This document shows, piece after piece, positions 1 through 64,000 of a DNA stretch of 64,000 bases. The DNA lies in assembly GCA_045654485.1 (NCBI GenBank), contig JAZONN010000023.1, positions 23,305 to 87,304 of the forward strand, written 5' to 3'. Source of the stretch: Candidatus Enterousia sp. Its GTDB lineage: Bacteria; Pseudomonadota; Alphaproteobacteria; Rs-D84. The position numbers and the translations under genes were made by a program. Positions within the stretch are counted from its first letter, which is position 1; each line of letters begins with the position of its first letter. Under the pieces are notes generated by a model. That model was not told the origin of the DNA, made no database searches, and was given only the letters and a program-made list of their open reading frames with translations.

Positions 1-830
1 AAAAAACATCCGCAGGTATGATGGATTGTAAAAAAGCGTTGATTGAAAATGATGGTAATATTGAAGCCGCTGCGGATTGGTTGCGTCAGAAAGGTATCGT
101 AAAAGCCGCATCAAAAGCAGGTCGTGTTGCCGCATCAGGTTTGGTAACGGTTGTAAAATGCGATAATATGGGTTGTGTTGTTGAATTAAACGCAGAAACG
201 GACTTTGTTGCGAAAAACGAAAAATTCCAAAAATTGGTTGCAGATGTTGCCGCAAAAGCTGCTGAATTGCATGGGGATTTTGAAGCAACTATGGATGCAG
301 TAAAAGATGATATTGCGGCCACTATTTCAACAATTGGTGAAAATATGAATTTGCGCCGTATTGCAAAAGTAACAGGTGATAAAATCTTTACATATATTCA
401 CAATGCTTTGGTTCCAGGTATGGGGCAAATTGGTGTTGCGGTTGCAATTAATGGTGATGATGCAAAAATTGATGAAATTGGTTCAAAAATTGCAATGCAC
501 ATTGCTGCGAATAAACCAGAATTTATGACGGTTGATAATGTTGATCCTGTTGCGGTTGAACGTGAAAAGAAAGTGTTCATCGAATCGGGTGCAACTGCGG
601 GCAAGCCAGAAAATATCGTTGAAAAAATGGTAGAAGGTCGTATTAAAAAATACTATGGCGAAAGCGTTTTAGAAGAACAGCCATTTGTTATGGAACCATC
701 CAAAACGGTAAAAGAAATTATCGGTGAAGCTGGTGGTAAATTGGCTGGTTTTGCATACTTTGTTTTGGGTGAAGGTATCGAAAAACGTGAAGATAACTTG
801 GCCGATGAAGTTGCGAAAATGTTGGGTTAA
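1..830 (+). CDS. tsf: Elongation factor Ts, 5'-truncated by window edge (reading frame continues upstream: ...KTSAGMMDCKKAL)
   Basis: Translation matches EF-Ts N-terminal UBA-like motif GMMDCKKAL and dimerisation/core domain; no in-frame start within window. Confidence 0.93.
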   Translation, partial: KTSAGMMDCKKALIENDGNIEAAADWLRQKGIVKAASKAGRVAASGLVTVVKCDNMGCVVELNAETDFVAKNEKFQKLVADVAAKAAELHGDFEATMDAVKDDIAATISTIGENMNLRRIAKVTGDKIFTYIHNALVPGMGQIGVAVAINGDDAKIDEIGSKIAMHIAANKPEFMTVDNVDPVAVEREKKVFIESGATAGKPENIVEKMVEGRIKKYYGESVLEEQPFVMEPSKTVKEIIGEAGGKLAGFAYFVLGEGIEKREDNLADEVAKMLG

Positions 831-845
831 TTAATCCAAAGGTAT

Positions 846-873
846 AAAAAAACCGCCAAACGGCGGTTTTTTT
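846..873. terminator. Bidirectional intrinsic terminator between tsf(+) and grpE(-)
   Basis: hairpin ccgcc-aaac-ggcgg flanked by A-run upstream and T-run downstream. Confidence 0.6.
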
Positions 874-1390
874 ATTTGCATACAATTACCATTGCGGGGC
901 GCAGAACTGTGTCTGCGAACATGTAACCCGATTGCATTTCATCAACTATGGTATTTGATTTTTTGTCTGGGCATTCGATTACTTGGATTGCATTGTGAAA
1001 CATTGGGTTTAATTGTTCGCCAATTGATTCAATACGTGTGATACCAATTTGTGCAAATGCAGATTCCATTGCACGTGCCATTGATTGAATACCGGCATCG
1101 TCAGGTGTGTGTTTTAATGCAGCGTCAATCGCATCCATAACGGGTAATATTTTTTCTGCGACACTCATTGCACGATTACGGGCACGTGACTGGGCGTCTA
1201 ATTCGGCACGTCTGCGTGTGTTTTCCAATTCGGCTGCGATGCGTAGGTATTTGTCATTCAATTCGTTTATTTGTGCATTTAATGCATCGATTTGTTGGTT
1301 CGTATCTTTGCTGATGTTATCATTTGCGCCTTCTTCGATCGATACGGTTTCGATTTCGACAGATTTATCTTCGTTCATTTTATTATCCAT
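872..1390 (-). CDS. grpE: Nucleotide exchange factor GrpE
   Basis: 172-aa ORF; coiled-coil N-part and conserved GrpE C-terminal region (…AELENTRRR…, MDAIDAALKH…, FNPMFHNAIQV…). Confidence 0.88.
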   Translation of the reverse strand: MDNKMNEDKSVEIETVSIEEGANDNISKDTNQQIDALNAQINELNDKYLRIAAELENTRRRAELDAQSRARNRAMSVAEKILPVMDAIDAALKHTPDDAGIQSMARAMESAFAQIGITRIESIGEQLNPMFHNAIQVIECPDKKSNTIVDEMQSGYMFADTVLRPAMVIVCK

Positions 1391-1418
1391 TTTATTGTTT
1401 AGCTGTCTTAGTGTATGA

Positions 1419-2123
1419 TTATTTTACACTTGTTATTATAGGTATAAAATCTTCGGGTTTCAAGGATGCACCACCAACCAATACACCGTCTACATTTGGA
1501 ATAGACATAATTTCGTTTGCATTTGATGCTTTGACCGATGCGCCGTATAGAATTGGTGTCTTGTCCAGCCCCATGTCAGTTAATGTTTTTGCAATTAAAG
1601 TGTGTGCTTCTTCGATTTCATCGGATGTTGGTGTTAAGCCGGCGCCAATCGCCCAACGTGGTTCGTATGCGACGATGATTGGTGATGTGACGACCGATGG
1701 AACAGATTCACGAACGCCCGATTCGATTATTTCCATTGTTTTGCCCGCATTTTTTTCGTCCATAGTTTCGCCAACACAAATAATTGGTGTCAAACCATTG
1801 GCCAATGCAATTGTGGCCTTGGCACGTACTGTATCATTTGTGTCGCCGTGATATTGGCGGCATTCGCTATGCCCAACAATTACATATTTGGCACCGGTGT
1901 TTGTAATCATAGATGCGGAAACTTCGCCGGTATATGCGCCTTTTTCATGCATACTGACATCTTGGGCGCCGATTGATACGTGTTCATTCCCATTTGTTAA
2001 CATAGTAAATGGTACACACAAAATCACGGTGTTGTCAGTTGCGACGTTTTCCAATTCGTTCATCATATTTTTCAATGATTCGTGTGACCCGTTCATTTTC
2101 CAATTCCCAGCAATAATTTTCAT
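1419..2123 (-). CDS. tpiA: Triosephosphate isomerase
   Basis: Start set at internal ATG giving canonical N-terminus MKIIAGNWKMNGS; conserved TIM motifs (VIVGHSECRQ, catalytic E in AYEPRWAIGAG, GGASLKPE). The long upstream extension in the ORF track has no homology. Confidence 0.9.
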   Translation of the reverse strand: MKIIAGNWKMNGSHESLKNMMNELENVATDNTVILCVPFTMLTNGNEHVSIGAQDVSMHEKGAYTGEVSASMITNTGAKYVIVGHSECRQYHGDTNDTVRAKATIALANGLTPIICVGETMDEKNAGKTMEIIESGVRESVPSVVTSPIIVAYEPRWAIGAGLTPTSDEIEEAHTLIAKTLTDMGLDKTPILYGASVKASNANEIMSIPNVDGVLVGGASLKPEDFIPIITSVK

Positions 2124-2191
2124 GTAAAATTCCCTTTTTTTCGTTGCTTTTATGTAATTTGTTTTGCTATGGTAGCGCAAAAGGGGAACAA

Positions 2192-3604
2192 ATGCTAGAA
2201 TATTTAAGAAATGCATCAGAAAAACCAGTTGCCAAGATTTTAATCGCAGTTTTGGCTTTTTCGTTTGTTGGGTGGGGCGTTGCCGAATGGATTTTTGGCG
2301 GCTCGGTTGGTGATAATACATTGGTGACCGTTGGCGATGCCAAGGTTTCAACCAATATGTATAATGCCCAACGTTCACAGGATTTGGCATCTATGTCACG
2401 TGAAGAACAACGTGCCATTTATACAGATGTGGCATCACAAAATGCCTTTGCGGCCAACGTATTACAAAAATTAACCACACAGCAGATGACTCAAAATCGT
2501 GCAGATGATTTGGGGTTTGTTGTGACGGATAAACGAATCGCACGTGAAATTCGTTCGTATCCAGAGTTTCAGGTAAATGGTGAATTTTCAACATTTGCAT
2601 TTGATACCGCTTTACAGCGTTCTGGTTATTCCGAATCGGATTTTGCGGCCGTTTTGCGTGATCAAGTTTTACGTTCGATGGTTTTTGTTGCGCCATCGAT
2701 GGCTGTTTCGGTTCCGGAATTTGCGGTTCGTGCGGCATATGATGCACGTTATGGTCAACGTGAAATAGAATATGTATCTGTACCATATTCTGAATTTAAT
2801 GTTGAAAAACCAACAGATGAAGATTTGCGTACATACTATGCGCAAAATCCAAAGACGATTGCGGAAACCCGTTCCGTGTCATATGTGTTTGTGCCGGCCG
2901 AAATGGCGACACCCGACAAATATGATGCCGGTTATGCAATCGCAATTAAGATAGAGGATGATATAATTGCCGGTGATGCGATGGCTGATGTGGCAAAGCG
3001 TCATGGTGCGAAATATGTATCTGTGCCGGCGTTTGCACGTGATGCACGTTTGTCAGATAAGATATTGACAGAGGTATTGATTGATAAAATCTTTGATATG
3101 GATGTGGGTTTGGAAAGTGAAATGATTGAAACCGCAGATGGATTTTTGTTTGTTCGTGTTGATGCGATAAATCCGGCACATGTTGCGGAATTCGAATCGG
3201 TTAAATCCGGATTGGTTGATGCGTGGCGTGATTCAGAACGTAAAAAATTGGCATACGTTCGTGCAAACGAATTGTTGGTTGATTTGAACAAGACGGAAAA
3301 ATTGGACGGTGGTCGTGTTGTGACTGTGTCACGTGCAGACGGTGCACCATTAGAGGTTCTGTCCGCAGCGTTCCGTAATTCGGTTGGTCAAAATTCATTG
3401 GTCGAAGGTGCCAAGGCATTCTATGTAATTCGTGTCAAGAATGTGGTGCCGGCCAAGGTTGATGAAAAACGTATGTCAAAAATGCGTGAAGAAATGTCGG
3501 GTGTAATGAATAAATGGATTATATCTGACTATAATTCTTTCTTGGGTCGTGAATATCCGGTAACGGTGAACGAGAAGACATACAATCGATTCTTTGCGAA
3601 TTAA
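2192..3604 (+). CDS. ppiD: Periplasmic chaperone / peptidyl-prolyl isomerase PpiD-SurA family (N-terminal TM anchor)
   Basis: Start at ATG 2192 preceded by aaggggaa RBS; N-terminal hydrophobic anchor, long SurA-N-like chaperone region; divergent from tpiA. Confidence 0.65.
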   Translation: MLEYLRNASEKPVAKILIAVLAFSFVGWGVAEWIFGGSVGDNTLVTVGDAKVSTNMYNAQRSQDLASMSREEQRAIYTDVASQNAFAANVLQKLTTQQMTQNRADDLGFVVTDKRIAREIRSYPEFQVNGEFSTFAFDTALQRSGYSESDFAAVLRDQVLRSMVFVAPSMAVSVPEFAVRAAYDARYGQREIEYVSVPYSEFNVEKPTDEDLRTYYAQNPKTIAETRSVSYVFVPAEMATPDKYDAGYAIAIKIEDDIIAGDAMADVAKRHGAKYVSVPAFARDARLSDKILTEVLIDKIFDMDVGLESEMIETADGFLFVRVDAINPAHVAEFESVKSGLVDAWRDSERKKLAYVRANELLVDLNKTEKLDGGRVVTVSRADGAPLEVLSAAFRNSVGQNSLVEGAKAFYVIRVKNVVPAKVDEKRMSKMREEMSGVMNKWIISDYNSFLGREYPVTVNEKTYNRFFAN

Positions 3605-3620
3605 TATAGGCGACCAGATA

Positions 3621-3648
3621 AAATCCCCCGCAAGGGGGATTTTTTTTT
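3621..3648 (+). terminator. Intrinsic terminator after ppiD-like gene
   Basis: ccccc-gcaa-ggggg stem-loop followed by 9 T. Confidence 0.65.
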
Positions 3649-3649
3649 G

Positions 3650-3880
3650 TGGGGGCATAGCGGGGTGGGGCAACCAATATTGTCATTCCGGTGCCGGACA
3701 CCGGAATCCAGGTTTGGCAAATAAAATAATGTTTACAGTGGATGTATTATGTAAAAAAAAGGCGGTGCCTGGGTCCCGTGCTTCCTACTTCACCAAGGTT
3801 TTGTAGGACAAGCAAGCCACGGGATGACAAAGGAGAAAACGTGGGAAGGGGGCTTTCCATTATTTGTGGGATGACGGGGG
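3650..3880. other. GC-rich, highly structured intergenic region (candidate small RNA / cis element) between convergent genes
   Basis: Perfect 9-bp hairpin attccggtg/caccggaat (3688-3712), long imperfect hairpin cccgtgcttcctac...gtaggacaagcaagccacggg, GC content far above local average, no plausible ORF. Confidence 0.2.
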
Positions 3881-3883
3881 GTG

Positions 3884-3906
3884 AAAAAATCCCCCATGTG
3901 GGGGGC
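3884..3906 (-). terminator. Intrinsic terminator for 885-aa gene (minus strand)
   Basis: On minus strand CCCCC-cacau-GGGGG followed by U6. Confidence 0.5.
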
Positions 3907-6564
3907 TTATATAAGTTGGCAGTCGTCTGGGCACGCTGATTCAAAATATTGTAACGTTACTTTGCGACACCTTTCATCGTTGTCTTCTTTATATGTATCT
4001 GTTGTACACTCTGTCGCCGCTTTGCCTTGATAGCATATATTATATTTGCGATCATGGTTAGAAAGTGCTTTTTTGAATTCTTTGGCGACGGCCATGGCGC
4101 GACTCTCTGACAATATTTGATTGTTCATTTTGCTGTTGGGCTTAAATTTTGTGCGATCTGTATGGCCGGTTGTTTGGACACAATAGTTTTGTGCAATTGT
4201 GTTATAATTGGCATCCAAGTATTTCTCGAACTCTGCTGCGGCATTGATGATGTCGGTATTGTCTTTAATGTTAGATTTGCCAGAGTCAAATAAATTATCT
4301 GTGTATAAATCTAATTGTGGTGTGAGATGAACTTCAGCATTTTGTTCATTTTTTATACATGCCTCATTTTCTTCATGATAAGGGTCTGTGCACTTGCAGA
4401 CATTCTCAATTGACGTTGCATGTTCTATGCATTCACATTTGTCTGTATCAACTAAGCCGGTTAATAGACATTCTGGTTTTGGTTCTGGTTCTGGTTCTTG
4501 TTTCACGGTATCGTCTGACTTTGGCAGGTATGTGTGTGTAACTTTGTTATATATATAATCGTTATCGCATTTGCAGTTTAAATCAATTGGTTTTGCGTTT
4601 TCGGCACATTTGCAATCTTCTTTAGCGGTATCTCCAGTCAGGCCACAGGTGCTGCATAGTGTATCAGGCGAAAATATATAGTTAGGATTTTTGCATATGC
4701 AATCTGGATATGTCCCGCCAGAAACGCCTTCTATACCGGTACAGGTTTTGGTTGTTGGTTGGTCATCTATTTTTTTCTGCAAGGCATCCCAGCTTTGTTT
4801 TAATTTTAAGTACTTTGAATTTATGTTGGCGATTTCTTGGCGGACAGAGGCCAAGGTTGGGGCATCTTTATTGATTAATTGGTTGCCGACAATACTGCCA
4901 ATGACACCAACGCCCGCCGTTGTTGCGCCGGCAATAATCAGGTTTTTGGATTTCTTGGTCTGTTCGGCCCATGCGGCGGCATCTGCGCCGTTTGGATCCA
5001 ATATCGCACGTGCCAAAGATGTGTACATACCCGCCGAACGACCCGATGAAACGTCGTCATATAAACCCGATGTCGCAGAGTTTAAGATAGGTTCGCTTTC
5101 GATACCGGCACGCATACCTAAAACATCTTTGCGTAATTTTAAATCATTTGCCAATGTGACATATTCGGCATATAGATTATATAGTTCCGTTGATGTTGGT
5201 AATTCGGTTGGCTGGGTGCCGTATTCAACATTTGTATTACCATAGTTACATTTAAAGGTTGCAACATAACCGCGCATTTTTTCTTCGGCTTCTTGGTCGG
5301 CCTTTTGTTCGGTTAAACCAGATGCCAGCATCATACCGCCGGCACCGGTTGCGGCCATTGATGCCGTGCCCAATATTTTATTGGTAATCGATGTTTCGTT
5401 GTCGTGGGCTGTGTTGTATAGTGTTTCTAATTCACCAATACGGCTGGCGGATTTGTCTTCTGGTAATACCATCATTCCTACACACTCGGAACCGTCTTTG
5501 TTTGGTGTATAGCCCTTTTCGCATTTTGTGGCTTTACAGCGACGATCATTACCCTCGTCGATATATACACCTTCAGTTGCGTGTAGTGGTAGATCTGTAT
5601 CGTGACATTGGGTTTCAGGTATACATTTGGTTTCAGTATTATTTGCTTTGTATTGCTTCTCTTTGCATGTGACCTTGCATATATACGTATTATTATTTAG
5701 CACATAGGCGCTAGATTCGATACCTTCACCTGTTGTGCAGTCTTGTGTTTTTTTACAGGTGGTGTTTAATTTGCTAAGTTTTGAGCGGAATGCTTGGTCT
5801 GTTTGGTCGATTTCTACTTTTTTATTATCTTGGCTCATTAATGTATAGTCAGTATCGCATTCGTATGGATAGCATATGTTGTTTTCATGTTTAAATCCTT
5901 TGGCTATGCCATTTCCACTACAGGTTTCATTAGATACTTCTACTGAGGCTATATCGTTACTAGATTCAGTCAATGTAATATTGTGTTCAATGTCGGAGGG
6001 GTTGGGTGTATTTGGTGGGACTGTGAATTCTGTTGTATTATACGTTATATGCTCAAAAATCAGTTTTGAACCGGGGGCTAATTCTTCTATTTTATATTTT
6101 CCATCTTCATCGCTGGTGGCTTTTTTTGATTTGCCTTTTGATTTGTCTTCTAGGTGTACAATTACGCCCTCTACATTGTTTGCAGCTTGGTCAGTTATTG
6201 TTCCGGTAACTGTGATCCCTTTTGGGGTCATTTTTATTTGCACAACTTGATTGTTTTTGTACTGAGTTTGGCCTTCTTTATCTTTATAGTTTTTATGTGT
6301 TATTATATACTCAAATCTATCATTTATTTCCCCGCTGGGGCGCTTTAGTATGCATACGCCATATTCGTTTGTTGTGCAAGTTGGGGCATCCCAATCTCTT
6401 TTTGGTTTTGTTATGGTTATAACTGCACCTTGGATGACTTTTTCGGTATTATTTTCGATTGTTTGTATTTTTGCTTCATTATTTGTATTCGCCAAGGCGG
6501 GTTGGGTAAAGGCCGACACCATAAACGTTGTGCATAATGCAAATAATCTTAAAAATTTTTTCAT
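3907..6564 (-). CDS. Large secreted Cys-rich protein: signal peptide, CarboxypepD_reg-like beta-sandwich, EGF-like Cys modules, PEPEPKPE spacer, C-terminal OmpA-like peptidoglycan-binding domain; distant member of Cys-rich family
   Basis: 885-aa ORF; N-term MKKFLRLFALCTTFMVSAFTQPALA; segment VTGTITD…VEGVIVHLEDKSK…TSDEDGKYKIEELAPGSKLIFEHITY resembles CarboxypepD_reg; C-term …TTGHTDRTKFKPNSKMNNQILSESRAMAVAKEF… resembles OmpA C-domain; Gly-rich hydrophobic segment IIAGATTAGVGVIGSIVG shared with the paralogues. Confidence 0.6.
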   Translation of the reverse strand: MKKFLRLFALCTTFMVSAFTQPALANTNNEAKIQTIENNTEKVIQGAVITITKPKRDWDAPTCTTNEYGVCILKRPSGEINDRFEYIITHKNYKDKEGQTQYKNNQVVQIKMTPKGITVTGTITDQAANNVEGVIVHLEDKSKGKSKKATSDEDGKYKIEELAPGSKLIFEHITYNTTEFTVPPNTPNPSDIEHNITLTESSNDIASVEVSNETCSGNGIAKGFKHENNICYPYECDTDYTLMSQDNKKVEIDQTDQAFRSKLSKLNTTCKKTQDCTTGEGIESSAYVLNNNTYICKVTCKEKQYKANNTETKCIPETQCHDTDLPLHATEGVYIDEGNDRRCKATKCEKGYTPNKDGSECVGMMVLPEDKSASRIGELETLYNTAHDNETSITNKILGTASMAATGAGGMMLASGLTEQKADQEAEEKMRGYVATFKCNYGNTNVEYGTQPTELPTSTELYNLYAEYVTLANDLKLRKDVLGMRAGIESEPILNSATSGLYDDVSSGRSAGMYTSLARAILDPNGADAAAWAEQTKKSKNLIIAGATTAGVGVIGSIVGNQLINKDAPTLASVRQEIANINSKYLKLKQSWDALQKKIDDQPTTKTCTGIEGVSGGTYPDCICKNPNYIFSPDTLCSTCGLTGDTAKEDCKCAENAKPIDLNCKCDNDYIYNKVTHTYLPKSDDTVKQEPEPEPKPECLLTGLVDTDKCECIEHATSIENVCKCTDPYHEENEACIKNEQNAEVHLTPQLDLYTDNLFDSGKSNIKDNTDIINAAAEFEKYLDANYNTIAQNYCVQTTGHTDRTKFKPNSKMNNQILSESRAMAVAKEFKKALSNHDRKYNICYQGKAATECTTDTYKEDNDERCRKVTLQYFESACPDDCQLI
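4471..4500. repeat. Hexanucleotide repeat (ggttct)3 plus degenerate copies, encoding a PEPEPKPE run in the 885-aa gene
   Basis: ttctggttttggttctggttctggttcttg read directly. Confidence 0.55.
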
Positions 6565-6594
6565 GTGTTTCTTACTTTTTGCTGCTTTGTTTAT

Positions 6595-8193
6595 TTACTT
6601 TTTCTGTGCGGCTTCAGCTGCTTGCCTTATTCTTTCAAGGTTATTTGTTAATTTATCTGCGACAAACTTTCCATTTTCATCTACTAATCCACTCATTAAT
6701 TCAGTTGCCACTTTTTTTGCATTTGTTGATGTATCGATTTTTTCGTTGTCCGTTTTCTTATTCTCATTTGTTTTGGATTGTTCGACTGAATCTTTGCTGC
6801 GGCAACGGCCGTTTTCGTTAACTTGCTGGTCACCTTTGCAGTCGCATCTGTTGAATTCGGAATTCCATTCGCCACCGCTGTTTTCGCATTTGCGGATATC
6901 ACTCTTGTCGCCGGTGCCGTATAATTCGTTGTGTTTGATTTGTGCATCTTTTAATTCTTTTTTGGCTTTATGTGTCGTTACCGCACGGTCAATCGCACCA
7001 GATGTAATCGCACCAACACCAATACCAAGCCCAGAACCCAACATCGCAGCGGATGCAGATGCCTGTTCCCGGGTAAGACGGAATGCATTTTCCATAAATG
7101 TGGTGACGTCAACGCCAAACCAGTTTGGATCGCATGTAAATGTTGCACCGGCGTATGCTTTCTTGGATGCATAAAGTTTTGAATCGTTGCCGGCATAGAA
7201 ATTTACCGTGTACACACAATCCAATGAACGATCGTCAAACATTGCCCCCAATCGTTCGCATGCGCCACGCATTGTTGTGCGTAATTCATAAAGGCGCTTT
7301 TCGTCCGCTTGGACTGCACGTTCGGCATCTTGACGTAAATTGCCAAATACACCCATTACACGGGCCGCCAATCCGTTGTCGGCCGTTTGGCAATCTTTGG
7401 CAATCTTGCCGCAATTCGATATGGCGTGGTCGCCCGCCGTTTTGCCCAAGCATTTGGAAAAGTTTGTGCCACATTCGTCAATAATACATTGGTTATAATT
7501 TTTCCCGCAATTGATTACCGTGTTGTATGCCGATAAACGTTCGTGATGGTCACGATCCGCCAAGATTTCCACCGATAATAATGCATATTCGTGGCCCGTG
7601 CATGTTGTGTTGCGACGGCATGCATCAATCTTGGTTCCCCAAATGGTTGCATCATCAGATGCACATTTGGAAAAGTCCGCACCACATTTTTCAGCCATGC
7701 ATGAACGTAATTCAGAATCACATTTGTTCGCACCCGCAGATATAGTTGCCGTGTGACCAACTATTTCATCGGATGCCGATTTCGCCGCCATCAATTCACG
7801 TTGGGCACGGACTTTGTCCGCCAATGATGTGCCGGATGTGTCACTTGAAGCAGATAATCCCAAGAATGATGAGAAATATGATGCCTTGTTTTGAATGTTG
7901 GTCGGAATGTTTGATGCTTTTGATTCTGATGCGGGTTTTTCGTTTGTTTTGGACGTGGTTGTTGACGTAGATGACGTTGCGTTGCTTGTGCCTTTGTTCG
8001 CAGATGTCGATGCCATCAATACCGAATTCGCACCAGAGGTCGGACGGGGGGTGCGTGATGTCACGCCCGCAGATTGTGCATTGCCACAATATACCGCACC
8101 CATAACGGCCGCAATTGTGCCAAAAGTACGTATCGTATTGCGGTTGCCGTTCGTTTTATCGTGTTGCATAGTCATCTTTTTTCCCCGTTTCAT
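6595..8193 (-). CDS. Secreted or lipo-anchored Cys-rich protein, member of the giant Cys-rich paralogue family (duplicated C..KCGADFSKC / CIIDECGTNFSKC modules, Gly-rich hydrophobic segment)
   Basis: 532-aa ORF; S/T-rich linker after N-terminal hydrophobic segment; motifs shared with 765-aa and 288-aa paralogues; alternative start at 8175 has better RBS. Confidence 0.55.
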   Translation of the reverse strand: MKRGKKMTMQHDKTNGNRNTIRTFGTIAAVMGAVYCGNAQSAGVTSRTPRPTSGANSVLMASTSANKGTSNATSSTSTTTSKTNEKPASESKASNIPTNIQNKASYFSSFLGLSASSDTSGTSLADKVRAQRELMAAKSASDEIVGHTATISAGANKCDSELRSCMAEKCGADFSKCASDDATIWGTKIDACRRNTTCTGHEYALLSVEILADRDHHERLSAYNTVINCGKNYNQCIIDECGTNFSKCLGKTAGDHAISNCGKIAKDCQTADNGLAARVMGVFGNLRQDAERAVQADEKRLYELRTTMRGACERLGAMFDDRSLDCVYTVNFYAGNDSKLYASKKAYAGATFTCDPNWFGVDVTTFMENAFRLTREQASASAAMLGSGLGIGVGAITSGAIDRAVTTHKAKKELKDAQIKHNELYGTGDKSDIRKCENSGGEWNSEFNRCDCKGDQQVNENGRCRSKDSVEQSKTNENKKTDNEKIDTSTNAKKVATELMSGLVDENGKFVADKLTNNLERIRQAAEAAQKK

Positions 8194-8209
8194 TTACTTG
8201 TTTTTATAC

Positions 8210-9076
8210 CTAGTCAATGCGTCCGCATGCCGTGTCGTGATATTTGCATAAATCTTTGGCCATGGATTTTTCTGTGTCAAATCCTGATGCGCACTTGTTT
8301 GGCATGTTTTGGGCGCAAACCTGGGCAATACATTTGTCACGTAGTGCGCCGGTTTTACAATCTTCTTTTAAAGAAGCCATCTGATTTTCACGTGCCGTGC
8401 GATATCCAGATACCAATGCATCCAATGCCGCATCAATCGAATCCATTGTCGATTTGCGTGATGCCAATAATTCGGCACGGATAACCGTGCTATGTGCATC
8501 ACACTTTGGTTCAGATAGCAAACAGGTCGAAAATTCACGGTCGAAATCTGTGTCGTCAAAACACTTTTCAAATCCAGAACCGCAACGGGTCGCACCCAAT
8601 AGGCAATTGCGTACCGATGCAGAACATGCCGATGCACTTTGTTCCGAATGCATTTGATTAATCATGTCCGATACACCAGATATAGTATCCGCACCGGCGC
8701 ACGCCGTTTCAATTAATGGATCATATGCTTCTTCTATGTCATTGATGGTGCAGTCCGGCAATTTCTGCAGACAGCGCAATGTCGCCCATGCGTAACGTTC
8801 GCCGGCGTCCGTTGGGGCCGTCTTTAATTCTTTGTCGGATATGTTATATTTCGTTGATGAACCCGCAGATAAAGATTTCATCACGTTTTGGGTCGGTGGT
8901 GTGCCGGCCGCAGATGTCCCGCAATATTGACAGCGGGCAATCGTGTTCGATGACATATTTATCGCACATGCAGAATCAAGACAACGTATTAAGTTTGCGT
9001 GCGAACACTGCGTCGCCGCATTCGCACTATAACCCAGCAATAATGCCGGTATTAAAATCAAAGTTTGTTTTTTCAT
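8210..9076 (-). CDS. Secreted Cys-rich protein, short member of the Cys-rich family (N-module C..RCLDSAC…, CGSGFEKCFDDTDFD module)
   Basis: 288-aa ORF with signal peptide MKKQTLILIPALLLGYSANA; 16 bp upstream of the 532-aa gene on the same strand (operon). Confidence 0.55.
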   Translation of the reverse strand: MKKQTLILIPALLLGYSANAATQCSHANLIRCLDSACAINMSSNTIARCQYCGTSAAGTPPTQNVMKSLSAGSSTKYNISDKELKTAPTDAGERYAWATLRCLQKLPDCTINDIEEAYDPLIETACAGADTISGVSDMINQMHSEQSASACSASVRNCLLGATRCGSGFEKCFDDTDFDREFSTCLLSEPKCDAHSTVIRAELLASRKSTMDSIDAALDALVSGYRTARENQMASLKEDCKTGALRDKCIAQVCAQNMPNKCASGFDTEKSMAKDLCKYHDTACGRID

Positions 9077-9172
9077 GTTCTCTCTATAGAACGTATTATA
9101 TCAGAAACATATATTTATTACAAAGCAAAAAAGAGAAGAAGAATAAAGAGAAATTTTTTTTGATAGTGCCTA

Positions 9173-9201
9173 TTGACAAAAGATATTAATTTGTCTATAT
9201 T
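9173..9201 (+). promoter_or_regulatory. Sigma70-type promoter (TTGACA-17-TATATT) for the 9235 gene
   Basis: TTGACA 9173-9178, 17-nt spacer, TATATT 9196-9201, about 34 nt upstream of ATG; RBS aaaagga. Confidence 0.4.
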
Positions 9202-9234
9202 TATAGCAAGAAGTTAATAACAAAAGGATAAAAA

Positions 9235-10041
9235 ATGGCAATTACTTGGAATGCAACAACAAAAAAATGGACTTTGGTTGGTACGTGTAGTGCGGCCGGT
9301 GCGGCTCTGCTTGTTTGGGCAGGTGTTGCAATTGGTAACGCAAATAGCAATGCCAATGAAGCCAAAGGCGTGGCAGGTGCTGCAATGGGGCAGGTGAAAT
9401 CTGTTGAAGGTGCAGTAGAGGCATTAGATGCCGAAGTAGATTTGGTTTATGAAGCGGTTGAACAGGCACAACGTACAGCAGATAATGCGTTGAAAGAAGT
9501 AAAAGTTCATCGTGATTCTACTATTGCGCAGGGTGTGCATCAAGCTGCTAAAAAGCCAGCGGCAAAACCAGTGGCTAAAAAAGAAGAAGCAAAGCCAGCC
9601 GCAAAACCAGTAGCTAAAAAAGAGGAATCAAAACCAGCCGCAAAACCGGCGGCGCAGCCAGTAAAAATGGTCGCAGCTGTTTGTGCGGAGTCTGGTAAAA
9701 CGGTTGTGCAACAATCTGCATCAGAAGCACCAGTTGATGTTAATGTTGACTTGGGCGGCAAAAATACAGGTGCCACAGTCGTCGCAACAGATGTTAGTGT
9801 AGTACAGGGTGAAAAATTAAGCCAAGGTGCAAAGGTTGTGCAACAAATGGCAACAGAGGCACCATCTAATGTGCAGGTGACTGTGTCCGGTGATAACAAA
9901 GGTGTTGTTGCCGTCGGTACAAATGTACACGTTGAACAAACTGTCTTGCCGGATGATTATGTAGAGGTTACTGTTAAAGAATCTTGCACTGTGGTGCTGA
10001 CAGACAAGGCGTACAGACAAATGCGTCGTCGTTGCAGATAA
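9235..10041 (+). CDS. Membrane-anchored hypothetical protein with tandem K/P/A-rich repeats (KPAAKPVAKKEE x2.5)
   Basis: 268-aa ORF, N-terminal hydrophobic helix, coiled region, lysine/proline/alanine repeat, C-terminal domain with 3 Cys. Confidence 0.5.
   Translation: MAITWNATTKKWTLVGTCSAAGAALLVWAGVAIGNANSNANEAKGVAGAAMGQVKSVEGAVEALDAEVDLVYEAVEQAQRTADNALKEVKVHRDSTIAQGVHQAAKKPAAKPVAKKEEAKPAAKPVAKKEESKPAAKPAAQPVKMVAAVCAESGKTVVQQSASEAPVDVNVDLGGKNTGATVVATDVSVVQGEKLSQGAKVVQQMATEAPSNVQVTVSGDNKGVVAVGTNVHVEQTVLPDDYVEVTVKESCTVVLTDKAYRQMRRRCR
9547..9660. repeat. 39-bp tandem repeat x about 2.5 (gcaaaaccagtRgctaaaaaagaRgaaKcaaaRccagcc)
   Basis: Unit 9562-9600 and 9601-9639 differ at 4 positions; partial units on both sides; in-frame. 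Confidence 0.7.
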
Positions 10042-10063
10042 TAATTTGTATCGATAATAATAT

Positions 10064-10089
10064 CCCACCGATTGGTGGGGTATTTTTTT
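10064..10089 (+). terminator. Intrinsic terminator
   Basis: cccacc-gatt-ggtggg + T7. Confidence 0.6.
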
Positions 10090-10159
10090 GGTTTTTTATG
10101 CTGGACAGAAAAAAGAATCTTGTGCTATGCTGTGTTTGTCATCAGAGAGAGTAGATATA

Positions 10160-13100
10160 ATGAAGTTTATCAGAAGTTTTATTTTTGCTTTGTTTTTTGC
10201 ACCTTTTGCAGCAGGGGCGGCATCCAATGATTTTATGGTTGCGGCACAGTTGTTGGCGGCGGCCAAGGCGGCTGATATTCAACAAGTTCAGGCCTTGGTG
10301 AATAATGGCGCAAATGTTAACTTTGTGGATTCTACGGGGTTGTCGATTGTTTGTACGGCTTTGATGAATAATGATGTGCGTGCAGCACAAATTTTGCAGA
10401 TGTATGGTGCAGATGCATCACAATGTGATCGTCAAATTCGTCAGTATAATAACCGAAATAAGCCCAAGGATACCGGTGGGTTGTTTAGCGGACTGTCGTC
10501 TGCCCAGACCATTAGTTTAGCGGCGGCGGGGGCCGCCGTTGTTGTAGGTGGCTTGTTATTATTAACAGATGTGTTCGATCCTGGTAATGATAACGAATCG
10601 GTGTCGGGTGGTGGAACACGTCCCGGTGGTGGTGGCAGTGACAATAATGCGACCGCCGAGGCATATTTGACTGTGCCGTATAGTCCAGCGTATCTGGGGA
10701 CAGATGGTAAGGTTACAACAAGTAATGAAATATATTTAGAAAATTTGGCCGGTTGGAATCCAGATGCGGGTGGATTAAAGGAAGCCGATTTTAATTTCTT
10801 TAACGATGTTAATGTGCAAAATTATTTGTTGATGATGCATGGGTATTCGGCATTTGCAAATGAATATATGGGTAAAGAAATTTTCCGTGATGAAAAAAAT
10901 CGCAATCCTGTTTTGGTTGGTAACAAGGCCGGTGGTGGTCGGCCGGTTGTTGTTGGGCTGGTTACAAGAAATGGTTTAAATCCGACGGGGTCGGCAGAAC
11001 GTGGTGAAGGTATAGAATATGCAAGTAGCGCATCGGTATCATCGGAAACTTTTCTGGTTGATAAATATTTGAACTATGAAAAACCGGTAAATGGTGTGTT
11101 GGGGCAAGAGGTCATAAGTGCTGTATCTGCATTTGATTTGTCGGGGGCTGGTACGGCTATGAATCCTTTTGCGACGTCATATGATAGTGCATTGGGAAAA
11201 ATTGTTGCGGGTTGGTATGGTGATGGACGTGCCTATGGTGATTTTTTTGGATTTGTACCTTATGGTCGTTTGGGGATATTTAGAACCGGTGGTGGTAAGG
11301 AGTGGGTTAATATAGAAAAATCAACCGATGGGGCTGTTTTGGGAACTGTTGCTGGGGGGGGCGATGTTGCAATTGCGGTTGGTGATAAAATTACATGGAA
11401 TGGGGTGACGTATGATATTTTGTCTGCTTTGACGGATACGGGTGTTGTTCGTCCGCAAATTACAGTTAAGGACACAACATACGATGTTGCAAATCCAACA
11501 AATATGATGATTGGAAAATGTTCGGGTGATGGTTGTACGGGTGAATCGGATATTGCAATCTATGTTGGGGCAGATGGATATTATTACGTAAATACAATGG
11601 GTGGTGATAGTGTTGATGCAGTTTGGACTGTGAAAGATGGTAATTTATATGCACAGAAAGAATTGGTTGATGCGGACTATAAGAATTTCCAGGCATTGTT
11701 TAATGCACGTTCGGTTGATGTGTTGGCAAATGTATCGGTGATTGAACCTTCTCGTAATGTGAATTATTTAACTGTTGCGGATGTTCCGGCGGCATTAAAA
11801 TTGGTAAAGGAAGATGGTACAAATTATACTTTTATTGATTTGATTGATGCGGTATATGATAGGAATGGTACTGACACAACGACACAGGGTGAATATGCGC
11901 ATCGTTTATTTAATGGGTATGGCACGGGTAATCCCATCCTGGTTATGTCGGCGGGCGAATTCGCATTGGGGGTTGGTGATGGTTTGTCATCATCTGTATT
12001 GGATGCGACATTTGAAAATTATGCGCCATTGTTATACGACAATAATTTGCAACATATGTTTATGACGGTTGTTGCGGTTGGGCATACCGGCGGCACAAAA
12101 GATGCGGATTCTATAAATGATTATGGAAATGGTACGGCAACAGAGTTTGGGCCGTTATATCTATCGGCCTGGCGTGATAAAGATGATACCCTTTATATGT
12201 CACGTAAGTGCGGTATTGCGGGGTTGGGGGTTAATGGGATTGACCCATGGTGTTTTGCTGCAGCGGGTGCGACGGGTGAAATGGCGACGGCTGCCGCAGC
12301 GGGGGCTGTTGCGTCATTGAAAGCCGCATTTAGTTATATGACTAATCCACAGATATTTACATTGATGGCTTTGACCGCAGATGGTTATTTGTTGGGTACG
12401 GATGCTTCGGGTAAGGCATTTGATAATGAAACATTGGCGGCCTATTTACAGAATATGTATGCTTTGCCGCCGGAATATTATCCAACAGAATTGTCGGCTG
12501 ATGAATATTTGAAGGCGTTTGCAGAAGTGTATGGTTATGGTTTAATCAATTTGGAACGTGCGATGACGCCGAATAAGAAAATTTATTTCTTTGATGGCAC
12601 AAATATCGTATCGGCAAACGGTAATGCGTATTGGCGTGCGGCAACAAATACTACATTTAAACCGTCGAGCACATTTAATTTGCGTGGTGCAACAATACGT
12701 GCGCCGTTCTATGATATGGTGACAAGTGTTGATGGAAATATGTCTTTGCCACGTGTGTGGGAAAATGAATTTGCGCTGGGTATGGATGGTCGCCGTTCAT
12801 TGTATATGGGTGATGTATTGGGCGAATTAAATACCCGTGTTGAAGACATACCAAAAACACAGATTGGTAATTTGGGTTTTTCTATGTCTTGGTCTGAACG
12901 GGCATACGAAGATAATTTGGGAGGATTGGATTCTTTGGTGTTGGATTATGTGTCTGGCAATTGGGAATTTGGTGCGTCGTATCAAAGATATTTGACGGAT
13001 GGGATGGCTCGTTTTACCCAGACGCATAACTCAATTTTGGGATTAATGTCGAATGCTTTGGTGACGGATGCAAGATACCAAATTGGAAATTGGTCTTTCG

Positions 13101-13804
13101 GTGCAAGTGCATTTTCTGGTGCGGTGACAGATGAAGGGTTGTTGGAATATGATCCGGCGATTTCTAATGCTTATATGCCGGCAAAATTGGGCTTGATGCA
13201 GGGGGCGTCAGCCGATGTTGCATGGGGAAACAATCGCTTTGATTTTGTTGCAACAATTGGTGCAGCGCATGAAACGGGTACCATATTGGGGGCGCAGACG
13301 GATGGTTTGTTAGATATGGGAAATGGTGATACAGCGTATATTGATGTGATGGCAAGATTTGATTTATCTGATAATGTACGATTAACCGGTCGGACGACGT
13401 GGGCGCAGACACGCAGCAAACCAAATGGCATGTTTGTGTTGGGAATGTCAGATATATATTCGAATTCTATGTCTTTGGCGGCAAATGTTGGTTCGTTTGA
13501 ATTTTCTGTGGCGCAACCTTTGGCTATATATGATGGTTCATTGAAATATGCGTATGCAGAATATGATGTTGTTAATATGGGTGGGGGTAAGTATGAATTA
13601 AATGTTCTAGATACCCATGTTGAAGATTTAGATTTGTCTGCAGGACGTCGTGAGTTACGCTTTGCCGGTACGTATCGCCGCAGCTTTGGAGAGTTTACAG
13701 ATGGGGCATTTGGCTTTATATATCGTGTAAATCCAAATAATACCGATGAATTTGGAAATGAAAGTGTGTTTATGTTGAAATTAACACATCGTTTGGGATT
13801 TTAA
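10160..13804 (+). CDS. Large outer-membrane/autotransporter-like protein with N-terminal ankyrin repeats and C-terminal beta-barrel-like domain ending in F
   Basis: Start ATG 10160 after gagagag RBS; signal peptide MKFIRSFIFALFFAPFAAGAAS; two ANK repeats (…LVNNGANVNFVDSTGLSIVCTALMNNDVRAAQIL…); last about 300 aa amphipathic beta-strand pattern ending …FMLKLTHRLGF. Confidence 0.55.
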   Translation: MKFIRSFIFALFFAPFAAGAASNDFMVAAQLLAAAKAADIQQVQALVNNGANVNFVDSTGLSIVCTALMNNDVRAAQILQMYGADASQCDRQIRQYNNRNKPKDTGGLFSGLSSAQTISLAAAGAAVVVGGLLLLTDVFDPGNDNESVSGGGTRPGGGGSDNNATAEAYLTVPYSPAYLGTDGKVTTSNEIYLENLAGWNPDAGGLKEADFNFFNDVNVQNYLLMMHGYSAFANEYMGKEIFRDEKNRNPVLVGNKAGGGRPVVVGLVTRNGLNPTGSAERGEGIEYASSASVSSETFLVDKYLNYEKPVNGVLGQEVISAVSAFDLSGAGTAMNPFATSYDSALGKIVAGWYGDGRAYGDFFGFVPYGRLGIFRTGGGKEWVNIEKSTDGAVLGTVAGGGDVAIAVGDKITWNGVTYDILSALTDTGVVRPQITVKDTTYDVANPTNMMIGKCSGDGCTGESDIAIYVGADGYYYVNTMGGDSVDAVWTVKDGNLYAQKELVDADYKNFQALFNARSVDVLANVSVIEPSRNVNYLTVADVPAALKLVKEDGTNYTFIDLIDAVYDRNGTDTTTQGEYAHRLFNGYGTGNPILVMSAGEFALGVGDGLSSSVLDATFENYAPLLYDNNLQHMFMTVVAVGHTGGTKDADSINDYGNGTATEFGPLYLSAWRDKDDTLYMSRKCGIAGLGVNGIDPWCFAAAGATGEMATAAAAGAVASLKAAFSYMTNPQIFTLMALTADGYLLGTDASGKAFDNETLAAYLQNMYALPPEYYPTELSADEYLKAFAEVYGYGLINLERAMTPNKKIYFFDGTNIVSANGNAYWRAATNTTFKPSSTFNLRGATIRAPFYDMVTSVDGNMSLPRVWENEFALGMDGRRSLYMGDVLGELNTRVEDIPKTQIGNLGFSMSWSERAYEDNLGGLDSLVLDYVSGNWEFGASYQRYLTDGMARFTQTHNSILGLMSNALVTDARYQIGNWSFGASAFSGAVTDEGLLEYDPAISNAYMPAKLGLMQGASADVAWGNNRFDFVATIGAAHETGTILGAQTDGLLDMGNGDTAYIDVMARFDLSDNVRLTGRTTWAQTRSKPNGMFVLGMSDIYSNSMSLAANVGSFEFSVAQPLAIYDGSLKYAYAEYDVVNMGGGKYELNVLDTHVEDLDLSAGRRELRFAGTYRRSFGEFTDGAFGFIYRVNPNNTDEFGNESVFMLKLTHRLGF

Positions 13805-13810
13805 TTAGAA

Positions 13811-13835
13811 AGCGGGGCGGGGCCCCGTTTTTTTA
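13811..13835 (+). terminator. Intrinsic terminator
   Basis: gcggggcggggccccg hairpin + T7. Confidence 0.6.
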
Positions 13836-13897
13836 TCGTGCTTGAAAATGTAAATTTTCTGTATATTATGGTGTTTGTTAGCTTAAAAGGTGTATAT

Positions 13898-14317
13898 ATG
13901 AATTTGTCATGGCAATTTGTTGTGCGGTATGTAAAAAATTTGTTCCCCGATAATGCGCCGGTGGCCATTAGTGATAACCCAGATGCGGATGCTTGTGTTG
14001 TTGCACACGTTTGTTCGGGGGATGTTTATTATATAAATAATCAGATAAATGGCGAAAAATACTGGCAGGTCTTTGTTGCGAATTTAAAGGACGTTGAATT
14101 GGTGCGCTATATTTTGCGTAGTAATGGATTGAAACCAAAATTGTTTCGTGCGGGAATGTTGATGAGTGTTCGTGTTGCAGATACGCAAAACAATCCAAAG
14201 GCACAGCAATTTATGGAAATGGTTTTGAATCATAATATTGATGTGGCGGAACGTGATGCGGTTATGATGCGTGTACAAAATGTCCGACAAAAAATGACTA
14301 AAGCCAAGGTGAAATAA
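13898..14317 (+). CDS. Hypothetical protein
   Basis: ORF with aaaagg RBS; no recognisable motifs. Confidence 0.4.
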   Translation: MNLSWQFVVRYVKNLFPDNAPVAISDNPDADACVVAHVCSGDVYYINNQINGEKYWQVFVANLKDVELVRYILRSNGLKPKLFRAGMLMSVRVADTQNNPKAQQFMEMVLNHNIDVAERDAVMMRVQNVRQKMTKAKVK

Positions 14318-14342
14318 AAATCGGCATTATGCCGATTTTAAT
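14316..14342. terminator. Bidirectional terminator between convergent genes
   Basis: tcggca-ttat-gccga with A-run and T-run flanks. Confidence 0.5.
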
Positions 14343-15042
14343 TTTTAAAATATTTTGATTTTTGTTGTTGTGATACTGTGTACATAGTATCGAATTTGGC
14401 ATCGGCCGCAGATTGCGTTGTTGGGGCATTTGTAGAGGTATAGTTATAATCGGCGCCATTTAATACGATTATATAATCCGGTGAGATATTGGTTCCGCAA
14501 TCCAAGTAATATTTAGACGGGTCATAATATTTGCCATAACATTTACCGTTTTCAACCGCCGCATAACCGTATTCGGCCAATTGGGTACAGGTTGGTTGTG
14601 TGCCATATGTAATTTCGCCATTATCTAAGAATTCGTCAGGGTTATCCAATATGCCCGAACACCATACATTTACGTATTTGCCGTTAAGGGATGCGATTGT
14701 GCCTCCTTCGGCGGTTTTGCGACGTCCAAAGCAGGCGTCGTTGGCGGATAATAGTGTTACATCAAAATCGGGGTTGATGTTTTTGCCGGCTGCGATGTCG
14801 TTGCGTCCCATTGCGACGGGTTCGTCAGATGGTGTTTTAATCGCATCCGGACAGATTAATTTCATGCCCCAGCACTTTGCATTATCGTCCCACATTTGTG
14901 CATCAAATCCGGTACCCATTCCACGATAACAATCAGATGGATTTAATTTGCATACCGTTGGTTGGTCCCACCAAGGCGTTGCGGCGTTTGCGCCACATGT
15001 ATAGAATAGTAATGCGGTAAAGATTGATATATTTTTTTTCAT
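14338..15042 (-). CDS. Secreted Cys/Trp-rich hypothetical protein
   Basis: 234 aa, signal peptide MKKNISIFTALLFYTCGANA, 14 Cys; 57 bp downstream of the 786-aa gene on same strand. Confidence 0.5.
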   Translation of the reverse strand: MKKNISIFTALLFYTCGANAATPWWDQPTVCKLNPSDCYRGMGTGFDAQMWDDNAKCWGMKLICPDAIKTPSDEPVAMGRNDIAAGKNINPDFDVTLLSANDACFGRRKTAEGGTIASLNGKYVNVWCSGILDNPDEFLDNGEITYGTQPTCTQLAEYGYAAVENGKCYGKYYDPSKYYLDCGTNISPDYIIVLNGADYNYTSTNAPTTQSAADAKFDTMYTVSQQQKSKYFKN

Positions 15043-15099
15043 TGTGTTGCCTTGGGCTTGATGATTATTTTATCAAATATTTCTGTGCTGTGCAAGTTG

Positions 15100-17460
15100 T
15101 CATGCGTTGCTGGGTGTTTCTTCTTCTTTTTGTGTGTCTTGTTCGGTTGATGTGTTGTTGTCTGTTGTTGGTGGTGTCTGACAGTATCCCCATGCCGTGT
15201 GTGCAGATGTTTGATCATAGAACAATTTGTACCGTGTTGTGTTGGTTGTGTCTGTTGGTGTGCTAACCCAAATTCCGCCCAAACGTTCACATTCTTTTGA
15301 TAATTCCTTGGCCATTTTTACACGTGTGTCGTCCATTACTTTGTTAATATCTTGCAATACTGTTGCGGGCAGGTTTTTGCCGGATTCGCTTGGGCGGACG
15401 CAGACCTGTAATGCGTATTTTGATAATTTTTGATATAAGCTGCCGATATAATCGTCGCCGCATCTGTTGTTGTTTGGTGCTTGTTGTGTGGCACAATCAC
15501 CTACTGTGATGGCTTCTGGTTTTGCTTTTTCGCCGGCGCATTCATAACAGTCGGGGCATGGTTTGCATGTGTTTCCGTATTCTGGGGTGGCGTTATATTC
15601 ACCCATATAGGACAGGTAATATCCCGGGGCGCACGATGTGTATTTGAATTCGATTTCACATGTATAATCGCCATATTGGGTGTTTGTGTTGGTTGTGCCT
15701 GTATTAATAGGGCCTGATAATTGGCCGGTTTGTGTTTGTAAAATACACCATATGTCTGTTGAATATTGATGTGACCCGGGGGAGTATGTGCGGCACCCAT
15801 ATGGTGATGTGTGTAGTGTGTCGTTGCTGGGGACAGCGCACAAATCTTGGGCATATGCGGTTAAAGCTTCGACGCATTGTTGGCCGATTTGCTGGTCGGT
15901 TATATTGTGCATAGTTGCCAATAATTCGTTTAGACCACCGGGGCCGCCGCCGTATAGATTGCTACATGCGTCTAATTTTTCTTGGCACAGTTGTTCGGAT
16001 AGTTCCAAACGTGCGCCTAATAACAATTTTTCGTCTGTATTTGAGAAGTCCTTTAATGATTGATTTTTTTCGTCATAGCATTTATTTACAACTTCAAGGC
16101 ATTCGTTTTTAACCTGACGAATTCTATCTTGTTGACCTTGATAAATTTCTGTTACGGCTTGGCGCATAAATTCATCCCAAACCATGTCGGATATGTCACG
16201 GCATGTATCCAATCCACGTTTGGCATATATGCGTTTGTCGGATAAGTTTGCAACCAGTAATCGATTGGTTTCATTGGTCAAGATGTCGCCAGATAATGAT
16301 ATTTGATATCCCAATTGATAGAATTCGGGACTGTATATCGGTTCGCCTGTTGTAATATTAAGGTATAATCCGGTGATGTCTAAGCAATGTACATAATTTG
16401 GACCGCATGCCGTGTCGGCGGTTATGTCTTGGCGAACCTGGGCAATGCATTGATGGATGTCGGAAGAATTGTGGTTGTTGTAATTTTCTAATCGTAATCC
16501 CTGTAATTCTTTGCCGGCGATACGGATTGCATTGTTTGCATTATTTTTTTCTTGGTTTAATGAATTTAATAGCAGATTACAATCATTTTCGATATACATT
16601 CCATATGCCGATGTAACCATTGTTTGTATGGCATCTGTTGGGCATTGGCTGATTGCCATCTGGGCGCATTGTGCATGTACAGCGTTGTACAACGCTTCGC
16701 CAGATAGTTCGGCAATATTAACGCCCCCCATCAAACCGGTGGTCGACCATATCGTGTCAATTGTGCCGGCGATGTCAACGGTGCCTTGGGTGGATAATGA
16801 TTGTTTTTTTGTTTTAGATAATATTGCACTTATGCCCGATAATTCAGATGTGGCGGTGGAAGAATCTTTCATAAAAGTTTGCTGATTTTCACCAGCGGTT
16901 CCTTTTATCATCGCATTTACTTCTGCGGGTGACTTATCGACAACAGTTAATTGTAGATCCCGAAAATCTTGCAATTGGTTGGATGTATTGCCCAATGCAC
17001 GCTCACGATTTTGGATTTCATAAATTTTAGATGAACATGTGCATCTACGGTATTTGGTGTCTAATGTGCCACAAAACTGATCCATGCATGTAAAGTATGC
17101 GTCACGACATGTGTTATAGTCCGCATTAAATGTCTCAGAAGGTTGGGCGAATACATTTATTGTGGCACGTGCGGTTGCTCTTTTTTGTGTTGGGGTGCCG
17201 TTGTGTGCAGATGTGGTTCGGGTGGCGGTGCCACGTGCGGTTGTTGCCGAACGAGGTTTGGTCGCTGTGCGTGCATTTGTTGAGTTGCGAAATGTTTGGG
17301 TTATTGTGCGTGGTGTTGTCGAACGTGCATTTGTCGCCGTGCGTGCAACGGTTGTAGATTGTGTGGCAGGACGTGAGATGGTTTTTGCATTACGTTCAGC
17401 GGCGTTGACACTGCCAACACCGGCGATTAACGCCATAATGAAAAATAGTATCCTATCCAT
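15100..17460 (-). CDS. Giant secreted Cys-rich protein, family member (N-module YNTCRDAYFTCMDQFCGTLDTKYRRCTCSS; R/T-rich linker)
   Basis: 786 aa; signal peptide; linker TARTATNARSTTPRT…; LYNAVHAQCAQMAISQC… module aligned with paralogues. Confidence 0.65.
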   Translation of the reverse strand: MDRILFFIMALIAGVGSVNAAERNAKTISRPATQSTTVARTATNARSTTPRTITQTFRNSTNARTATKPRSATTARGTATRTTSAHNGTPTQKRATARATINVFAQPSETFNADYNTCRDAYFTCMDQFCGTLDTKYRRCTCSSKIYEIQNRERALGNTSNQLQDFRDLQLTVVDKSPAEVNAMIKGTAGENQQTFMKDSSTATSELSGISAILSKTKKQSLSTQGTVDIAGTIDTIWSTTGLMGGVNIAELSGEALYNAVHAQCAQMAISQCPTDAIQTMVTSAYGMYIENDCNLLLNSLNQEKNNANNAIRIAGKELQGLRLENYNNHNSSDIHQCIAQVRQDITADTACGPNYVHCLDITGLYLNITTGEPIYSPEFYQLGYQISLSGDILTNETNRLLVANLSDKRIYAKRGLDTCRDISDMVWDEFMRQAVTEIYQGQQDRIRQVKNECLEVVNKCYDEKNQSLKDFSNTDEKLLLGARLELSEQLCQEKLDACSNLYGGGPGGLNELLATMHNITDQQIGQQCVEALTAYAQDLCAVPSNDTLHTSPYGCRTYSPGSHQYSTDIWCILQTQTGQLSGPINTGTTNTNTQYGDYTCEIEFKYTSCAPGYYLSYMGEYNATPEYGNTCKPCPDCYECAGEKAKPEAITVGDCATQQAPNNNRCGDDYIGSLYQKLSKYALQVCVRPSESGKNLPATVLQDINKVMDDTRVKMAKELSKECERLGGIWVSTPTDTTNTTRYKLFYDQTSAHTAWGYCQTPPTTDNNTSTEQDTQKEEETPSNA

Positions 17461-17504
17461 AACTTATGGTTATTATATTATCAAAATATTGGGATTATAA
17501 CAAA

Positions 17505-17527
17505 TAAAAAACCGCACGATGTGCGGA
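17505..17527 (-). terminator. Intrinsic terminator after infA
   Basis: ccgcac-gat-gtgcgg hairpin with U-run on minus strand. Confidence 0.55.
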
Positions 17528-17531
17528 TTTT

Positions 17532-17777
17532 TTAATTTGCGTTTTCTGTCGATGGGCGATTGCGTTCAACAAACGTAATGCGGCCTTTGTCCAAATCGTA
17601 TGGGGTCATTTCAACACGAACACGTTCGCCAACATTGACCCAGATGCGTGCTTTACGCATTTTGCCACAAACAGTTGCCAGAATTTCGTGTCCATTTTCC
17701 AATTTTACACGGAACATAGTGTTTGGTAACTTATCTTCTACGGTGCCGGTAAAAACAATAACGTCGTCTTTTGCCAT
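17532..17777 (-). CDS. infA: Translation initiation factor IF-1 (with short C-terminal extension)
   Basis: [70 protein letters not shown] matches IF-1 S1-like fold. Confidence 0.92.
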
Positions 17778-17847
17778 TTATTATCTCTTTTTTGCTGTGG
17801 ACAATTATATGATATTTGTCGAAAAAAATCAAGTGGTTTTTATGTGC

Positions 17848-17876
17848 TTGCACTAAAGTCAAAGTTTTGATAAAAT
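17848..17876 (+). promoter_or_regulatory. Sigma70-type promoter TTGCAC-17-TAAAAT for the 765/827-aa operon
   Basis: read directly; about 34 nt upstream of ATG 17910 with RBS aggtggtg. Confidence 0.35.
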
Positions 17877-17909
17877 AGGTCCTAAGGAAATTGTATGTAG
17901 GTGGTGCAC

Positions 17910-20198
17910 ATGATATTAAGAATTTTTGCAACTGTTTTGGCTTTGGTTCCAGGTGTGGCGTTTTCCGCTGTGCGTGGTGAAGATGCGCGTGTAAGTGTTC
18001 AGCGTGTGTCTATGGCGGGGGTTCGTGGTCCCAATATTTCTAAGACATTGCATACGTCGTCTGGTGTTGATGATGTTGTGAAAGACGATGTATCTGGTGA
18101 TAATTCAGATGCGGGTGATGATGTCGGTGGTGATTCGGGCGGTGGAAATACCGATGGTGGTGATTCTAGTGGCGGTAATGATTCTGGTAACGATAATGAA
18201 ACTGGGGATGGTTCCGGTGTTGTTGGTGGTTTGTGTGATCGTGAAATGTATCGAACTTGCATGGATGAATTTTGTTTGATGGATGAAAGTGATGGTGGAC
18301 GTTGTTCTTGTTCGGATAATATCTATGCGGCAGATGCGATTGTTGCAGAGATTCAATCGATTCAATCCAAAGCGGATAAAATGTACACCGAACAGGTTGA
18401 ACGTGAAAAGTTGGGTGCAAACGCTGATTATATTTTTGAGGCAAATGAAACAGAAGAAGTGGTAGCTCAGAAAAAAAGTTTTAGTTCCAGCGATTTGTTG
18501 GCTGATATTTTTGCAACAGATGTTTTGACGGATGAAGAAGAAGTTGTGACACAGTCGCCAGATTTGTCTGCAGATGATATGATTGGTGATGTGTTGTATA
18601 ATAGTGCATATGAATATTGTTCGTCGTCTTATTTGGGGGCGTGTACATCTGCGGTTCGTAATGCGGAAACTATGTTGTATTCTCGTTCGATTACGGCGGA
18701 TTGTAAGGCGTATGATTCTTATTTGGCAGATCAAAAGCGTACAGCCGAAGCCAATGTAAAGACGGCCGAGGCGGCGGTTCGTGCTGCACGTTTGTCTGTG
18801 TTCGGTTCGACAAATAAGTACAATCGTGGTGAATGCTTGTTGGCGTATCGTTCGTGTATCGCAGATAAAGGTGGCTGCGGGACGCATTTTGAAAATTGTT
18901 TGAGTGATTCTTTATTGTCACGTCGTGCAAATGCATGTGAAGATATCTTGAATCAATGTGTGGCAGTTCGTGCCGATGTTGAAAAAGATTGGAAAGAAGA
19001 AAAAGAAATGGTGTTGAATGATGCTGCAAAATTTGCATCACGTAATGCACGTCAGATGTGTTTGGCAAATATGCAGGCCTGTTTAGAAGATAATTGTTCG
19101 ATTGCGACAAATTCTGATTGTTTGGGTAATGTTGATGTTGCGATGAAAATCTGTCCGGTTAGTGAAATTTGTGTTGTTCAATTGCCTGGTACATCAGATG
19201 CGGTAAAAATTAGCGGATTATGGGGTGGGGCATCCGAAATAGAGTTTGAAAATACATTAAAAGTGCCAATTCAAAATAAATTGAAATACCTGCGTACGAA
19301 ATTCTGTCAAAATGATGTTTCAAAATGTTTGCAGGAAAAATGTGGTGCGGACTTTACAGCGCCGGAATGTTTGGGCAAGAAATCATCGGCTTTGGTTGCA
19401 ATGTGTCCACAAAATTCAATCTTGTCTTGTGCAGGGGTTAGTGGTTCTGACTTTGAATTGTTGATTAGTTCTGCGACATTGAAAATGGACTATCAAATTA
19501 TGCAGGGTTGTATAAATCATTTTGGTGAACAATTGGGGCGTGTTTGTGGTACGGATATGTCTTGTTTACCATCTGATGATATTGTTATGGGGATGTCTGA
19601 AATGCCAGAAGACATTGTGGCTGCTCGTAAAGAATTGATTAAAAGAACACAGAAAAGTGTTGAATCGTTCTTTAAGGATTTTGAAAAGGATAAGACGATA
19701 GAGGCCTGTGCGTCTTTGGATGGGGCTTTGGGTGACAAAGTATTTATGAGTGCACGTAAGGTTGCAGAAATTGGTGCAGAAAATCGTGCGTTGCGTCAAT
19801 TAGAGGATAAAATTGCAGAACTGTCACGTAAACAGGATTTGGCCAAAGCCGAAGCAAATTGCTATGCAATGTATGCTGTTGAAACACCGGATGAATCGGA
19901 AAAGAATTATAGCTATATCCGTAGTGTAGTGTTTGAGCCGGATTTGCGCAATTGTCATGTATGCCGTATGCAACAGGTTTGTGAAGAAGGTGGTGAATCT
20001 AAATGGACGTCGGCATTAAAGTCGGCTGCGGGCGGTTTGACAGCGGGTGCATCGGCGGGCACTATGATTTCTCCGGGGTGGGGGACCGCAATTGGTGGTG
20101 TCGTTACCGCGGTAGGTGCCGGTATAGTCGGGGCGCAGGCCGGTGGAAAAGAGGATTTCTGTCAAGAAATCGAAAGTTGTGAAGACGTAAATATGTAA
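17910..20198 (+). CDS. Giant secreted Cys-rich protein, family member (D/G/S-rich acidic linker; N-module LCDREMYRTCMDEFCLMDESDGGRCSCSD)
   Basis: about 762 aa from ATG 17910; signal peptide MILRIFATVLALVPGVAFSA; about 45 Cys; C-terminal Gly-zipper-like hydrophobic segment. Confidence 0.65.
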   Translation: MILRIFATVLALVPGVAFSAVRGEDARVSVQRVSMAGVRGPNISKTLHTSSGVDDVVKDDVSGDNSDAGDDVGGDSGGGNTDGGDSSGGNDSGNDNETGDGSGVVGGLCDREMYRTCMDEFCLMDESDGGRCSCSDNIYAADAIVAEIQSIQSKADKMYTEQVEREKLGANADYIFEANETEEVVAQKKSFSSSDLLADIFATDVLTDEEEVVTQSPDLSADDMIGDVLYNSAYEYCSSSYLGACTSAVRNAETMLYSRSITADCKAYDSYLADQKRTAEANVKTAEAAVRAARLSVFGSTNKYNRGECLLAYRSCIADKGGCGTHFENCLSDSLLSRRANACEDILNQCVAVRADVEKDWKEEKEMVLNDAAKFASRNARQMCLANMQACLEDNCSIATNSDCLGNVDVAMKICPVSEICVVQLPGTSDAVKISGLWGGASEIEFENTLKVPIQNKLKYLRTKFCQNDVSKCLQEKCGADFTAPECLGKKSSALVAMCPQNSILSCAGVSGSDFELLISSATLKMDYQIMQGCINHFGEQLGRVCGTDMSCLPSDDIVMGMSEMPEDIVAARKELIKRTQKSVESFFKDFEKDKTIEACASLDGALGDKVFMSARKVAEIGAENRALRQLEDKIAELSRKQDLAKAEANCYAMYAVETPDESEKNYSYIRSVVFEPDLRNCHVCRMQQVCEEGGESKWTSALKSAAGGLTAGASAGTMISPGWGTAIGGVVTAVGAGIVGAQAGGKEDFCQEIESCEDVNM

Positions 20199-20220
20199 TT
20201 TGTAGTAATAGAGAGAGAAT

Positions 20221-22704
20221 ATGCGTAAGAATAGTTTTTTGTTTGTGTGTTTGTGTTGTGCACTGGGGTTTCTCCCAGTGCATAATGCGTTTTCGGCCAC
20301 GCCAAAGAAGGCGGTAAAGCAATCTGCAATTCAAAAAGGAACATCGGTTCGTGTGAAAAGCGAAGCCGTCGGTATTTATGATGAAGATTGTTATAGCGCA
20401 TATTATGGATGTATGGATCAGTTTTGTATTTCAGATAATGAAAGCGGTGGTAGTTGTATTTGTAGCGATGCGTATGCCGGTTATGAGGCGCAGTTAAATG
20501 CAATCAAGGAACAGTTGATTGAAGCAGAACGCATTTCAACGGTCGAGGTTGAAAAAGTAAAGGCAGGTGCCGATGCTGATATTATTTTTACCGGACAAAG
20601 ACAGTATGATAAAAAGGGAAATCTTTTAAGTTTAGATGAAGTAGAAGGTAAAAAATCTGTTGGATTATTGGCTTTGTGGGATGATGCCGTCGAAGAGGAA
20701 GAGGGAGACGAAGATTACGATTCCATTTTCTATGGTGATGATTTGGATGGTTTGACCGGTAATGCTTTGCATAGTGCAGCCCAAGAATTATGTGTTGCGC
20801 AGTTGCCAGATAAATGTGAAGGTGATGTCAGTTTGTTGGCAAGTATGTATTCACGACAGATTGTATCTGACTGCAAGGGTTTGGAAAATAGTTTGCTTCA
20901 AAAACAGGCGACCGCTGATTTGGAAATGTCAAAGGCTGAATCGGCTGTGCGTGCCGCTTTACAGGAAAGTTTAAGCGAATCCAACAAATACACTTTGGGT
21001 GAGTGTATGGTTGAATTCAAAAAATGTATGCGTGGGGCGGATGCATGCGGTACCGATTGGGAACATTGTGTTGGTCAGGTTGCCAGTGAAAATATGCAAA
21101 AATCTTCTTTGCGTGGTAAATCGTATGGTTCAAAGTCGGCATATAATATTACCGAATCTACGATGGAGACATTAGAGGCAAAACGACCAATTTGTGAACG
21201 TGTTCTGTCCAGTTGTGTTGCCGTGCGTGATAATGTGTGGCCGTCGTTCTTAAAGGAAGTGGCACCAACAATTCAATTGGCCGAATCACACATTGAATCG
21301 CGTTTCCGTCAAAGTTGTTTAACGGATATTTCAAATTGTATACATACCGCATGTAAAGATGATATTGCCGGAAAAGGTGTTGCGACAATGGATTCGTGTT
21401 TGGCATATCCGGAAATGGCACGCAGTTTCTGTAAAGTTGAATTGGAACCATGCGAAAAAATGGAACCATTAATTTGGAACTATGTGACCGATAAATTGGC
21501 GGCTATGCGTGTGGATGCATGTACGCAAGAGGTCAAAGATTGTTTTACACATGAATCCAGATGTGGGGAAAATTTCCAGAATTGTATCGGTATTGATTTT
21601 GAACATATCCATGATATGTGTCCGGTTGACAGTTTGGTTGTCTGTAAACAGGGAAATCAGGATTTCAATTTGGATGATTTAGACAAAATGTTGATGGGGC
21701 TGTATTTGAATATCGATACAACCTTGGCGGACCAATGTCAGGAAATTGTTGATAATAAAATGATGGAGATTTGTGGCAGTACAACAGATTGTAACAAATT
21801 TGCATCCGATGATACGATTGGTACCGGTTCTTTGCGTTCACAAAAAGATGGTATCGTGTATCGTTTGACGGGGATGATATCATTTGGTTCTATTCAGGTT
21901 GGTAATGCCAGTGACTATGACCCAAAATCCAGTATTTCAAATCAATTAAAGCCCGGCGAAATTGGCGTGGCAGAATATCTGAAAAAGATTAAAGAGGTAA
22001 ATTCAGATGTGCCAAACCATGAAGGTATTATTTCGGCGATTGAAGAAGAATTGAATAATATCGCGGGTACGATTAATCGTACGATTGAAATGATAGAGCA
22101 GGATCAAAAAATTCAGCACTGTATCCATGGCCGTAATTTAGAGCAGGTTACAGGTGATAAAAAGGATGTTACCACGGGACGTTTCCCAAATCTGTTGAAT
22201 CAAATAAAGATGCAGATTGCGGTTGCGGCTTTGCGTCAGGCCCAAGATAACTATAATGCCAAATGGAACGAAATGTTGGCGGCGGCAAACCATGATGCGT
22301 CTGCGGACGTGGCGCAGTATATGTGTCAAAAAATGGCAGAAAATGCCGCCACCACTTTGACCACTCAAACAAATGGTTTGACACCTCCGTATGCCATCAG
22401 TTATGAAGTTGGGTCGGGATTAAATGTTAATGATTTAACCATTGGTGGACATTCTGTGACCGATTTGGGGCAGACCACTTATAAAAATGATGGCTATCTG
22501 GGGAAATCCAGTGGTACATTTGGGGCTGGTACCAAAGAAACCACGGCGACATTTAATCGTGAAGCCAGAGTTTGTCATTTGTGCACTACGATTATTACCC
22601 AGTCGTGTAAAACAACGGGCAGTAAATCTTGGTTCCATAATAACAGAAATACGTCTTGTACAACTGCGGAACCAATCCAGAAGTGTGAAGATATACCAAT
22701 GTAA
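20221..22704 (+). CDS. Giant secreted Cys-rich protein, family member (N-module EDCYSAYYGCMDQFCISDNESGGSCICSD)
   Basis: 827 aa; 22 bp after the preceding paralogue (co-transcribed); RBS agagagag. Confidence 0.65.
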   Translation: MRKNSFLFVCLCCALGFLPVHNAFSATPKKAVKQSAIQKGTSVRVKSEAVGIYDEDCYSAYYGCMDQFCISDNESGGSCICSDAYAGYEAQLNAIKEQLIEAERISTVEVEKVKAGADADIIFTGQRQYDKKGNLLSLDEVEGKKSVGLLALWDDAVEEEEGDEDYDSIFYGDDLDGLTGNALHSAAQELCVAQLPDKCEGDVSLLASMYSRQIVSDCKGLENSLLQKQATADLEMSKAESAVRAALQESLSESNKYTLGECMVEFKKCMRGADACGTDWEHCVGQVASENMQKSSLRGKSYGSKSAYNITESTMETLEAKRPICERVLSSCVAVRDNVWPSFLKEVAPTIQLAESHIESRFRQSCLTDISNCIHTACKDDIAGKGVATMDSCLAYPEMARSFCKVELEPCEKMEPLIWNYVTDKLAAMRVDACTQEVKDCFTHESRCGENFQNCIGIDFEHIHDMCPVDSLVVCKQGNQDFNLDDLDKMLMGLYLNIDTTLADQCQEIVDNKMMEICGSTTDCNKFASDDTIGTGSLRSQKDGIVYRLTGMISFGSIQVGNASDYDPKSSISNQLKPGEIGVAEYLKKIKEVNSDVPNHEGIISAIEEELNNIAGTINRTIEMIEQDQKIQHCIHGRNLEQVTGDKKDVTTGRFPNLLNQIKMQIAVAALRQAQDNYNAKWNEMLAAANHDASADVAQYMCQKMAENAATTLTTQTNGLTPPYAISYEVGSGLNVNDLTIGGHSVTDLGQTTYKNDGYLGKSSGTFGAGTKETTATFNREARVCHLCTTIITQSCKTTGSKSWFHNNRNTSCTTAEPIQKCEDIPM

Positions 22705-22705
22705 G

Positions 22706-22731
22706 AAAACGGGGTGAATCCCCGTTTTTTA
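22706..22731 (+). terminator. Intrinsic terminator
   Basis: cgggg-tgaat-ccccg + T6. Confidence 0.6.
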
Positions 22732-22808
22732 TTTTGGAAAATATTCTTGGACAAATATATATAATCATATGTTATAATGATTTTCAGATATAACAAAAAG
22801 GAGTTAAT

Positions 22809-23183
22809 ATGAAGAAAATTTCAATATTTTCGATTGTTGGTGCTTTGATGGCAACTGCGGCATCTGCAGAATTTGTAGAGGCGGTATCTGTCACAACAGG
22901 GCCGGGTGGTTTTATAGAAAATGAAAATGTCGTTGTTTCTGTTAAACAGGCCAAAGAAATGCGTGATGAAGTGCCGGTTGTTGTCGAAGGTTTTATCATA
23001 AAACGTTTGGGCGATGAAGAATATTTGTTCGAAGATATGTCAGATTCCATTGTTGTGGAAATTGATGATGACGATTGGCGTGGTCAAAATATCACACCAA
23101 CTGACAAGGTTAGATTGCGTGGTGATGTAGATAAAGGTTTGTTTACAACCGAAATCGAAGTTGACTATGTAGAAAAAATTTAA
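22809..23183 (+). CDS. Periplasmic BOF (YgiW/YdeI, OB-fold) family protein
   Basis: 124 aa, signal peptide, …VVVEGFIIKRLGDEEYLFEDMSDSIVVEIDDDDWRGQNITPTDKVRLRGDVDKGLFTTEIEVDYVEKI typical of BOF family; aaaggag RBS. Confidence 0.6.
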   Translation: MKKISIFSIVGALMATAASAEFVEAVSVTTGPGGFIENENVVVSVKQAKEMRDEVPVVVEGFIIKRLGDEEYLFEDMSDSIVVEIDDDDWRGQNITPTDKVRLRGDVDKGLFTTEIEVDYVEKI

Positions 23184-23185
23184 CA

Positions 23186-23211
23186 TAAACCGCCATTTGG
23201 CGGTTTTTTTA
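23186..23211 (+). terminator. Intrinsic terminator
   Basis: ccgcc-atttg-gcgg + T7. Confidence 0.5.
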
Positions 23212-23246
23212 TGGCGGTTAAATGCCAAAGTTGTAATAATGGGTGT

Positions 23247-23897
23247 ATGAAGTTGGAATCCGAAGGTGTTTTAATTGGTTTACGCCCATTTAATGAACGT
23301 GATGTGATTGCACGTGTTTTTACACGTGATTATGGTGTGGTGGTTGGTGTTATTCGTGGTGGTGTGGTGGCTAAAAAAAATCGTCCTTTGATTGGACAGT
23401 GCGGCAATGCAATCTGGAATGCACGTTTGGATTCTATGCTTGGTACATTTCATTGGGAAATAGATAAAAATTTATCTGTGCCATTGATGGGTAATGTGGT
23501 GGCTTTAAATTATATGAATTCGGCTTTTGATTTGTTGGCTACGTTGTTGCCAGAACGTGAAAAATATGATTCTTTATATTACAATACTATTGATGTTTTG
23601 AATAATATGTGTTCTGATGCAGATCTTGCATATTTGCATTGGGAAATTGCATTGTTGCGAGAATTGGGATACGCATTGGATTTGTCTGCCTGTTCGGGGT
23701 GTGGAACACATGAATGTCTAAATTATTTATCACCCCGTACGGGAAGGGCGGTGTGTGATGCCTGTGCAGGGCCATATCTTAATCGTTTATATAGATTGCC
23801 TTTAAATTTAAACACGACATTGTCTTTTATAGAAGGTATTTGTTTGCAGCAGGGTGTGGACGTTCCTTTGATGCGCAAGATGATAAAAAAAATGTAA
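23247..23897 (+). CDS. recO: DNA repair protein RecO
   Basis: MKLESEGVLIGLRPFNERDVIARVFTRDYGVV… OB-fold N-term and Cys4 zinc motif CSGCG…CDAC; start moved to ATG after terminator. Confidence 0.78.
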   Translation: MKLESEGVLIGLRPFNERDVIARVFTRDYGVVVGVIRGGVVAKKNRPLIGQCGNAIWNARLDSMLGTFHWEIDKNLSVPLMGNVVALNYMNSAFDLLATLLPEREKYDSLYYNTIDVLNNMCSDADLAYLHWEIALLRELGYALDLSACSGCGTHECLNYLSPRTGRAVCDACAGPYLNRLYRLPLNLNTTLSFIEGICLQQGVDVPLMRKMIKKM

Positions 23898-23973
23898 AAA
23901 TGTGTAATTATTTCTTGCACTTTATTTGGGGCTTTGCTATTGTTTGTTCGTTCAACATACAAAGGAGAAAATA

Positions 23974-24798
23974 ATGACTTGGACAATCTTGGTATTGGTA
24001 TTGGCTGTCGCTTTGTTTATGTTTGGTGGCGTTATGTTCAAACAGGATGCTAAAAAAACATCTGCAGGTGCGAAGTATGCTAAAAAGGCAGTTAAATTGG
24101 TTTCTGTCTTGTTGATTGCGGGCTGCGTTTGCCGTCTGTACACACCATATTATCTGACATCTGTTAATCCATTAATCTTGCAAGAAATGGTTGATGGTAT
24201 GCAGGCAAAACAAAACGAAGAAAAAAATAAAGCTATCCGTAAATATGTTCGCAACAATGCGGATGTTATGATGGCTGATGCACCAATTTTGGGTAATCCA
24301 GAAGCAAAGAAAACAATCTATGTTTGGACTGCGGCTTCTTGTGGTTATTGCCGTCGCGTACACGGTGAATTGGAAAGCGTTTTGGCAAATCGTGATGACG
24401 TGAAAGTTGTTATTAAAAACTTCTCTATCCATGGTGTAAATTCTGATGCACCTGCACGTGCAATGATTGCTGCAAAAATCCAAGACAATGCAAAAGCCGC
24501 AAAATTGGTTGATATGATCATGACACGTGAATATCGTCCAACAGAAAACATCCAAGATCCAAAGAAATTGGGTGCTGCAATTGAAAAGAAAGTTTTGGAA
24601 TTTGCAAAAGAAGCAGATTTGGACGTAGAACAATTGAAGAAAGATATGAACGGCGAAGTTGTTGCACGTGAAATGGCAAACGTTCGTGATTTGGCACAAA
24701 AGTTTGAAATCTCAGGTACACCTTTCTTGATTATCAATGAAGAAGCGTTCCCAGGTGCTATCCCAGCTGCACATATCAATGAAGCGTTGGATAAATAA
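23974..24798 (+). CDS. DsbA-family thiol:disulfide oxidoreductase with N-terminal membrane anchor
   Basis: aaaggag RBS 8 nt upstream; TM helix; thioredoxin fold with CGYC active site (…WTAASCGYCRRVHGEL…). Confidence 0.7.
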   Translation: MTWTILVLVLAVALFMFGGVMFKQDAKKTSAGAKYAKKAVKLVSVLLIAGCVCRLYTPYYLTSVNPLILQEMVDGMQAKQNEEKNKAIRKYVRNNADVMMADAPILGNPEAKKTIYVWTAASCGYCRRVHGELESVLANRDDVKVVIKNFSIHGVNSDAPARAMIAAKIQDNAKAAKLVDMIMTREYRPTENIQDPKKLGAAIEKKVLEFAKEADLDVEQLKKDMNGEVVAREMANVRDLAQKFEISGTPFLIINEEAFPGAIPAAHINEALDK

Positions 24799-24813
24799 TA
24801 TCTGTCAGATATA

Positions 24814-24840
24814 TAAATCCCCCGTTCGGGGGATTTTTTG
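24814..24840 (+). terminator. Intrinsic terminator
   Basis: ccccc-gttc-ggggg + T6. Confidence 0.6.
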
Positions 24841-24911
24841 TTTGCCATTTTGCCATTTGTGGGCTATATTTTTGACTCGTGTATCATAAATTTGATAATT
24901 GACTTTTATTA

Positions 24912-24920
24912 TGGTATAAT
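24912..24920 (+). promoter_or_regulatory. Extended -10 promoter element (TGgTATAAT) upstream of clpP
   Basis: TGGTATAAT 24912-24920, 33 nt before ATG. Confidence 0.3.
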
Positions 24921-24952
24921 CGGACAGATAGTTAAACATAAGGATTTGTATC

Positions 24953-25534
24953 ATGGCTTTAATTCCAATGGTTATCGAAGAATCTCCACGTGGTGAACGT
25001 TCTTTTGATATTTATTCACGTTTGTTGCGTGATCGTATTATTGTTGTTGGGGGTGAAATTGAACCCAATATGGCAAATAGTATTGTTGCACAATTGTTGT
25101 TCTTGGAATCAGAAAACCCAAATGCGGATATTTCTATGTATATAAATAGTCCCGGGGGCGACGTGTCGGCCGGTTGGGCGATTATGGATACTATGCAGTA
25201 TATCAAGGCGCCTGTATCAACAATTGGTATGGGGTTGGTTGCGTCTATGGGGTCTGTACTGTTGGCCGCCGGTGAAAAAGGTAAACGTTTTGTTTTGCCA
25301 AATACGCAGGTTATGATTCATCAACCTTTGGCCGGTGCACGTGGTCAGATTACGGATATGGAAATTCAAATGGCGCAGTATCAAAAAAATAAACAGACGT
25401 TGATAAAACAAATGTCTGAATTTACAGGGCGTAAAGAAAAAGAACTTTTTGATGCAATGGAACGCGATAATTGGATGGATCCGGGCGAAGCGAAAAAATT
25501 CGGATTGATTGATGGTATTTTGGAACGTAAATAA
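24953..25534 (+). CDS. clpP: ATP-dependent Clp protease proteolytic subunit ClpP
   Basis: 193 aa; [23 protein letters not shown] (Ser), MIHQP (His), …[11 protein letters not shown] (Asp) triad motifs. Confidence 0.95.
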
Positions 25535-25552
25535 TTCTGCAGGATTTGAGAG

Positions 25553-26812
25553 ATGAGTGACGATAAAACACCAAAAACAGAAAATAATCAGCAGTTTTGC
25601 AGTTTTTGTGGCAAAGCGGTTTATGAAGTAAAAAAATTGGTTAGTGGGCGTAACGTCTGTATTTGCGATGAATGTATTAATCTGTGTAATGATATTATGG
25701 CGGATGATAATCGTCGTGAAATTAGCAAGGATGTGGCAAAGTTGCCAACCCCATCCCAAATTTATAACTTCTTGAACGAATACATTATTGGTCAAGATAC
25801 TGCAAAACGTACTTTGGCGGTGGCGGTTTATAATCACTTTAAACGTCATACGGTGGCGGCATCTTCTGATGTGGAAATTCAAAAATCTAATGTGTTGTTG
25901 ATTGGGTCAACGGGTACGGGTAAAACGCTGTTTGCTCAAACTTTGGCACGTATCTTGGATGTGCCATTTGCGATTGCGGATGCAACCACTTTGACCGAGG
26001 CCGGATATGTTGGTGATGATGTTGAAAGTGTTTTGACACGTTTGTTGCAAAATGCAAATTTTGATGTGGAACGTGCCAGCCGTGGTATTATTTATATCGA
26101 CGAAATTGATAAGATTTCACGTAAATCTGAAAATCCATCTTTGACACGAGATGTATCGGGTGAGGGTGTTCAACAGGCATTGTTGAAATTAATAGAAGGT
26201 ACCGTTGCAAATGTTCCGGCCGGTGGGGCGGGGCGTAAGCATCCGGGTGAAGCGACCGTTCAGTTGGATACCAGCAAAATTTTATTTATCTGTGGTGGTG
26301 CATTTGATGGATTGAATAAAATTATTGGCAATCGTACATGTGAACGTCGTGGAATTGGGTTTGGTGCACATGTGGAATCGGCCGAAGAACGCAAAAATAA
26401 GAATTTCTTGGCAGATGTTGAACCAGAAGATTTGGTAAAATTTGGAATCATTCCAGAATTGATTGGTCGTTTGCCGGTTATTACAACATTGCAAGAATTG
26501 GACGAAGACGCATTGGTTAAGATTTTGACAGAGCCAAAAAATGCTGTTGTTAAACAATTTGCTGCTATGTTGGGTATGGATGATGTTAAATTGAATATTA
26601 CCGATGATGGTTTGCGTGCAATTGCAAAGATGGCTGTGGCACGTAAGACCGGTGCACGTGGATTGCGTAGTATTTTGGAACGTATCTTGATGCAACCTAT
26701 GTTTGATGCACCAGATAAAGAAGATTTAGCAGAAATTGTTATTGATGCGGATGTCGTAGATGGTAAAAAGGCGCCCGTTGAGATATTAAAGGAAGCTAAA
26801 AAGGCCGCATAA
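25553..26812 (+). CDS. clpX: ATP-dependent Clp protease ATP-binding subunit ClpX
   Basis: C4 zinc finger CSFCGK…CICDEC, Walker [31 protein letters not shown], sensor motifs. Confidence 0.95.
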
Positions 26813-26816
26813 AGGA

Positions 26817-26841
26817 AAAACCCGCATTCGCGGGTTTTTTA
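26817..26841. terminator. Bidirectional intrinsic terminator after clpX
   Basis: cccgc-attc-gcggg + T6, A-run upstream. Confidence 0.6.
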
Positions 26842-27171
26842 ATGTGCGTATAGGTGTAATATTATGCTGGCTATAAACAATATTGTGATGATGCTTAATA
26901 TAATTTTTTGTGTTTTATGACTAGATTTATTGTGGCATGTATCGCATGTGCATTTACAATCACGTACAATTAGATACCATGAAGTAATTAGCATAATGCC
27001 AGATAATATGAATAGCCACGGTTCAGCCCAGTGGGGTAATATGTGAAAATGGGCGGCGTCGGGTGCAATTAGTCCGACTATTGCCATTAATATTGGTAGG
27101 CCACAGCAGAATATGTGTGGTGCAATTGTTGCGATAATTCCAATTTTAATTGCACGATTTTTCATTTCCAT
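26839..27171 (-). CDS. Small integral membrane protein with MerT-like Cys motifs (CC in TM1, CKCTCDTCH loop)
   Basis: 110 aa, 3-4 predicted TM helices; resemblance to MerT is motif-level only. Confidence 0.35.
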   Translation of the reverse strand: MEMKNRAIKIGIIATIAPHIFCCGLPILMAIVGLIAPDAAHFHILPHWAEPWLFILSGIMLITSWYLIVRDCKCTCDTCHNKSSHKTQKIILSIITILFIASIILHLYAH

Positions 27172-27270
27172 CCTCTTTTATTTGTGGGTTGATTATAAAC
27201 TTTTTTTTATCTTTGTAAAATAATTAATATTGTTGACATTGTTCTTATTTGTGTTAACTTTGATTAAGCT

Positions 27271-28182
27271 ATGTTTAAGAAGAAAGCTATTAAAATTTCA
27301 TCATCATATTCATTTCAGGATAATGCGCCTGTTTATCTGTTTTCCAATGAAAATATTACGGATCAATTGCGTGTTTTAGGTGATTTTGGTGGTAAACGTG
27401 TTTTGAGTGTCGGCGCATCGGGGGATCATGCATTTGGTGCATATATGGCGGGGGCGGCGCATGTAGATACATTTGATATTAATTCGTTGCAACGTGCGGT
27501 TATGGATTTGAAAACCATAATGGTGCATCATGTGTCGTATGAAAATTTTATGGATTTCTTTTTTGATTCACGTCAATTTTTTAATATGCGTATTTTATCA
27601 CAGATTGAAGCCAAAATCCCAAACAATGTACAACGTATGTTAAATGATTATAAGTTACGTGGTAAAAATGTCTTTAAATATGAAGCAGGGCAGAATGCAT
27701 CATATTCAACGGCGAATATTCCATATCTTATGAATAAAAAAAGTTATATGAATTTGCGTAGAGTTTTGCCACGTAGAATTCCATTTGTTCATACCGATAT
27801 GCGTGATATTAAATCGCCTTTTCCCGATGTGACGGGGGCGCCGGGGGCCAAGTATGATGTGATATTATTGTCGAATATATATGATTATGTTGTTCCGTCA
27901 TCTGGTGTGTTGGCCCAAGAAGAAAATATGAAATATTTTTATCATGAAATATTAGATCCAATGGCACGTCGTTTGTTGGTGCGTGATGGTGGGTGTATAG
28001 TGTTTCGGTATATGTGGGCGTCATCACCGGTGGCGTGGCGGAACTATATAGATATGGTCGTATCAAATATGATTGGAAATTCCGCATTAAAGCCATACAA
28101 ACATACAATACATATTCGATCGTTTCCATCAAATCAGAAAGGTTGCGATTGGGATAGTGTGTTATTCTTAAAGCAGCGATAA
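27271..28182 (+). CDS. Hypothetical protein, possible SAM-dependent methyltransferase-like (DUF3419/BtaA-like) fold
   Basis: 303 aa; G-rich motif VLSVGASGDHAFGA reminiscent of MTase motif I; weak RBS; assignment tentative. Confidence 0.35.
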   Translation: MFKKKAIKISSSYSFQDNAPVYLFSNENITDQLRVLGDFGGKRVLSVGASGDHAFGAYMAGAAHVDTFDINSLQRAVMDLKTIMVHHVSYENFMDFFFDSRQFFNMRILSQIEAKIPNNVQRMLNDYKLRGKNVFKYEAGQNASYSTANIPYLMNKKSYMNLRRVLPRRIPFVHTDMRDIKSPFPDVTGAPGAKYDVILLSNIYDYVVPSSGVLAQEENMKYFYHEILDPMARRLLVRDGGCIVFRYMWASSPVAWRNYIDMVVSNMIGNSALKPYKHTIHIRSFPSNQKGCDWDSVLFLKQR

Positions 28183-28189
28183 TCAGATT

Positions 28190-28265
28190 TGGCATCCCCA
28201 GCAGGACTTGAACCTGCATCTAATTCTTAGGAGGAACTTGTTCTATCCGGTTGAACTATGGGGAC
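28190..28265 (-). tRNA. tRNA-Arg (anticodon CCU)
   Basis: Minus-strand sequence GTCCCCATAGTTCAACCGGATAGAACAAGTTCCTCCTAAGAATTAGATGCAGGTTCAAGTCCTGCTGGGGATGCCA folds as cloverleaf; anticodon loop CTCCTAA; T-loop TTCAAGT; encoded CCA. Confidence 0.85.
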
Positions 28266-28375
28266 ACAGTGTGCGTTATTGTATATCAAAAAGCACAGAA
28301 TATCAATGTATTTTATATGTATAGTTGACAAAAGTCGCTTGCGTGCTATATGTTATACGGATAAGAGGATATAAA

Positions 28376-30418
28376 ATGGCAAAAAATACAGTATCATATG
28401 AAGCGTTGCTGGTCGATGGGGCTGAATTGACTGGTGTTAAGGTCGATCTGTTTGATTTACCATACGATAAAATGGTAAATGGTGTGCGTTTAATGATAAC
28501 CGAAGACGTTTTTATGAATGCGTCAAAAGGTCAGCAATGGCCTGATTTTACTAATGTTGATATAGTTGGTGGGTTGGATTGTTGTAAATTTAAAATTATG
28601 CCAACTACTGTTTTGCCGGCGACATTTGCATGGCTGGATTGTCAACATGCGATTGGTAGTTTAGATGTCTTGATGGGAAAAATTCCAGAAACCTGTGAAG
28701 AAATACATGTTCGACACGCTTTGTTTAATAATATTAAAAATAACAAAGATGGTGCTTTGGATGAAGCGCGTGCGTTTGTTGAGATGTATCCAGATGTGGA
28801 AGTGTTGGATGGTGATAATAGTTTGGCGGATTTGTTGCGTGAAATAGATAAGAAGCAGGTCGTGGCACAATCCGTTGCAACGGTTGCAGAGGTTAAGCAA
28901 GTTGAAGTTGTAGAGCCAAAAACAGATGAATGGTATAGTGCCGAAGAGTTGATTTCGTTTTGTCGCAGTGCGTCCAAGGAATTGGGTACTTTGTCGGATG
29001 ATGTTTTGGGGCGTTTGGTTCAAACTGCGCGTTCACAGAAGGCGAATTTGAAATTGCGTTCCGCAACAAAAAAACGTGAAGATGGTGCAGATATCGTTTG
29101 TGTGCATCGTGATGACGCAATGCGTGTTGTTGAACATGTTGTCGAATCTGTGGCGGATGTTCAGAAACGGGCAGATGCGAAAAAGAAGGCGTCTAAAAAG
29201 TCGGGTGGTAAAAAGGCGCAAGTAAAAGAGGAAGATGCGGTTGTACCCAAGAAATATTATCATAATGGCACAGAAGTCAAAGTTGCCAAAATTAAAAAAT
29301 ATATTTCTAAATCGACATGGCGTGATTTGTGTGCGCATTGTAATAAAAATGTTGCTGATTTGTTAAAAATCTTGAACGATATTAATGACGTTAATGTTGT
29401 ACCACGGTATTTGGGCAATACGTTGGGTGTAGTGTTGTATGTTAAAGATAATTTGGTTCATTCTGCCCCGACTTTGACATTCAAAGAAGGTAAATGTTTG
29501 TCGCAAAGTTTTGGGACCTTGAATGACAGGCCACGTTTGGTCTGGGGAATTGCGGGTAATGTCTTGGTGGCACAGAAATTGTTCCCAGAACACGAAGGCA
29601 AAAGACGTATGGAATATAATAATTATTGCAGTGGTTTGAAAATTGATTTGAAAACATTGGATTGGTCGAAATATTTGTTGGTGTCGGAATTGATAAAGGA
29701 ACTGTCCGATGGTCGTGGTATAGATGGCGAAGAAGATAATGTGGCAGCAACCGAATTGAACGGCGATGTTGTGGCAGAAGTACCGGTCCAACAGGAATGT
29801 GTTGCGGATGTGTTGCCGTCTGTTCCAAAGATTTCTGATGATGGCAAATCTGATACGTCCGATGATGTTTCGGATGGGAAGCTAGATGATGGTACGGGTG
29901 ATGGTTTGCCACCATCGGGTGGTGATACCGGTGGCGGTACCTGTGAAAAAAGCAGAGCGCGTCGTCCACGTATAGTCCGTACAGTAAGCACTTATGTGCC
30001 GCCACGTAATACAAAAAGACCGTCAACCAATTCCACGGTGTCGGTTGAAGTCGTCGGTATGAACAGGGGGGCGGAACCTGTTGTTAATGTTGCAACCAAA
30101 GGTTTGGGCGCCAAATCAGATGCCGTGATTGATTCGGATATGCAATCAAATGGCGAAGTTGGGGCAAAAGCTGCATGGCAACAAGTATATTCCTTGTCGC
30201 GTGATTATGAAAAACATTTGTTGTCATTGGATGAGCAAAAACGTATGTTGCTGGGGGTAATGGCCAAAGAAACCAAAGCGGGTGTTTTGTTGATGCTGTC
30301 TAAGAAATTGCAAAGAGTTTTGGTGCAAATGAAACGTTGCGAAGATTTAATCGAGGAAATGCAGGATATTAATACAGCGCTGCATAAGTTGTATCAAGGT
30401 ATGCATCGGAAAAGATAA
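28376..30418 (+). CDS. Hypothetical cytoplasmic protein with basic (KKASKKSGGKK) and acidic/Gly-rich (DDGKSDTSDDVSDGKLDDGTGDG…GGDTGGG) low-complexity regions and C-terminal coiled coil
   Basis: ATG 28376 with aagagga RBS and TTGACA-16/17-TATATG promoter at 28325; no signal peptide. Confidence 0.5.
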   Translation: MAKNTVSYEALLVDGAELTGVKVDLFDLPYDKMVNGVRLMITEDVFMNASKGQQWPDFTNVDIVGGLDCCKFKIMPTTVLPATFAWLDCQHAIGSLDVLMGKIPETCEEIHVRHALFNNIKNNKDGALDEARAFVEMYPDVEVLDGDNSLADLLREIDKKQVVAQSVATVAEVKQVEVVEPKTDEWYSAEELISFCRSASKELGTLSDDVLGRLVQTARSQKANLKLRSATKKREDGADIVCVHRDDAMRVVEHVVESVADVQKRADAKKKASKKSGGKKAQVKEEDAVVPKKYYHNGTEVKVAKIKKYISKSTWRDLCAHCNKNVADLLKILNDINDVNVVPRYLGNTLGVVLYVKDNLVHSAPTLTFKEGKCLSQSFGTLNDRPRLVWGIAGNVLVAQKLFPEHEGKRRMEYNNYCSGLKIDLKTLDWSKYLLVSELIKELSDGRGIDGEEDNVAATELNGDVVAEVPVQQECVADVLPSVPKISDDGKSDTSDDVSDGKLDDGTGDGLPPSGGDTGGGTCEKSRARRPRIVRTVSTYVPPRNTKRPSTNSTVSVEVVGMNRGAEPVVNVATKGLGAKSDAVIDSDMQSNGEVGAKAAWQQVYSLSRDYEKHLLSLDEQKRMLLGVMAKETKAGVLLMLSKKLQRVLVQMKRCEDLIEEMQDINTALHKLYQGMHRKR

Positions 30419-30426
30419 TGTGTATA

Positions 30427-30451
30427 AACGGGGGTGACCCCCGTTTTTTTT
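30427..30451 (+). terminator. Intrinsic terminator
   Basis: cggggg-tga-cccccg + T8. Confidence 0.6.
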
Positions 30452-30535
30452 ATGTGCTAAAATTCCGGTGAAAAAATATTGCAAGGTTTCACTTTGACCT
30501 GTATAATGCCAAAGCAAAATTTATGGATTCAGGAA

Positions 30536-31474
30536 ATGGGAAGCAGATTAATTGGATATGGTTCATATTTGCCGGAACGTGTTGTGACAAATGCGGATAT
30601 AGAACGTATGACTGACACAAGTGATGAATGGATTGTGACACGTACGGGTATTCGTCAGCGGCACTTTGCACGTGATGATGAAACGGTGGTTGATATGGCG
30701 ACCATTGCCGCCCAGCGTGCATTAGATAATGCCGGATTGACGATTGATGATATTGATTTGATTATTGTTTCAAATGTGACCGCAGAATTGGATTTTCCAT
30801 CCGTGGCGGTTCAGGTTTCTGGCCGTTTGGGTGCAACAAATAATATGCCCGCATTTGATGTGCGTGGTGCGTGTACTGGATTTATATATGCATTGCATTG
30901 TGCACGTGCGTTTTTTACGGCGGGGATGCATCGTCGGGTTATGTTGATTGGTGCGGAAAAAATGACGCGTTTTGTCGATATGGCGGATAGGTCGACGGCT
31001 GTATTGTTTGGTGATGGTGCCGGTGCAATGATTTTTGAACATTCTACGTCTAGTTATTCGGGAATAATTGATACGGTTATTATGTCCGATGGAAAATCTT
31101 TTGAGTGCTTGCATGGGACGGAAGACCATAGAATTCAGATGAATGGGCCGGAAACATATAAACGTGCCGTTAAATGTATGCCAGATGCGGCAAGATATAT
31201 AATGGAACATGCCGGAATAACGGCGGATAATGTTGACTGGATTGTTCCGCATCAGGCAAATTTGCGTATCATAAACAGTTGTGCGGAAATTTTACAGTTT
31301 CCTTTGGAAAAAATTTTGGTTACTGTGGATAAACATGCGAATACTAGTGGGGCGTCGGGTGTCTTGGCGTTGGCATATGCGCTGGATAGTGGGATTATTA
31401 AACGGGGACAATTAATTTTGTATCCAGCATTTGGAAGCGGCTTGACATGGGGTGCTGCTTTGATAAGAATATAG
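30536..31474 (+). CDS. fabH: 3-oxoacyl-ACP synthase III (KAS III)
   Basis: MGSRLIGYGSYLPERVVTNADIE…; active-site Cys in GACTGF, His/Asn motifs (VPHQANLRII, GNTSGAS). Confidence 0.9.
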   Translation: MGSRLIGYGSYLPERVVTNADIERMTDTSDEWIVTRTGIRQRHFARDDETVVDMATIAAQRALDNAGLTIDDIDLIIVSNVTAELDFPSVAVQVSGRLGATNNMPAFDVRGACTGFIYALHCARAFFTAGMHRRVMLIGAEKMTRFVDMADRSTAVLFGDGAGAMIFEHSTSSYSGIIDTVIMSDGKSFECLHGTEDHRIQMNGPETYKRAVKCMPDAARYIMEHAGITADNVDWIVPHQANLRIINSCAEILQFPLEKILVTVDKHANTSGASGVLALAYALDSGIIKRGQLILYPAFGSGLTWGAALIRI

Positions 31475-31502
31475 ATAAATAAAATAGATATGGGGGTATA
31501 AA

Positions 31503-31793
31503 ATGGCAACGGTTACAAGAAGTGATTTTGCAAATAGATTGCGTGAACGTTTCGGGTTAACGACGGCGGATGCGTATAAAATGGTTGATGTTGTGTTTGA
31601 TGAAATTCGTGATGCTTTGGCAAATGGGGAAGAGGTTAAGTTTGCCGGTTTTGGCAGTTTTAAAATTTTGGAAAAGAATGCACGTATGGGACGAAATCCA
31701 AAAACAGGTGAAAGTGCATTGATTTCTGCGCGTCGTGTTGCGACATTTCGTCCAAGTAATGAATTTCGTGAAAGGGTTGCAAAAAAACAATAA
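31503..31793 (+). CDS. ihfA: HU/IHF-family DNA-binding protein, IHF-alpha-like
   Basis: …GFGSFKILEKNARMGRNPKTGESALISARRVATFRPS… matches IHF-alpha arm; position immediately after fabH as in alphaproteobacteria. Confidence 0.8.
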   Translation: MATVTRSDFANRLRERFGLTTADAYKMVDVVFDEIRDALANGEEVKFAGFGSFKILEKNARMGRNPKTGESALISARRVATFRPSNEFRERVAKKQ

Positions 31794-31818
31794 AAAATGC
31801 CCGATTGGGCATTTTTTA
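31794..31818. terminator. Bidirectional intrinsic terminator
   Basis: atgccc-gatt-gggcat + T6. Confidence 0.55.
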
Positions 31819-32070
31819 TTGATGTGTCATTGGTTTTTCACGCATGTGGCATTGTTGGTCACACATTTGACCAAAATCACCCATGCTGGTGTTTGTGCTG
31901 TTTAATATGCTTATAATGCTGCGAAATGATGGATAGTGGCCATTGACTCGTTTTGATTTGTTAAATACTGTGGCATCCAATCCGGATATAATTGCCAATC
32001 GTGATGTGGATATTTTTTTACTATGTGCTAATTCGTCGATTACACACCATACGTCTTCGTGGTTTAGCAT
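31816..32070 (-). CDS. Small helix-turn-helix-like protein (putative transcriptional regulator)
   Basis: 84 aa; VWCVIDELAHSKKISTSRLAIISGLDATVFNKSKR resembles Cro/CI-type HTH. Confidence 0.35.
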   Translation of the reverse strand: MLNHEDVWCVIDELAHSKKISTSRLAIISGLDATVFNKSKRVNGHYPSFRSIISILNSTNTSMGDFGQMCDQQCHMREKPMTHQ

Positions 32071-32408
32071 GTTGTGGGCCTCCTATTAAATTTGTGTGTT
32101 TTGTACGTTGTTATATTATGCATAAAATCCTATTGTTGTGCAAGCGCAAATATTAGGATAAAAATCCGAAATCGCCTTAAAAACCTATGCTTTATTCGTG
32201 TAATAGTAGAATATCTTTGTTGTGTCGTGTGTAATAAGCGAATCGGTAAATAGCTTTTGTTTGACCGGTGTTTGTAAAATTATTGTGTTGGATTGTTTAA
32301 AAAATTTAATGTTTTTAATCAATATATTTATCGATTGAATTATTATAGCAATATTAGTTGTTGTGGGAGGGTGGTTGACAATAAATTTGTTTGTGTTATG
32401 TTTGCTGT

Positions 32409-33578
32409 ATGACAGATAAAGATGAAGTAATTTTGATGTCCGCAGGTAATAATACGGATAAGCGCAGTTTTGCCCAACGTTTTCGTGAACGCTTGGTGTA
32501 TCCTTTTCATAAAAAACGTTTTTATGCCCAATGGGAAAATGCGCCAATGGAGATGCGTTTTCGTTTGACAAACAAATGTAATGAAAACTGTATGCGCTGT
32601 TTTGAATGTTCGGGGCCTGATAATCCGTTAAATATTGTTCCGGATGATGATATTTCGTTTTATGTCAACGGTGGTGCGAATGTGTTTTCCGGTCTGTATA
32701 TGACGGGTGGTGAATGGTCTTTGATATATGATGTGCATCCGCACTATTTACGTGAAATATTTGATAAATTGAATTTTGCAAAGTCCAAAGAATACGTGAT
32801 ACAAACGAATGCACGATGGATAAATGGGGTGCATAGTAATGAAATTCTTGGTGATATAAAATACATTCAATCTAAACTAAAGTTGCAAAAACGGTTATTG
32901 AAGTTGGATATGTCTGTGGACAGATATCGTAGTGATAAAAGTATTGAATGTGTACGAGATGTTATTTGTGCGATTGCGTCCGACAGAAAATTTGATAATA
33001 CTAAAATTCGTCTGATGTCGTGTGCGTTGGATGCCAAAATGGCAAATGAACGGGTTTTAATTCCGGAATTTTTTGCTAAACATGGTATAGAATTGAAATT
33101 TGAAAATCGATCATGGATTAATCCTTATTCCCAAGTATGTTATGCAAATAATATACGTATTGTAATTCATGAAGAAGGCCCCACAATGTGTATTGGGCGT
33201 GCAAAACAAAATAACATAGGTTATAAAATTTATTACCCGCAATTACAGTGTGGCGGTTTGCAACCGGAACGTACTTTGATGGAATTGTCGTTGCGTGAAG
33301 ATGGTATGATAAAATGGCATAATTGGTACGATTGGGGTATTATGGTGCCGTATAAAGATAAAGACGGACAATATAAGCCGTTATCACAAATTCGTGCAGA
33401 ATTGGTTGATATGGTGTGGGCACGGCTGTTGCGTTATAATATAAAAAATGCTTTTTTGAATTTATTGCCAATATATGGTGCAATTCGCCAAATTTATATC
33501 GCTAAGCAAATCAAAAAAACGTATGAAGAAAACATAAAGCAGTTTGTGTATCATGCTACCCCGATAAAAGAGTTGTAA
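32409..33578 (+). CDS. Radical SAM domain protein (orphan)
   Basis: CxxxCxxC motif CNENCMRC near N-terminus; start uncertain (32409 or 32436), no clear RBS, possibly leaderless from TTGACA-16-TATGTT at 32375. Confidence 0.5.
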   Translation: MTDKDEVILMSAGNNTDKRSFAQRFRERLVYPFHKKRFYAQWENAPMEMRFRLTNKCNENCMRCFECSGPDNPLNIVPDDDISFYVNGGANVFSGLYMTGGEWSLIYDVHPHYLREIFDKLNFAKSKEYVIQTNARWINGVHSNEILGDIKYIQSKLKLQKRLLKLDMSVDRYRSDKSIECVRDVICAIASDRKFDNTKIRLMSCALDAKMANERVLIPEFFAKHGIELKFENRSWINPYSQVCYANNIRIVIHEEGPTMCIGRAKQNNIGYKIYYPQLQCGGLQPERTLMELSLREDGMIKWHNWYDWGIMVPYKDKDGQYKPLSQIRAELVDMVWARLLRYNIKNAFLNLLPIYGAIRQIYIAKQIKKTYEENIKQFVYHATPIKEL

Positions 33579-33602
33579 TTGTTTGTATTTATGCATGTTG
33601 AT

Positions 33603-33661
33603 CAGACCAAAATAAAAATCCCCAAAAAGGGGATTTTAATTCTGGTGGCCCTGGTCGGACT
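33603..33661. repeat. 59-bp direct repeat copy A (duplicate of tRNA-Leu 3'-terminal 19 nt plus downstream terminator hairpin)
   Basis: cagaccaaaataaaaatccccaaaaaggggattttaattctggtggccctggtcggact identical to 33822-33880. Confidence 0.85.
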
Positions 33662-33821
33662 GTATAATTCCCTCGGCATGAATGCCTGCGGGGCAACCGT
33701 GACGATTTCGCGGTACGATGTTTGCGAAATCTACTTGTTGTCCCATTGGGTATATGTTGTTGGTTGGGCCCCTTTCACTTCGCATACGCTACGTTCCGAA
33801 CCGGTCGGTTCTTCGTCCAAC

Positions 33822-33880
33822 CAGACCAAAATAAAAATCCCCAAAAAGGGGATTTTAATTCTGGTGGCCCTGGTCGGACT
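33822..33880. repeat. 59-bp direct repeat copy B (overlaps authentic 3' end of tRNA-Leu and its terminator)
   Basis: identical to 33603-33661; contains terminator aaaatcccc-aaaaa-ggggatttt. Confidence 0.85.
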
Positions 33881-33946
33881 CGAACCGACACTCCTTGCAG
33901 AACTTGATTTTGAGTCAAGCGCGTCTACCAATTCCGCCACGGGGCC
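33862..33946 (-). tRNA. tRNA-Leu (anticodon CAA), class II with long variable arm
   Basis: Minus strand GGCCCCGTGGCGGAATTGGTAGACGCGCTTGACTCAAAATCAAG…GTCGGTTCGAGTCCGACCAGGGCCACCA; anticodon loop CTCAAAA; one C-A mismatch in acceptor stem; encoded CCA. Confidence 0.8.
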
Positions 33947-33963
33947 GTGGCATTGAAAACCAA

Positions 33964-34332
33964 TTATGCGGCTTTCTTTGCTTCAACTTTTTTGACCAAG
34001 CGTGCGCTGCGGTTTGCTTTGTGTGCAGGTTTTTTCGCAGGTGCTTCTGGTTTCCCAGCTTTCTTTTCAATGGCTTTTTTAATTGCAGCCATTTCTTCGG
34101 TCAAACGTGATACAGGTTTTGACATTACATATGCGTCCAAACCACCGTGTTTGGTCAATGTACGCAGACCAGCGGTTGAAATGCGCAATGAAAAATCACG
34201 TCCCAAAATATCACTGTGGAACTTTAATGTTTGTAGATTTGGCAAGAACGTACGTTTTGTACGACGATGAGAGTGGGATACGTTCATCCCAACTTCTGTT
34301 TTCTTACCTGTAACTTTACATACACGTGGCAT
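33964..34332 (-). CDS. rpmB: 50S ribosomal protein L28 with long K/A-rich C-terminal extension
   Basis: MPRVCKVTGKKTEVGMNVSHSHRRTKRTFLPNLQ… typical L28; aaagg RBS; extension …KKAGKPEAPAKKPAHKANRSARLVKKVEAKKAA. Confidence 0.85.
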   Translation of the reverse strand: MPRVCKVTGKKTEVGMNVSHSHRRTKRTFLPNLQTLKFHSDILGRDFSLRISTAGLRTLTKHGGLDAYVMSKPVSRLTEEMAAIKKAIEKKAGKPEAPAKKPAHKANRSARLVKKVEAKKAA

Positions 34333-34417
34333 AATAGTTTTACCTTTATTAATAGCGAACGCTAATTTATAACAAAAATATATAAAAGTCAAGCATTGTT
34401 TTTATATTTTTTGTTTT

Positions 34418-35845
34418 TTAATTTTTATGCGATGGTTTTATCAGGTCTGATATGACTTTGACCGGTGTAAATGTGGTTAATGGCGTTTCCACAAATACGG
34501 TGTTCCAATTAGCCATTGCGCCATTCCACAGACCGGGACGTTCCATTGCGCGCAGTGGGCGGCCACCGCTGCTTTTTTTGGAAATAAAGCCCGCGCGTTC
34601 GTCGATAAAGTTTAATAAATTAAAACGGTTTCCCATATAATCGCGTGGCATACATACTATGTCTGTGGGGCTGAAAAATTCGCCACGTTTTAATATGTCT
34701 ATGTTGTCGGGGGCAATTTGTGCGGGTTCTACGATTTGCAATCCCAACAATCCATTTTTGTCGCGTACCCAAAATGGGCCACCGCCCGGTTCGCCGGTGT
34801 TTTTAATGATGCCACATATGCGTAGTGGTCGATTAAGAATGTCACGGACATTTGTGTCAGCGTTTGTTTTTATGCCCAATGTGGTATCGATGAAGTTGCG
34901 AATTTCGTTTGTGTCCGCCGTGTCATTGTCCAGCGCACGCATGTAATCAAAAATTTGCGTTTGGATTTGCATTGCCAATCCCGCCAAGGCGCGTTTGTGA
35001 TAAATCGTGTCTGCACGTGCCGATTCGGGGCATACGTTATCGATGTTTTTGATAAATATAATATCTGCATCAATATTGTTCAGGTTTGCAATTAATGCGC
35101 CGTGACCTGCGGGACGGAATAATAATTTGCCGTCATCTGTTCTGAAGGGGGTGTTGTCCAAATTCACCGCGATTGTATCGGTCGATGGCTGTTGCGTGGA
35201 CATTGTGATATTGTATTTTACCGATAAAGCCGATTCGTATTGTGGGATAATTTCGGCCAAATGCGTGTTAAATCCATCTATGTGTTCGGGTGATACGGTA
35301 AAGTGTATATTGACCATGTCATTGGATTTTGCGTATTGTGCGCCTTCGATTAAATGTTCGGCCAATGCGGTACGGTTAAAGCCGTCGTATTTGTGGAATT
35401 GTAATAATGCTTTTGGCAGGTTGCCATAGTTTATACCGGCGTCCGTTACCAAGTGTTTGATTATATCCATGTTTGATGGGTTTTCGGGCAGGGTGGCACG
35501 CAAATCATCGTAAAATGCGAATTGTTCCAGATTTTCCAATACCAATTGGGTGGTTTTATTCATTTCGCCGGTTGTCATATATTCAAACAGGTCTTTGAAC
35601 ATTCGTGTGGCCGCGCCGGATGCGGGGACGAACTTTACAATATTGTATTTGTCTTGATTGCGTGTGTAATGTTCAACCCAGTTGTTGTCCAACATAGGTC
35701 TGATGCCGTGGTTGATTGTGGCGGCGGATTCTATGTCAGAATATGGAAAGCCGGTTTCAAAATCGCGCAGTTGACGATTTACAATGTCCAAGGTTAATTC
35801 GTGATTTTCAATTTGTTTGATATCAGATTCAGAAAAGTATGACAT
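34418..35845 (-). CDS. Conserved hypothetical protein (about 475 aa, possibly DUF4301-like)
   Basis: aaagga RBS; no catalytic motif recognised with confidence. Confidence 0.45.
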   Translation of the reverse strand: MSYFSESDIKQIENHELTLDIVNRQLRDFETGFPYSDIESAATINHGIRPMLDNNWVEHYTRNQDKYNIVKFVPASGAATRMFKDLFEYMTTGEMNKTTQLVLENLEQFAFYDDLRATLPENPSNMDIIKHLVTDAGINYGNLPKALLQFHKYDGFNRTALAEHLIEGAQYAKSNDMVNIHFTVSPEHIDGFNTHLAEIIPQYESALSVKYNITMSTQQPSTDTIAVNLDNTPFRTDDGKLLFRPAGHGALIANLNNIDADIIFIKNIDNVCPESARADTIYHKRALAGLAMQIQTQIFDYMRALDNDTADTNEIRNFIDTTLGIKTNADTNVRDILNRPLRICGIIKNTGEPGGGPFWVRDKNGLLGLQIVEPAQIAPDNIDILKRGEFFSPTDIVCMPRDYMGNRFNLLNFIDERAGFISKKSSGGRPLRAMERPGLWNGAMANWNTVFVETPLTTFTPVKVISDLIKPSHKN

Positions 35846-35934
35846 GGGAAAATCCTTTGGTATATGTCACTTGGTTTTATCTTATTATAATTTAGACGGC
35901 ACTGCAAGGAATCCTTTGGTATTCGTTCCTGTGT

Positions 35935-35963
35935 CTTGAAAGGCGGGTTTGTGGCACTATATA
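35935..35963 (+). promoter_or_regulatory. RpoH (sigma32)-type heat-shock promoter CTTG-N18-CTATATA upstream of clpB
   Basis: CTTG 35935-35938, 18-nt spacer, CTATATA 35957-35963; fits alphaproteobacterial sigma32 consensus CTTG-N17-18-CYTATNT. Confidence 0.4.
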
Positions 35964-35996
35964 TAGGTAAAAGTGAAAATTTAAGGAGTGTCAGAA

Positions 35997-38054
35997 ATGA
36001 ATCCAGATGATTTACAAGAAACGCCACAACAGGCAATTGAAAAATATACGACTGATTTTACCAAGTTGGCCGCCGATGGAAAATTAGATCCGGTTATTGG
36101 TCGTGATGAAGAAATTCGTCGCGCAATTCAGGTGTTAAGTCGTCGTACAAAAAATAACCCCGTGTTAATCGGTAATCCGGGGGTTGGTAAAACGGCTATT
36201 GTCGAAGGTTTGGCGAATCGGATTATATCGGGGGATGTGCCGGAAAACTTGTTGAAAAAGCAATTGTTGTCTTTGGATATGGGGGCATTGATGGCGGGGG
36301 CGTCTTTCCGTGGCCAATTCGAAGGACGATTAAAGGCGATTTTAAAGGCCGTCAAAGATGCAGACGGTAAAATTGTTCTGTTTATTGATGAATTGCATAC
36401 TTTGGTTGGTGCCGGTAAAGGCGAAGGCAGTATGGATGCCGCCAATTTGTTAAAACCGATGTTGGCGCGTGGCGAATTGCATTGCTTGGGTGCGACTACG
36501 TTGGATGAATATCGTCAATATATTGAAAAAGATCCTGCGCTGGCGCGTCGTTTTCAGCCCGTTTATGTTGATGAGCCGACAGTTGATGATACCGTTTCGA
36601 TTTTGCGTGGATTAAAAGAAAAATACGAAGGTCACCATGGTGTGCGAATCGCGGATGCGGCGTTGGTGACGGCGGTAAAGTTGTCTAACCGTTATATTAC
36701 AGACAGATTTTTGCCCGATAAAGCAATTGATTTGATTGATGAAGCGGCGGCGCGTGTGCGCATTGAAATTGCATCAAAGCCAGAACGTTTGGATGAAGTC
36801 GACAGGCATTTAATGCAATTGAAAATAGAACAACAGGCATTGAAAAAAGAAAAAGATGATGAATCCAAAAAACGCTTAAAAGATTTGGAAAATATTATCG
36901 CCGGTGTTGAAGCAGAATCAAAAAAGTTAACCGCCGATTGGCAGGCAGAACAGCAAAAAATGCGTGGACTGTCCGATGCAATGGCGGCATTGGATGCGGC
37001 CAAGGCGGAAGTTGCAACTGCTATGCGAAATGGTGATTACGAAAAGGCGTCTGCATTGCAATATGGTAAAATTCCACAATTGGAAGATGATATTCGTGCT
37101 ATGAACGAAAACGCGCGTGAATATAAAACGGTGTTGCCGGAACATATTGCCGCAGTTGTTAGTAAATGGACAGGCGTGCCCGCCGACCGATTGAACGCAG
37201 AAGAGCAATCAAAATTGTTGAATATAGAAGATGCGTTGCGTAAACGTGTTGTTGGCCAAGATAATGCATTGGGTGTGGTGGCGCGTGCAATTCGTCGTTC
37301 CCGTGCGGGGTTAAGTGATCCACGTCGCCCATCGGGCAGTTTTATGTTCTTGGGGCCAACCGGTGTTGGTAAAACCGAAGTGGCCAAAGCGTTGGCGGAA
37401 TATCTGTTCAATGATGATATGGCAATGACACGAATTGATATGAGTGAATATATGGAACCGCATTCTGTATCCCGTTTAATCGGCAGTCCCCCGGGGTATG
37501 TCGGATATGAACAGGGCGGGGTGTTAACCGAATCTGTTCGTCGTCGGCCATATCAAGTATTGTTGTTCGATGAAATCGAAAAGGCGAATCCGGATATATT
37601 CAATGTCTTTTTGCAGATATTGGATGATGGGCGTTTGACAGATGGCCAAGGTCATGTGGTGAACTTTACGAACACTATCATTATCATGACCAGTAATTTG
37701 CCCGATATGGATGCGGTAAAGAAACATTTCAGACCCGAATTTATTAATCGTGTTGATGATATTGTGTTCTTTAACCCGTTGGGCAAGGATGTTATGGCCG
37801 ATATAGTCAAGATTCAATTGGCCGGTTTGAAAAAACGTCTGGCGGAACGTCGTATCGGTATCAATATAACGGATAAAGCCATTAAATGGTTGGGGGATAA
37901 TGGCTATGATGCTGTATTTGGCGCGCGCCCATTGAAACGCTTAATCACAACCGCCGTAGAAGATAAAGTTGCAGATTTGATTTTGTCTGATGGCGTTGGT
38001 GAAGGTGGGACGGTATATGTTGATGTCAAAGGTAAAGAGTTGACCGTTGGATAA
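35997..38054 (+). CDS. clpB: Chaperone ClpB (disaggregase)
   Basis: ATG 35997 with aaggag RBS; two AAA+ modules ([16 protein letters not shown]), middle coiled-coil domain, sensor motifs. Confidence 0.95.
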
Positions 38055-38056
38055 TA

Positions 38057-38086
38057 AAAAATGTCGCCAAATGGCGACATTTTTTG
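38057..38086 (+). terminator. Intrinsic terminator (tgtcgcc-aaat-ggcgaca + T5); same hairpin family as 41351-41378
   Basis: read directly. Confidence 0.6.
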
Positions 38087-38135
38087 TGCGTTGTGTTTTA
38101 TTGAAAACAATGTTGTAGAAATAAATATAGTTGTG

Positions 38136-38333
38136 TGTTATAATATGTGTGTTGTCGGGTGTTTCGACAATGGGGTGTGAGAACCTCTGCCACAGTGTCC
38201 GAATCGTTCGGATAAAACCTTCTGACCATTGGTCAGGAGGGTCGCTAAATATATTGAATAAGTGACACGATTCTGTGGATTGTTCTCAACCTCCTGGCCA
38301 CCTGAATTTGGTGGTTTTTTGTTTGGAGGTATT
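38136..38333 (+). promoter_or_regulatory. Extended -10 promoter (TGTTATAAT) and about 180-nt structured 5' leader ending in a terminator-like hairpin (ccacc-tgaattt-ggtgg + T6, 38298-38320) 14 nt before the start codon
   Basis: TGnTATAAT at 38136-38144; hairpins ccgaa-tcg-ttcgg, ctgacc-att-ggtcag; the segment gagaacctctg could pair alternatively with ggttgagaaca region (antiterminator-like). Confidence 0.3.
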
Positions 38334-41300
38334 ATGCGTTCGTTTGTGCTGATTTTGTCGATTGTTTTGTACGGTATGCCCGTGTTGGCGGCTGCGCCTG
38401 CGCAACGTCGTGCCGTTGGGGTGGCGCGTGCGGCACGAACGACGTCGGTTGCGACGCGTGGGACATCGCGCGCAAGTACTGCGACATCGGCACAATCTGT
38501 GTCGGCGCCGTCTGTGGTGGCGCGCGCGGGGGCCAAACAAAGTGTTGTTGGGACCGGTACAAAAGTTGCCGCGGCGGTCGTAAATCCTGTGTCTGGCAGT
38601 GAGTGTGGTGTTAAATTTAATGGTTGTATGGATTCGTTTTGTATGCTGGATAATATCAGTGGTGGTCGTTGTATATGCAGTAACAAAAAATCAGAATTGG
38701 ATGAAATTTTAACTGAAATTGAACGATTGGACGCACAATCATATCGTTTGGCAACGATTGGTGTGGATCAATTGCAAATGGGCGAACATGCGGATCAGGC
38801 CGTTGCAAATGTGAACAAAGCCACGGGCGCAACGCGTGATGTGCAGACGCGTGGAAAATTGGATTTGTCGTTGTGGGACACCCAGACGGACAGTGGTGAT
38901 GGTGCGGATTTTTCGACGTCTGGGATAATAGATAAAACCGGGGCGGAATTATATAATTCTGCGGTGGAAGTTTGTGCGGCCCGTATGCCCGAATGTGCCA
39001 CAAATATAGATTCGTTAAAATTGATATATAATCAGTATATTAAATCGGATTGTATGGCATATGAAAACGCATTAAAGAAACAAAAAGCGGCCGCCGATAA
39101 AAAGATGGCGACCGCGCAAAGTGCAATGCGTATCGCGGCTTTGGATAAAATTCATCAGGCCAATAAATACGATTTGGGGCAATGTACAATTGAATTTACC
39201 GAATGTATGAAAACAACGGCGGAATGCGGTGCGGATTTTTCAAAATGTGCAACAATGTCTGCTTTGGATTCCACCAACAGCATGGAAAAGTCAACCGCCA
39301 AACCAAAGATTCATGGAATTAAAACGGGCGTTGCGGTAATTGAAATTCAAGCGACGACGTATGATGCTTTGTTTGCGAAAAAGCCATTGTGTGACACGAT
39401 TTTGAAATCGTGCGATGCGGTTGCGGATAAAGTTTGGGATGCGTTTTTGCGTGCCAATGCGCCACAAATAAAAAATGCCGAATTAATTGCGGAAAATACG
39501 ATGCGTCAAGAATGTATTGGGCGTATATCGGATTGCTTTGCCAAAGGGTGTAAAGATAATATTGACCCAAAAGATCCCGATGGTTCGTATGATATGTGTT
39601 TAACCCGTCCGGAAACAATGCTGTCGGTTTGTAAAGTGCCGTTAAATTCGTGTGGTGTTGATGCGTCGAATGTTGAATTGGCGGTTGCGTCACCAATATG
39701 GAACTTTGTTGTTGACCGTTTGGCATCAATGCGCGTTGATTCATGCACTAAACAGGTTAAAGAGTGTTTGACCGGTGAAGGCAACTGTGGTGAAAATTAT
39801 GCGAATTGTGTTGGGTTGGATACGGATACGATTGTTCGTATGTGCCCATATGATAAATTGGTCGGATGCCAAGAAAGATATCGTGATATCGATATTCACG
39901 GTGATGAAGTGTATGATGAATTGGCGACGATGGTTCGTGGTTTGATGATTAATATAGACAATGAAATGTTAACGCATTGCCAAAAAGCATTGGATGAATC
40001 TATGTTGCGCGTATGTGGTGCGACGGATAATTGTGATGCGGTCGTGTTTGGTGGTAATGCCGATTTGGGCGCAGGATCTTTGGATTATGGGATTTGTAAT
40101 ATTTATGCCAATGATGACGGTGGTTTGGTGTTGGATGAAGGTGTGTGTCGTGCAGATGCGTCCATGGTGACAGATGGTGAATTGGGGTATAAGGGAACGC
40201 CGGTGCCAATGGTGGGAATGATAAGTGGGCAGATATATTGGGGGATGATTGAACATGATGACAAAGGGCATTTGACGGATGCGCAGACATTTTTAGATAT
40301 GATTGCGGATGATGAAGTTAAAATGTCAGAGAAACAGCAACAGCGTATATCGAAAGAAATAAATGCATTGCAACATAATGTTGATAGCGCAATAACAATG
40401 GTTGAATCCGATACAACGGTTCAATATTGTATGACGGGGCGTTTGGTTCCTGGGGCAAAAATATTTGAAGGTCAAACACCGCGTTTTCCCGAATTAACAA
40501 AATCGGTTCGTAAATTAATTGCGTCGCATGCATTAAAAACGGCGAAGGATAATTATGGAAAAAAATACGATGAAATAACCACCCAAATGTTGCAAGATCA
40601 GGCGACTATAGCGGAACGTTATGCCCAGATAGAGGGTAAAAATGCGCGTGATGCCCATCGTGAAATGGCGCGAAAATCATGTATTGCATTGGCGCCAATG
40701 TCTGCGGTGCCACGCAGTGCCGAACCGCCAAAAAATATGTGGGGAACTGTGATTGTTGTGGCGGCTATTGTGATTGCGGTTGTTGTGGTGTCTGTTGTCA
40801 CTTTTGGGGCGGGGGCTGCGCCGGCGGGGGGGGCGGGGGCTACGGGGATCAGTGCTCTTCTTTCCTCTGCGGCATCGGCGACAGTAGGGGCGGCGGCGGC
40901 GTCTGCGGCAACGGCGGCGGGGGCGGCGGCATCTGCATCTGTAATTGCGGCAGGTGGGTCGACAATTGCAGCGTTTTCGGCTATGATGTCTGCTGGGATG
41001 ACTGCTGGGATGGTGGCTGGATATGCTACTGTGGCTGCGGGGGCGATTGTGGGTGCGGGATTGGCGGCTGGTGGTGTTGCCGGGGCGGTTGCGATGGGAC
41101 GTGCAGCCAATACTTCGGTAAATGACGCGCCGCGTTTTTACACCGAAGCCGATTTGAAAGGTACATATGAATTAAAGCAATGGAATTATCGTGAAACGGT
41201 TGAAACAAAGTTTGATGTGGATACATTTGTGTGTGAAAAATGTGTCACAACACAAAATTGTTCCGATCCACGTAATCCTATGTTCGGGAACAAGAATTGT

Positions 41301-41348
41301 AAAAAGTGGGGCAAAAAGAAAACAACGTGTTCCGATATTCAATTCTGA
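38334..41348 (+). CDS. Giant secreted Cys-rich protein, family member (N-module SECGVKFNGCMDSFCMLDNISGGRCICSN), with TM helix and about 130-aa Gly/Ala/Ser-rich hydrophobic region near C-terminus
   Basis: ATG 38334 after ggagg RBS; signal peptide MRSFVLILSIVLYGMPVLAAAPA; R/T/A-rich linker; modules aligned with 765/827/786 paralogues. Confidence 0.65.
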   Translation: MRSFVLILSIVLYGMPVLAAAPAQRRAVGVARAARTTSVATRGTSRASTATSAQSVSAPSVVARAGAKQSVVGTGTKVAAAVVNPVSGSECGVKFNGCMDSFCMLDNISGGRCICSNKKSELDEILTEIERLDAQSYRLATIGVDQLQMGEHADQAVANVNKATGATRDVQTRGKLDLSLWDTQTDSGDGADFSTSGIIDKTGAELYNSAVEVCAARMPECATNIDSLKLIYNQYIKSDCMAYENALKKQKAAADKKMATAQSAMRIAALDKIHQANKYDLGQCTIEFTECMKTTAECGADFSKCATMSALDSTNSMEKSTAKPKIHGIKTGVAVIEIQATTYDALFAKKPLCDTILKSCDAVADKVWDAFLRANAPQIKNAELIAENTMRQECIGRISDCFAKGCKDNIDPKDPDGSYDMCLTRPETMLSVCKVPLNSCGVDASNVELAVASPIWNFVVDRLASMRVDSCTKQVKECLTGEGNCGENYANCVGLDTDTIVRMCPYDKLVGCQERYRDIDIHGDEVYDELATMVRGLMINIDNEMLTHCQKALDESMLRVCGATDNCDAVVFGGNADLGAGSLDYGICNIYANDDGGLVLDEGVCRADASMVTDGELGYKGTPVPMVGMISGQIYWGMIEHDDKGHLTDAQTFLDMIADDEVKMSEKQQQRISKEINALQHNVDSAITMVESDTTVQYCMTGRLVPGAKIFEGQTPRFPELTKSVRKLIASHALKTAKDNYGKKYDEITTQMLQDQATIAERYAQIEGKNARDAHREMARKSCIALAPMSAVPRSAEPPKNMWGTVIVVAAIVIAVVVVSVVTFGAGAAPAGGAGATGISALLSSAASATVGAAAASAATAAGAAASASVIAAGGSTIAAFSAMMSAGMTAGMVAGYATVAAGAIVGAGLAAGGVAGAVAMGRAANTSVNDAPRFYTEADLKGTYELKQWNYRETVETKFDVDTFVCEKCVTTQNCSDPRNPMFGNKNCKKWGKKKTTCSDIQF
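40795..41100. repeat. GC-rich low-complexity (GCG/GGC-rich) coding repeat region encoding poly-Ala/Gly/Ser hydrophobic segment
   Basis: runs such as gcggcggcggcgtctgcggcaacggcggcgggggcggcggc; local GC far above window mean. Confidence 0.5.
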
Positions 41349-41350
41349 TA

Positions 41351-41378
41351 AAAATGTCGCCGTGTGGCGACATTTTTA
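41351..41378. terminator. Bidirectional intrinsic terminator (atgtcgcc-gtgt-ggcgacat)
   Basis: A-run upstream, T-run downstream; near-identical stem to 38057-38086. Confidence 0.55.
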
Positions 41379-41600
41379 TTTAGATTTTGTACGGGACAAT
41401 ATGCTTAATAATGCGCATATAGTATCCGACCATATAGATGGTTCGTTTAGCATACGTTCTTCGCGTATGGTCGCATATGCCAATTTGTCGTTGATGTAAC
41501 GTTGGCTTTCTGAAATGCTGGCGTCCATTGGTGGACAAATATCTATTGAACGAAGATTTTGCATGATAATCCTTTGTTTTGTGCCGATTCGTTTCGTGGA

Positions 41601-42560
41601 TTATACCACTTCTGTCACAGCACGCAAGGCCCCGTCACGTGATAATTGAACAACACGGATTTTTTTCTTCATTTCTGAAATAAGGTCGGCCCGATCGTAT
41701 GCCGGTTGGGTGTGTAATATGCGGTCGGCAAATGCAGCATAGGCGGCTTCGGCACTTTCGGCGTGGATTGTGGTATAAAAATGTTCGTGGCCCGTGCCCA
41801 GCATTTCCCATAAAACGGATGCGTTGTCGGTTGATATTTCACCGCCTATAATCACGTCTGGGGTCATACGAACAACCAAATCCAATAGACGTGCATAATT
41901 AAAGTCGTTTGTTTGTTCTGTTCGTGATAAAACAAAGTGAACCCGATTCGCCTGTGGGACACGGATTTCACGTGCGTCTTCGACCGTGATGACACGACTG
42001 TTTTTATCAATCAATGTCAGCATATGATTTAAAAACGTTGTTTTTCCTGTTGCGGTTGCGCCGCTTATTAAAATAGGACTGCCGTCATTGATGGCGGTCA
42101 TTAAACGTTCGTATGGGTCGTCGGGACGTTCTTTTAATCTTGGGTTTACTTTTAATAATTCTTGGCCGCGTTTTAGGTGATAGTTTTCAAAACTTGTGCT
42201 GGGGGCGCCACCACCACGTATATTCATTGCCACGCCACCCGTTACATCGTTTTCGTCGTATTGTACGTTTGGGCCGGCAATGGCGGTAAAACGATGATTG
42301 CCGGGTAATGTTGCGTAAACCACCGGTATGCCATGAACCGGATTAAATGGGCGTTCATAGATGTTGGCCACAGTATGTATTAAATCGACCAAATATTGTT
42401 TGCTTAAATTTTCGGCCTTGTATGAAACCCAAGGAATACGTGCGCCGTGTAGGCGCATCCATACTTCGCCGGCGTGATTTATGGCGATTTCTTCTACGAA
42501 CGAAGGTTTGTAGAATTCTTCCAGTGGTTTTAATAAAGATTCAAGTACGATGTTTGCCAT
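41601..42560 (-). CDS. VirB11/TrbB-family secretion ATPase (P-loop NTPase), lone copy
   Basis: Walker A GATATGKTT, size about 320 aa, N-terminal …IAINHAGEVWM… and His-box region typical of VirB11; start assumed at ATG 42560 (ORF track uses upstream TTG 42596). Confidence 0.7.
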   Translation of the reverse strand: MANIVLESLLKPLEEFYKPSFVEEIAINHAGEVWMRLHGARIPWVSYKAENLSKQYLVDLIHTVANIYERPFNPVHGIPVVYATLPGNHRFTAIAGPNVQYDENDVTGGVAMNIRGGGAPSTSFENYHLKRGQELLKVNPRLKERPDDPYERLMTAINDGSPILISGATATGKTTFLNHMLTLIDKNSRVITVEDAREIRVPQANRVHFVLSRTEQTNDFNYARLLDLVVRMTPDVIIGGEISTDNASVLWEMLGTGHEHFYTTIHAESAEAAYAAFADRILHTQPAYDRADLISEMKKKIRVVQLSRDGALRAVTEVV

Positions 42561-42637
42561 TGTGTTGATTTTATCATAAATCCTGACTTGAATCAAAATA
42601 GTTTATTTGTTAGAATAAAAAAAAAGAGAGAAAGAAT

Positions 42638-43201
42638 ATGAAAAGAATGTGTTTGTTTATGTTGCTGGGTGGATTGGTTATGGCGGGTTGTACCAATGGT
42701 GTAGATGCGCCGTATAATCAGCAAGATTTTGCCCAAGGTGGTGAAGATGCGCCACTTTACAATGAACGGACAAGTGCTTTTTTGCAATCTGATAATCAAT
42801 ATTCTAATATCGATTCGTATAAACCAAAAACTGATGCGGAAAAAGAACAAAACAGTAACCGTTGGAATACATCCCGTATGGAAACCAGATGGCAAGAATA
42901 CAAGGGTGCAATGGTTCGTGTTCAGATTTTGTTGGGGAATACCGATTTGCGTGAAATGCGGTTGCGTTTGATGCAAAATGCCGATGGTATGGATATTGAT
43001 GGGGATTCGCGTACTATTTTGGCGGCGGTTGCAGATTTTGAAATGAAGCGTGTGTGTGGACGTAATGCGGATAGTATTGTGATGGTTTATGATCGGCCAT
43101 CATTTGATGTGATGCGTCCAACGCCTTATTTTGATTATAGAATCGAAGCCGAAGGCGCAACTATGCGTGAATATGGTTTTAGATGCGTGTATAACAATTA
43201 A
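42638..43201 (+). CDS. Hypothetical lipoprotein
   Basis: lipobox LVMAGC, agagagaaag RBS. Confidence 0.5.
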   Translation: MKRMCLFMLLGGLVMAGCTNGVDAPYNQQDFAQGGEDAPLYNERTSAFLQSDNQYSNIDSYKPKTDAEKEQNSNRWNTSRMETRWQEYKGAMVRVQILLGNTDLREMRLRLMQNADGMDIDGDSRTILAAVADFEMKRVCGRNADSIVMVYDRPSFDVMRPTPYFDYRIEAEGATMREYGFRCVYNN

Positions 43202-43225
43202 CAAGAAAACAAGAAAGGGGAAAAA

Positions 43226-43555
43226 ATGAAAAAGTTAGTATCTGTTGTTGGTGTGTTGGCGGCTTTGGGCTTGGCGGCATGTGATAAAAACGAAGTTGCA
43301 AAAGCGGGCGATACAGTTGTAATAAACTTTGCAGGATTTTTGGACGGTGTTCAATTCCCAGGTGGTACGGCAGAAAACTTCCCATTGGAATTGGGTAGCG
43401 GTCAATTCGTTCCTGGTTTTGAAGATCAGGTTATTGGTATGGCCGAAGGTGAAGAACGTGATGTTAATATCACTTTCCCAGAAGAATATGTTCCAGAATT
43501 GGCGGGTAAATCTGTTGTTTTCAAAGTGACATTGGTTGATATTGTTGAAAAATAA
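43226..43555 (+). CDS. FKBP-type peptidyl-prolyl cis-trans isomerase (lipoprotein)
   Basis: lipobox LGLAAC; FKBP core GDTVVINFAGFLDGVQFPGGTAENFPLELGSGQFVPGFEDQVIGM. Confidence 0.8.
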   Translation: MKKLVSVVGVLAALGLAACDKNEVAKAGDTVVINFAGFLDGVQFPGGTAENFPLELGSGQFVPGFEDQVIGMAEGEERDVNITFPEEYVPELAGKSVVFKVTLVDIVEK

Positions 43556-43572
43556 TATTGCAATATTTAATT

Positions 43573-43600
43573 AAAACGGGGCGTTGCCCCGTTTTTTTTG
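43573..43600. terminator. Intrinsic terminator
   Basis: cggggc-gtt-gccccg + T8. Confidence 0.55.
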
Positions 43601-43621
43601 TTGTATCTTTTTTTTAAGTTT

Positions 43622-44350
43622 TTACATTACGAAATCTTCGCCAAGGTAAACTTTTTTAACCATTTCGTCTTGGACGATTTCGGGGGTTGTGCCGTGTTTT
43701 AATATTTTCCCGTCGTGTAAAACATAACTGCGGTCGGTGATGCCCAATGTTTCACGTACGTTGTGGTCTGTAATAATTACGCCTAGGCCACGGTTTTTTA
43801 ATTGTGATACTAAACTGCGGATTTCATTAACTGCAATTGGGTCGATGCCAGCAAATGGTTCGTCCAATAATATGAATTTTGGGTCGTTTGCCAATGCACG
43901 TGCAATTTCAACACGACGACGTTCGCCACCAGATAATGCGGTTGCGGGGCTGCGACGTAGTGGTGTTATGGAAAATTCTTCAAGTAATGAATCTAATTTC
44001 TTTTTGCGCTTTTTGCGGTCTGGTTCTACTACTTCTAAGATTGCCATAATGTTTTGTTCGACAGTCAAACCACGAAAAACGCTGTTTTCTTGGGGTAAGT
44101 ATCCGATATGTAGGCGGGCCCTTTGATAAAATGGCAAATGTGTTATATCTTGGGAATTTAGGAAAATTTGTCCGCCGGTTGCCGCTAATTGTCCCGTTAT
44201 GCAATAGAATGCGGTTGTTTTTCCGGCGCCGTTTGGCCCCAGCAGTCCGACCGATTCGCCTTGGCGGGCGACCATGGATATGTCTTTTATAACCATACGT
44301 TTGCCGTATGTTTTGGATAAGTGTTCAATGCGTAATACAGATTGTTTCAT
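43622..44350 (-). CDS. lptB: LPS export ABC transporter ATP-binding protein LptB
   Basis: Walker A GPNGAGKTT, ABC signature LSGGERRRVEIARAL, Walker B ILLDEPFAGID; typical LptB length 242 aa. Confidence 0.9.
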   Translation of the reverse strand: MKQSVLRIEHLSKTYGKRMVIKDISMVARQGESVGLLGPNGAGKTTAFYCITGQLAATGGQIFLNSQDITHLPFYQRARLHIGYLPQENSVFRGLTVEQNIMAILEVVEPDRKKRKKKLDSLLEEFSITPLRRSPATALSGGERRRVEIARALANDPKFILLDEPFAGIDPIAVNEIRSLVSQLKNRGLGVIITDHNVRETLGITDRSYVLHDGKILKHGTTPEIVQDEMVKKVYLGEDFVM

Positions 44351-44826
44351 AATTTTATCACCAATTCATCTGTTCTTATTTTGTCGCCATTGCTGGAATC
44401 AACACGCACGTTACCGTTTAGCGATATTTTTTTTTGTGCACGGTTGTATTGTCCGGTATTGGCGGTTATGTTGTCAATGATTTTTTGTCCGTTTGATATT
44501 CGACTTGTTGTGCCAGAAATTGTTTCAAGAAATATTATGTCGGGGTTATTGTATTCTTGATAGCCCGTTTTTGCTTTGATTTTAAAGGGCTCTCCGTTCT
44601 TATCGGTGCCGACAAAGGCGGCGTTGGTCATTTTGAATTGGTTGCTAACTATATCAGTCATATTAATTGCGGATATAGGGGTCCATAACAATTGTTTGGT
44701 AAATAATGAACCGGCGGTCAAAGCGGCAATCATAACCAAACCCCAACTTGTAAAAAAGAATTGCCACAAACGTTTTAGGCGTTTGTGTCGACTTACGATA
44801 ATAAAATTGCGTTTGCTTGGTTGCAT
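44347..44826 (-). CDS. lptC: LptC/LptA-family (OstA-like) protein with N-terminal membrane anchor
   Basis: 4-bp ATGA overlap with lptB start; TM helix then beta-jellyroll-like pattern …LNGNVRV…. Confidence 0.5.
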   Translation of the reverse strand: MQPSKRNFIIVSRHKRLKRLWQFFFTSWGLVMIAALTAGSLFTKQLLWTPISAINMTDIVSNQFKMTNAAFVGTDKNGEPFKIKAKTGYQEYNNPDIIFLETISGTTSRISNGQKIIDNITANTGQYNRAQKKISLNGNVRVDSSNGDKIRTDELVIKL

Positions 44827-44912
44827 ATGTTTAGTTTAACCTGCATATTAATAAAAAGCAATTTTTATATTTTGTTAGGCGTTTTTTTGTGTTATAATAA
44901 CCCGTAAGAGAG

Positions 44913-45734
44913 ATGAAAGCAAAATTTCTAATGTTTACTGCGGTGTTGTGCGCTATTCATGGAATGGCGGGTGCTGTGACTATCAAAAAGGCGGCGCCTG
45001 TGTCAACACAAAAGAAAGAAGTGCTGGATAATGGCTCATCTTTGTTGCCGGGGGTGTTGAATTTGGTGGGGGCTGTGCAACAATTAAATCAACAGAAAAA
45101 AGCTTTGCAGGCAGAATGCATCCCCAGCAGTAGTGATATTCAGTTTGTTAATAAAATGGTTCAAGAATGGGCCAAGACCGGCGCAAAAACAGCGGATGAT
45201 GTTTTTAGTTCGTTGGGGGTTGATCCTTGTGAAGACACGGATAGTTATGAGGATACTGTTCAGGCATCAATGGGTGAATTGGATGATGATGATATCTGTT
45301 ATGATGCGTATAATAGGGATGAGGATGATGGGGCTATTTGGTATGGGATGCCAAAAGCAGCAACTGCCACGTATTGTGATGATGGGATAAATGTGAAGGG
45401 GTGCGCCGAAAAATATAAAAAGACCACGTCGAATATTTATGAAGTGTTTGCGGTGGTTGGGTTTAGTGACTCGGATTATAGTGCAGAGGAGCTTACTAAA
45501 TTTACTAAATTGAAAGAAAAAATGGATAAGTGTGCGCCAGCCAAGGTTAAGGCAAGACAGCGTGAGAGTATGGCGAACTTGGTTAACCAAACGTTGGGGT
45601 CTGTTGGAACAAAGACCGATACTGCAAACCTTATGCAAAGTGTAACCAGTTTGGTGGGCAGTATGGGAAGTGGTACAAATGGTGTTGTTCAATCGTTGGT
45701 GGGGGTTGCGCAAGATATGTTGATAAAAGAGTAA
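44913..45734 (+). CDS. Secreted hypothetical protein (acidic, 8 Cys)
   Basis: signal peptide MKAKFLMFTAVLCAIHGMAGA; aagagag RBS. Confidence 0.45.
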   Translation: MKAKFLMFTAVLCAIHGMAGAVTIKKAAPVSTQKKEVLDNGSSLLPGVLNLVGAVQQLNQQKKALQAECIPSSSDIQFVNKMVQEWAKTGAKTADDVFSSLGVDPCEDTDSYEDTVQASMGELDDDDICYDAYNRDEDDGAIWYGMPKAATATYCDDGINVKGCAEKYKKTTSNIYEVFAVVGFSDSDYSAEELTKFTKLKEKMDKCAPAKVKARQRESMANLVNQTLGSVGTKTDTANLMQSVTSLVGSMGSGTNGVVQSLVGVAQDMLIKE

Positions 45735-45814
45735 AGTTGAGGTGCTTTTTCTGCTTTACATGGATTGCACAAAAATCGTATAATAATAGCATATTAATAA
45801 AGAAGGAAAATTAT

Positions 45815-47470
45815 ATGAAAAATAAATCTAATGTGGCCACATGGGTTGTTACACGTATTTTGGCGTTGGCGGGCGTGGTTGCGATGGCGGCTTGCACACG
45901 TACGGAAAATGATAATGTGTTTGGGCCGGTTGTTACACCAACGGTCGATTATGTTGAATCGTTGGATGTGTATGCGGCACCGCATAAAGATTCCTTCTTG
46001 AATCAGTTGGCGATGAACTATCGTTCGTATGCGATTTATAATGCACGTACAAGTGGTTATGCAGATATGGGTGAATTGTTTGCAAACAAGGCGGTTGCAG
46101 CATTTTCAGGTGATACACCATTGCCAGAAAACTTGGAAAATTGGCCGGTTGAAAATGAACAAGAATCATTTGATTTATACACGGCGTATAATGAATTAAC
46201 AACGTTGTTGCGTGATGATGGGGCGGCTTTGAATCCGGAATTGATGGCCGAAGCACAGGCAAAATTTGATTGCTGGTTATCGGCGGCGGCATCGGGTCAG
46301 GTTGCAACCGCAGAACAATGTCGCACAAGATTCAAAAAAACAATGGCGGTGTTACAGGATGCGGCCGGTGGTGTGATTGTGTCACGTACGGAAAGTAATG
46401 TTGTAACAGATGGTGATGTTGTTATCGAAACGATTACGGCGCAATCAAAACAAAAATCTATGCAATATTACCCAGAAACAAGAAATATGCGCACTATGCG
46501 TGGGGCAACATCTGCACGTGAAGGTGTGATTGTTGTTAATAATGTTAATGTACCAGAACATCTGATTAATCCTGTGCCTGTTCAGCCAATGGTGTTTAAT
46601 CAGAATATTTATGGTGGAGATAAATCTGTTTCGAAAAGTTCAAGTGACAATAGTGTAAAGAATAGCGGTAATTCATTTAGTGCAAAGTGCAATGTTGAAA
46701 ATTCAAATTGTAATGAGAACGCATCTAACGAACATAAATGTCAACATGGGGATGTTAATTGTCAAAATGCACCGGCGGTTGCAGTTGTTATCACGGAAAA
46801 AGAACAACCTGTGCCAACATGTCCAGAGTGTGCAGATTGCCCAACTTGTCCGGAATGCGCAACATGTGAACCAATCCCGATGATTAGTGAAGAATTGGTT
46901 ACACGTGAAGAATTTATTAATATGATGATGGCGATGCGTTCTGAATTGGCAGCAATTAATTCAAGATTAGATCAGATTCAGGCCGCAGTTGGCGAAAAGA
47001 CCATGATCAAAGTTCAGCAGATTCCTTTGGAGCCCAAACAGCACGTTATGGAAGAGGTGTTTGAAATCCGCTTTGATTTTAACAAGGCGCAAATTAAACC
47101 TGAATATCAAGAACTGATTCAGAAATTGGCATCTGCGACACAGGAAAATAAAAATATCAAAGTTTCTGTTGTTGGACATACGGATACATCGGGAACGCAA
47201 AATTATAACTATGCATTGGGTGGACGTCGTGCCGAAGCGGTACAAAAGATGTTAATTAAATATGGTATACCGGCCAGCCAGATTGTTGCAGTTTCTGCGG
47301 GTGAAGAAGATTTGGCCGTACCAACACCAGATAATACCCCAAATGCGGCAAACCGTCGTGTTCGTGTCGTCAAAGAAGTTCATTATACCGAAGAACAAAA
47401 ACCTGTACCTATGGAAATTACTGTTGAAGAATATTCCGAAGGTAAATGTGGGGAATATGGTTGTCAATAA
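45815..47470 (+). CDS. OmpA-family peptidoglycan-associated lipoprotein with Cys-Pro cluster (CPECADCPTCPECATCEP) and N/S-rich region
   Basis: ATG 45815 after agaagga RBS; lipobox AMAAC; C-terminal OmpA-like domain VVGHTDTSGTQNYNYALGGRRAEAVQKMLIKYGIPASQIVAVSAGEE…NRRVRV. Confidence 0.75.
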   Translation: MKNKSNVATWVVTRILALAGVVAMAACTRTENDNVFGPVVTPTVDYVESLDVYAAPHKDSFLNQLAMNYRSYAIYNARTSGYADMGELFANKAVAAFSGDTPLPENLENWPVENEQESFDLYTAYNELTTLLRDDGAALNPELMAEAQAKFDCWLSAAASGQVATAEQCRTRFKKTMAVLQDAAGGVIVSRTESNVVTDGDVVIETITAQSKQKSMQYYPETRNMRTMRGATSAREGVIVVNNVNVPEHLINPVPVQPMVFNQNIYGGDKSVSKSSSDNSVKNSGNSFSAKCNVENSNCNENASNEHKCQHGDVNCQNAPAVAVVITEKEQPVPTCPECADCPTCPECATCEPIPMISEELVTREEFINMMMAMRSELAAINSRLDQIQAAVGEKTMIKVQQIPLEPKQHVMEEVFEIRFDFNKAQIKPEYQELIQKLASATQENKNIKVSVVGHTDTSGTQNYNYALGGRRAEAVQKMLIKYGIPASQIVAVSAGEEDLAVPTPDNTPNAANRRVRVVKEVHYTEEQKPVPMEITVEEYSEGKCGEYGCQ

Positions 47471-47491
47471 CGAAATGTGTCGACAAAACAC

Positions 47492-64000: not shown

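Follow-up and report, generated by a model that had tools for sequence, protein, structure and literature searches.

What kind of protein is encoded at positions 10160-13804 of the window, the 64,000-nucleotide stretch of DNA from Candidatus Enterousia analysed here, and on which side of the outer membrane would it act? The original prediction combined N-terminal ankyrin (ANK) repeats with an autotransporter-like C-terminal barrel, and likened the protein to effectors through which intracellular alphaproteobacteria act on their hosts. Candidatus Enterousia, of the alphaproteobacterial order Rs-D84, lives in the gut, has a genome reduced to less than 1 Mb and is not known to have a host cell. 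Rs-D84 bacteria lack standard transporters, and it has been proposed that metabolites are obtained from other cells through uncharacterised membrane proteins (PMC12306168).

The gene and its relatives

The reading frame runs complete from ATG 10160 to the stop codon at 13802-13804 on the + strand, confirming the 1214-residue protein first described. Every orthologue begins with the same MK[FY]IR, which supports this start. Automatic extension of the frame reached an alternative TTG at 10088; as this codon sits within the T-tract of a terminator-like hairpin belonging to the upstream gene, it is considered spurious. The gene is monocistronic and is flanked by a promoter-like site and a terminator of its own (Table 1); promoter-like sites across the region are not more numerous than the shuffled expectation.

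More than 120 full-length orthologues, 54-100% identical, and 23 species-level loci were found, and synteny is kept with three envelope genes transcribed divergently. The gene is real and conserved, and its product is an envelope protein specific to the lineage (Candidatus Enterousia / order Rs-D84). Full-length homology extends to ANK-S8-barrel proteins of other uncultured Alphaproteobacteria (hhalign probability 100%, E 9.7e-54 over 956 columns), albeit at only about 20% identity. Amongst these are MCP4394018.1 (P0242) and MBN2780182.1 (P0272), both uncharacterised and annotated merely as 'S8 family serine peptidase'. The modules are arranged as signal peptide, ankyrin module, Gly/Ala helix, Gly-rich linker, pseudo-subtilase, connector and barrel; the simpler order originally given, in which a large middle region separates the ankyrin repeats from a C-terminal outer-membrane barrel, agrees with this.

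Table 1. Features of the locus, with positions in the window
Feature	Positions	Strand	Basis or remark
Terminator-like hairpin and T-run of the upstream gene	10059-10092	+	11-bp stem
Sigma-70-like promoter candidate, TGGACA-18-TATGCT, TG before the -10 hexamer	10102-10131	+	Consensus match only
Purine-rich ribosome-binding-site candidate, AGAGAGAG	10144-10151	+	8-15 nt upstream of ATG; read from sequence
Complete CDS, 1214 aa and stop codon	10160-13804	+	>120 full-length orthologues
Sec-type signal peptide, residues 1-21 (MKFIRSFIFALFFAPFAAGAA, cleavage before S)	10160-10222	+	n/h/c layout, small -3/-1 residues
Ankyrin module, residues 25-95, N-cap-like repeat and one full repeat, pair C65/C89	10232-10444	+	Ank_4/Ank_2 matches, DARPin alignments
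Basic cluster R91, R94, R99, K101, K103, then invariant motif GGLFSGLSS.Q, residues 91-116	10430-10507	+	
Gly/Ala-rich hydrophobic helix, residues 117-136 (TISLAAAGAAVVVGGLLLLT), small-xxx-small spacing	10508-10567	+	Kyte-Doolittle 2.23
Acidic motif DVFDPGNDN and Gly-rich disordered linker, residues 137-170	10568-10669	+	pLDDT 27, model residues 1-27
Pseudo-subtilase, N-terminal part, residues 171-378; T269 (10964-10966) at Asp, Y341 (11180-11182) at His	10670-11293	+	
Clade-specific beta-rich insertion within the subtilase fold, residues 379-513; pair C454/C459	11294-11698	+	pLDDT ~79-96
Pseudo-subtilase, C-terminal part, residues 514-805; E600 (11957-11959) at oxyanion Asn, E707 (12278-12280) at Ser; pair C684/C698	11699-12574	+	
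Conserved connector, residues 806-898, motifs LPRVWENEF and GLYMGDVLGE	12575-12853	+	Conservation 0.75; low-confidence model
C-terminal outer-membrane beta-barrel, residues 899-1214, conserved long loops, beta-signal ...FMLKLTHRLGF	12854-13801	+	
Terminator-like GC hairpin and T-run directly 3' of the stop codon	13814-13839	+	

Modules of the passenger

A predicted cleavable Sec signal peptide, judged by inspection of its n-, h- and c-regions and its cleavage site, shows the protein to be exported. The n/h/c layout and a small-x-small (AxA-type) site are kept in all orthologues, in line with the signal peptide first proposed. Just six cysteines occur in the whole protein, as three close pairs (65/89, 454/459 and 684/698), and the barrel contains none. 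Two of the three pairs are kept in most of the superfamily, and the ankyrin pair is missing from P0244. Closely spaced pairs of this kind are said, by Leyton and colleagues in 2011, to be typical of autotransporter passengers.

Of the two clear ankyrin repeats originally reported, the location stands: each of the 21 orthologues scanned matches Ank_4/Ank_2 in this region (best E 1.3e-5), and PDB entries of designed ankyrin-repeat proteins (DARPins) align over residues 29-91. The description is less secure, as only one repeat is full, the other being N-cap-like, and the protein itself scores below the gathering threshold (17.3 versus 22.7 bits). That threshold is passed by P0134, P0082, P0152 and P0242, with scores that include 25.0, 24.5 and 23.8 bits. 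No other domain of the protein is as well conserved as this module (mean pairwise identity 0.87, no gaps), in which C65 and C89 probably form a disulfide staple. Lying behind a Sec signal peptide and carrying a conserved cysteine pair, it would be extracytoplasmic and not part of an injected effector. The proposal of an intracellular effector is not supported on this point, on the biology of a reduced-genome gut bacterium with no known host cell, and on type IV secretion matches that amount to noise.

The original prediction overlooked the hydrophobic segment at residues 117-136, which separates the ankyrin module from the Gly-rich linker. Identity within the segment is 0.80, and the flanks of the helix are basic on the N side and acidic on the C side, the C-flank being net acidic in most relatives. 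The Hessa-scale sum is about -0.2 kcal/mol here and ranges from -1.3 to +4.7 across the superfamily, and Pfam glycine-zipper profiles have no match in the protein at E<=1. Upstream of the helix, columns G106, G107, F109, G111-S114 and Q116 are invariant in the orthologue alignment. Neighbouring envelope proteins contain similar Gly/Ala-rich hydrophobic stretches. The linker SGGGTRPGGGGS follows at residues ~146-160, and glycine makes up 13.7% of residues 146-590, in keeping with the large Gly-rich passenger already noted.

An AlphaFold2 model of the passenger (pTM 0.81) shows a predicted subtilase (S8) fold across residues 171-805, about 630 residues in all. The Foldseek PDB matches listed are all subtilases (probability up to 1.00), the best being the autotransporter subtilases fusolisin (8axg) and Ssp (8e7f). 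Pfam Peptidase_S8 itself matches weakly (E 0.05, 13.3 bits against a gathering threshold of 21.8, residues 708-747 only), and even a weak match is found in only one of 21 orthologues. Subtilase homology is established transitively, through an hhalign probability of 100% to relatives that match Peptidase_S8 at E 2e-44 and 1e-38. None of the four catalytic residues is retained: T269 stands in place of D, Y341 of H, E600 of N and E707 of S. Across 16 orthologues, Thr or Ser stands at the Asp position in all 16, Glu or Asp at the Asn position in 12 and Glu at the Ser position in 11, whilst the His position is variable. With the whole catalytic set replaced, serine protease activity is impossible and the domain is a pseudo-protease; the initial impression of a weak, inactive subtilase stretch lacking the catalytic Ser was thus correct and extends to Asp, His and Asn. 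By contrast, D/H/N/S motifs can be read intact in the sequences of P0242 and P0226, the His column of P0242 being gapped in the alignment. Alignment with such relatives shows the predicted protein to descend from, or to have a common ancestor with, true S8 proteases carrying the same N- and C-terminal modules. The beta-insertion is gapped in the distant orthologues P0157, P0160, P0163, P0151 and P0142; it is hypervariable and indel-rich (identity 0.40-0.57), and includes a weak CBM_5_12-like motif at residues 407-425 (4 of 21 orthologues, best E 0.023).

The C-terminal barrel

Residues ~899-1214 are modelled by AlphaFold2 as a closed beta-barrel (strand pLDDT 75-95, pTM 0.72, 14-16 strands by DSSP). 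The C-terminus VFMLKLTHRLGF has alternating hydrophobic residues and a terminal Phe, and orthologues finish in F or I. The model thus shows the last ~316 residues as a predicted outer-membrane beta-barrel with a BAM-type beta-signal, as had been proposed for the last ~300 residues and their ...THRLGF ending.

Membership of the autotransporter family, also claimed, is not supported. PF03797 has no match at E<=1 in the protein, nor at E<=10 among 15 diverse family barrels, and hhalign against E. coli autotransporter beta-domains (flu/yfaL/ycgV/ypjA) gives a probability of 0.1%. The model contains no beta-helix or autochaperone stalk; the last S8 helix is followed by only ~90 residues, with a few short strands, before the barrel. 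No pore helix is modelled before strand 1, but residues 851-898 have pLDDT <55 and an amphipathic pattern is possible at residues 881-894. Pfam recognises a classical autotransporter whose gene shares a contig with that of the relative P0215 and lies near it. Of the checks suggested with the original prediction, the profile searches gave a mixed outcome, Autotransporter finding nothing and Peptidase_S8 and Ank staying below threshold in the protein whilst Ank was passed in several orthologues; structure prediction bore out both the barrel and the subtilase-like passenger.

The barrel belongs to no recognised family and, as modelled, resembles porins most. Searched against PDB sequences, its profile found nothing at E<=10; the barrel alone has no Pfam match at E<=10, the porin profile PF04966 included, and hhalign against OmpF/OmpC also gives 0.1%. 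Its best TM-score is 0.44, to 16-stranded porins, versus 0.30 to the autotransporter EstA, and its best structural matches include BcsC, PgaA, OprB, chitoporin, OmpG, OmpF-type porins and FadL. The barrel of the distant relative P0215 passes Pfam OprB (35 bits, cutoff 22.9) as short fragments only, the match being lost with a longer fragment and with the full-length protein. An L3-like loop, SGAITDEGLLENDPTISAQYMPARLG, is highly conserved, albeit in a low-confidence part of the model, and the long, nominally extracellular loops (0.78-0.87) exceed the strands in conservation, as does the ankyrin module. The architecture is autotransporter-like, but the protein is not a demonstrable type Va member.

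Surface display, its alternatives and known systems

The protein looks like neither an enzyme nor a classical autotransporter. At a probability of roughly 0.45, we favour a non-catalytic, surface-displayed binding or tethering envelope protein, autotransporter-like and with a second membrane attachment. The dead protease and its variable beta-insert would be shown on the cell surface in autotransporter fashion as a non-catalytic binding module, the two-repeat ankyrin module at the N-terminus would bind a conserved partner, and the Gly/Ala-zipper helix would provide the second membrane attachment of the passenger, analogous to the N-terminal lipid of NalP and SphB1. The protein might then serve as a tether between Enterousia and a partner cell, or organise the envelope at contact sites. 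Surface display is favoured by the combination of S8 domain and C-terminal barrel, by the close cysteine pairs and by the hypervariable insert with its weak carbohydrate-binding motif, and N-terminally membrane-anchored S8 autotransporters offer a precedent (PMC9977779, PMC5472700). Against it stand a porin-like barrel that is not recognisable as an autotransporter beta-domain, the OprB match of P0215, and the lack of a predicted pore-spanning helix and of a beta-helix or autochaperone stalk. Conservation of the ankyrin module and barrel loops above that of the strands is unusual for surface-exposed parts, and both the hydrophobic helix and a folded, disulfide-bonded ankyrin module would need to traverse the outer membrane.

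A periplasm-facing arrangement, which we think unlikely though deserving serious attention, would make the barrel a porin-like channel or anchor and keep the ankyrin module, helix and pseudo-subtilase in the periplasm, as SLH-porins, BcsC and PgaA do with their N-terminal domains, with the helix embedded in a membrane leaflet like the glycine-zipper helices of SlyB or the Rickettsia 17-kDa antigen and the ankyrin module binding a conserved periplasmic or inner-membrane partner. It draws on the even-stranded, porin- and BcsC-like barrel without a predicted pore helix, the TM-scores, the OprB score of P0215, the conserved L3-like loop and the primacy of the ankyrin module in conservation, as well as on the Gly/Ala-rich stretches of neighbouring envelope proteins and the missing standard transporters of Rs-D84. 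Yet the OprB match comes from a single member and is fragile, the OmpF/OmpC comparison is negative, and the indel-rich insert, together with Ca-binding-like loops read in the sequences of relatives, looks extracellular. Moreover, the S8 domain is active in the relatives, and no S8 protease anchored to a porin within the periplasm is known to us. Improbable, in our estimate, is a new type V-like surface device, in which a porin-sized, non-autotransporter barrel displays the dead subtilase whilst the fusion-peptide-like helix and the ultra-conserved ankyrin module enter or hold on to a partner cell's envelope; if true, it would physically bridge Enterousia and the organism on which Enterousia depends.

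Distinctly improbable is a related device for cell contact or membrane insertion, in which the fusion-peptide-like segment GGLFSGLSS...AAAGAAVVVGGLLLL of a surface-displayed N-terminus, following the basic cluster, inserts into the partner-cell membrane, much as the N-terminal GxxxG region of VacA or viral fusion peptides would, and the ankyrin module ends at or inside the partner. The conserved charge asymmetry of the helix, opposite to that of a stop-transfer anchor in the inner membrane of the producing cell, would suit it, as would the invariant motif before the helix, a marginal hydrophobicity permitting Sec passage and the partner-dependent lifestyle proposed for the organism. The proposal is, however, purely inferential: the ankyrin module, probably disulfide-bonded, would need to unfold, nothing points to processing at the basic cluster, and the dead resident subtilase cannot prime the protein itself. 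Very improbable is an inner-membrane protein, with residues 117-136 as a true inner-membrane helix and no C-terminal barrel, or a type IV-secreted ankyrin effector of an intracellular bacterium. A Kyte-Doolittle value above the usual transmembrane cut-offs speaks for the former, but some 1070 residues would be cytoplasmic after signal cleavage, including two conserved cysteine pairs and a confident beta-barrel with its beta-signal, and the charges on either side of the helix argue against a stop-transfer orientation. Weak NCBIfam matches to Dot/Icm ankyrin effectors (AnkY, AnkH) speak for the latter, but they reach 11 bits where the cutoff is 600, the protein carries an outer-membrane barrel behind a Sec signal peptide, and the organism is not known to be intracellular; they were rejected as noise. 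Scarcely credible, finally, is an ordinary active type Va subtilase autotransporter too divergent for Pfam. Signal peptide, S8 fold, C-terminal barrel and the top fold matches would all fit, but the loss of all four catalytic residues extends across 16 divergent orthologues, PF03797 matches none of 15 barrels at E<=10 whilst Pfam does find the classical autotransporter near P0215, and both beta-helix stalk and predicted pore helix are missing.

How does the favoured surface-displayed binding protein compare with known systems? In NalP and SphB1 a lipid at the passenger N-terminus serves as an additional membrane anchor (PMC9977779, PMC5472700), and Ssp has a 248-residue beta-helix (PMC9977779). 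With these subtilase autotransporters and fusolisin the Enterousia protein shares a Sec signal peptide, an S8-fold passenger and an outer-membrane barrel that ends in an aromatic residue. It differs in lacking the catalytic D/H/N/S and any beta-helix or autochaperone stalk, in a barrel of 14-16 modelled strands without pore helix or PF03797 match, and, compared with NalP and SphB1, in having ankyrin repeats and a hydrophobic helix in place of the lipobox. The SLH-porins (OmpM, SLH-OprB), BcsC and PgaA also place soluble N-terminal domains before a large C-terminal barrel, and BcsC, PgaA and OprB are among the best barrel fold matches; the Enterousia protein, however, has no SLH, TPR or coiled-coil domains, and its own barrel has no Pfam match at E<=10. 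VacA, an autotransporter toxin, has a GxxxG hydrophobic region at the N-terminus of its passenger, and the outer-membrane lipoproteins SlyB and Rickettsia 17-kDa antigen have glycine-zipper helices. The Enterousia protein may resemble them as an exported, outer-membrane-associated protein with a Gly/Ala-rich, marginally hydrophobic helix, but it has a single helix, placed after the ankyrin module, with neither toxin domains nor a Pfam glycine-zipper match at E<=1. The ANK-S8-barrel relatives differ in that P0242 and P0226 keep the catalytic set and pass Pfam S8, whilst the Enterousia family does neither and its clade has an extra beta-insert. With P0242 and P0272 it nevertheless shares the entire series of signal peptide, ankyrin module with cysteine pair, basic cluster, Gly/Ala helix, Gly/Ser linker, S8 domain and barrel.

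Export, ankyrin module and hydrophobic segment

There is firm support for reading the 1214-aa protein as a pseudo-subtilase that is exported and anchored in the outer membrane, and that carries an ankyrin (ANK) module at its N-terminus and a Gly/Ala hydrophobic helix. The TTG which opens the longest reading frame at this position lies inside the T-run of a terminator-like hairpin closing the upstream gene, and was rejected as the start. The start originally proposed, ATG 10160 (MKFIRSF...), is the same in >120 full-length orthologues. The gene has its own promoter-like site, a ribosome-binding-site candidate and flanking hairpins (see the table), which make it a monocistronic unit of 1214 codons.

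The anticipated signal peptide is borne out: residues 1-21 are of Sec type, with an AxA-type site kept in every orthologue. The two ANK repeats of the original prediction resolve into one cap-like and one full repeat (residues 29-91), alignable with designed ankyrin-repeat proteins, although in the protein itself the Ank_4 and Ank_2 matches stay below threshold; the region is matched in 21/21 orthologues, above threshold in several. No other region is as well conserved as this module: across 21 orthologues its pairwise identity averages 0.87 without gaps, against 0.40-0.71 outside it, and it is 49-75% identical even in orthologues which are 33-45% identical overall. Its Cys 65 and 89 are kept in most distant superfamily members. 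There are exactly six cysteines, in three close pairs (65/89, 454/459 and 684/698), with none in the barrel; together with the conserved signal-peptidase site, these pairs argue for a protein that would be wholly extracytoplasmic and disulfide-bonded.

Overlooked at first was a hydrophobic segment, TISLAAAGAAVVVGGLLLLT (residues 117-136), which has the highest Kyte-Doolittle hydropathy in the protein (2.23). It is preceded by a basic cluster (R91, R94, R99, K101, K103) and then an invariant GGLFSGLSS.Q motif, and followed by an acidic DVFDPGNDN and a Gly-rich linker, disordered in AlphaFold. On the Hessa biological hydrophobicity scale the segment sums to about -0.2 kcal/mol (superfamily, -1.3 to +4.7), and the C-flank is net acidic in most superfamily members. 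These two properties point to a marginal Gly/Ala-rich segment whose flank charges are the reverse of those of a stop-transfer anchor. An inner-membrane anchor was rejected because, after signal-peptide cleavage, it would leave ~1070 residues in the cytoplasm, including two conserved Cys pairs and the beta-signal barrel; the inverted flanking charges also count against it. The segment could finally reside in the outer membrane, in the barrel lumen or in a partner membrane, the last of these, insertion into a partner cell's membrane in the manner of a fusion peptide, being highly improbable. That a fully exported protein should conserve a hydrophobic helix whose flanks are 'inside-positive' presents a topological puzzle. 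A type IV prepilin-like signal (G|F...) was considered because, two genes downstream of the one for P0215, an ANK-S8-barrel relative, a prepilin peptidase (Peptidase_A24) is encoded. It was dropped, as position +5 is not a Glu, the 'leader' would run to 100 residues and the protein has a Sec signal peptide.

The subtilase-like domain and the C-terminal barrel

Pfam Peptidase_S8 (S8) reaches only E 0.05 in the protein itself (residues 708-747). An exhaustive HMMER search across 1.84 billion cluster representatives yielded, at E<1e-30, only ~70 members of the family or fragments of them; the remaining matches were generic ankyrin proteins, except for six informative relatives from other uncultured Alphaproteobacteria (P0214, P0215, P0226, P0239, P0242 and P0244), each with either the ANK-plus-helix module or the barrel. 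S8 is significant in 6/6 of these (E 2e-44 to 4e-12), and the DTG/DAG, HGT/HGS, AGN and GTS motifs, read from the sequences, are intact in P0242 and P0226. Members of their group bear the NCBI name 'S8 family serine peptidase [Alphaproteobacteria bacterium]'. When the Enterousia family was compared with the S8 relatives profile to profile, the probability was 100% (E 9.7e-54) over 956 aligned columns, from the signal peptide through the last strand. The PDB matches of an AlphaFold2 model of residues 139-884 (pTM 0.81) were all subtilases, the best being fusolisin (8axg) and Ssp (8e7f), both of them autotransporter enzymes. There is also firm support for placing the protein in a broader, so far undescribed superfamily of ANK-S8-barrel proteins from uncultured Alphaproteobacteria.

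An inactive peptidase stretch without the catalytic Ser had been foreseen; a Glu indeed occupies that column, and the Asp, His and oxyanion Asn columns are replaced too, which makes the middle domain a non-peptidase homologue of subtilases. Both acidic residues in the dead site, E600 and E707, are mostly conserved, and the site may have acquired a new use such as binding a metal or ligand; the pair could possibly form a metal site or support new chemistry. VVAVQH was rejected as the oxyanion-Asn strand, since alignment with active relatives gives PILVMSAGEF. A beta-rich insertion in the fold (~residues 379-513, pLDDT roughly 79-96) is among the more variable regions and is missing in several distant orthologues; it holds a weak CBM_5_12-like motif, GDKITWNGVTYDI (residues 407-425), found in 4/21 orthologues with a best E of 0.023. 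Weak Phage_attach (PF05354) matches occur in 9/21 orthologues, their position in the protein being unmapped.

Features of the window and of one relative's contig
Feature	Position	Strand	Remark
PpiD/SurA-like chaperone gene	2144-3604	+	SurA_N_3 + Rotamase_2
Envelope protein	3907-6564	-	Gly/Ala-rich hydrophobic stretch
Large secreted Cys-rich protein	6595-8193	-	Gly/Ala-rich hydrophobic stretch
Large secreted Cys-rich protein	8210-9076	-	
268-aa ORF	9235-10041	+	
Terminator-like hairpin	10059-10092		closes upstream gene
Longest ORF call	10088-13804	+	TTG start, 10088
Promoter-like site	10102-10131		between upstream hairpin and ATG
Ribosome-binding-site candidate	10144-10151		purine-rich; between upstream hairpin and ATG
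1214-aa protein	10160-13804	+	
CBM_5_12-like motif	11378-11434		weak; in beta-rich insertion
Catalytic Asp column			T269; T/S in 16/16 orthologues (joint alignment)
Catalytic His column			Y341; variable in orthologues (joint alignment)
Oxyanion Asn column	11957-11959		E600; E/D in 12/16 orthologues (joint alignment)
Catalytic Ser column	12278-12280		E707; E in 11/16 orthologues (joint alignment)
GC hairpin with T-run	13814-13839		3' of stop codon
Large secreted Cys-rich protein	15100-17460	-	
Large secreted Cys-rich protein	17901-20198	+	Gly/Ala-rich hydrophobic stretch
Large secreted Cys-rich protein	20221-22704	+	
tRNA Arg-CCT	28190-28265	-	
tRNA Leu-CAA	33862-33946	-	
Conserved neighbours			CarboxypepD_reg/OmpA-domain protein; 532-aa Cys-rich protein; 288-aa Cys-rich protein
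Peptidase_A24 gene	15481-16149		on L024, the contig encoding P0215
PF03797 autotransporter gene	20634-20848		on L024

An AlphaFold2 model of residues 851-1214 (pLDDT 75, pTM 0.72) contains a closed barrel starting at about residue 899. The C-terminal barrel of the original prediction therefore stands, but its autotransporter-like label gains nothing from PF03797, the barrel in the window having no match to this or any other Pfam family at E<=10. DSSP assigns 16 strand segments to the model; the way in which long loops alternate with short turns, and a ~22-residue deletion in P0244, are equally compatible with 14 strands in the membrane and one long hairpin outside the cell, and a predicted 14-16 strands is given for this reason. 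No helix is predicted before strand 1, in a low-confidence segment. The leading ranks in Foldseek against the PDB were BcsC, chitoporin, OmpG, OmpF-type porins, FadL and PgaA, with TM-scores highest for 16-strand porins (0.42-0.44); the autotransporter EstA first appeared at rank 50 (TM 0.30).

By sequence the barrel appears to be an orphan. Neither Pfam nor NCBIfam assigned it to a family in the protein itself, 14/15 diverse barrels had no Pfam match, its profile found no PDB sequence at E<=10, and two further database searches with barrel profiles returned family fragments only, or no match. With self-built profiles, hhalign gave a probability of 0.1% against E. coli autotransporter beta-domains and 0.1% against OmpF/OmpC. 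Pfam's silence carries some weight, since PF03797 recognises a classical autotransporter gene near that of P0215. The barrel of this one distant relative hints at a relation to OprB, scoring 35 bits (cutoff 22.9) in short fragments only, a match that vanishes once a longer fragment or the complete protein is used. Conservation is 0.78-0.87 in loops L2, L3, L4 and the last loop, versus 0.59-0.76 in strands and 0.40-0.47 in turns T3/T4; these unusually conserved long loops probably turn inward into the lumen or serve as a docking site for another domain.

Distribution and gene neighbourhood

Rs-D84 and Enterousia are common across human and animal guts. When GTDB species genomes were scanned, 23 loci for the protein emerged, the closest 79% identical; several are in MAGs titled Candidatus Enterousia, and the remainder, from human, ruminant, rabbit and other guts, are labelled uncultured Alphaproteobacteria or Rickettsiales. 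The protein is retained in every genome sampled, and at nearly all loci its gene lies divergently beside the same three genes. No paralogue of its N- or C-terminal modules was found elsewhere in the window by tblastn. Enterousia belong to the order Rs-D84, have genomes of <1 Mb, are purely fermentative and lack standard transporters, and have been proposed to be obligate symbionts or parasites taking metabolites from other cells (PMC12306168).

The large secreted Cys-rich proteins of the window have no Pfam domain, have common motifs such as Y..CMD.FC, are paralogous by tblastn cross-matches and keep synteny with the 1214-aa protein in Enterousia loci; they have the look of an envelope or surface protein family peculiar to the lineage. 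Gly/Ala-rich hydrophobic stretches also occur in three neighbouring envelope proteins (examples are ILGTASMAATGAGGMMLASG, AAMLGSGLGIGVGAITSGAI and GWGTAIGGVVTAVGAGIVGAQAGG), and glycine-zipper-like segments seem to recur in the Candidatus Enterousia envelope proteome. Lying between the gene and its conserved neighbours, the 268-aa ORF encodes a hydrophobic segment at the N-terminus and repeats of the KPAAKPVAKKEE type; its homologue was found only in the closest relative locus, L001 (53%), which suggests a recent or fast-evolving insertion within a conserved gene order. The periplasmic chaperone gene lies near the envelope gene cluster. GC skew is positive (0.07-0.35) in every 2-kb bin but one (6001-8000, ~0, -0.004), the + strand carries the majority of long ORFs past 17.9 kb, and the window appears to be leading-strand sequence from a single replichore.

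Orientation of the protein and relation to known systems

The preferred reading, with a probability of roughly 0.45, is that the protein would be displayed on the surface as a non-catalytic binding or tethering protein. In favour of surface display, the proteins known to us that join an S8 domain to an outer-membrane barrel at the C-terminus are all autotransporters, the passenger is most like autotransporter subtilases, the cysteines of each pair lie close together, the insert varies, and NalP and SphB1 show that subtilase passengers can have a second membrane anchor at the N-terminus. A porin fusion whose N-terminal ~900 residues face the periplasm is the more doubtful arrangement; it would accord with the porin-like, even-stranded barrel, the failure to detect either a pore helix or a stalk of the beta-helix type, the conserved 'external' loops and the extreme conservation of the ankyrin module. 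The strongest constraint in the protein falls on binding-type domains. This protein is a prime candidate for the interface at which Rs-D84 or Enterousia would make contact with other cells.

The literature searched contained no description of the protein, and nothing relevant on the combination of ankyrin, subtilase and autotransporter. The architecture (ANK, Gly/Ala helix, S8 or pseudo-S8, orphan barrel) is undescribed, some members having intact protease motifs. Three traits of the protein are themselves undescribed: the ANK-plus-hydrophobic-helix N-terminus, the complete catalytic death with acidic replacements, and the orphan 14-16-strand barrel. In function it is most alike the subtilase autotransporters, whereas it departs from type Va in beta-domain family, strand number, stalk and catalytic residues. 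Since these defining features fail, it should not be classed as a type Va autotransporter and is best called a barrel-anchored S8-fold protein.

Follow-up and report, generated by a model that had tools for sequence, protein, structure and literature searches.

Direct repeats of a tRNA 3' end that begin in the T-loop are the usual signature of integration by a tyrosine recombinase, and tRNA-Leu(CAA) is known as an island site in E. coli (leuX). The locus described here lies downstream of a tRNA-Leu(CAA) gene in Candidatus Enterousia. It resembles tRNA att sites and CIMEs (PMC5704250) in its same-orientation direct repeat of a tRNA 3' end from the T-loop, in its presence or absence between strains and in a possible tandem accretion. 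In contrast to these elements, there is no integrase nearby, the cargo comprises only 100-215 nt and shows a conserved, GC-rich, strand-specific fold with compensatory changes. It is furthermore found at one locus only, forms mosaic arrays, and has an identity block of variable extent in other species.

tRNA-like RNAs and processing signals include the acceptor/T-arm minihelix, plant mitochondrial t-elements, mascRNA and viral 3' tRNA-like structures. The Enterousia unit shares with them a helix like an acceptor stem on a T-stem, a single-stranded NCCA-type end, an adjacent gene with which it is probably co-transcribed, and a predicted recognition by RNase P and CCA-handling enzymes. However, its T-loop is replaced by a multi-hairpin domain of 30-190 nt, it is bacterial, chromosomal, tandem and derived from the neighbouring tRNA, and it is recognised by neither ARAGORN nor Rfam as a tRNA or tmRNA. 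Tandem sRNA genes like PrrF1/2 and OmrA/B evolve by unequal crossing-over. They are comparable as adjacent homologous RNA genes with conserved ends, variable middles and a recombination-driven copy number, but unlike the unit they encode Hfq-type linear sRNAs with own promoters and are not tRNA-derived. MITEs and REP-like elements are likewise short, non-coding and hairpin-rich with complementary termini, whereas the unit is not dispersed, all copies follow one tRNA gene, and the usual target-site duplication is missing. A functional RNA from a tRNA operon trailer is the 3'ETS-leuZ sponge of E. coli, which is mentioned in PMC6191717. Like the unit, it is a non-tRNA RNA encoded just 3' of a tRNA-Leu gene on whose transcription it depends, but it lies before the operon terminator and is not tRNA-like, while the unit follows the terminator and has its own terminator, too.

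Enterousia comprises uncultured gut Alphaproteobacteria, and the genus is named in a paper on novel farm-animal gut lineages with reduced genomes (PMC12306168). Our preferred reading of the locus is that positions 33643-33827 (minus strand) are a gene for a tRNA-Leu-derived, tRNA-like structured non-coding RNA, whose units are gained and lost by homologous recombination. We would give this reading about an even chance of being correct.

The tRNA-Leu(CAA) locus and its direct repeat

The window is the whole stretch of 64,000 nucleotides that was analysed, and related loci or contigs compared with it are labelled by L-numbers (L001, L207 etc.). The gene rpmB served as conserved anchor for the retrieval of related loci, using an exact match to the L28 protein. 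The following features were found around the tRNA gene:

32391-33578, plus strand: ORF of 395 aa, convergent, with a CX3CX2C motif and no Pfam match
33603-33661, minus strand: repeat copy 2, the unit's own tRNA-like 3' end (33643-33661), terminator and GGTCTG stub (33603-33608)
33615-33637, minus strand: second terminator-like hairpin with T-run
33822-33880, minus strand: repeat copy 1, the authentic tRNA 3' end A (33862-33880) followed by trailer and terminator B (33822-33861)
33834-33856, minus strand: terminator hairpin of tRNA-Leu, intrinsic-terminator-like, AAAATCCCC TTTTT GGGGATTTT followed by a T-run
33862-33946, minus strand: tRNA-Leu(CAA) gene (ARAGORN; Rfam RF00005, 57.9 bits), 18 nt downstream of rpmB
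33964-34332, minus strand: rpmB, ribosomal protein L28 (Pfam PF00830), directly upstream of the tRNA
34418-35845, minus strand: flanking gene of a DUF4301 protein

The original prediction of a tRNA-Leu(CAA) on the minus strand is borne out by both ARAGORN and Rfam. It had also described a perfect 59-bp repeat of the last 19 nt of this tRNA plus 40 nt with the terminator hairpin, with authentic copy B (here copy 1) and displaced copy A (here copy 2), and the coordinates as well as the description proved right. In the repeat search, 33603-33661 and 33822-33880 are 100% identical with a start-to-start spacing of 219, leaving 160 bp (33662-33821) between the two copies. The 19-nt part, AGTCCGACCAGGGCCACCA, reaches from the last 3 nt of the T-loop through CCA (tRNA nt 58-76). 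It is followed by a trailer of 34 nt, which contains the terminator-like hairpin and T-run, and by the hexamer GGTCTG, together 40 nt. With up to three mismatches allowed, the 64 kb contain exactly two copies each of the 19-mer and the 40-mer, while none would be expected from dinucleotide shuffles. The last 6 nt of copy 1, GGTCTG, are already the 5' end of the downstream unit, and the GGTCTG stub at the end of copy 2 looks as if another unit, now lost, had begun there. The repeat is no assembly artefact, since it is arranged in the same way in independent assemblies of the species, namely L001/L208 and, with divergence of the second copy, L207. The contig L001 belongs to the same species as the window with 99% protein identity.

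The gene order DUF4301, rpmB, tRNA-Leu(CAA) is kept in about 20 further species. The 395-aa ORF is a variable flank outside the unit, as L210 pairs this gene with an empty site.

Some further observations were made on the neighbourhood. The motif of the 395-aa ORF reads CNENCMRC and is radical-SAM-like. The same-species contig L001 lacks 1025 bp at 32327-33350, covering part of the region of this ORF, and the identity to L001 falls from 98% to 87% across the junction, which marks a recombination boundary beside the tRNA-Leu site. The nearest relatives of the DUF4301 protein outside the Enterousia clade belong to Rikenellaceae/Alistipes (Bacteroidota) with about 50% identity, a similarity that may reflect inter-phylum transfer within the gut. 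Six large ORFs of 697-1238 aa have no Pfam domain (10088-13804, 15100-17460, 17901-20198, 20221-22704, 28325-30418 and 38262-41348). A Fic/DOC-family ORF is located at 51604-52329 (minus strand), and a second ClpP-like ORF at 54189-54866 (minus strand), apart from the ORF at 24953-25534 beside a clpX-like ORF at 25553-26812; the identities of the latter two were assigned from synteny only. GC skew is positive in nearly all 1-kb bins of 1-64000 and the cumulative skew climbs almost throughout, so that the window as a whole seems to be part of a single replichore, its plus strand being strongly G-rich.

Anatomy and predicted fold of the unit

The 160 bp between the repeat copies had been described as unrelated sequence. 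This turned out to be wrong, because the start of the spacer together with GGTCTG is complementary to the duplicated tRNA 3' fragment, and the spacer is conserved in other species. Spacer and tRNA-like 3' end together form a unit with the following parts:

33643-33827, minus strand: candidate tRNA-like RNA unit (X + A'), 185 nt, ending ...CAGGGCC-ACCA
33815-33827, minus strand: 5' strand of the closing helix, GGUCUGGUUGGAC, like the 5' strands of an acceptor and a T-stem joined together (minimum-free-energy fold)
33798-33811, minus strand: hairpin P2, GAACC-GACC-GGUUC
33662-33796, minus strand: internal module M, about 135 nt, between the T-loop-like halves TTCG and AGT
33647-33660, minus strand: closing helix, 3' side, GUCCGACCAGGGCC, made up of the duplicated 3' strands of T-stem and acceptor
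33643-33646, minus strand: ACCA following the closing helix

On the tRNA strand, the units are arranged as a 5' strand, GA(A)GAACCG-N-CGGUUCG, the internal module, AGU-CCGAC-CAGGGCC-ACCA and the terminator. The last part of the second element is the 5' side of the tRNA T-arm (in the window, the 3' half of P2, CGGTTCG at 33797-33803, matches it), and AGU-CCGAC-CAGGGCC-ACCA is the tRNA 3' end. In the predicted closing helix of the window, GGUCUG-GUUGG-AC pairs over 12-13 bp with the copied 3' strands of T-stem and acceptor and leaves a free 3' ACCA. This helix resembles an acceptor stem stacked on a T-stem and encloses, across the units, a multi-hairpin domain of 100-215 nt. The domain is multi-branched and consists of the hairpin GAACC/GGUUC, the block of GCGAAGUGAAAGGGGCCC, a lineage-variable hairpin and GGGAAUUAUAC; within module M, the conserved GCGAAGUGAAAGGGGCCC is located at 33766-33783 and the conserved GGGAAUUAUAC at 33662-33672, with the lineage-variable hairpin region as its third part. 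Cloverleaf-like folds are predicted, in which the closing helix with its ACCA tail at the 3' end is combined with two to four arms. A unit without module M was found in L286 and has an intact GGTTCGAGTCCGACCAG, so that the module lies precisely at the TTCG/AGT junction of a T-loop-like sequence. Where the tRNA loop is TTCGATT, as in L016 and L020, the module is located between TTCG and ATT. Each unit has its own intact terminator hairpin, the stem sequences of which are wholly different between units.

The unit is not a canonical tRNA. ARAGORN and the Rfam tRNA model call only two genuine tRNAs in the window, and the unit has no D and anticodon arms. A tmRNA or permuted tmRNA was considered due to GGACG...GGUUCG, which resembles tmRNA ends, and was rejected: ARAGORN finds none, the Rfam model tmRNA_permuted reaches 12-19 bits against a gathering score of 47, no conserved ORF or tag ORF is present, and the unit is dispensable. 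A search of Rfam 15 returned the tRNA and sub-threshold hairpin noise only. The unit family seems to be previously undescribed and is a member of no curated Rfam family. A small peptide encoded in the spacer was discarded as well, as the 17-codon ORF is not conserved in L010.

Several signals point to a structured RNA. Of 14 distinct units, 13 form a closing helix (9-13 bp) that outperforms at least 96% of shuffles, and the duplex of the window reaches -22.2 kcal/mol compared to -10.6 for shuffles, none of 300 being as good. In the model alignment 93.3% of the cells are paired, compared to 87.6% in shuffles (0/500) and 6-47% with slid partners; these covariation and pairing statistics come from about ten related sequences in an alignment fitted to the model, so the counts lean towards the model. 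Hairpin P2 is paired in 100% of the cells across units, and its sole variants, GAGCC and GAATC, give wobble pairs that fit the tRNA strand only. In the group L262-270 the tRNA has the T-stem AUCGG/CCGAU, and the 5' strand of the unit is changed to AUCGG to match. Altered and re-matched outer helices occur in L225 (GCCCG/CGGGC) and L006 (CCCGUG/CACGGG). The inner helix of type II, predicted by RNAalifold from four units, has 7 bp with a tandem G.A; three of the seven pairs are double-compensatory (GGU..ACC, GAU..AUC, GGC..GCC), and all pairs are kept. In all eight units analysed, folding gives a lower z-score on the tRNA strand, and in seven of them it is ≤ -2.6, with -3.0 in the window against -0.8 on the other strand. 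GC contents of 0.46-0.65 were observed for the units and 0.37-0.48 for their loci. Because of the compensatory changes, the folding of the tRNA strand, the GC enrichment and a conservation comparable to that of neighbouring genes, there is moderate support for the unit family as a conserved structured RNA. We also considered that the plus strand might encode a second pseudo-tRNA with a shared bidirectional terminator. This was rejected, since the plus-strand fold is no better than shuffles and the wobble changes fit the minus strand only.

Some copies do not follow this pattern. There is no folding signal in L016 (z = +0.25), several units including L013, L253 and L257 have a mismatch in the T-like stem, and CCA is degraded in L016, L020, L225 and L215. 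In L207, the second 3' end and conserved motifs are altered in a way suggestive of decay, and units are truncated in L015, L013, L224 and L252. Frequent loss and such truncated or degenerate copies would be expected if the units were non-functional debris. The hairpin-rich DNA of T-stem, acceptor and terminator would then drive slippage or template switching, and thereby duplicate the tRNA 3' half and terminator again and again. Gene conversion would partly homogenise these copies, which apart from that would drift and become deleted. Nested partial duplications like the 37-bp period inside the units of L258, the GGTCTG stub past the second window terminator with its appearance of a remnant unit, and the frequent end of contigs at the locus also fit this explanation. 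However, between species with 55-70% identity in the neighbouring proteins, the first 60 nt at the 5' end and several internal blocks show a conservation like that of coding DNA, and compensatory changes occur in helices without a tRNA counterpart to convert from. The adaptation of the unit 5' strand to the lineage-specific T-stem and the strand-specific folding likewise disagree with drifting debris. Reduced genomes are expected to purge junk. The host lineage is described as genome-reduced (PMC12306168). We therefore consider debris an unlikely explanation.

A recurrent breakpoint 'GGACGA|' was examined as a site of specific cleavage and rejected, as the fourth unit of L258 is diverged and not truncated and the truncation points differ between loci.

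Distribution, strain variation and mobility

Homologues of the spacer follow the tRNA-Leu terminator in about 12 species groups, as 1-4 tandem units, while units are missing from about half of the related species groups. They were found in L010, L013, L016, L020, L003 and L006, in the human-gut groups L224-241 and L290, in the bovine group L266-270, and in L252 and L286. L015 has a shortened copy, L215-223 have shortened or diverged units, and L253-261 contain tandem arrays, of which that of L258 consists of three full 124-bp units and a diverged fourth. Array length and unit order vary between strains, and terminator types are unlinked to unit types, resulting in a mosaic. Differences of one unit were seen for L225 and L229 compared to L226 and for L286 compared to L282.

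The unit is conserved across species. The window and L013 share an identical 22-mer, GGACGAAGAACCGACCGGTTCG, with only 61% identity of the neighbouring DUF4301 protein, and a 20-mer variant is identical in L003, L224-241, L252 and L290. The BLAST block covering rpmB, the tRNA and the unit 5' part shows 85.7% DNA identity, which is equal to or higher than that of flanking coding blocks. The window unit matches the covariance model R1 with 85.8 bits (E = 2e-17).

The family lives directly downstream of tRNA-Leu(CAA) only, in Candidatus Enterousia and relatives. In 1.9 Mb of sequence, the motif was matched exclusively at 124-300 nt downstream of the tRNA-Leu(CAA) start, on the same strand, and in 732 kb every significant match to the covariance model falls just behind this gene, again on its strand. 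No copy was detected at other loci in the 1.9 Mb (motif) or the 732 kb (model), so the family is bound to the tRNA-Leu(CAA) locus and is not a dispersed repeat of the MITE/REP type. When the pattern GGACGAN{3,4}CCGACCGGTTCG was run against metagenome contigs, the matches among those listed were chance matches in high-GC coding DNA; four viral matches to it were rejected as chance, too.

Other repeats were observed near the arrays. REP-like palindromes recur downstream of tRNA-Leu in L005, L006, L011, L012, L258-L261 and L266, e.g., GTCATTCCCGCGCAGGCGGGAATGAC and GTCATCCCGGGCTTGACCCGGGA or positions 6008-6035 and 6128-6152 of L258, and are located inside units in L266 and L006. Many short-read contigs end at the tRNA-Leu array locus, and the palindromes may explain these assembly breaks. 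About 350 bp past the array of L258 (6290-6340), there is an inverted copy of the CCCAC...GTGGG hairpin module known from the unit (CCCACGAAAATTGCATTTTCGTGGGGCCCGGTATCG), followed by structured-looking sequence off the contig; this region has no Rfam match at the gathering threshold. In L252-L261, which have one shared L28 protein, the genes past the array vary between DUF805/PolA, glycosyltransferases and an inverted ClpP. As the downstream genes differ between strains, the array coincides with a synteny breakpoint here.

Within the species of the window, ten contigs with an exact match to the L28 protein were compared. L205, L206, L209, L210 and L212 are empty, i.e., the tRNA with the 19-mer is followed by the terminator, GGTCTG and ATCAAC..., with exactly one 219-bp unit fewer. 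The site is occupied by the 219-bp unit in the window, in L001/L208 and in L207, where the second 3' end has diverged to AGTCCGACGAGCCGCCACCA. In L210 an empty site stands next to the 395-aa gene that also neighbours the repeat in the window, which shows that the polymorphism does not depend on the flank. Over DUF4301, rpmB and the tRNA, L213 and L214 share 97% identity with the window, yet they carry two further, different variants. With at least four alleles in one species, the tRNA-Leu(CAA) site is hypervariable. The hexamer GGTCTG, which follows the terminator in the empty sites and the second terminator in the window, represents the first 6 nt of the unit. This suggests deletion as the origin of the empty sites and truncated units as the ends of arrays.

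The repeat had originally been interpreted as the attL/attR footprint of a tyrosine recombinase, left either as the scar of an island or by a miniature element. The direct repeat of the tRNA 3' part (59/59) and the difference between empty and occupied sites by the element plus one repeat copy are as expected for an att pair, but this empty/occupied pattern is equally predicted by homologous recombination. The statement that no integrase is present in the window holds: none of its 40 ORFs ≥185 aa has a recombinase, transposase or reverse-transcriptase Pfam match. The gene lists of about 100 related loci also contain no integrase, transposase or reverse transcriptase, none was found in the 160-bp segment, and IMG/VR viral contigs, INPHARED phages and PLSDB plasmids gave no match and hence no episomal or parent form. 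Together with the conserved and structured spacer, these results give the footprint no support. Ideas of a retron, a bridge RNA or an IS605-type element were dropped as there is no adjacent reverse transcriptase or transposase and no dispersed copy; for a retron msr-msd, no RVT match was found in the window or the related gene lists.

For the scar, attL and attR would have been left adjacent after an internal deletion in an island or prophage. The repeat start in the T-loop and the use of tRNA-Leu(CAA) by islands in E. coli speak for it. However, when relatives were searched for an occupied site, no integrase-bearing version was seen in any related strain or species; they carry the same or a homologous short arrangement without an island, and it is common to many species. 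This is an outcome that the original prediction had itself named as a refutation. The spacer is unlike leftover island DNA or AT-rich att arms, because it is conserved and GC-rich, with a strand-specific fold and compensatory changes. In addition, the second copy includes the terminator exactly in the window but not in L010 and L013, which fits gene conversion better than a fixed att core. The scar thus finds no backing and is very improbable.

The miniature element fared better, as a discrete 219-bp unit, present or absent between strains, fits it. It could be a small non-autonomous integrative cassette moved by a recombinase encoded elsewhere in the genome, either a reduced CIME-like element that keeps a segment of about attP size or a structured module inserting at T-loop position 57/58. 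Tandem arrays would then be accretion at a displaced att copy, and excision would give the circular junction X3'-A-B-X5' (GGGAATTATAC-AGTCC...ACCA-terminator-GGTCTGGTTGGAC). This is consistent with the presence or absence of exactly one repeat-bounded unit, the cassette-like reshuffling of units in arrays between strains, the number of alleles beside 97% identical flanks, and the size of 219 bp, which is about that of an attP. The exact position of the module between TTCG and AGT/ATT in lineages of either T-loop variant and the M-less unit with intact GGTTCGAGTCCGACCAG are in line with it as well. tRNA 3' ends are classic integrase targets, and CIME accretion at attR is documented (PMC5704250). 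On the other hand, the mobility genes named above are missing from the window and the related loci, no intact parent element is located at the site in any strain seen, and neither a copy elsewhere in 1.9 Mb nor a phage, plasmid or viral match exists. Strand-asymmetric folding, GC richness and compensatory changes are unexpected of att arms, and the mosaicism of the arrays points to recombination at many positions and not at one core site. Taken together, we regard such a cassette as rather doubtful.

Possible origin, expression and role of the unit

Under the preferred reading, a tRNA-like RNA gene, the unit would have descended from a partial duplication of the tRNA top half and terminator. 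Gene conversion would keep its 3' end and terminator identical to the adjacent tRNA, and this homogenisation may have led to the perfect 59-mer here and to the imperfect repeats in L207, L010 and L013. Gene conversion alone, without selection on an RNA, could also explain why the 3' half agrees with the host tRNA. The 59-bp repeat is a putative substrate of unequal recombination of the RecA type, by which whole units would be deleted or added, giving rise to the empty, one-unit and multi-unit alleles between strains. As the repeat provides 59 bp of perfect identity, homologous recombination is enough for gain and loss of units. It is further supported by the polymorphism of exactly one unit, the mosaic arrays and the presence of recO in the window.

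While the anatomy, conservation, polymorphism and structural signals of the unit are observed, its transcription, processing and function are inferred as follows. In the promoter search, no sigma-70-like promoter was identified between the tRNA terminator and the unit or inside the terminator region. Transcription of the unit would therefore need read-through of the terminator, and it is predicted to be expressed from the rpmB-tRNA-Leu transcript. Processing would involve an RNase P-type 5' cut at the acceptor-like helix and a tRNA-like 3' trimming to CCA. The predicted fold may act as a mimic of the tRNA acceptor and T domain, e.g., as decoy or competitor for enzymes or toxins which recognise the tRNA top half. 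The unit is dispensable, being absent from five same-species contigs and about half of the related species groups.

A more far-reaching proposal, which we put forward only tentatively, is an undescribed bacterial class of tRNA-derived RNAs. These would be CCA-ending and cloverleaf-like, built on the acceptor/T-stem helix of tRNA-Leu with a swappable module at T-loop position 57/58, and kept as hypervariable arrays for conflict, e.g., as decoys for tRNA-targeting nucleases or phage factors. Alternatively, within the same tentative proposal, the module itself might target T-loops, as a small structured RNA insertion or an element similar to an intron.

A duplicated tRNA 3' end from the T-loop is usually read as an integrase footprint. 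The comparative data for this locus indicate a different, locus-bound entity, which calls for caution in annotation. The hypervariability between strains, with empty sites, one or up to four units and several alleles per species, makes the locus a possible strain marker and recombination hotspot. If the units are expressed, they would represent a new bacterial family of tRNA-derived, tRNA-like RNAs that is absent from Rfam 15. Such a family would have been born by duplication of a tRNA top half and diversified by insertion of structured modules, and would show how a natural tRNA scaffold may give rise to new RNAs.

Follow-up and report, generated by a model that had tools for sequence, protein, structure and literature searches.

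We propose, at a probability of roughly 0.45, that the gene at 38334..41348 of the window (the whole 64,000-nucleotide stretch of Candidatus Enterousia DNA that was analysed) encodes an exported, disulfide-rich envelope protein carrying an expandable hydrophobic loop or hairpin anchor, which would leave the Cys-rich parts of the protein on the same side of the membrane and would include a slipping spacer under low constraint. Candidatus Enterousia and the remainder of order Rs-D84 are widespread gut bacteria whose genomes are smaller than 1 Mb; those of Enterousia are devoid of standard sugar, amino-acid and peptide transporters, and a dependence on other cells has been suspected and proposed (PMC12306168). 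Several Cys-rich exported proteins of ~800-1000 aa from an unannotated family occupy a noticeable part of so small a genome, and are therefore plausible envelope or contact factors. On its own, the tract is a finding of modest weight, namely a membrane segment of low complexity that has expanded. It provides, within one orthologous group, a conserved yet highly length-variable hydrophobic element with a slippage mechanism and a testable topology, and it is a handle for localisation and strain-typing studies.

The gene was assigned to an uncharacterised family of Candidatus Enterousia (order Rs-D84) with an HMM score of 1331 bits. More than 800 homologues belong to the family; they are 900-1030 aa long and come without exception from Enterousia or from Alphaproteobacteria gut MAGs. 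A profile search returned 998 family representatives at 50% identity. The window protein bears the marks of the family, i.e. the N-module C-M-D-x-F-C...G-G-R-C-x-C, a helical domain with ~33 conserved Cys, and a C-terminal module with five Cys (invariant columns of alignment A1), the latter being recognised in the family by its five Cys and an aromatic or hydrophobic last residue. The exact 1004-aa sequence is present in the public protein collection (entry P0121), and ATG 38334 is the start both in the orthologues and in this entry. The 1028 aa given in the initial annotation is the length of the maximal ORF from a GTG; that ORF exists and contains GCMDSFCMLDNISGGRCICSN and LYNSAVEVC, as had been described. 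The spurious overlapping ORFs mentioned there were also found, two in number and both fully inside the conserved gene. The features of the gene and its product are as follows.

38116..38144 (+): promoter-like site, TAGAAA-17-TATAAT with an upstream TG; a pattern match only, from a consensus scan
38262..41348 (+): maximal ORF of 1028 aa, with GTG 38262 as start
38334..41348 (+): coding sequence of 1004 aa, from ATG 38334 to the stop at 41346-41348
38334..38393 (+): predicted Sec signal peptide MRSFVLILSIVLYGMPVLAA, without a lipobox Cys (hydropathy scan and sequence reading; presumed cleavage site)
38394..38588 (+): basic, GC-rich, Arg/Ser/Thr/Ala-rich low-complexity region, residues 21-85 (AF2 pLDDT <50)
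38589..40733 (+): Cys-rich, mostly alpha-helical domain, residues 86-800, with 33 Cys (AF2 pLDDT mostly 75-95)
40740..40808 (+): strongly hydrophobic helix WGTVIVVAAIVIAVVVVSVVTFG, residues 803-825 counted from ATG 38334 (Kyte-Doolittle window >=1.6)
40809..41099 (+): uncharged Ala/Gly/Ser/Thr/Val tract, residues 826-922, 97 aa (AF2 pLDDT <50, no secondary structure)
41121..41345 (+): C-terminal beta-sheet module, residues 930-1004, with five conserved Cys and a terminal F (AF2: six strands, pLDDT ~86-91)
41347..41380 (+): intrinsic-terminator-like hairpin with a T-run
40679..41125 (+): spurious overlapping ORF of 148 aa, Cys/Gly-rich, in another frame, wholly within the coding sequence of the family with >800 homologues
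40619..41110 (-): spurious antisense ORF of 163 aa, Ala/Pro/Thr-rich, wholly within the conserved gene

The N-terminus, MRSFVLILSIVLYGMPVLAAAPAQ, contains no Cys, so it is not a lipoprotein signal with a lipobox Cys. The low-complexity region at residues 21-85 is missing from the P0003-P0005 lineage. C783, directly before the tract, is an invariant Cys of the helical domain in alignment A1, and the invariant Cys of the C-module are C967, C970, C976, C989 and C999; this module is Lys-rich (KNCKKWGKKK) and ends in F, reading ...CEKCVTTQNC...CKKW...CSDIQF, in agreement with the earlier description of a terminal Cys module. The terminator-like hairpin is a near-twin of that at 38054-38087, which follows clpB. 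The neighbouring genes encode ClpB, a T2SSE-family ATPase and an ABC_tran ATPase that looks like LptB because it adjoins an LptC-family gene. Flanking by ClpB and the T2SSE ATPase is confined to the closest relatives and synteny is uninformative, and a functional link to the neighbouring VirB11-like ATPase was for this reason dropped. An assembly artefact was ruled out, because the tract occurs in independent assemblies, i.e. the 180-kb NCBI contig of the window and contigs L001 (NCBI) and L002 (ENA). Spurious ORFs, assembly breaks and mosaic contigs call for caution in annotating this gene.

Searches of Pfam and NCBIfam returned no meaningful family for the full protein, its paralogues or its C-terminal region at E<=10, or for 48 orthologues at E<=1; a sequence-profile search of the PDB gave no match, nor did Foldseek against the PDB and BFVD at E<0.3. 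A levivirus-coat-like fold for the C-module was discarded, as the weak Foldseek matches were not significant. We also rejected a C-terminal sorting signal of the PEP-CTERM, GlyGly-CTERM or LPXTG type, the hydrophobic region being followed by a confidently modelled 75-residue beta module, and an autotransporter or trimeric autotransporter anchor, given that there was no Pfam match and that the C-module is small, Lys-/Cys-rich and gave no Foldseek match at E<0.3. The chlamydial OmcB and OmcA are Cys-rich envelope proteins of bacteria with reduced genomes. The window protein resembles them, by analogy only, in being an exported envelope protein with abundant conserved Cys in a host- or partner-dependent bacterium, but nothing similar to it in sequence or fold was detected in Pfam, NCBIfam, the PDB or BFVD.

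Near the C-terminus, the hydrophobic helix at residues 803-825 is followed by the uncharged tract at residues 826-922, much as the initial annotation had recognised when it described a TM helix and a Gly/Ala/Ser stretch. The length of 130 aa given for the stretch was too high: it comprises ~97 aa (120 with the helix), and positions 40795-41100, to which it had been assigned, encode 102 aa. Within it, a Pro/Gly turn precedes an Ala/Ser-rich spacer and a Gly-zipper-like segment formed by the last ~47 aa. Residues 803-922 (120 aa) contain not one D, E, K, R, H, N or Q, against 34% in the remaining protein, and Ala, Gly, Val and Ile account for 88 of the 120 (73%). With one flanking residue included, the run free of charged and amide residues is 121 aa long, by far the longest among window ORFs of >=150 aa, where the next reaches 38 aa. 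The DNA of the tract is GC-rich, as had been claimed, with 64% GC against 44% elsewhere in the gene and 41% in the window. The excess is due mainly to the codons for Ala (GCN) and Gly (GGN). GC3 shows a moderate increase (0.525 vs 0.40), and 13 of the 21 Gly codons are GGG. Calling this DNA GCG/GGC-repetitive was correct in that imperfect repeats are present but overstated their strength, since the repetitiveness seen by TRF is weak: (GGGGCG)x5.8 with 72% matches, (GGC)x14 with 74%, and a 12-nt unit x2.3 with 93%. Three elements matter for the comparison with the closest strain, represented by L001 and L002.

40826..40833 (+): G8 homopolymer in the tract, also G8 in L001
40889..40930 (+): imperfect (GGC)14 run, holding one 12-nt indel relative to L001
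40980..41020 (+): 12-nt (4-codon) tandem repeat encoding AMMS/AGMT/AGMV, holding a second 12-nt indel relative to L001

The tract had been regarded as an insertion peculiar to this member. Across the orthologues, however, this site is occupied by a hydrophobic segment, of which the window protein therefore represents an expanded form. In orthologues the segment measures 48-153 aa from the conserved anchor PP[K..] to the conserved anchor QWNY[KR]E, with the window near the maximum, and long versions recur in several lineages. Most orthologues possess two Ala/Gly hydrophobic stretches with a conserved PFTGG turn between them and AGIGLLGN after them, and single-segment orthologues exist as well, for instance P0096 (48 aa) and P0043. 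In 152 family members a C-module can be recognised, and the uncharged hydrophobic length that precedes this module ranges from 0 aa (18 members) to more than 90 aa (15 members), and the module and its Cys are kept in all 152 whatever that length. Locus L062 encodes a close paralogue with a near-identical C-module and no hydrophobic segment.

We propose that the helical domain, ending at the invariant Cys783, and the ~75-residue beta-sheet Cys module are joined in this family by a variable loop, which in this orthologous group is hydrophobic and would act as a membrane-embedded anchor. Helix 803-825 would enter the membrane, an uncharged Ala/Ser/Gly spacer (~826-875) would follow, and the Gly-zipper-like segment (~876-922) would bring the chain back, so that both Cys-rich parts would come to lie on the same extracytoplasmic side, whether by an even-pass or a re-entrant hairpin. 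The presence of the C-module in members without a hydrophobic segment suggests that it acts on the exported side. In 81 of 96 orthologues 33 Cys precede the tract and five follow it; both counts are odd, which fits one disulfide spanning the loop. AF2 assigned residues 802-927 a pLDDT <50 and no secondary structure, and a second AF2 model, of a short-tract orthologue and run to reveal the hairpin, gave only the first helix, at low confidence, so that the hairpin has no structural support from these models. The first helix is strongly hydrophobic also on the Hessa scale, its equivalent in the near-identical P0001 having a 19-residue sum of -4.1, and simple sums for the returning segment are marginal, at +2 to +4 (scale values after Hessa et al. 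2005). The charges on either side give no clear positive-inside pattern, and single-segment orthologues such as P0096 and P0043 would have a flipped topology if the segments truly cross the bilayer.

These observations also bear on an unlikely arrangement, in which helix 803-825 would be a single-pass stop-transfer anchor in the inner membrane, the tract a flexible cytoplasmic linker and the C-module a cytoplasmic domain, for example one binding metal through CxxC...C...C. The very hydrophobic helix, the rest of the tract being too weakly hydrophobic for an obvious second pass, the disorder of the tract in AF2 and a Lys-rich C-module suited to the cytoplasm are all in line with it; but the same five-Cys module in members without the hydrophobic segment is necessarily exported there, the odd numbers of Cys on both sides of the tract suggest a disulfide spanning it, and ~97 aa without a charged or amide residue would be unusual for a cytoplasmic linker.

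In the hairpin reading, the returning segment would be the Gly-zipper-like part of the tract. Five GxxxG pairs were observed in its 47 aa against 1.8 expected (P ~0.009, uncorrected), and each 12-nt unit at 40980..41020 contributes one GxxxG step. Over the full length of the tract there is no enrichment of GxxxG (P = 0.22), and a glycine zipper of that extent was therefore rejected. Glycine-zipper helices are short, Gly/Ala-rich, GxxxG-spaced helices that are seated in the membrane and promote oligomeric packing (bioRxiv 10.64898/2025.12.22.696046). Most orthologues, with two Gly/Ala stretches and a tight turn, may resemble the glycine zipper 2TM element of SlyB, YfgH, OsmB and YiaD, as may the paralogue at 17901 with its conserved 59-aa version. 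Those proteins are outer-membrane lipoproteins, whereas the window protein has no lipobox, and its element is situated towards the C-terminal end of a Cys-rich protein of ~1000 aa, is 120 aa long, and combines a strongly hydrophobic first helix with a non-zipper Ala/Ser spacer. In Pfam, the C-terminal 209 aa of the window protein matched 0 families at E<=10, and no glycine-zipper family was hit by any of the 48 orthologues at E<=1.

A parallel in composition is offered by CdzC and CdzD, the contact-dependent glycine-zipper bacteriocins of Caulobacter, which are likewise alphaproteobacterial and surface-associated and in whose mature forms glycine together with Ala, Val and Ile makes up 75% of the residues (PMC5380434), against 73% here; both have long tracts consisting almost wholly of Gly and small hydrophobic residues. 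It is conceivable, albeit decidedly unlikely, that the tract is a surface-displayed, membrane-active or self-associating element of this kind, which would aggregate at the surface of the cell or insert into a partner membrane and serve attachment or metabolite acquisition. The GxxxG periodicity of the last 47 aa, the Gly/Ala stretches in other Cys-rich ORFs of the window and the proposed dependence of the transporter-poor Enterousia on other cells (PMC12306168) speak for such a function. Several features do not fit it: Cdz proteins are small and have a bacteriocin-type leader, a T1SS and an immunity gene, whereas the window gene has none of these and encodes a Sec-type signal on a 1004-aa protein to which the tract is internal; a double-glycine leader and a T1SS beside the gene are both lacking, and the ABC ATPase nearby looks like LptB; no route across the outer membrane was found; GxxxG enrichment fails over the whole tract; and no Pfam glycine-zipper or bacteriocin model matched. 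More speculative still, and in our view most improbable, is that the tract forms the working end of a new contact-organelle protein, with a disulfide-stapled helical stalk and an expandable glycine-zipper inserting into or aggregating on a partner membrane, heritable changes in its reach or specificity arising from slippage at poly-G and short repeats. If this were true, the tract would allow a transporter-poor bacterium with a genome below 1 Mb to attach to or tap a partner.

The proposed anchor would be expandable owing to its spacer, which may be only weakly constrained in sequence and length. Coding with GCN and GGN codons would account for the imperfect GGC, GGGGCG and 12-nt repeats of the spacer, and these repeats would slip or recombine unequally and yield in-frame indels, the tract expanding and contracting over evolutionary time. 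The strain comparison that the initial annotation had recommended shows that the tract differs between strains, and is thus not invariant. L001 and L002 share ~98% nucleotide identity with the window across the gene and differ from it by two 12-nt in-frame deletions, both in the tract at short repeats: one at ~40893-40904, within the imperfect GGC run, and one at ~40980-40991, within the 12-nt tandem repeat GCTATGATGTCT|GCTGGGATGACT|GCTGGGATGGTG. The near-identical block of 8.4 kb has 26 gap columns, of which 24 fall in the tract. Non-synonymous differences per 100 codons number 8.0 in the tract, against 2.1 for the N-terminal part and 0 for the C-module, a ~4-fold higher rate of non-synonymous change in the tract than in the N-terminal part. 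The suggestion that the tract is variable in length is thus borne out by the strain indels and by the range among orthologues, but the clusters that P0003 and P0005 form at 90% identity each keep a constant tract length. A degenerate-pattern scan of metagenome contigs for further strains matched the contig of L001 alone. Mosaic alleles (L003 and the P0005 cluster) point to recombination. The change in tract length between strains and species appears to be small in-frame repeat slippage, a real but fairly ordinary feature.

Length variation of simple sequence repeats occurs in bacterial surface proteins, where such repeats form contingency loci. Indels between near-identical strains at short tandem repeats of a coding low-complexity region, together with the G8 run, recall such loci; the window repeats differ in being imperfect and short, and the changes in being in frame. 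A contingency locus proper, in which simple repeats, notably G8 at 40826-40833, would mediate frequent reversible frameshifts or length switches, and thereby switch the C-module on and off or alter a surface epitope within a population, seems to us very improbable. The run is G8 in both the window and L001, and a -1 slip there would give an 850-aa product ending just past the helix in a basic tail. In 954 kb of related loci, four of the 15 G/C runs of >=8 lie inside orthologous tracts against 0.16 expected, but this enrichment is a trivial consequence of GGG Gly codons. The two close alleles compared for repeat length, those of the window and L001, are both in frame with equal G8 length and differ by the two 12-nt indels at imperfect repeats, every observed indel is a multiple of 12 nt, the repeats, besides being imperfect, are short, and the tract length is constant in two clusters of 90% identity.

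The window had been thought to contain seven paralogues, of which this gene would be the seventh. At the sequence level this was rejected, as HMM and phmmer searches detected four homologous members including this gene, the other three being the following.

15100..17460 (-): distant paralogue, homologous over the N-terminal half only (HMM/phmmer)
17901..20198 (+): paralogue with a conserved 59-aa Gly-zipper-like insert in its C-terminal Cys module (HMM/phmmer)
20221..22704 (+): closest paralogue in the window, with 33% identity and no hydrophobic segment before the C-module (HMM/phmmer)

Three other Cys-rich ORFs of the window, at 3907-6564 (-), 6595-8193 (-) and 8210-9076 (-), have no homology detectable by HMM or phmmer. 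The insert of the paralogue at 17901 lies between Cys3 and Cys4 of a small disulfide module and has the same length in 119 of the 120 orthologues, so that hydrophobic inserts of the hairpin type appear to recur in the family. Gly/Ala stretches also recur in other Cys-rich ORFs of the window.

The open reading frame 38262..41348 (+) was confirmed as real, and the start codon shared by the orthologues and by P0121, a public protein identical to the one encoded here, is ATG 38334; this gives a product of 1004 aa (not 1028 aa, as in the initial annotation), and residues are counted from this ATG. The previously described N-terminal module GCMDSFCMLDNISGGRCICSN and the LYNSAVEVC motif are present in the protein, as are the transmembrane helix with the ensuing Gly/Ala/Ser tract near the C terminus and the final Cys module ending in F; the tract, put earlier at 130 aa, measures ~97 aa, and helix plus tract together 120 aa. 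The earlier observation was largely correct, with some of its numbers corrected here.

Hydrophobic helix WGTVIVVAAIVIAVVVVSVVTFG: residues 803-825; nt 40740-40808 (+)
Uncharged Ala/Gly/Ser/Thr/Val tract: residues 826-922; nt 40809-41099 (+)
C-terminal module with five Cys, ending in ...CSDIQF: after the tract (+)
Spurious overlapping ORF: 40679-41125 (+)
Spurious overlapping ORF: 40619-41110 (-)

Residues 803-922 are free of D, E, K, R, H, N and Q, which make up 34% of the remaining protein, and the uncharged run (121 aa with one flanking residue) is the longest among window ORFs of at least 150 aa, the second-longest being a run of 38 aa in the paralogue at 17901-20198 (+). AF2, with 100 aligned sequences, predicted a confident, mostly helical domain at residues 86-800, no secondary structure at residues 802-927 (pLDDT <50) and a confident six-strand beta module at residues 930-1004. 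A second GC-rich, low-complexity region follows the predicted signal peptide (38394-38588; basic, rich in Arg/Ser/Thr/Ala, AF2 pLDDT ~30); it gives rise to spurious minus-strand ORFs at 38138-38686 and 38286-38540, is shared with several paralogues and is missing in the P0003-P0005 lineage of orthologues.

The tract had been described as encoded by GC-rich GCG repeats. Its GC content is indeed high (64% vs 44% elsewhere in the gene), mostly owing to GCN and GGN codons, with a modest rise in GC3 (0.525 vs 0.40) and a preference for GGG among Gly codons (13/21), but repetition is weak: (GGGGCG)x5.8 with 72% matches, (GGC)x14 with 74%, and a 12-nt unit x2.3 with 93%. The spurious ORFs anticipated from this DNA result from a stop-poor, GC-rich stretch within a conserved gene. 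The tract also holds a G8 homopolymer at 40826-40833 (another lies at 11354-11361, in a 1238-aa ORF), where a -1 slip would yield an 850-aa product ending just past the helix with a basic tail. That this run drives a contingency locus is improbable: G/C runs of at least 8 are enriched in orthologous tracts (4 of 15, vs 0.16 expected, in 954 kb of related loci), but both known alleles are in frame and their G8 is unchanged.

The hydrophobic element sits inside an uncharacterised family. Its known homologues number over 800, are 900-1030 aa long and are all labelled 'hypothetical', and the family profile recovered 998 representatives at 50% identity from 1.84 billion proteins; Pfam and NCBIfam gave zero family matches, a PDB sequence search zero relatives, and Foldseek against PDB and BFVD zero matches with E<0.3. 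Two conserved anchors, ...PP[K] and QWNY[KR]E, enclose a segment of 48-153 aa in the orthologues (median ~80 aa) and of 148-149 aa in the window protein. The tract, which had been taken for an insertion in this member, is not private to it: it is the enlarged form of a hydrophobic element that is conserved but varies greatly. In most orthologues the layout is a pair of Ala/Gly stretches of weak hydrophobicity (FGKILAAVAVVGAAVAIPFTGG...AVAGIGLLGN) with a conserved PFT turn and a conserved Gly downstream; the window lineage and a few others have instead a strongly hydrophobic first helix and a long Ala/Gly/Ser/Thr extension, and long versions occur in several separate branches. Among 152 family members with a recognisable C-terminal module, the uncharged hydrophobic stretch preceding that module measures 0 aa in 18, 15-30 aa in 15, 31-60 aa in 80, 61-90 aa in 24 and over 90 aa in 15.

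We propose, with a probability of about 0.45, that the tract is an expandable hydrophobic loop or hairpin embedded in the membrane, and that the disulfide-rich parts before and after it would both stay on one and the same extracytoplasmic side. This reading is supported by the constancy of the C-terminal module, present with the same five Cys whatever the number of hydrophobic segments in the family member (none, one, two or more), by the two-segment layout and conserved turn of most orthologues, and by GxxxG enrichment in the last 47 residues of the tract. In 81/96 orthologues the Cys counts are 33 before the tract and 5 after, both odd, which is compatible with one disulfide closing the loop; the invariant C783 lies ~20 residues ahead of the helix. 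Its weaknesses are that AF2 is uninformative over the tract region, that the returning segment is only marginally hydrophobic and that one segment alone is present in a few orthologues. A single-pass anchor with the tract and C-terminal module in the cytoplasm is unlikely in our estimation.

The tract element resembles both the glycine-zipper 2TM hairpins of the outer-membrane lipoproteins SlyB and YfgH and the Cdz glycine-zipper bacteriocins. A CdzC-like element, surface-displayed and membrane-active or aggregating, would fit its composition (73% G+A+V+I, vs 75% in CdzC/D; PMC5380434); we give this somewhat less credence than the single-pass anchor. Membership of the Cdz bacteriocins was rejected, the gene having neither a bacteriocin-type leader nor an adjacent T1SS, and so was that of the SlyB/YfgH group (zero profile match, no lipobox in the window protein). 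The element is of neither the C-terminal sorting signal nor the autotransporter anchor type.

Whether other paralogues harbour cryptic versions of the tract had been raised as a question. The paralogue at 17901-20198 does have a Gly-zipper-like hairpin (ALKSAAGGLTAGASAGTMISPGWGTAIGGVVTAVGAGIVGAQAGG, residues ~700-745), but this 59-aa insert lies at a different site, between Cys3 and Cys4 of the C-terminal module, and its fixed length (the same in 119/120 orthologues) is the opposite of the tract's behaviour. A close paralogue of 928 aa (L062 5776-8562) has a near-identical C-terminal module without a hydrophobic segment before it. It sits just past a region homologous to the 3' end of the window, so the window's genome may hold a copy just beyond position 64000.

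Strain comparison revealed the tract length polymorphism that had been anticipated. The closest strain (L001 in NCBI, L002 in ENA; additional close strains were not retrieved) is ~98% identical to the window over an 8.4-kb block (33820-42200) containing clpB, the gene under study and a T2SSE ATPase, and 24/26 gap columns of this block fall inside the tract, as two 12-nt in-frame deletions. The first lies in the GGC run. The second has taken one copy out of the 12-nt tandem repeat GCTATGATGTCT|GCTGGGATGACT|GCTGGGATGGTG, with a hybrid unit left in place, a signature of slippage or unequal exchange. Since a unit encodes four residues, one of them Gly, each gain or loss adds or removes one GxxxG step. 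The earlier idea of a variable length finds support on an evolutionary scale and carries a mark of repeat slippage. Non-synonymous differences from L001 per 100 codons number 2.1 in the N-terminal part (residues 1-802), 8.0 in the tract (803-922) and 0 in the C-terminal part (923-1004). Within the P0005 and P0003 clusters, tract length is constant, yet substitutions are dense and segments swapped. Because the flanks of the 8.4-kb block are only 83-92% identical to L001 (27.1-32.3 kb, 87%), the block suggests either that Enterousia lineages have recently exchanged DNA by homologous recombination or that the MAG contigs are mosaic. L003 1053-3926 is a mosaic allele (5' ~1.6 kb 97-100% identical to the window, the remainder 66-82%) with a different downstream gene, and the L004 and L062 contigs of one MAG both stop at the same point within the gene (window-equivalent 39968); this indicates that assembly graphs branch between strains or paralogues near residue ~545.

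The gene is predicted to be a single transcription unit, with a promoter-like site ahead of it and a terminator hairpin behind it; clpB is followed by a near-twin of this hairpin. The two near-identical hairpins (AAAAATGTCGCC-N4-GGCGACATTTTT; 38054-38087 and 41347-41380) flank the gene exactly and are the sole copies in the window (0.02 expected by chance); as gene-after-clpB synteny is confined to the closest relatives, they may be a trace of the gene's arrival. Downstream on the opposite strand lies the VirB11-like T2SSE-family ATPase (41601-42596 (-)), near which other secretion-system genes were not recognised; its adjacency is kept only in close relatives.

A contig labelled Candidatus Enterousia sp. 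(Alphaproteobacteria; order Rs-D84 per GTDB) is 98% identical to the window across 6.6 kb. Enterousia are gut bacteria with genomes <1 Mb that lack respiration and the standard transporters for sugars, amino acids and peptides, and they are suspected of depending on partners (PMC12306168). The gene had been counted as a seventh paralogue; just four homologous paralogues, itself included, are detectable in the window. Six other Cys-rich exported ORFs, at 3907-6564(-), 6595-8193(-), 8210-9076(-), 14338-15042(-), 45737-47470(+) and 59024-59566(+), have no detectable homology to its family. Disulfide-rich envelope proteins seem to be a heavy investment for so small a genome. Two of the six have OmpA domains (3907-6564 additionally CarboxypepD_reg), and short Gly/Ala stretches (e.g. 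AAMLGSGLGIGVGAITSGAI) occur in 3907-6564 and 6595-8193.
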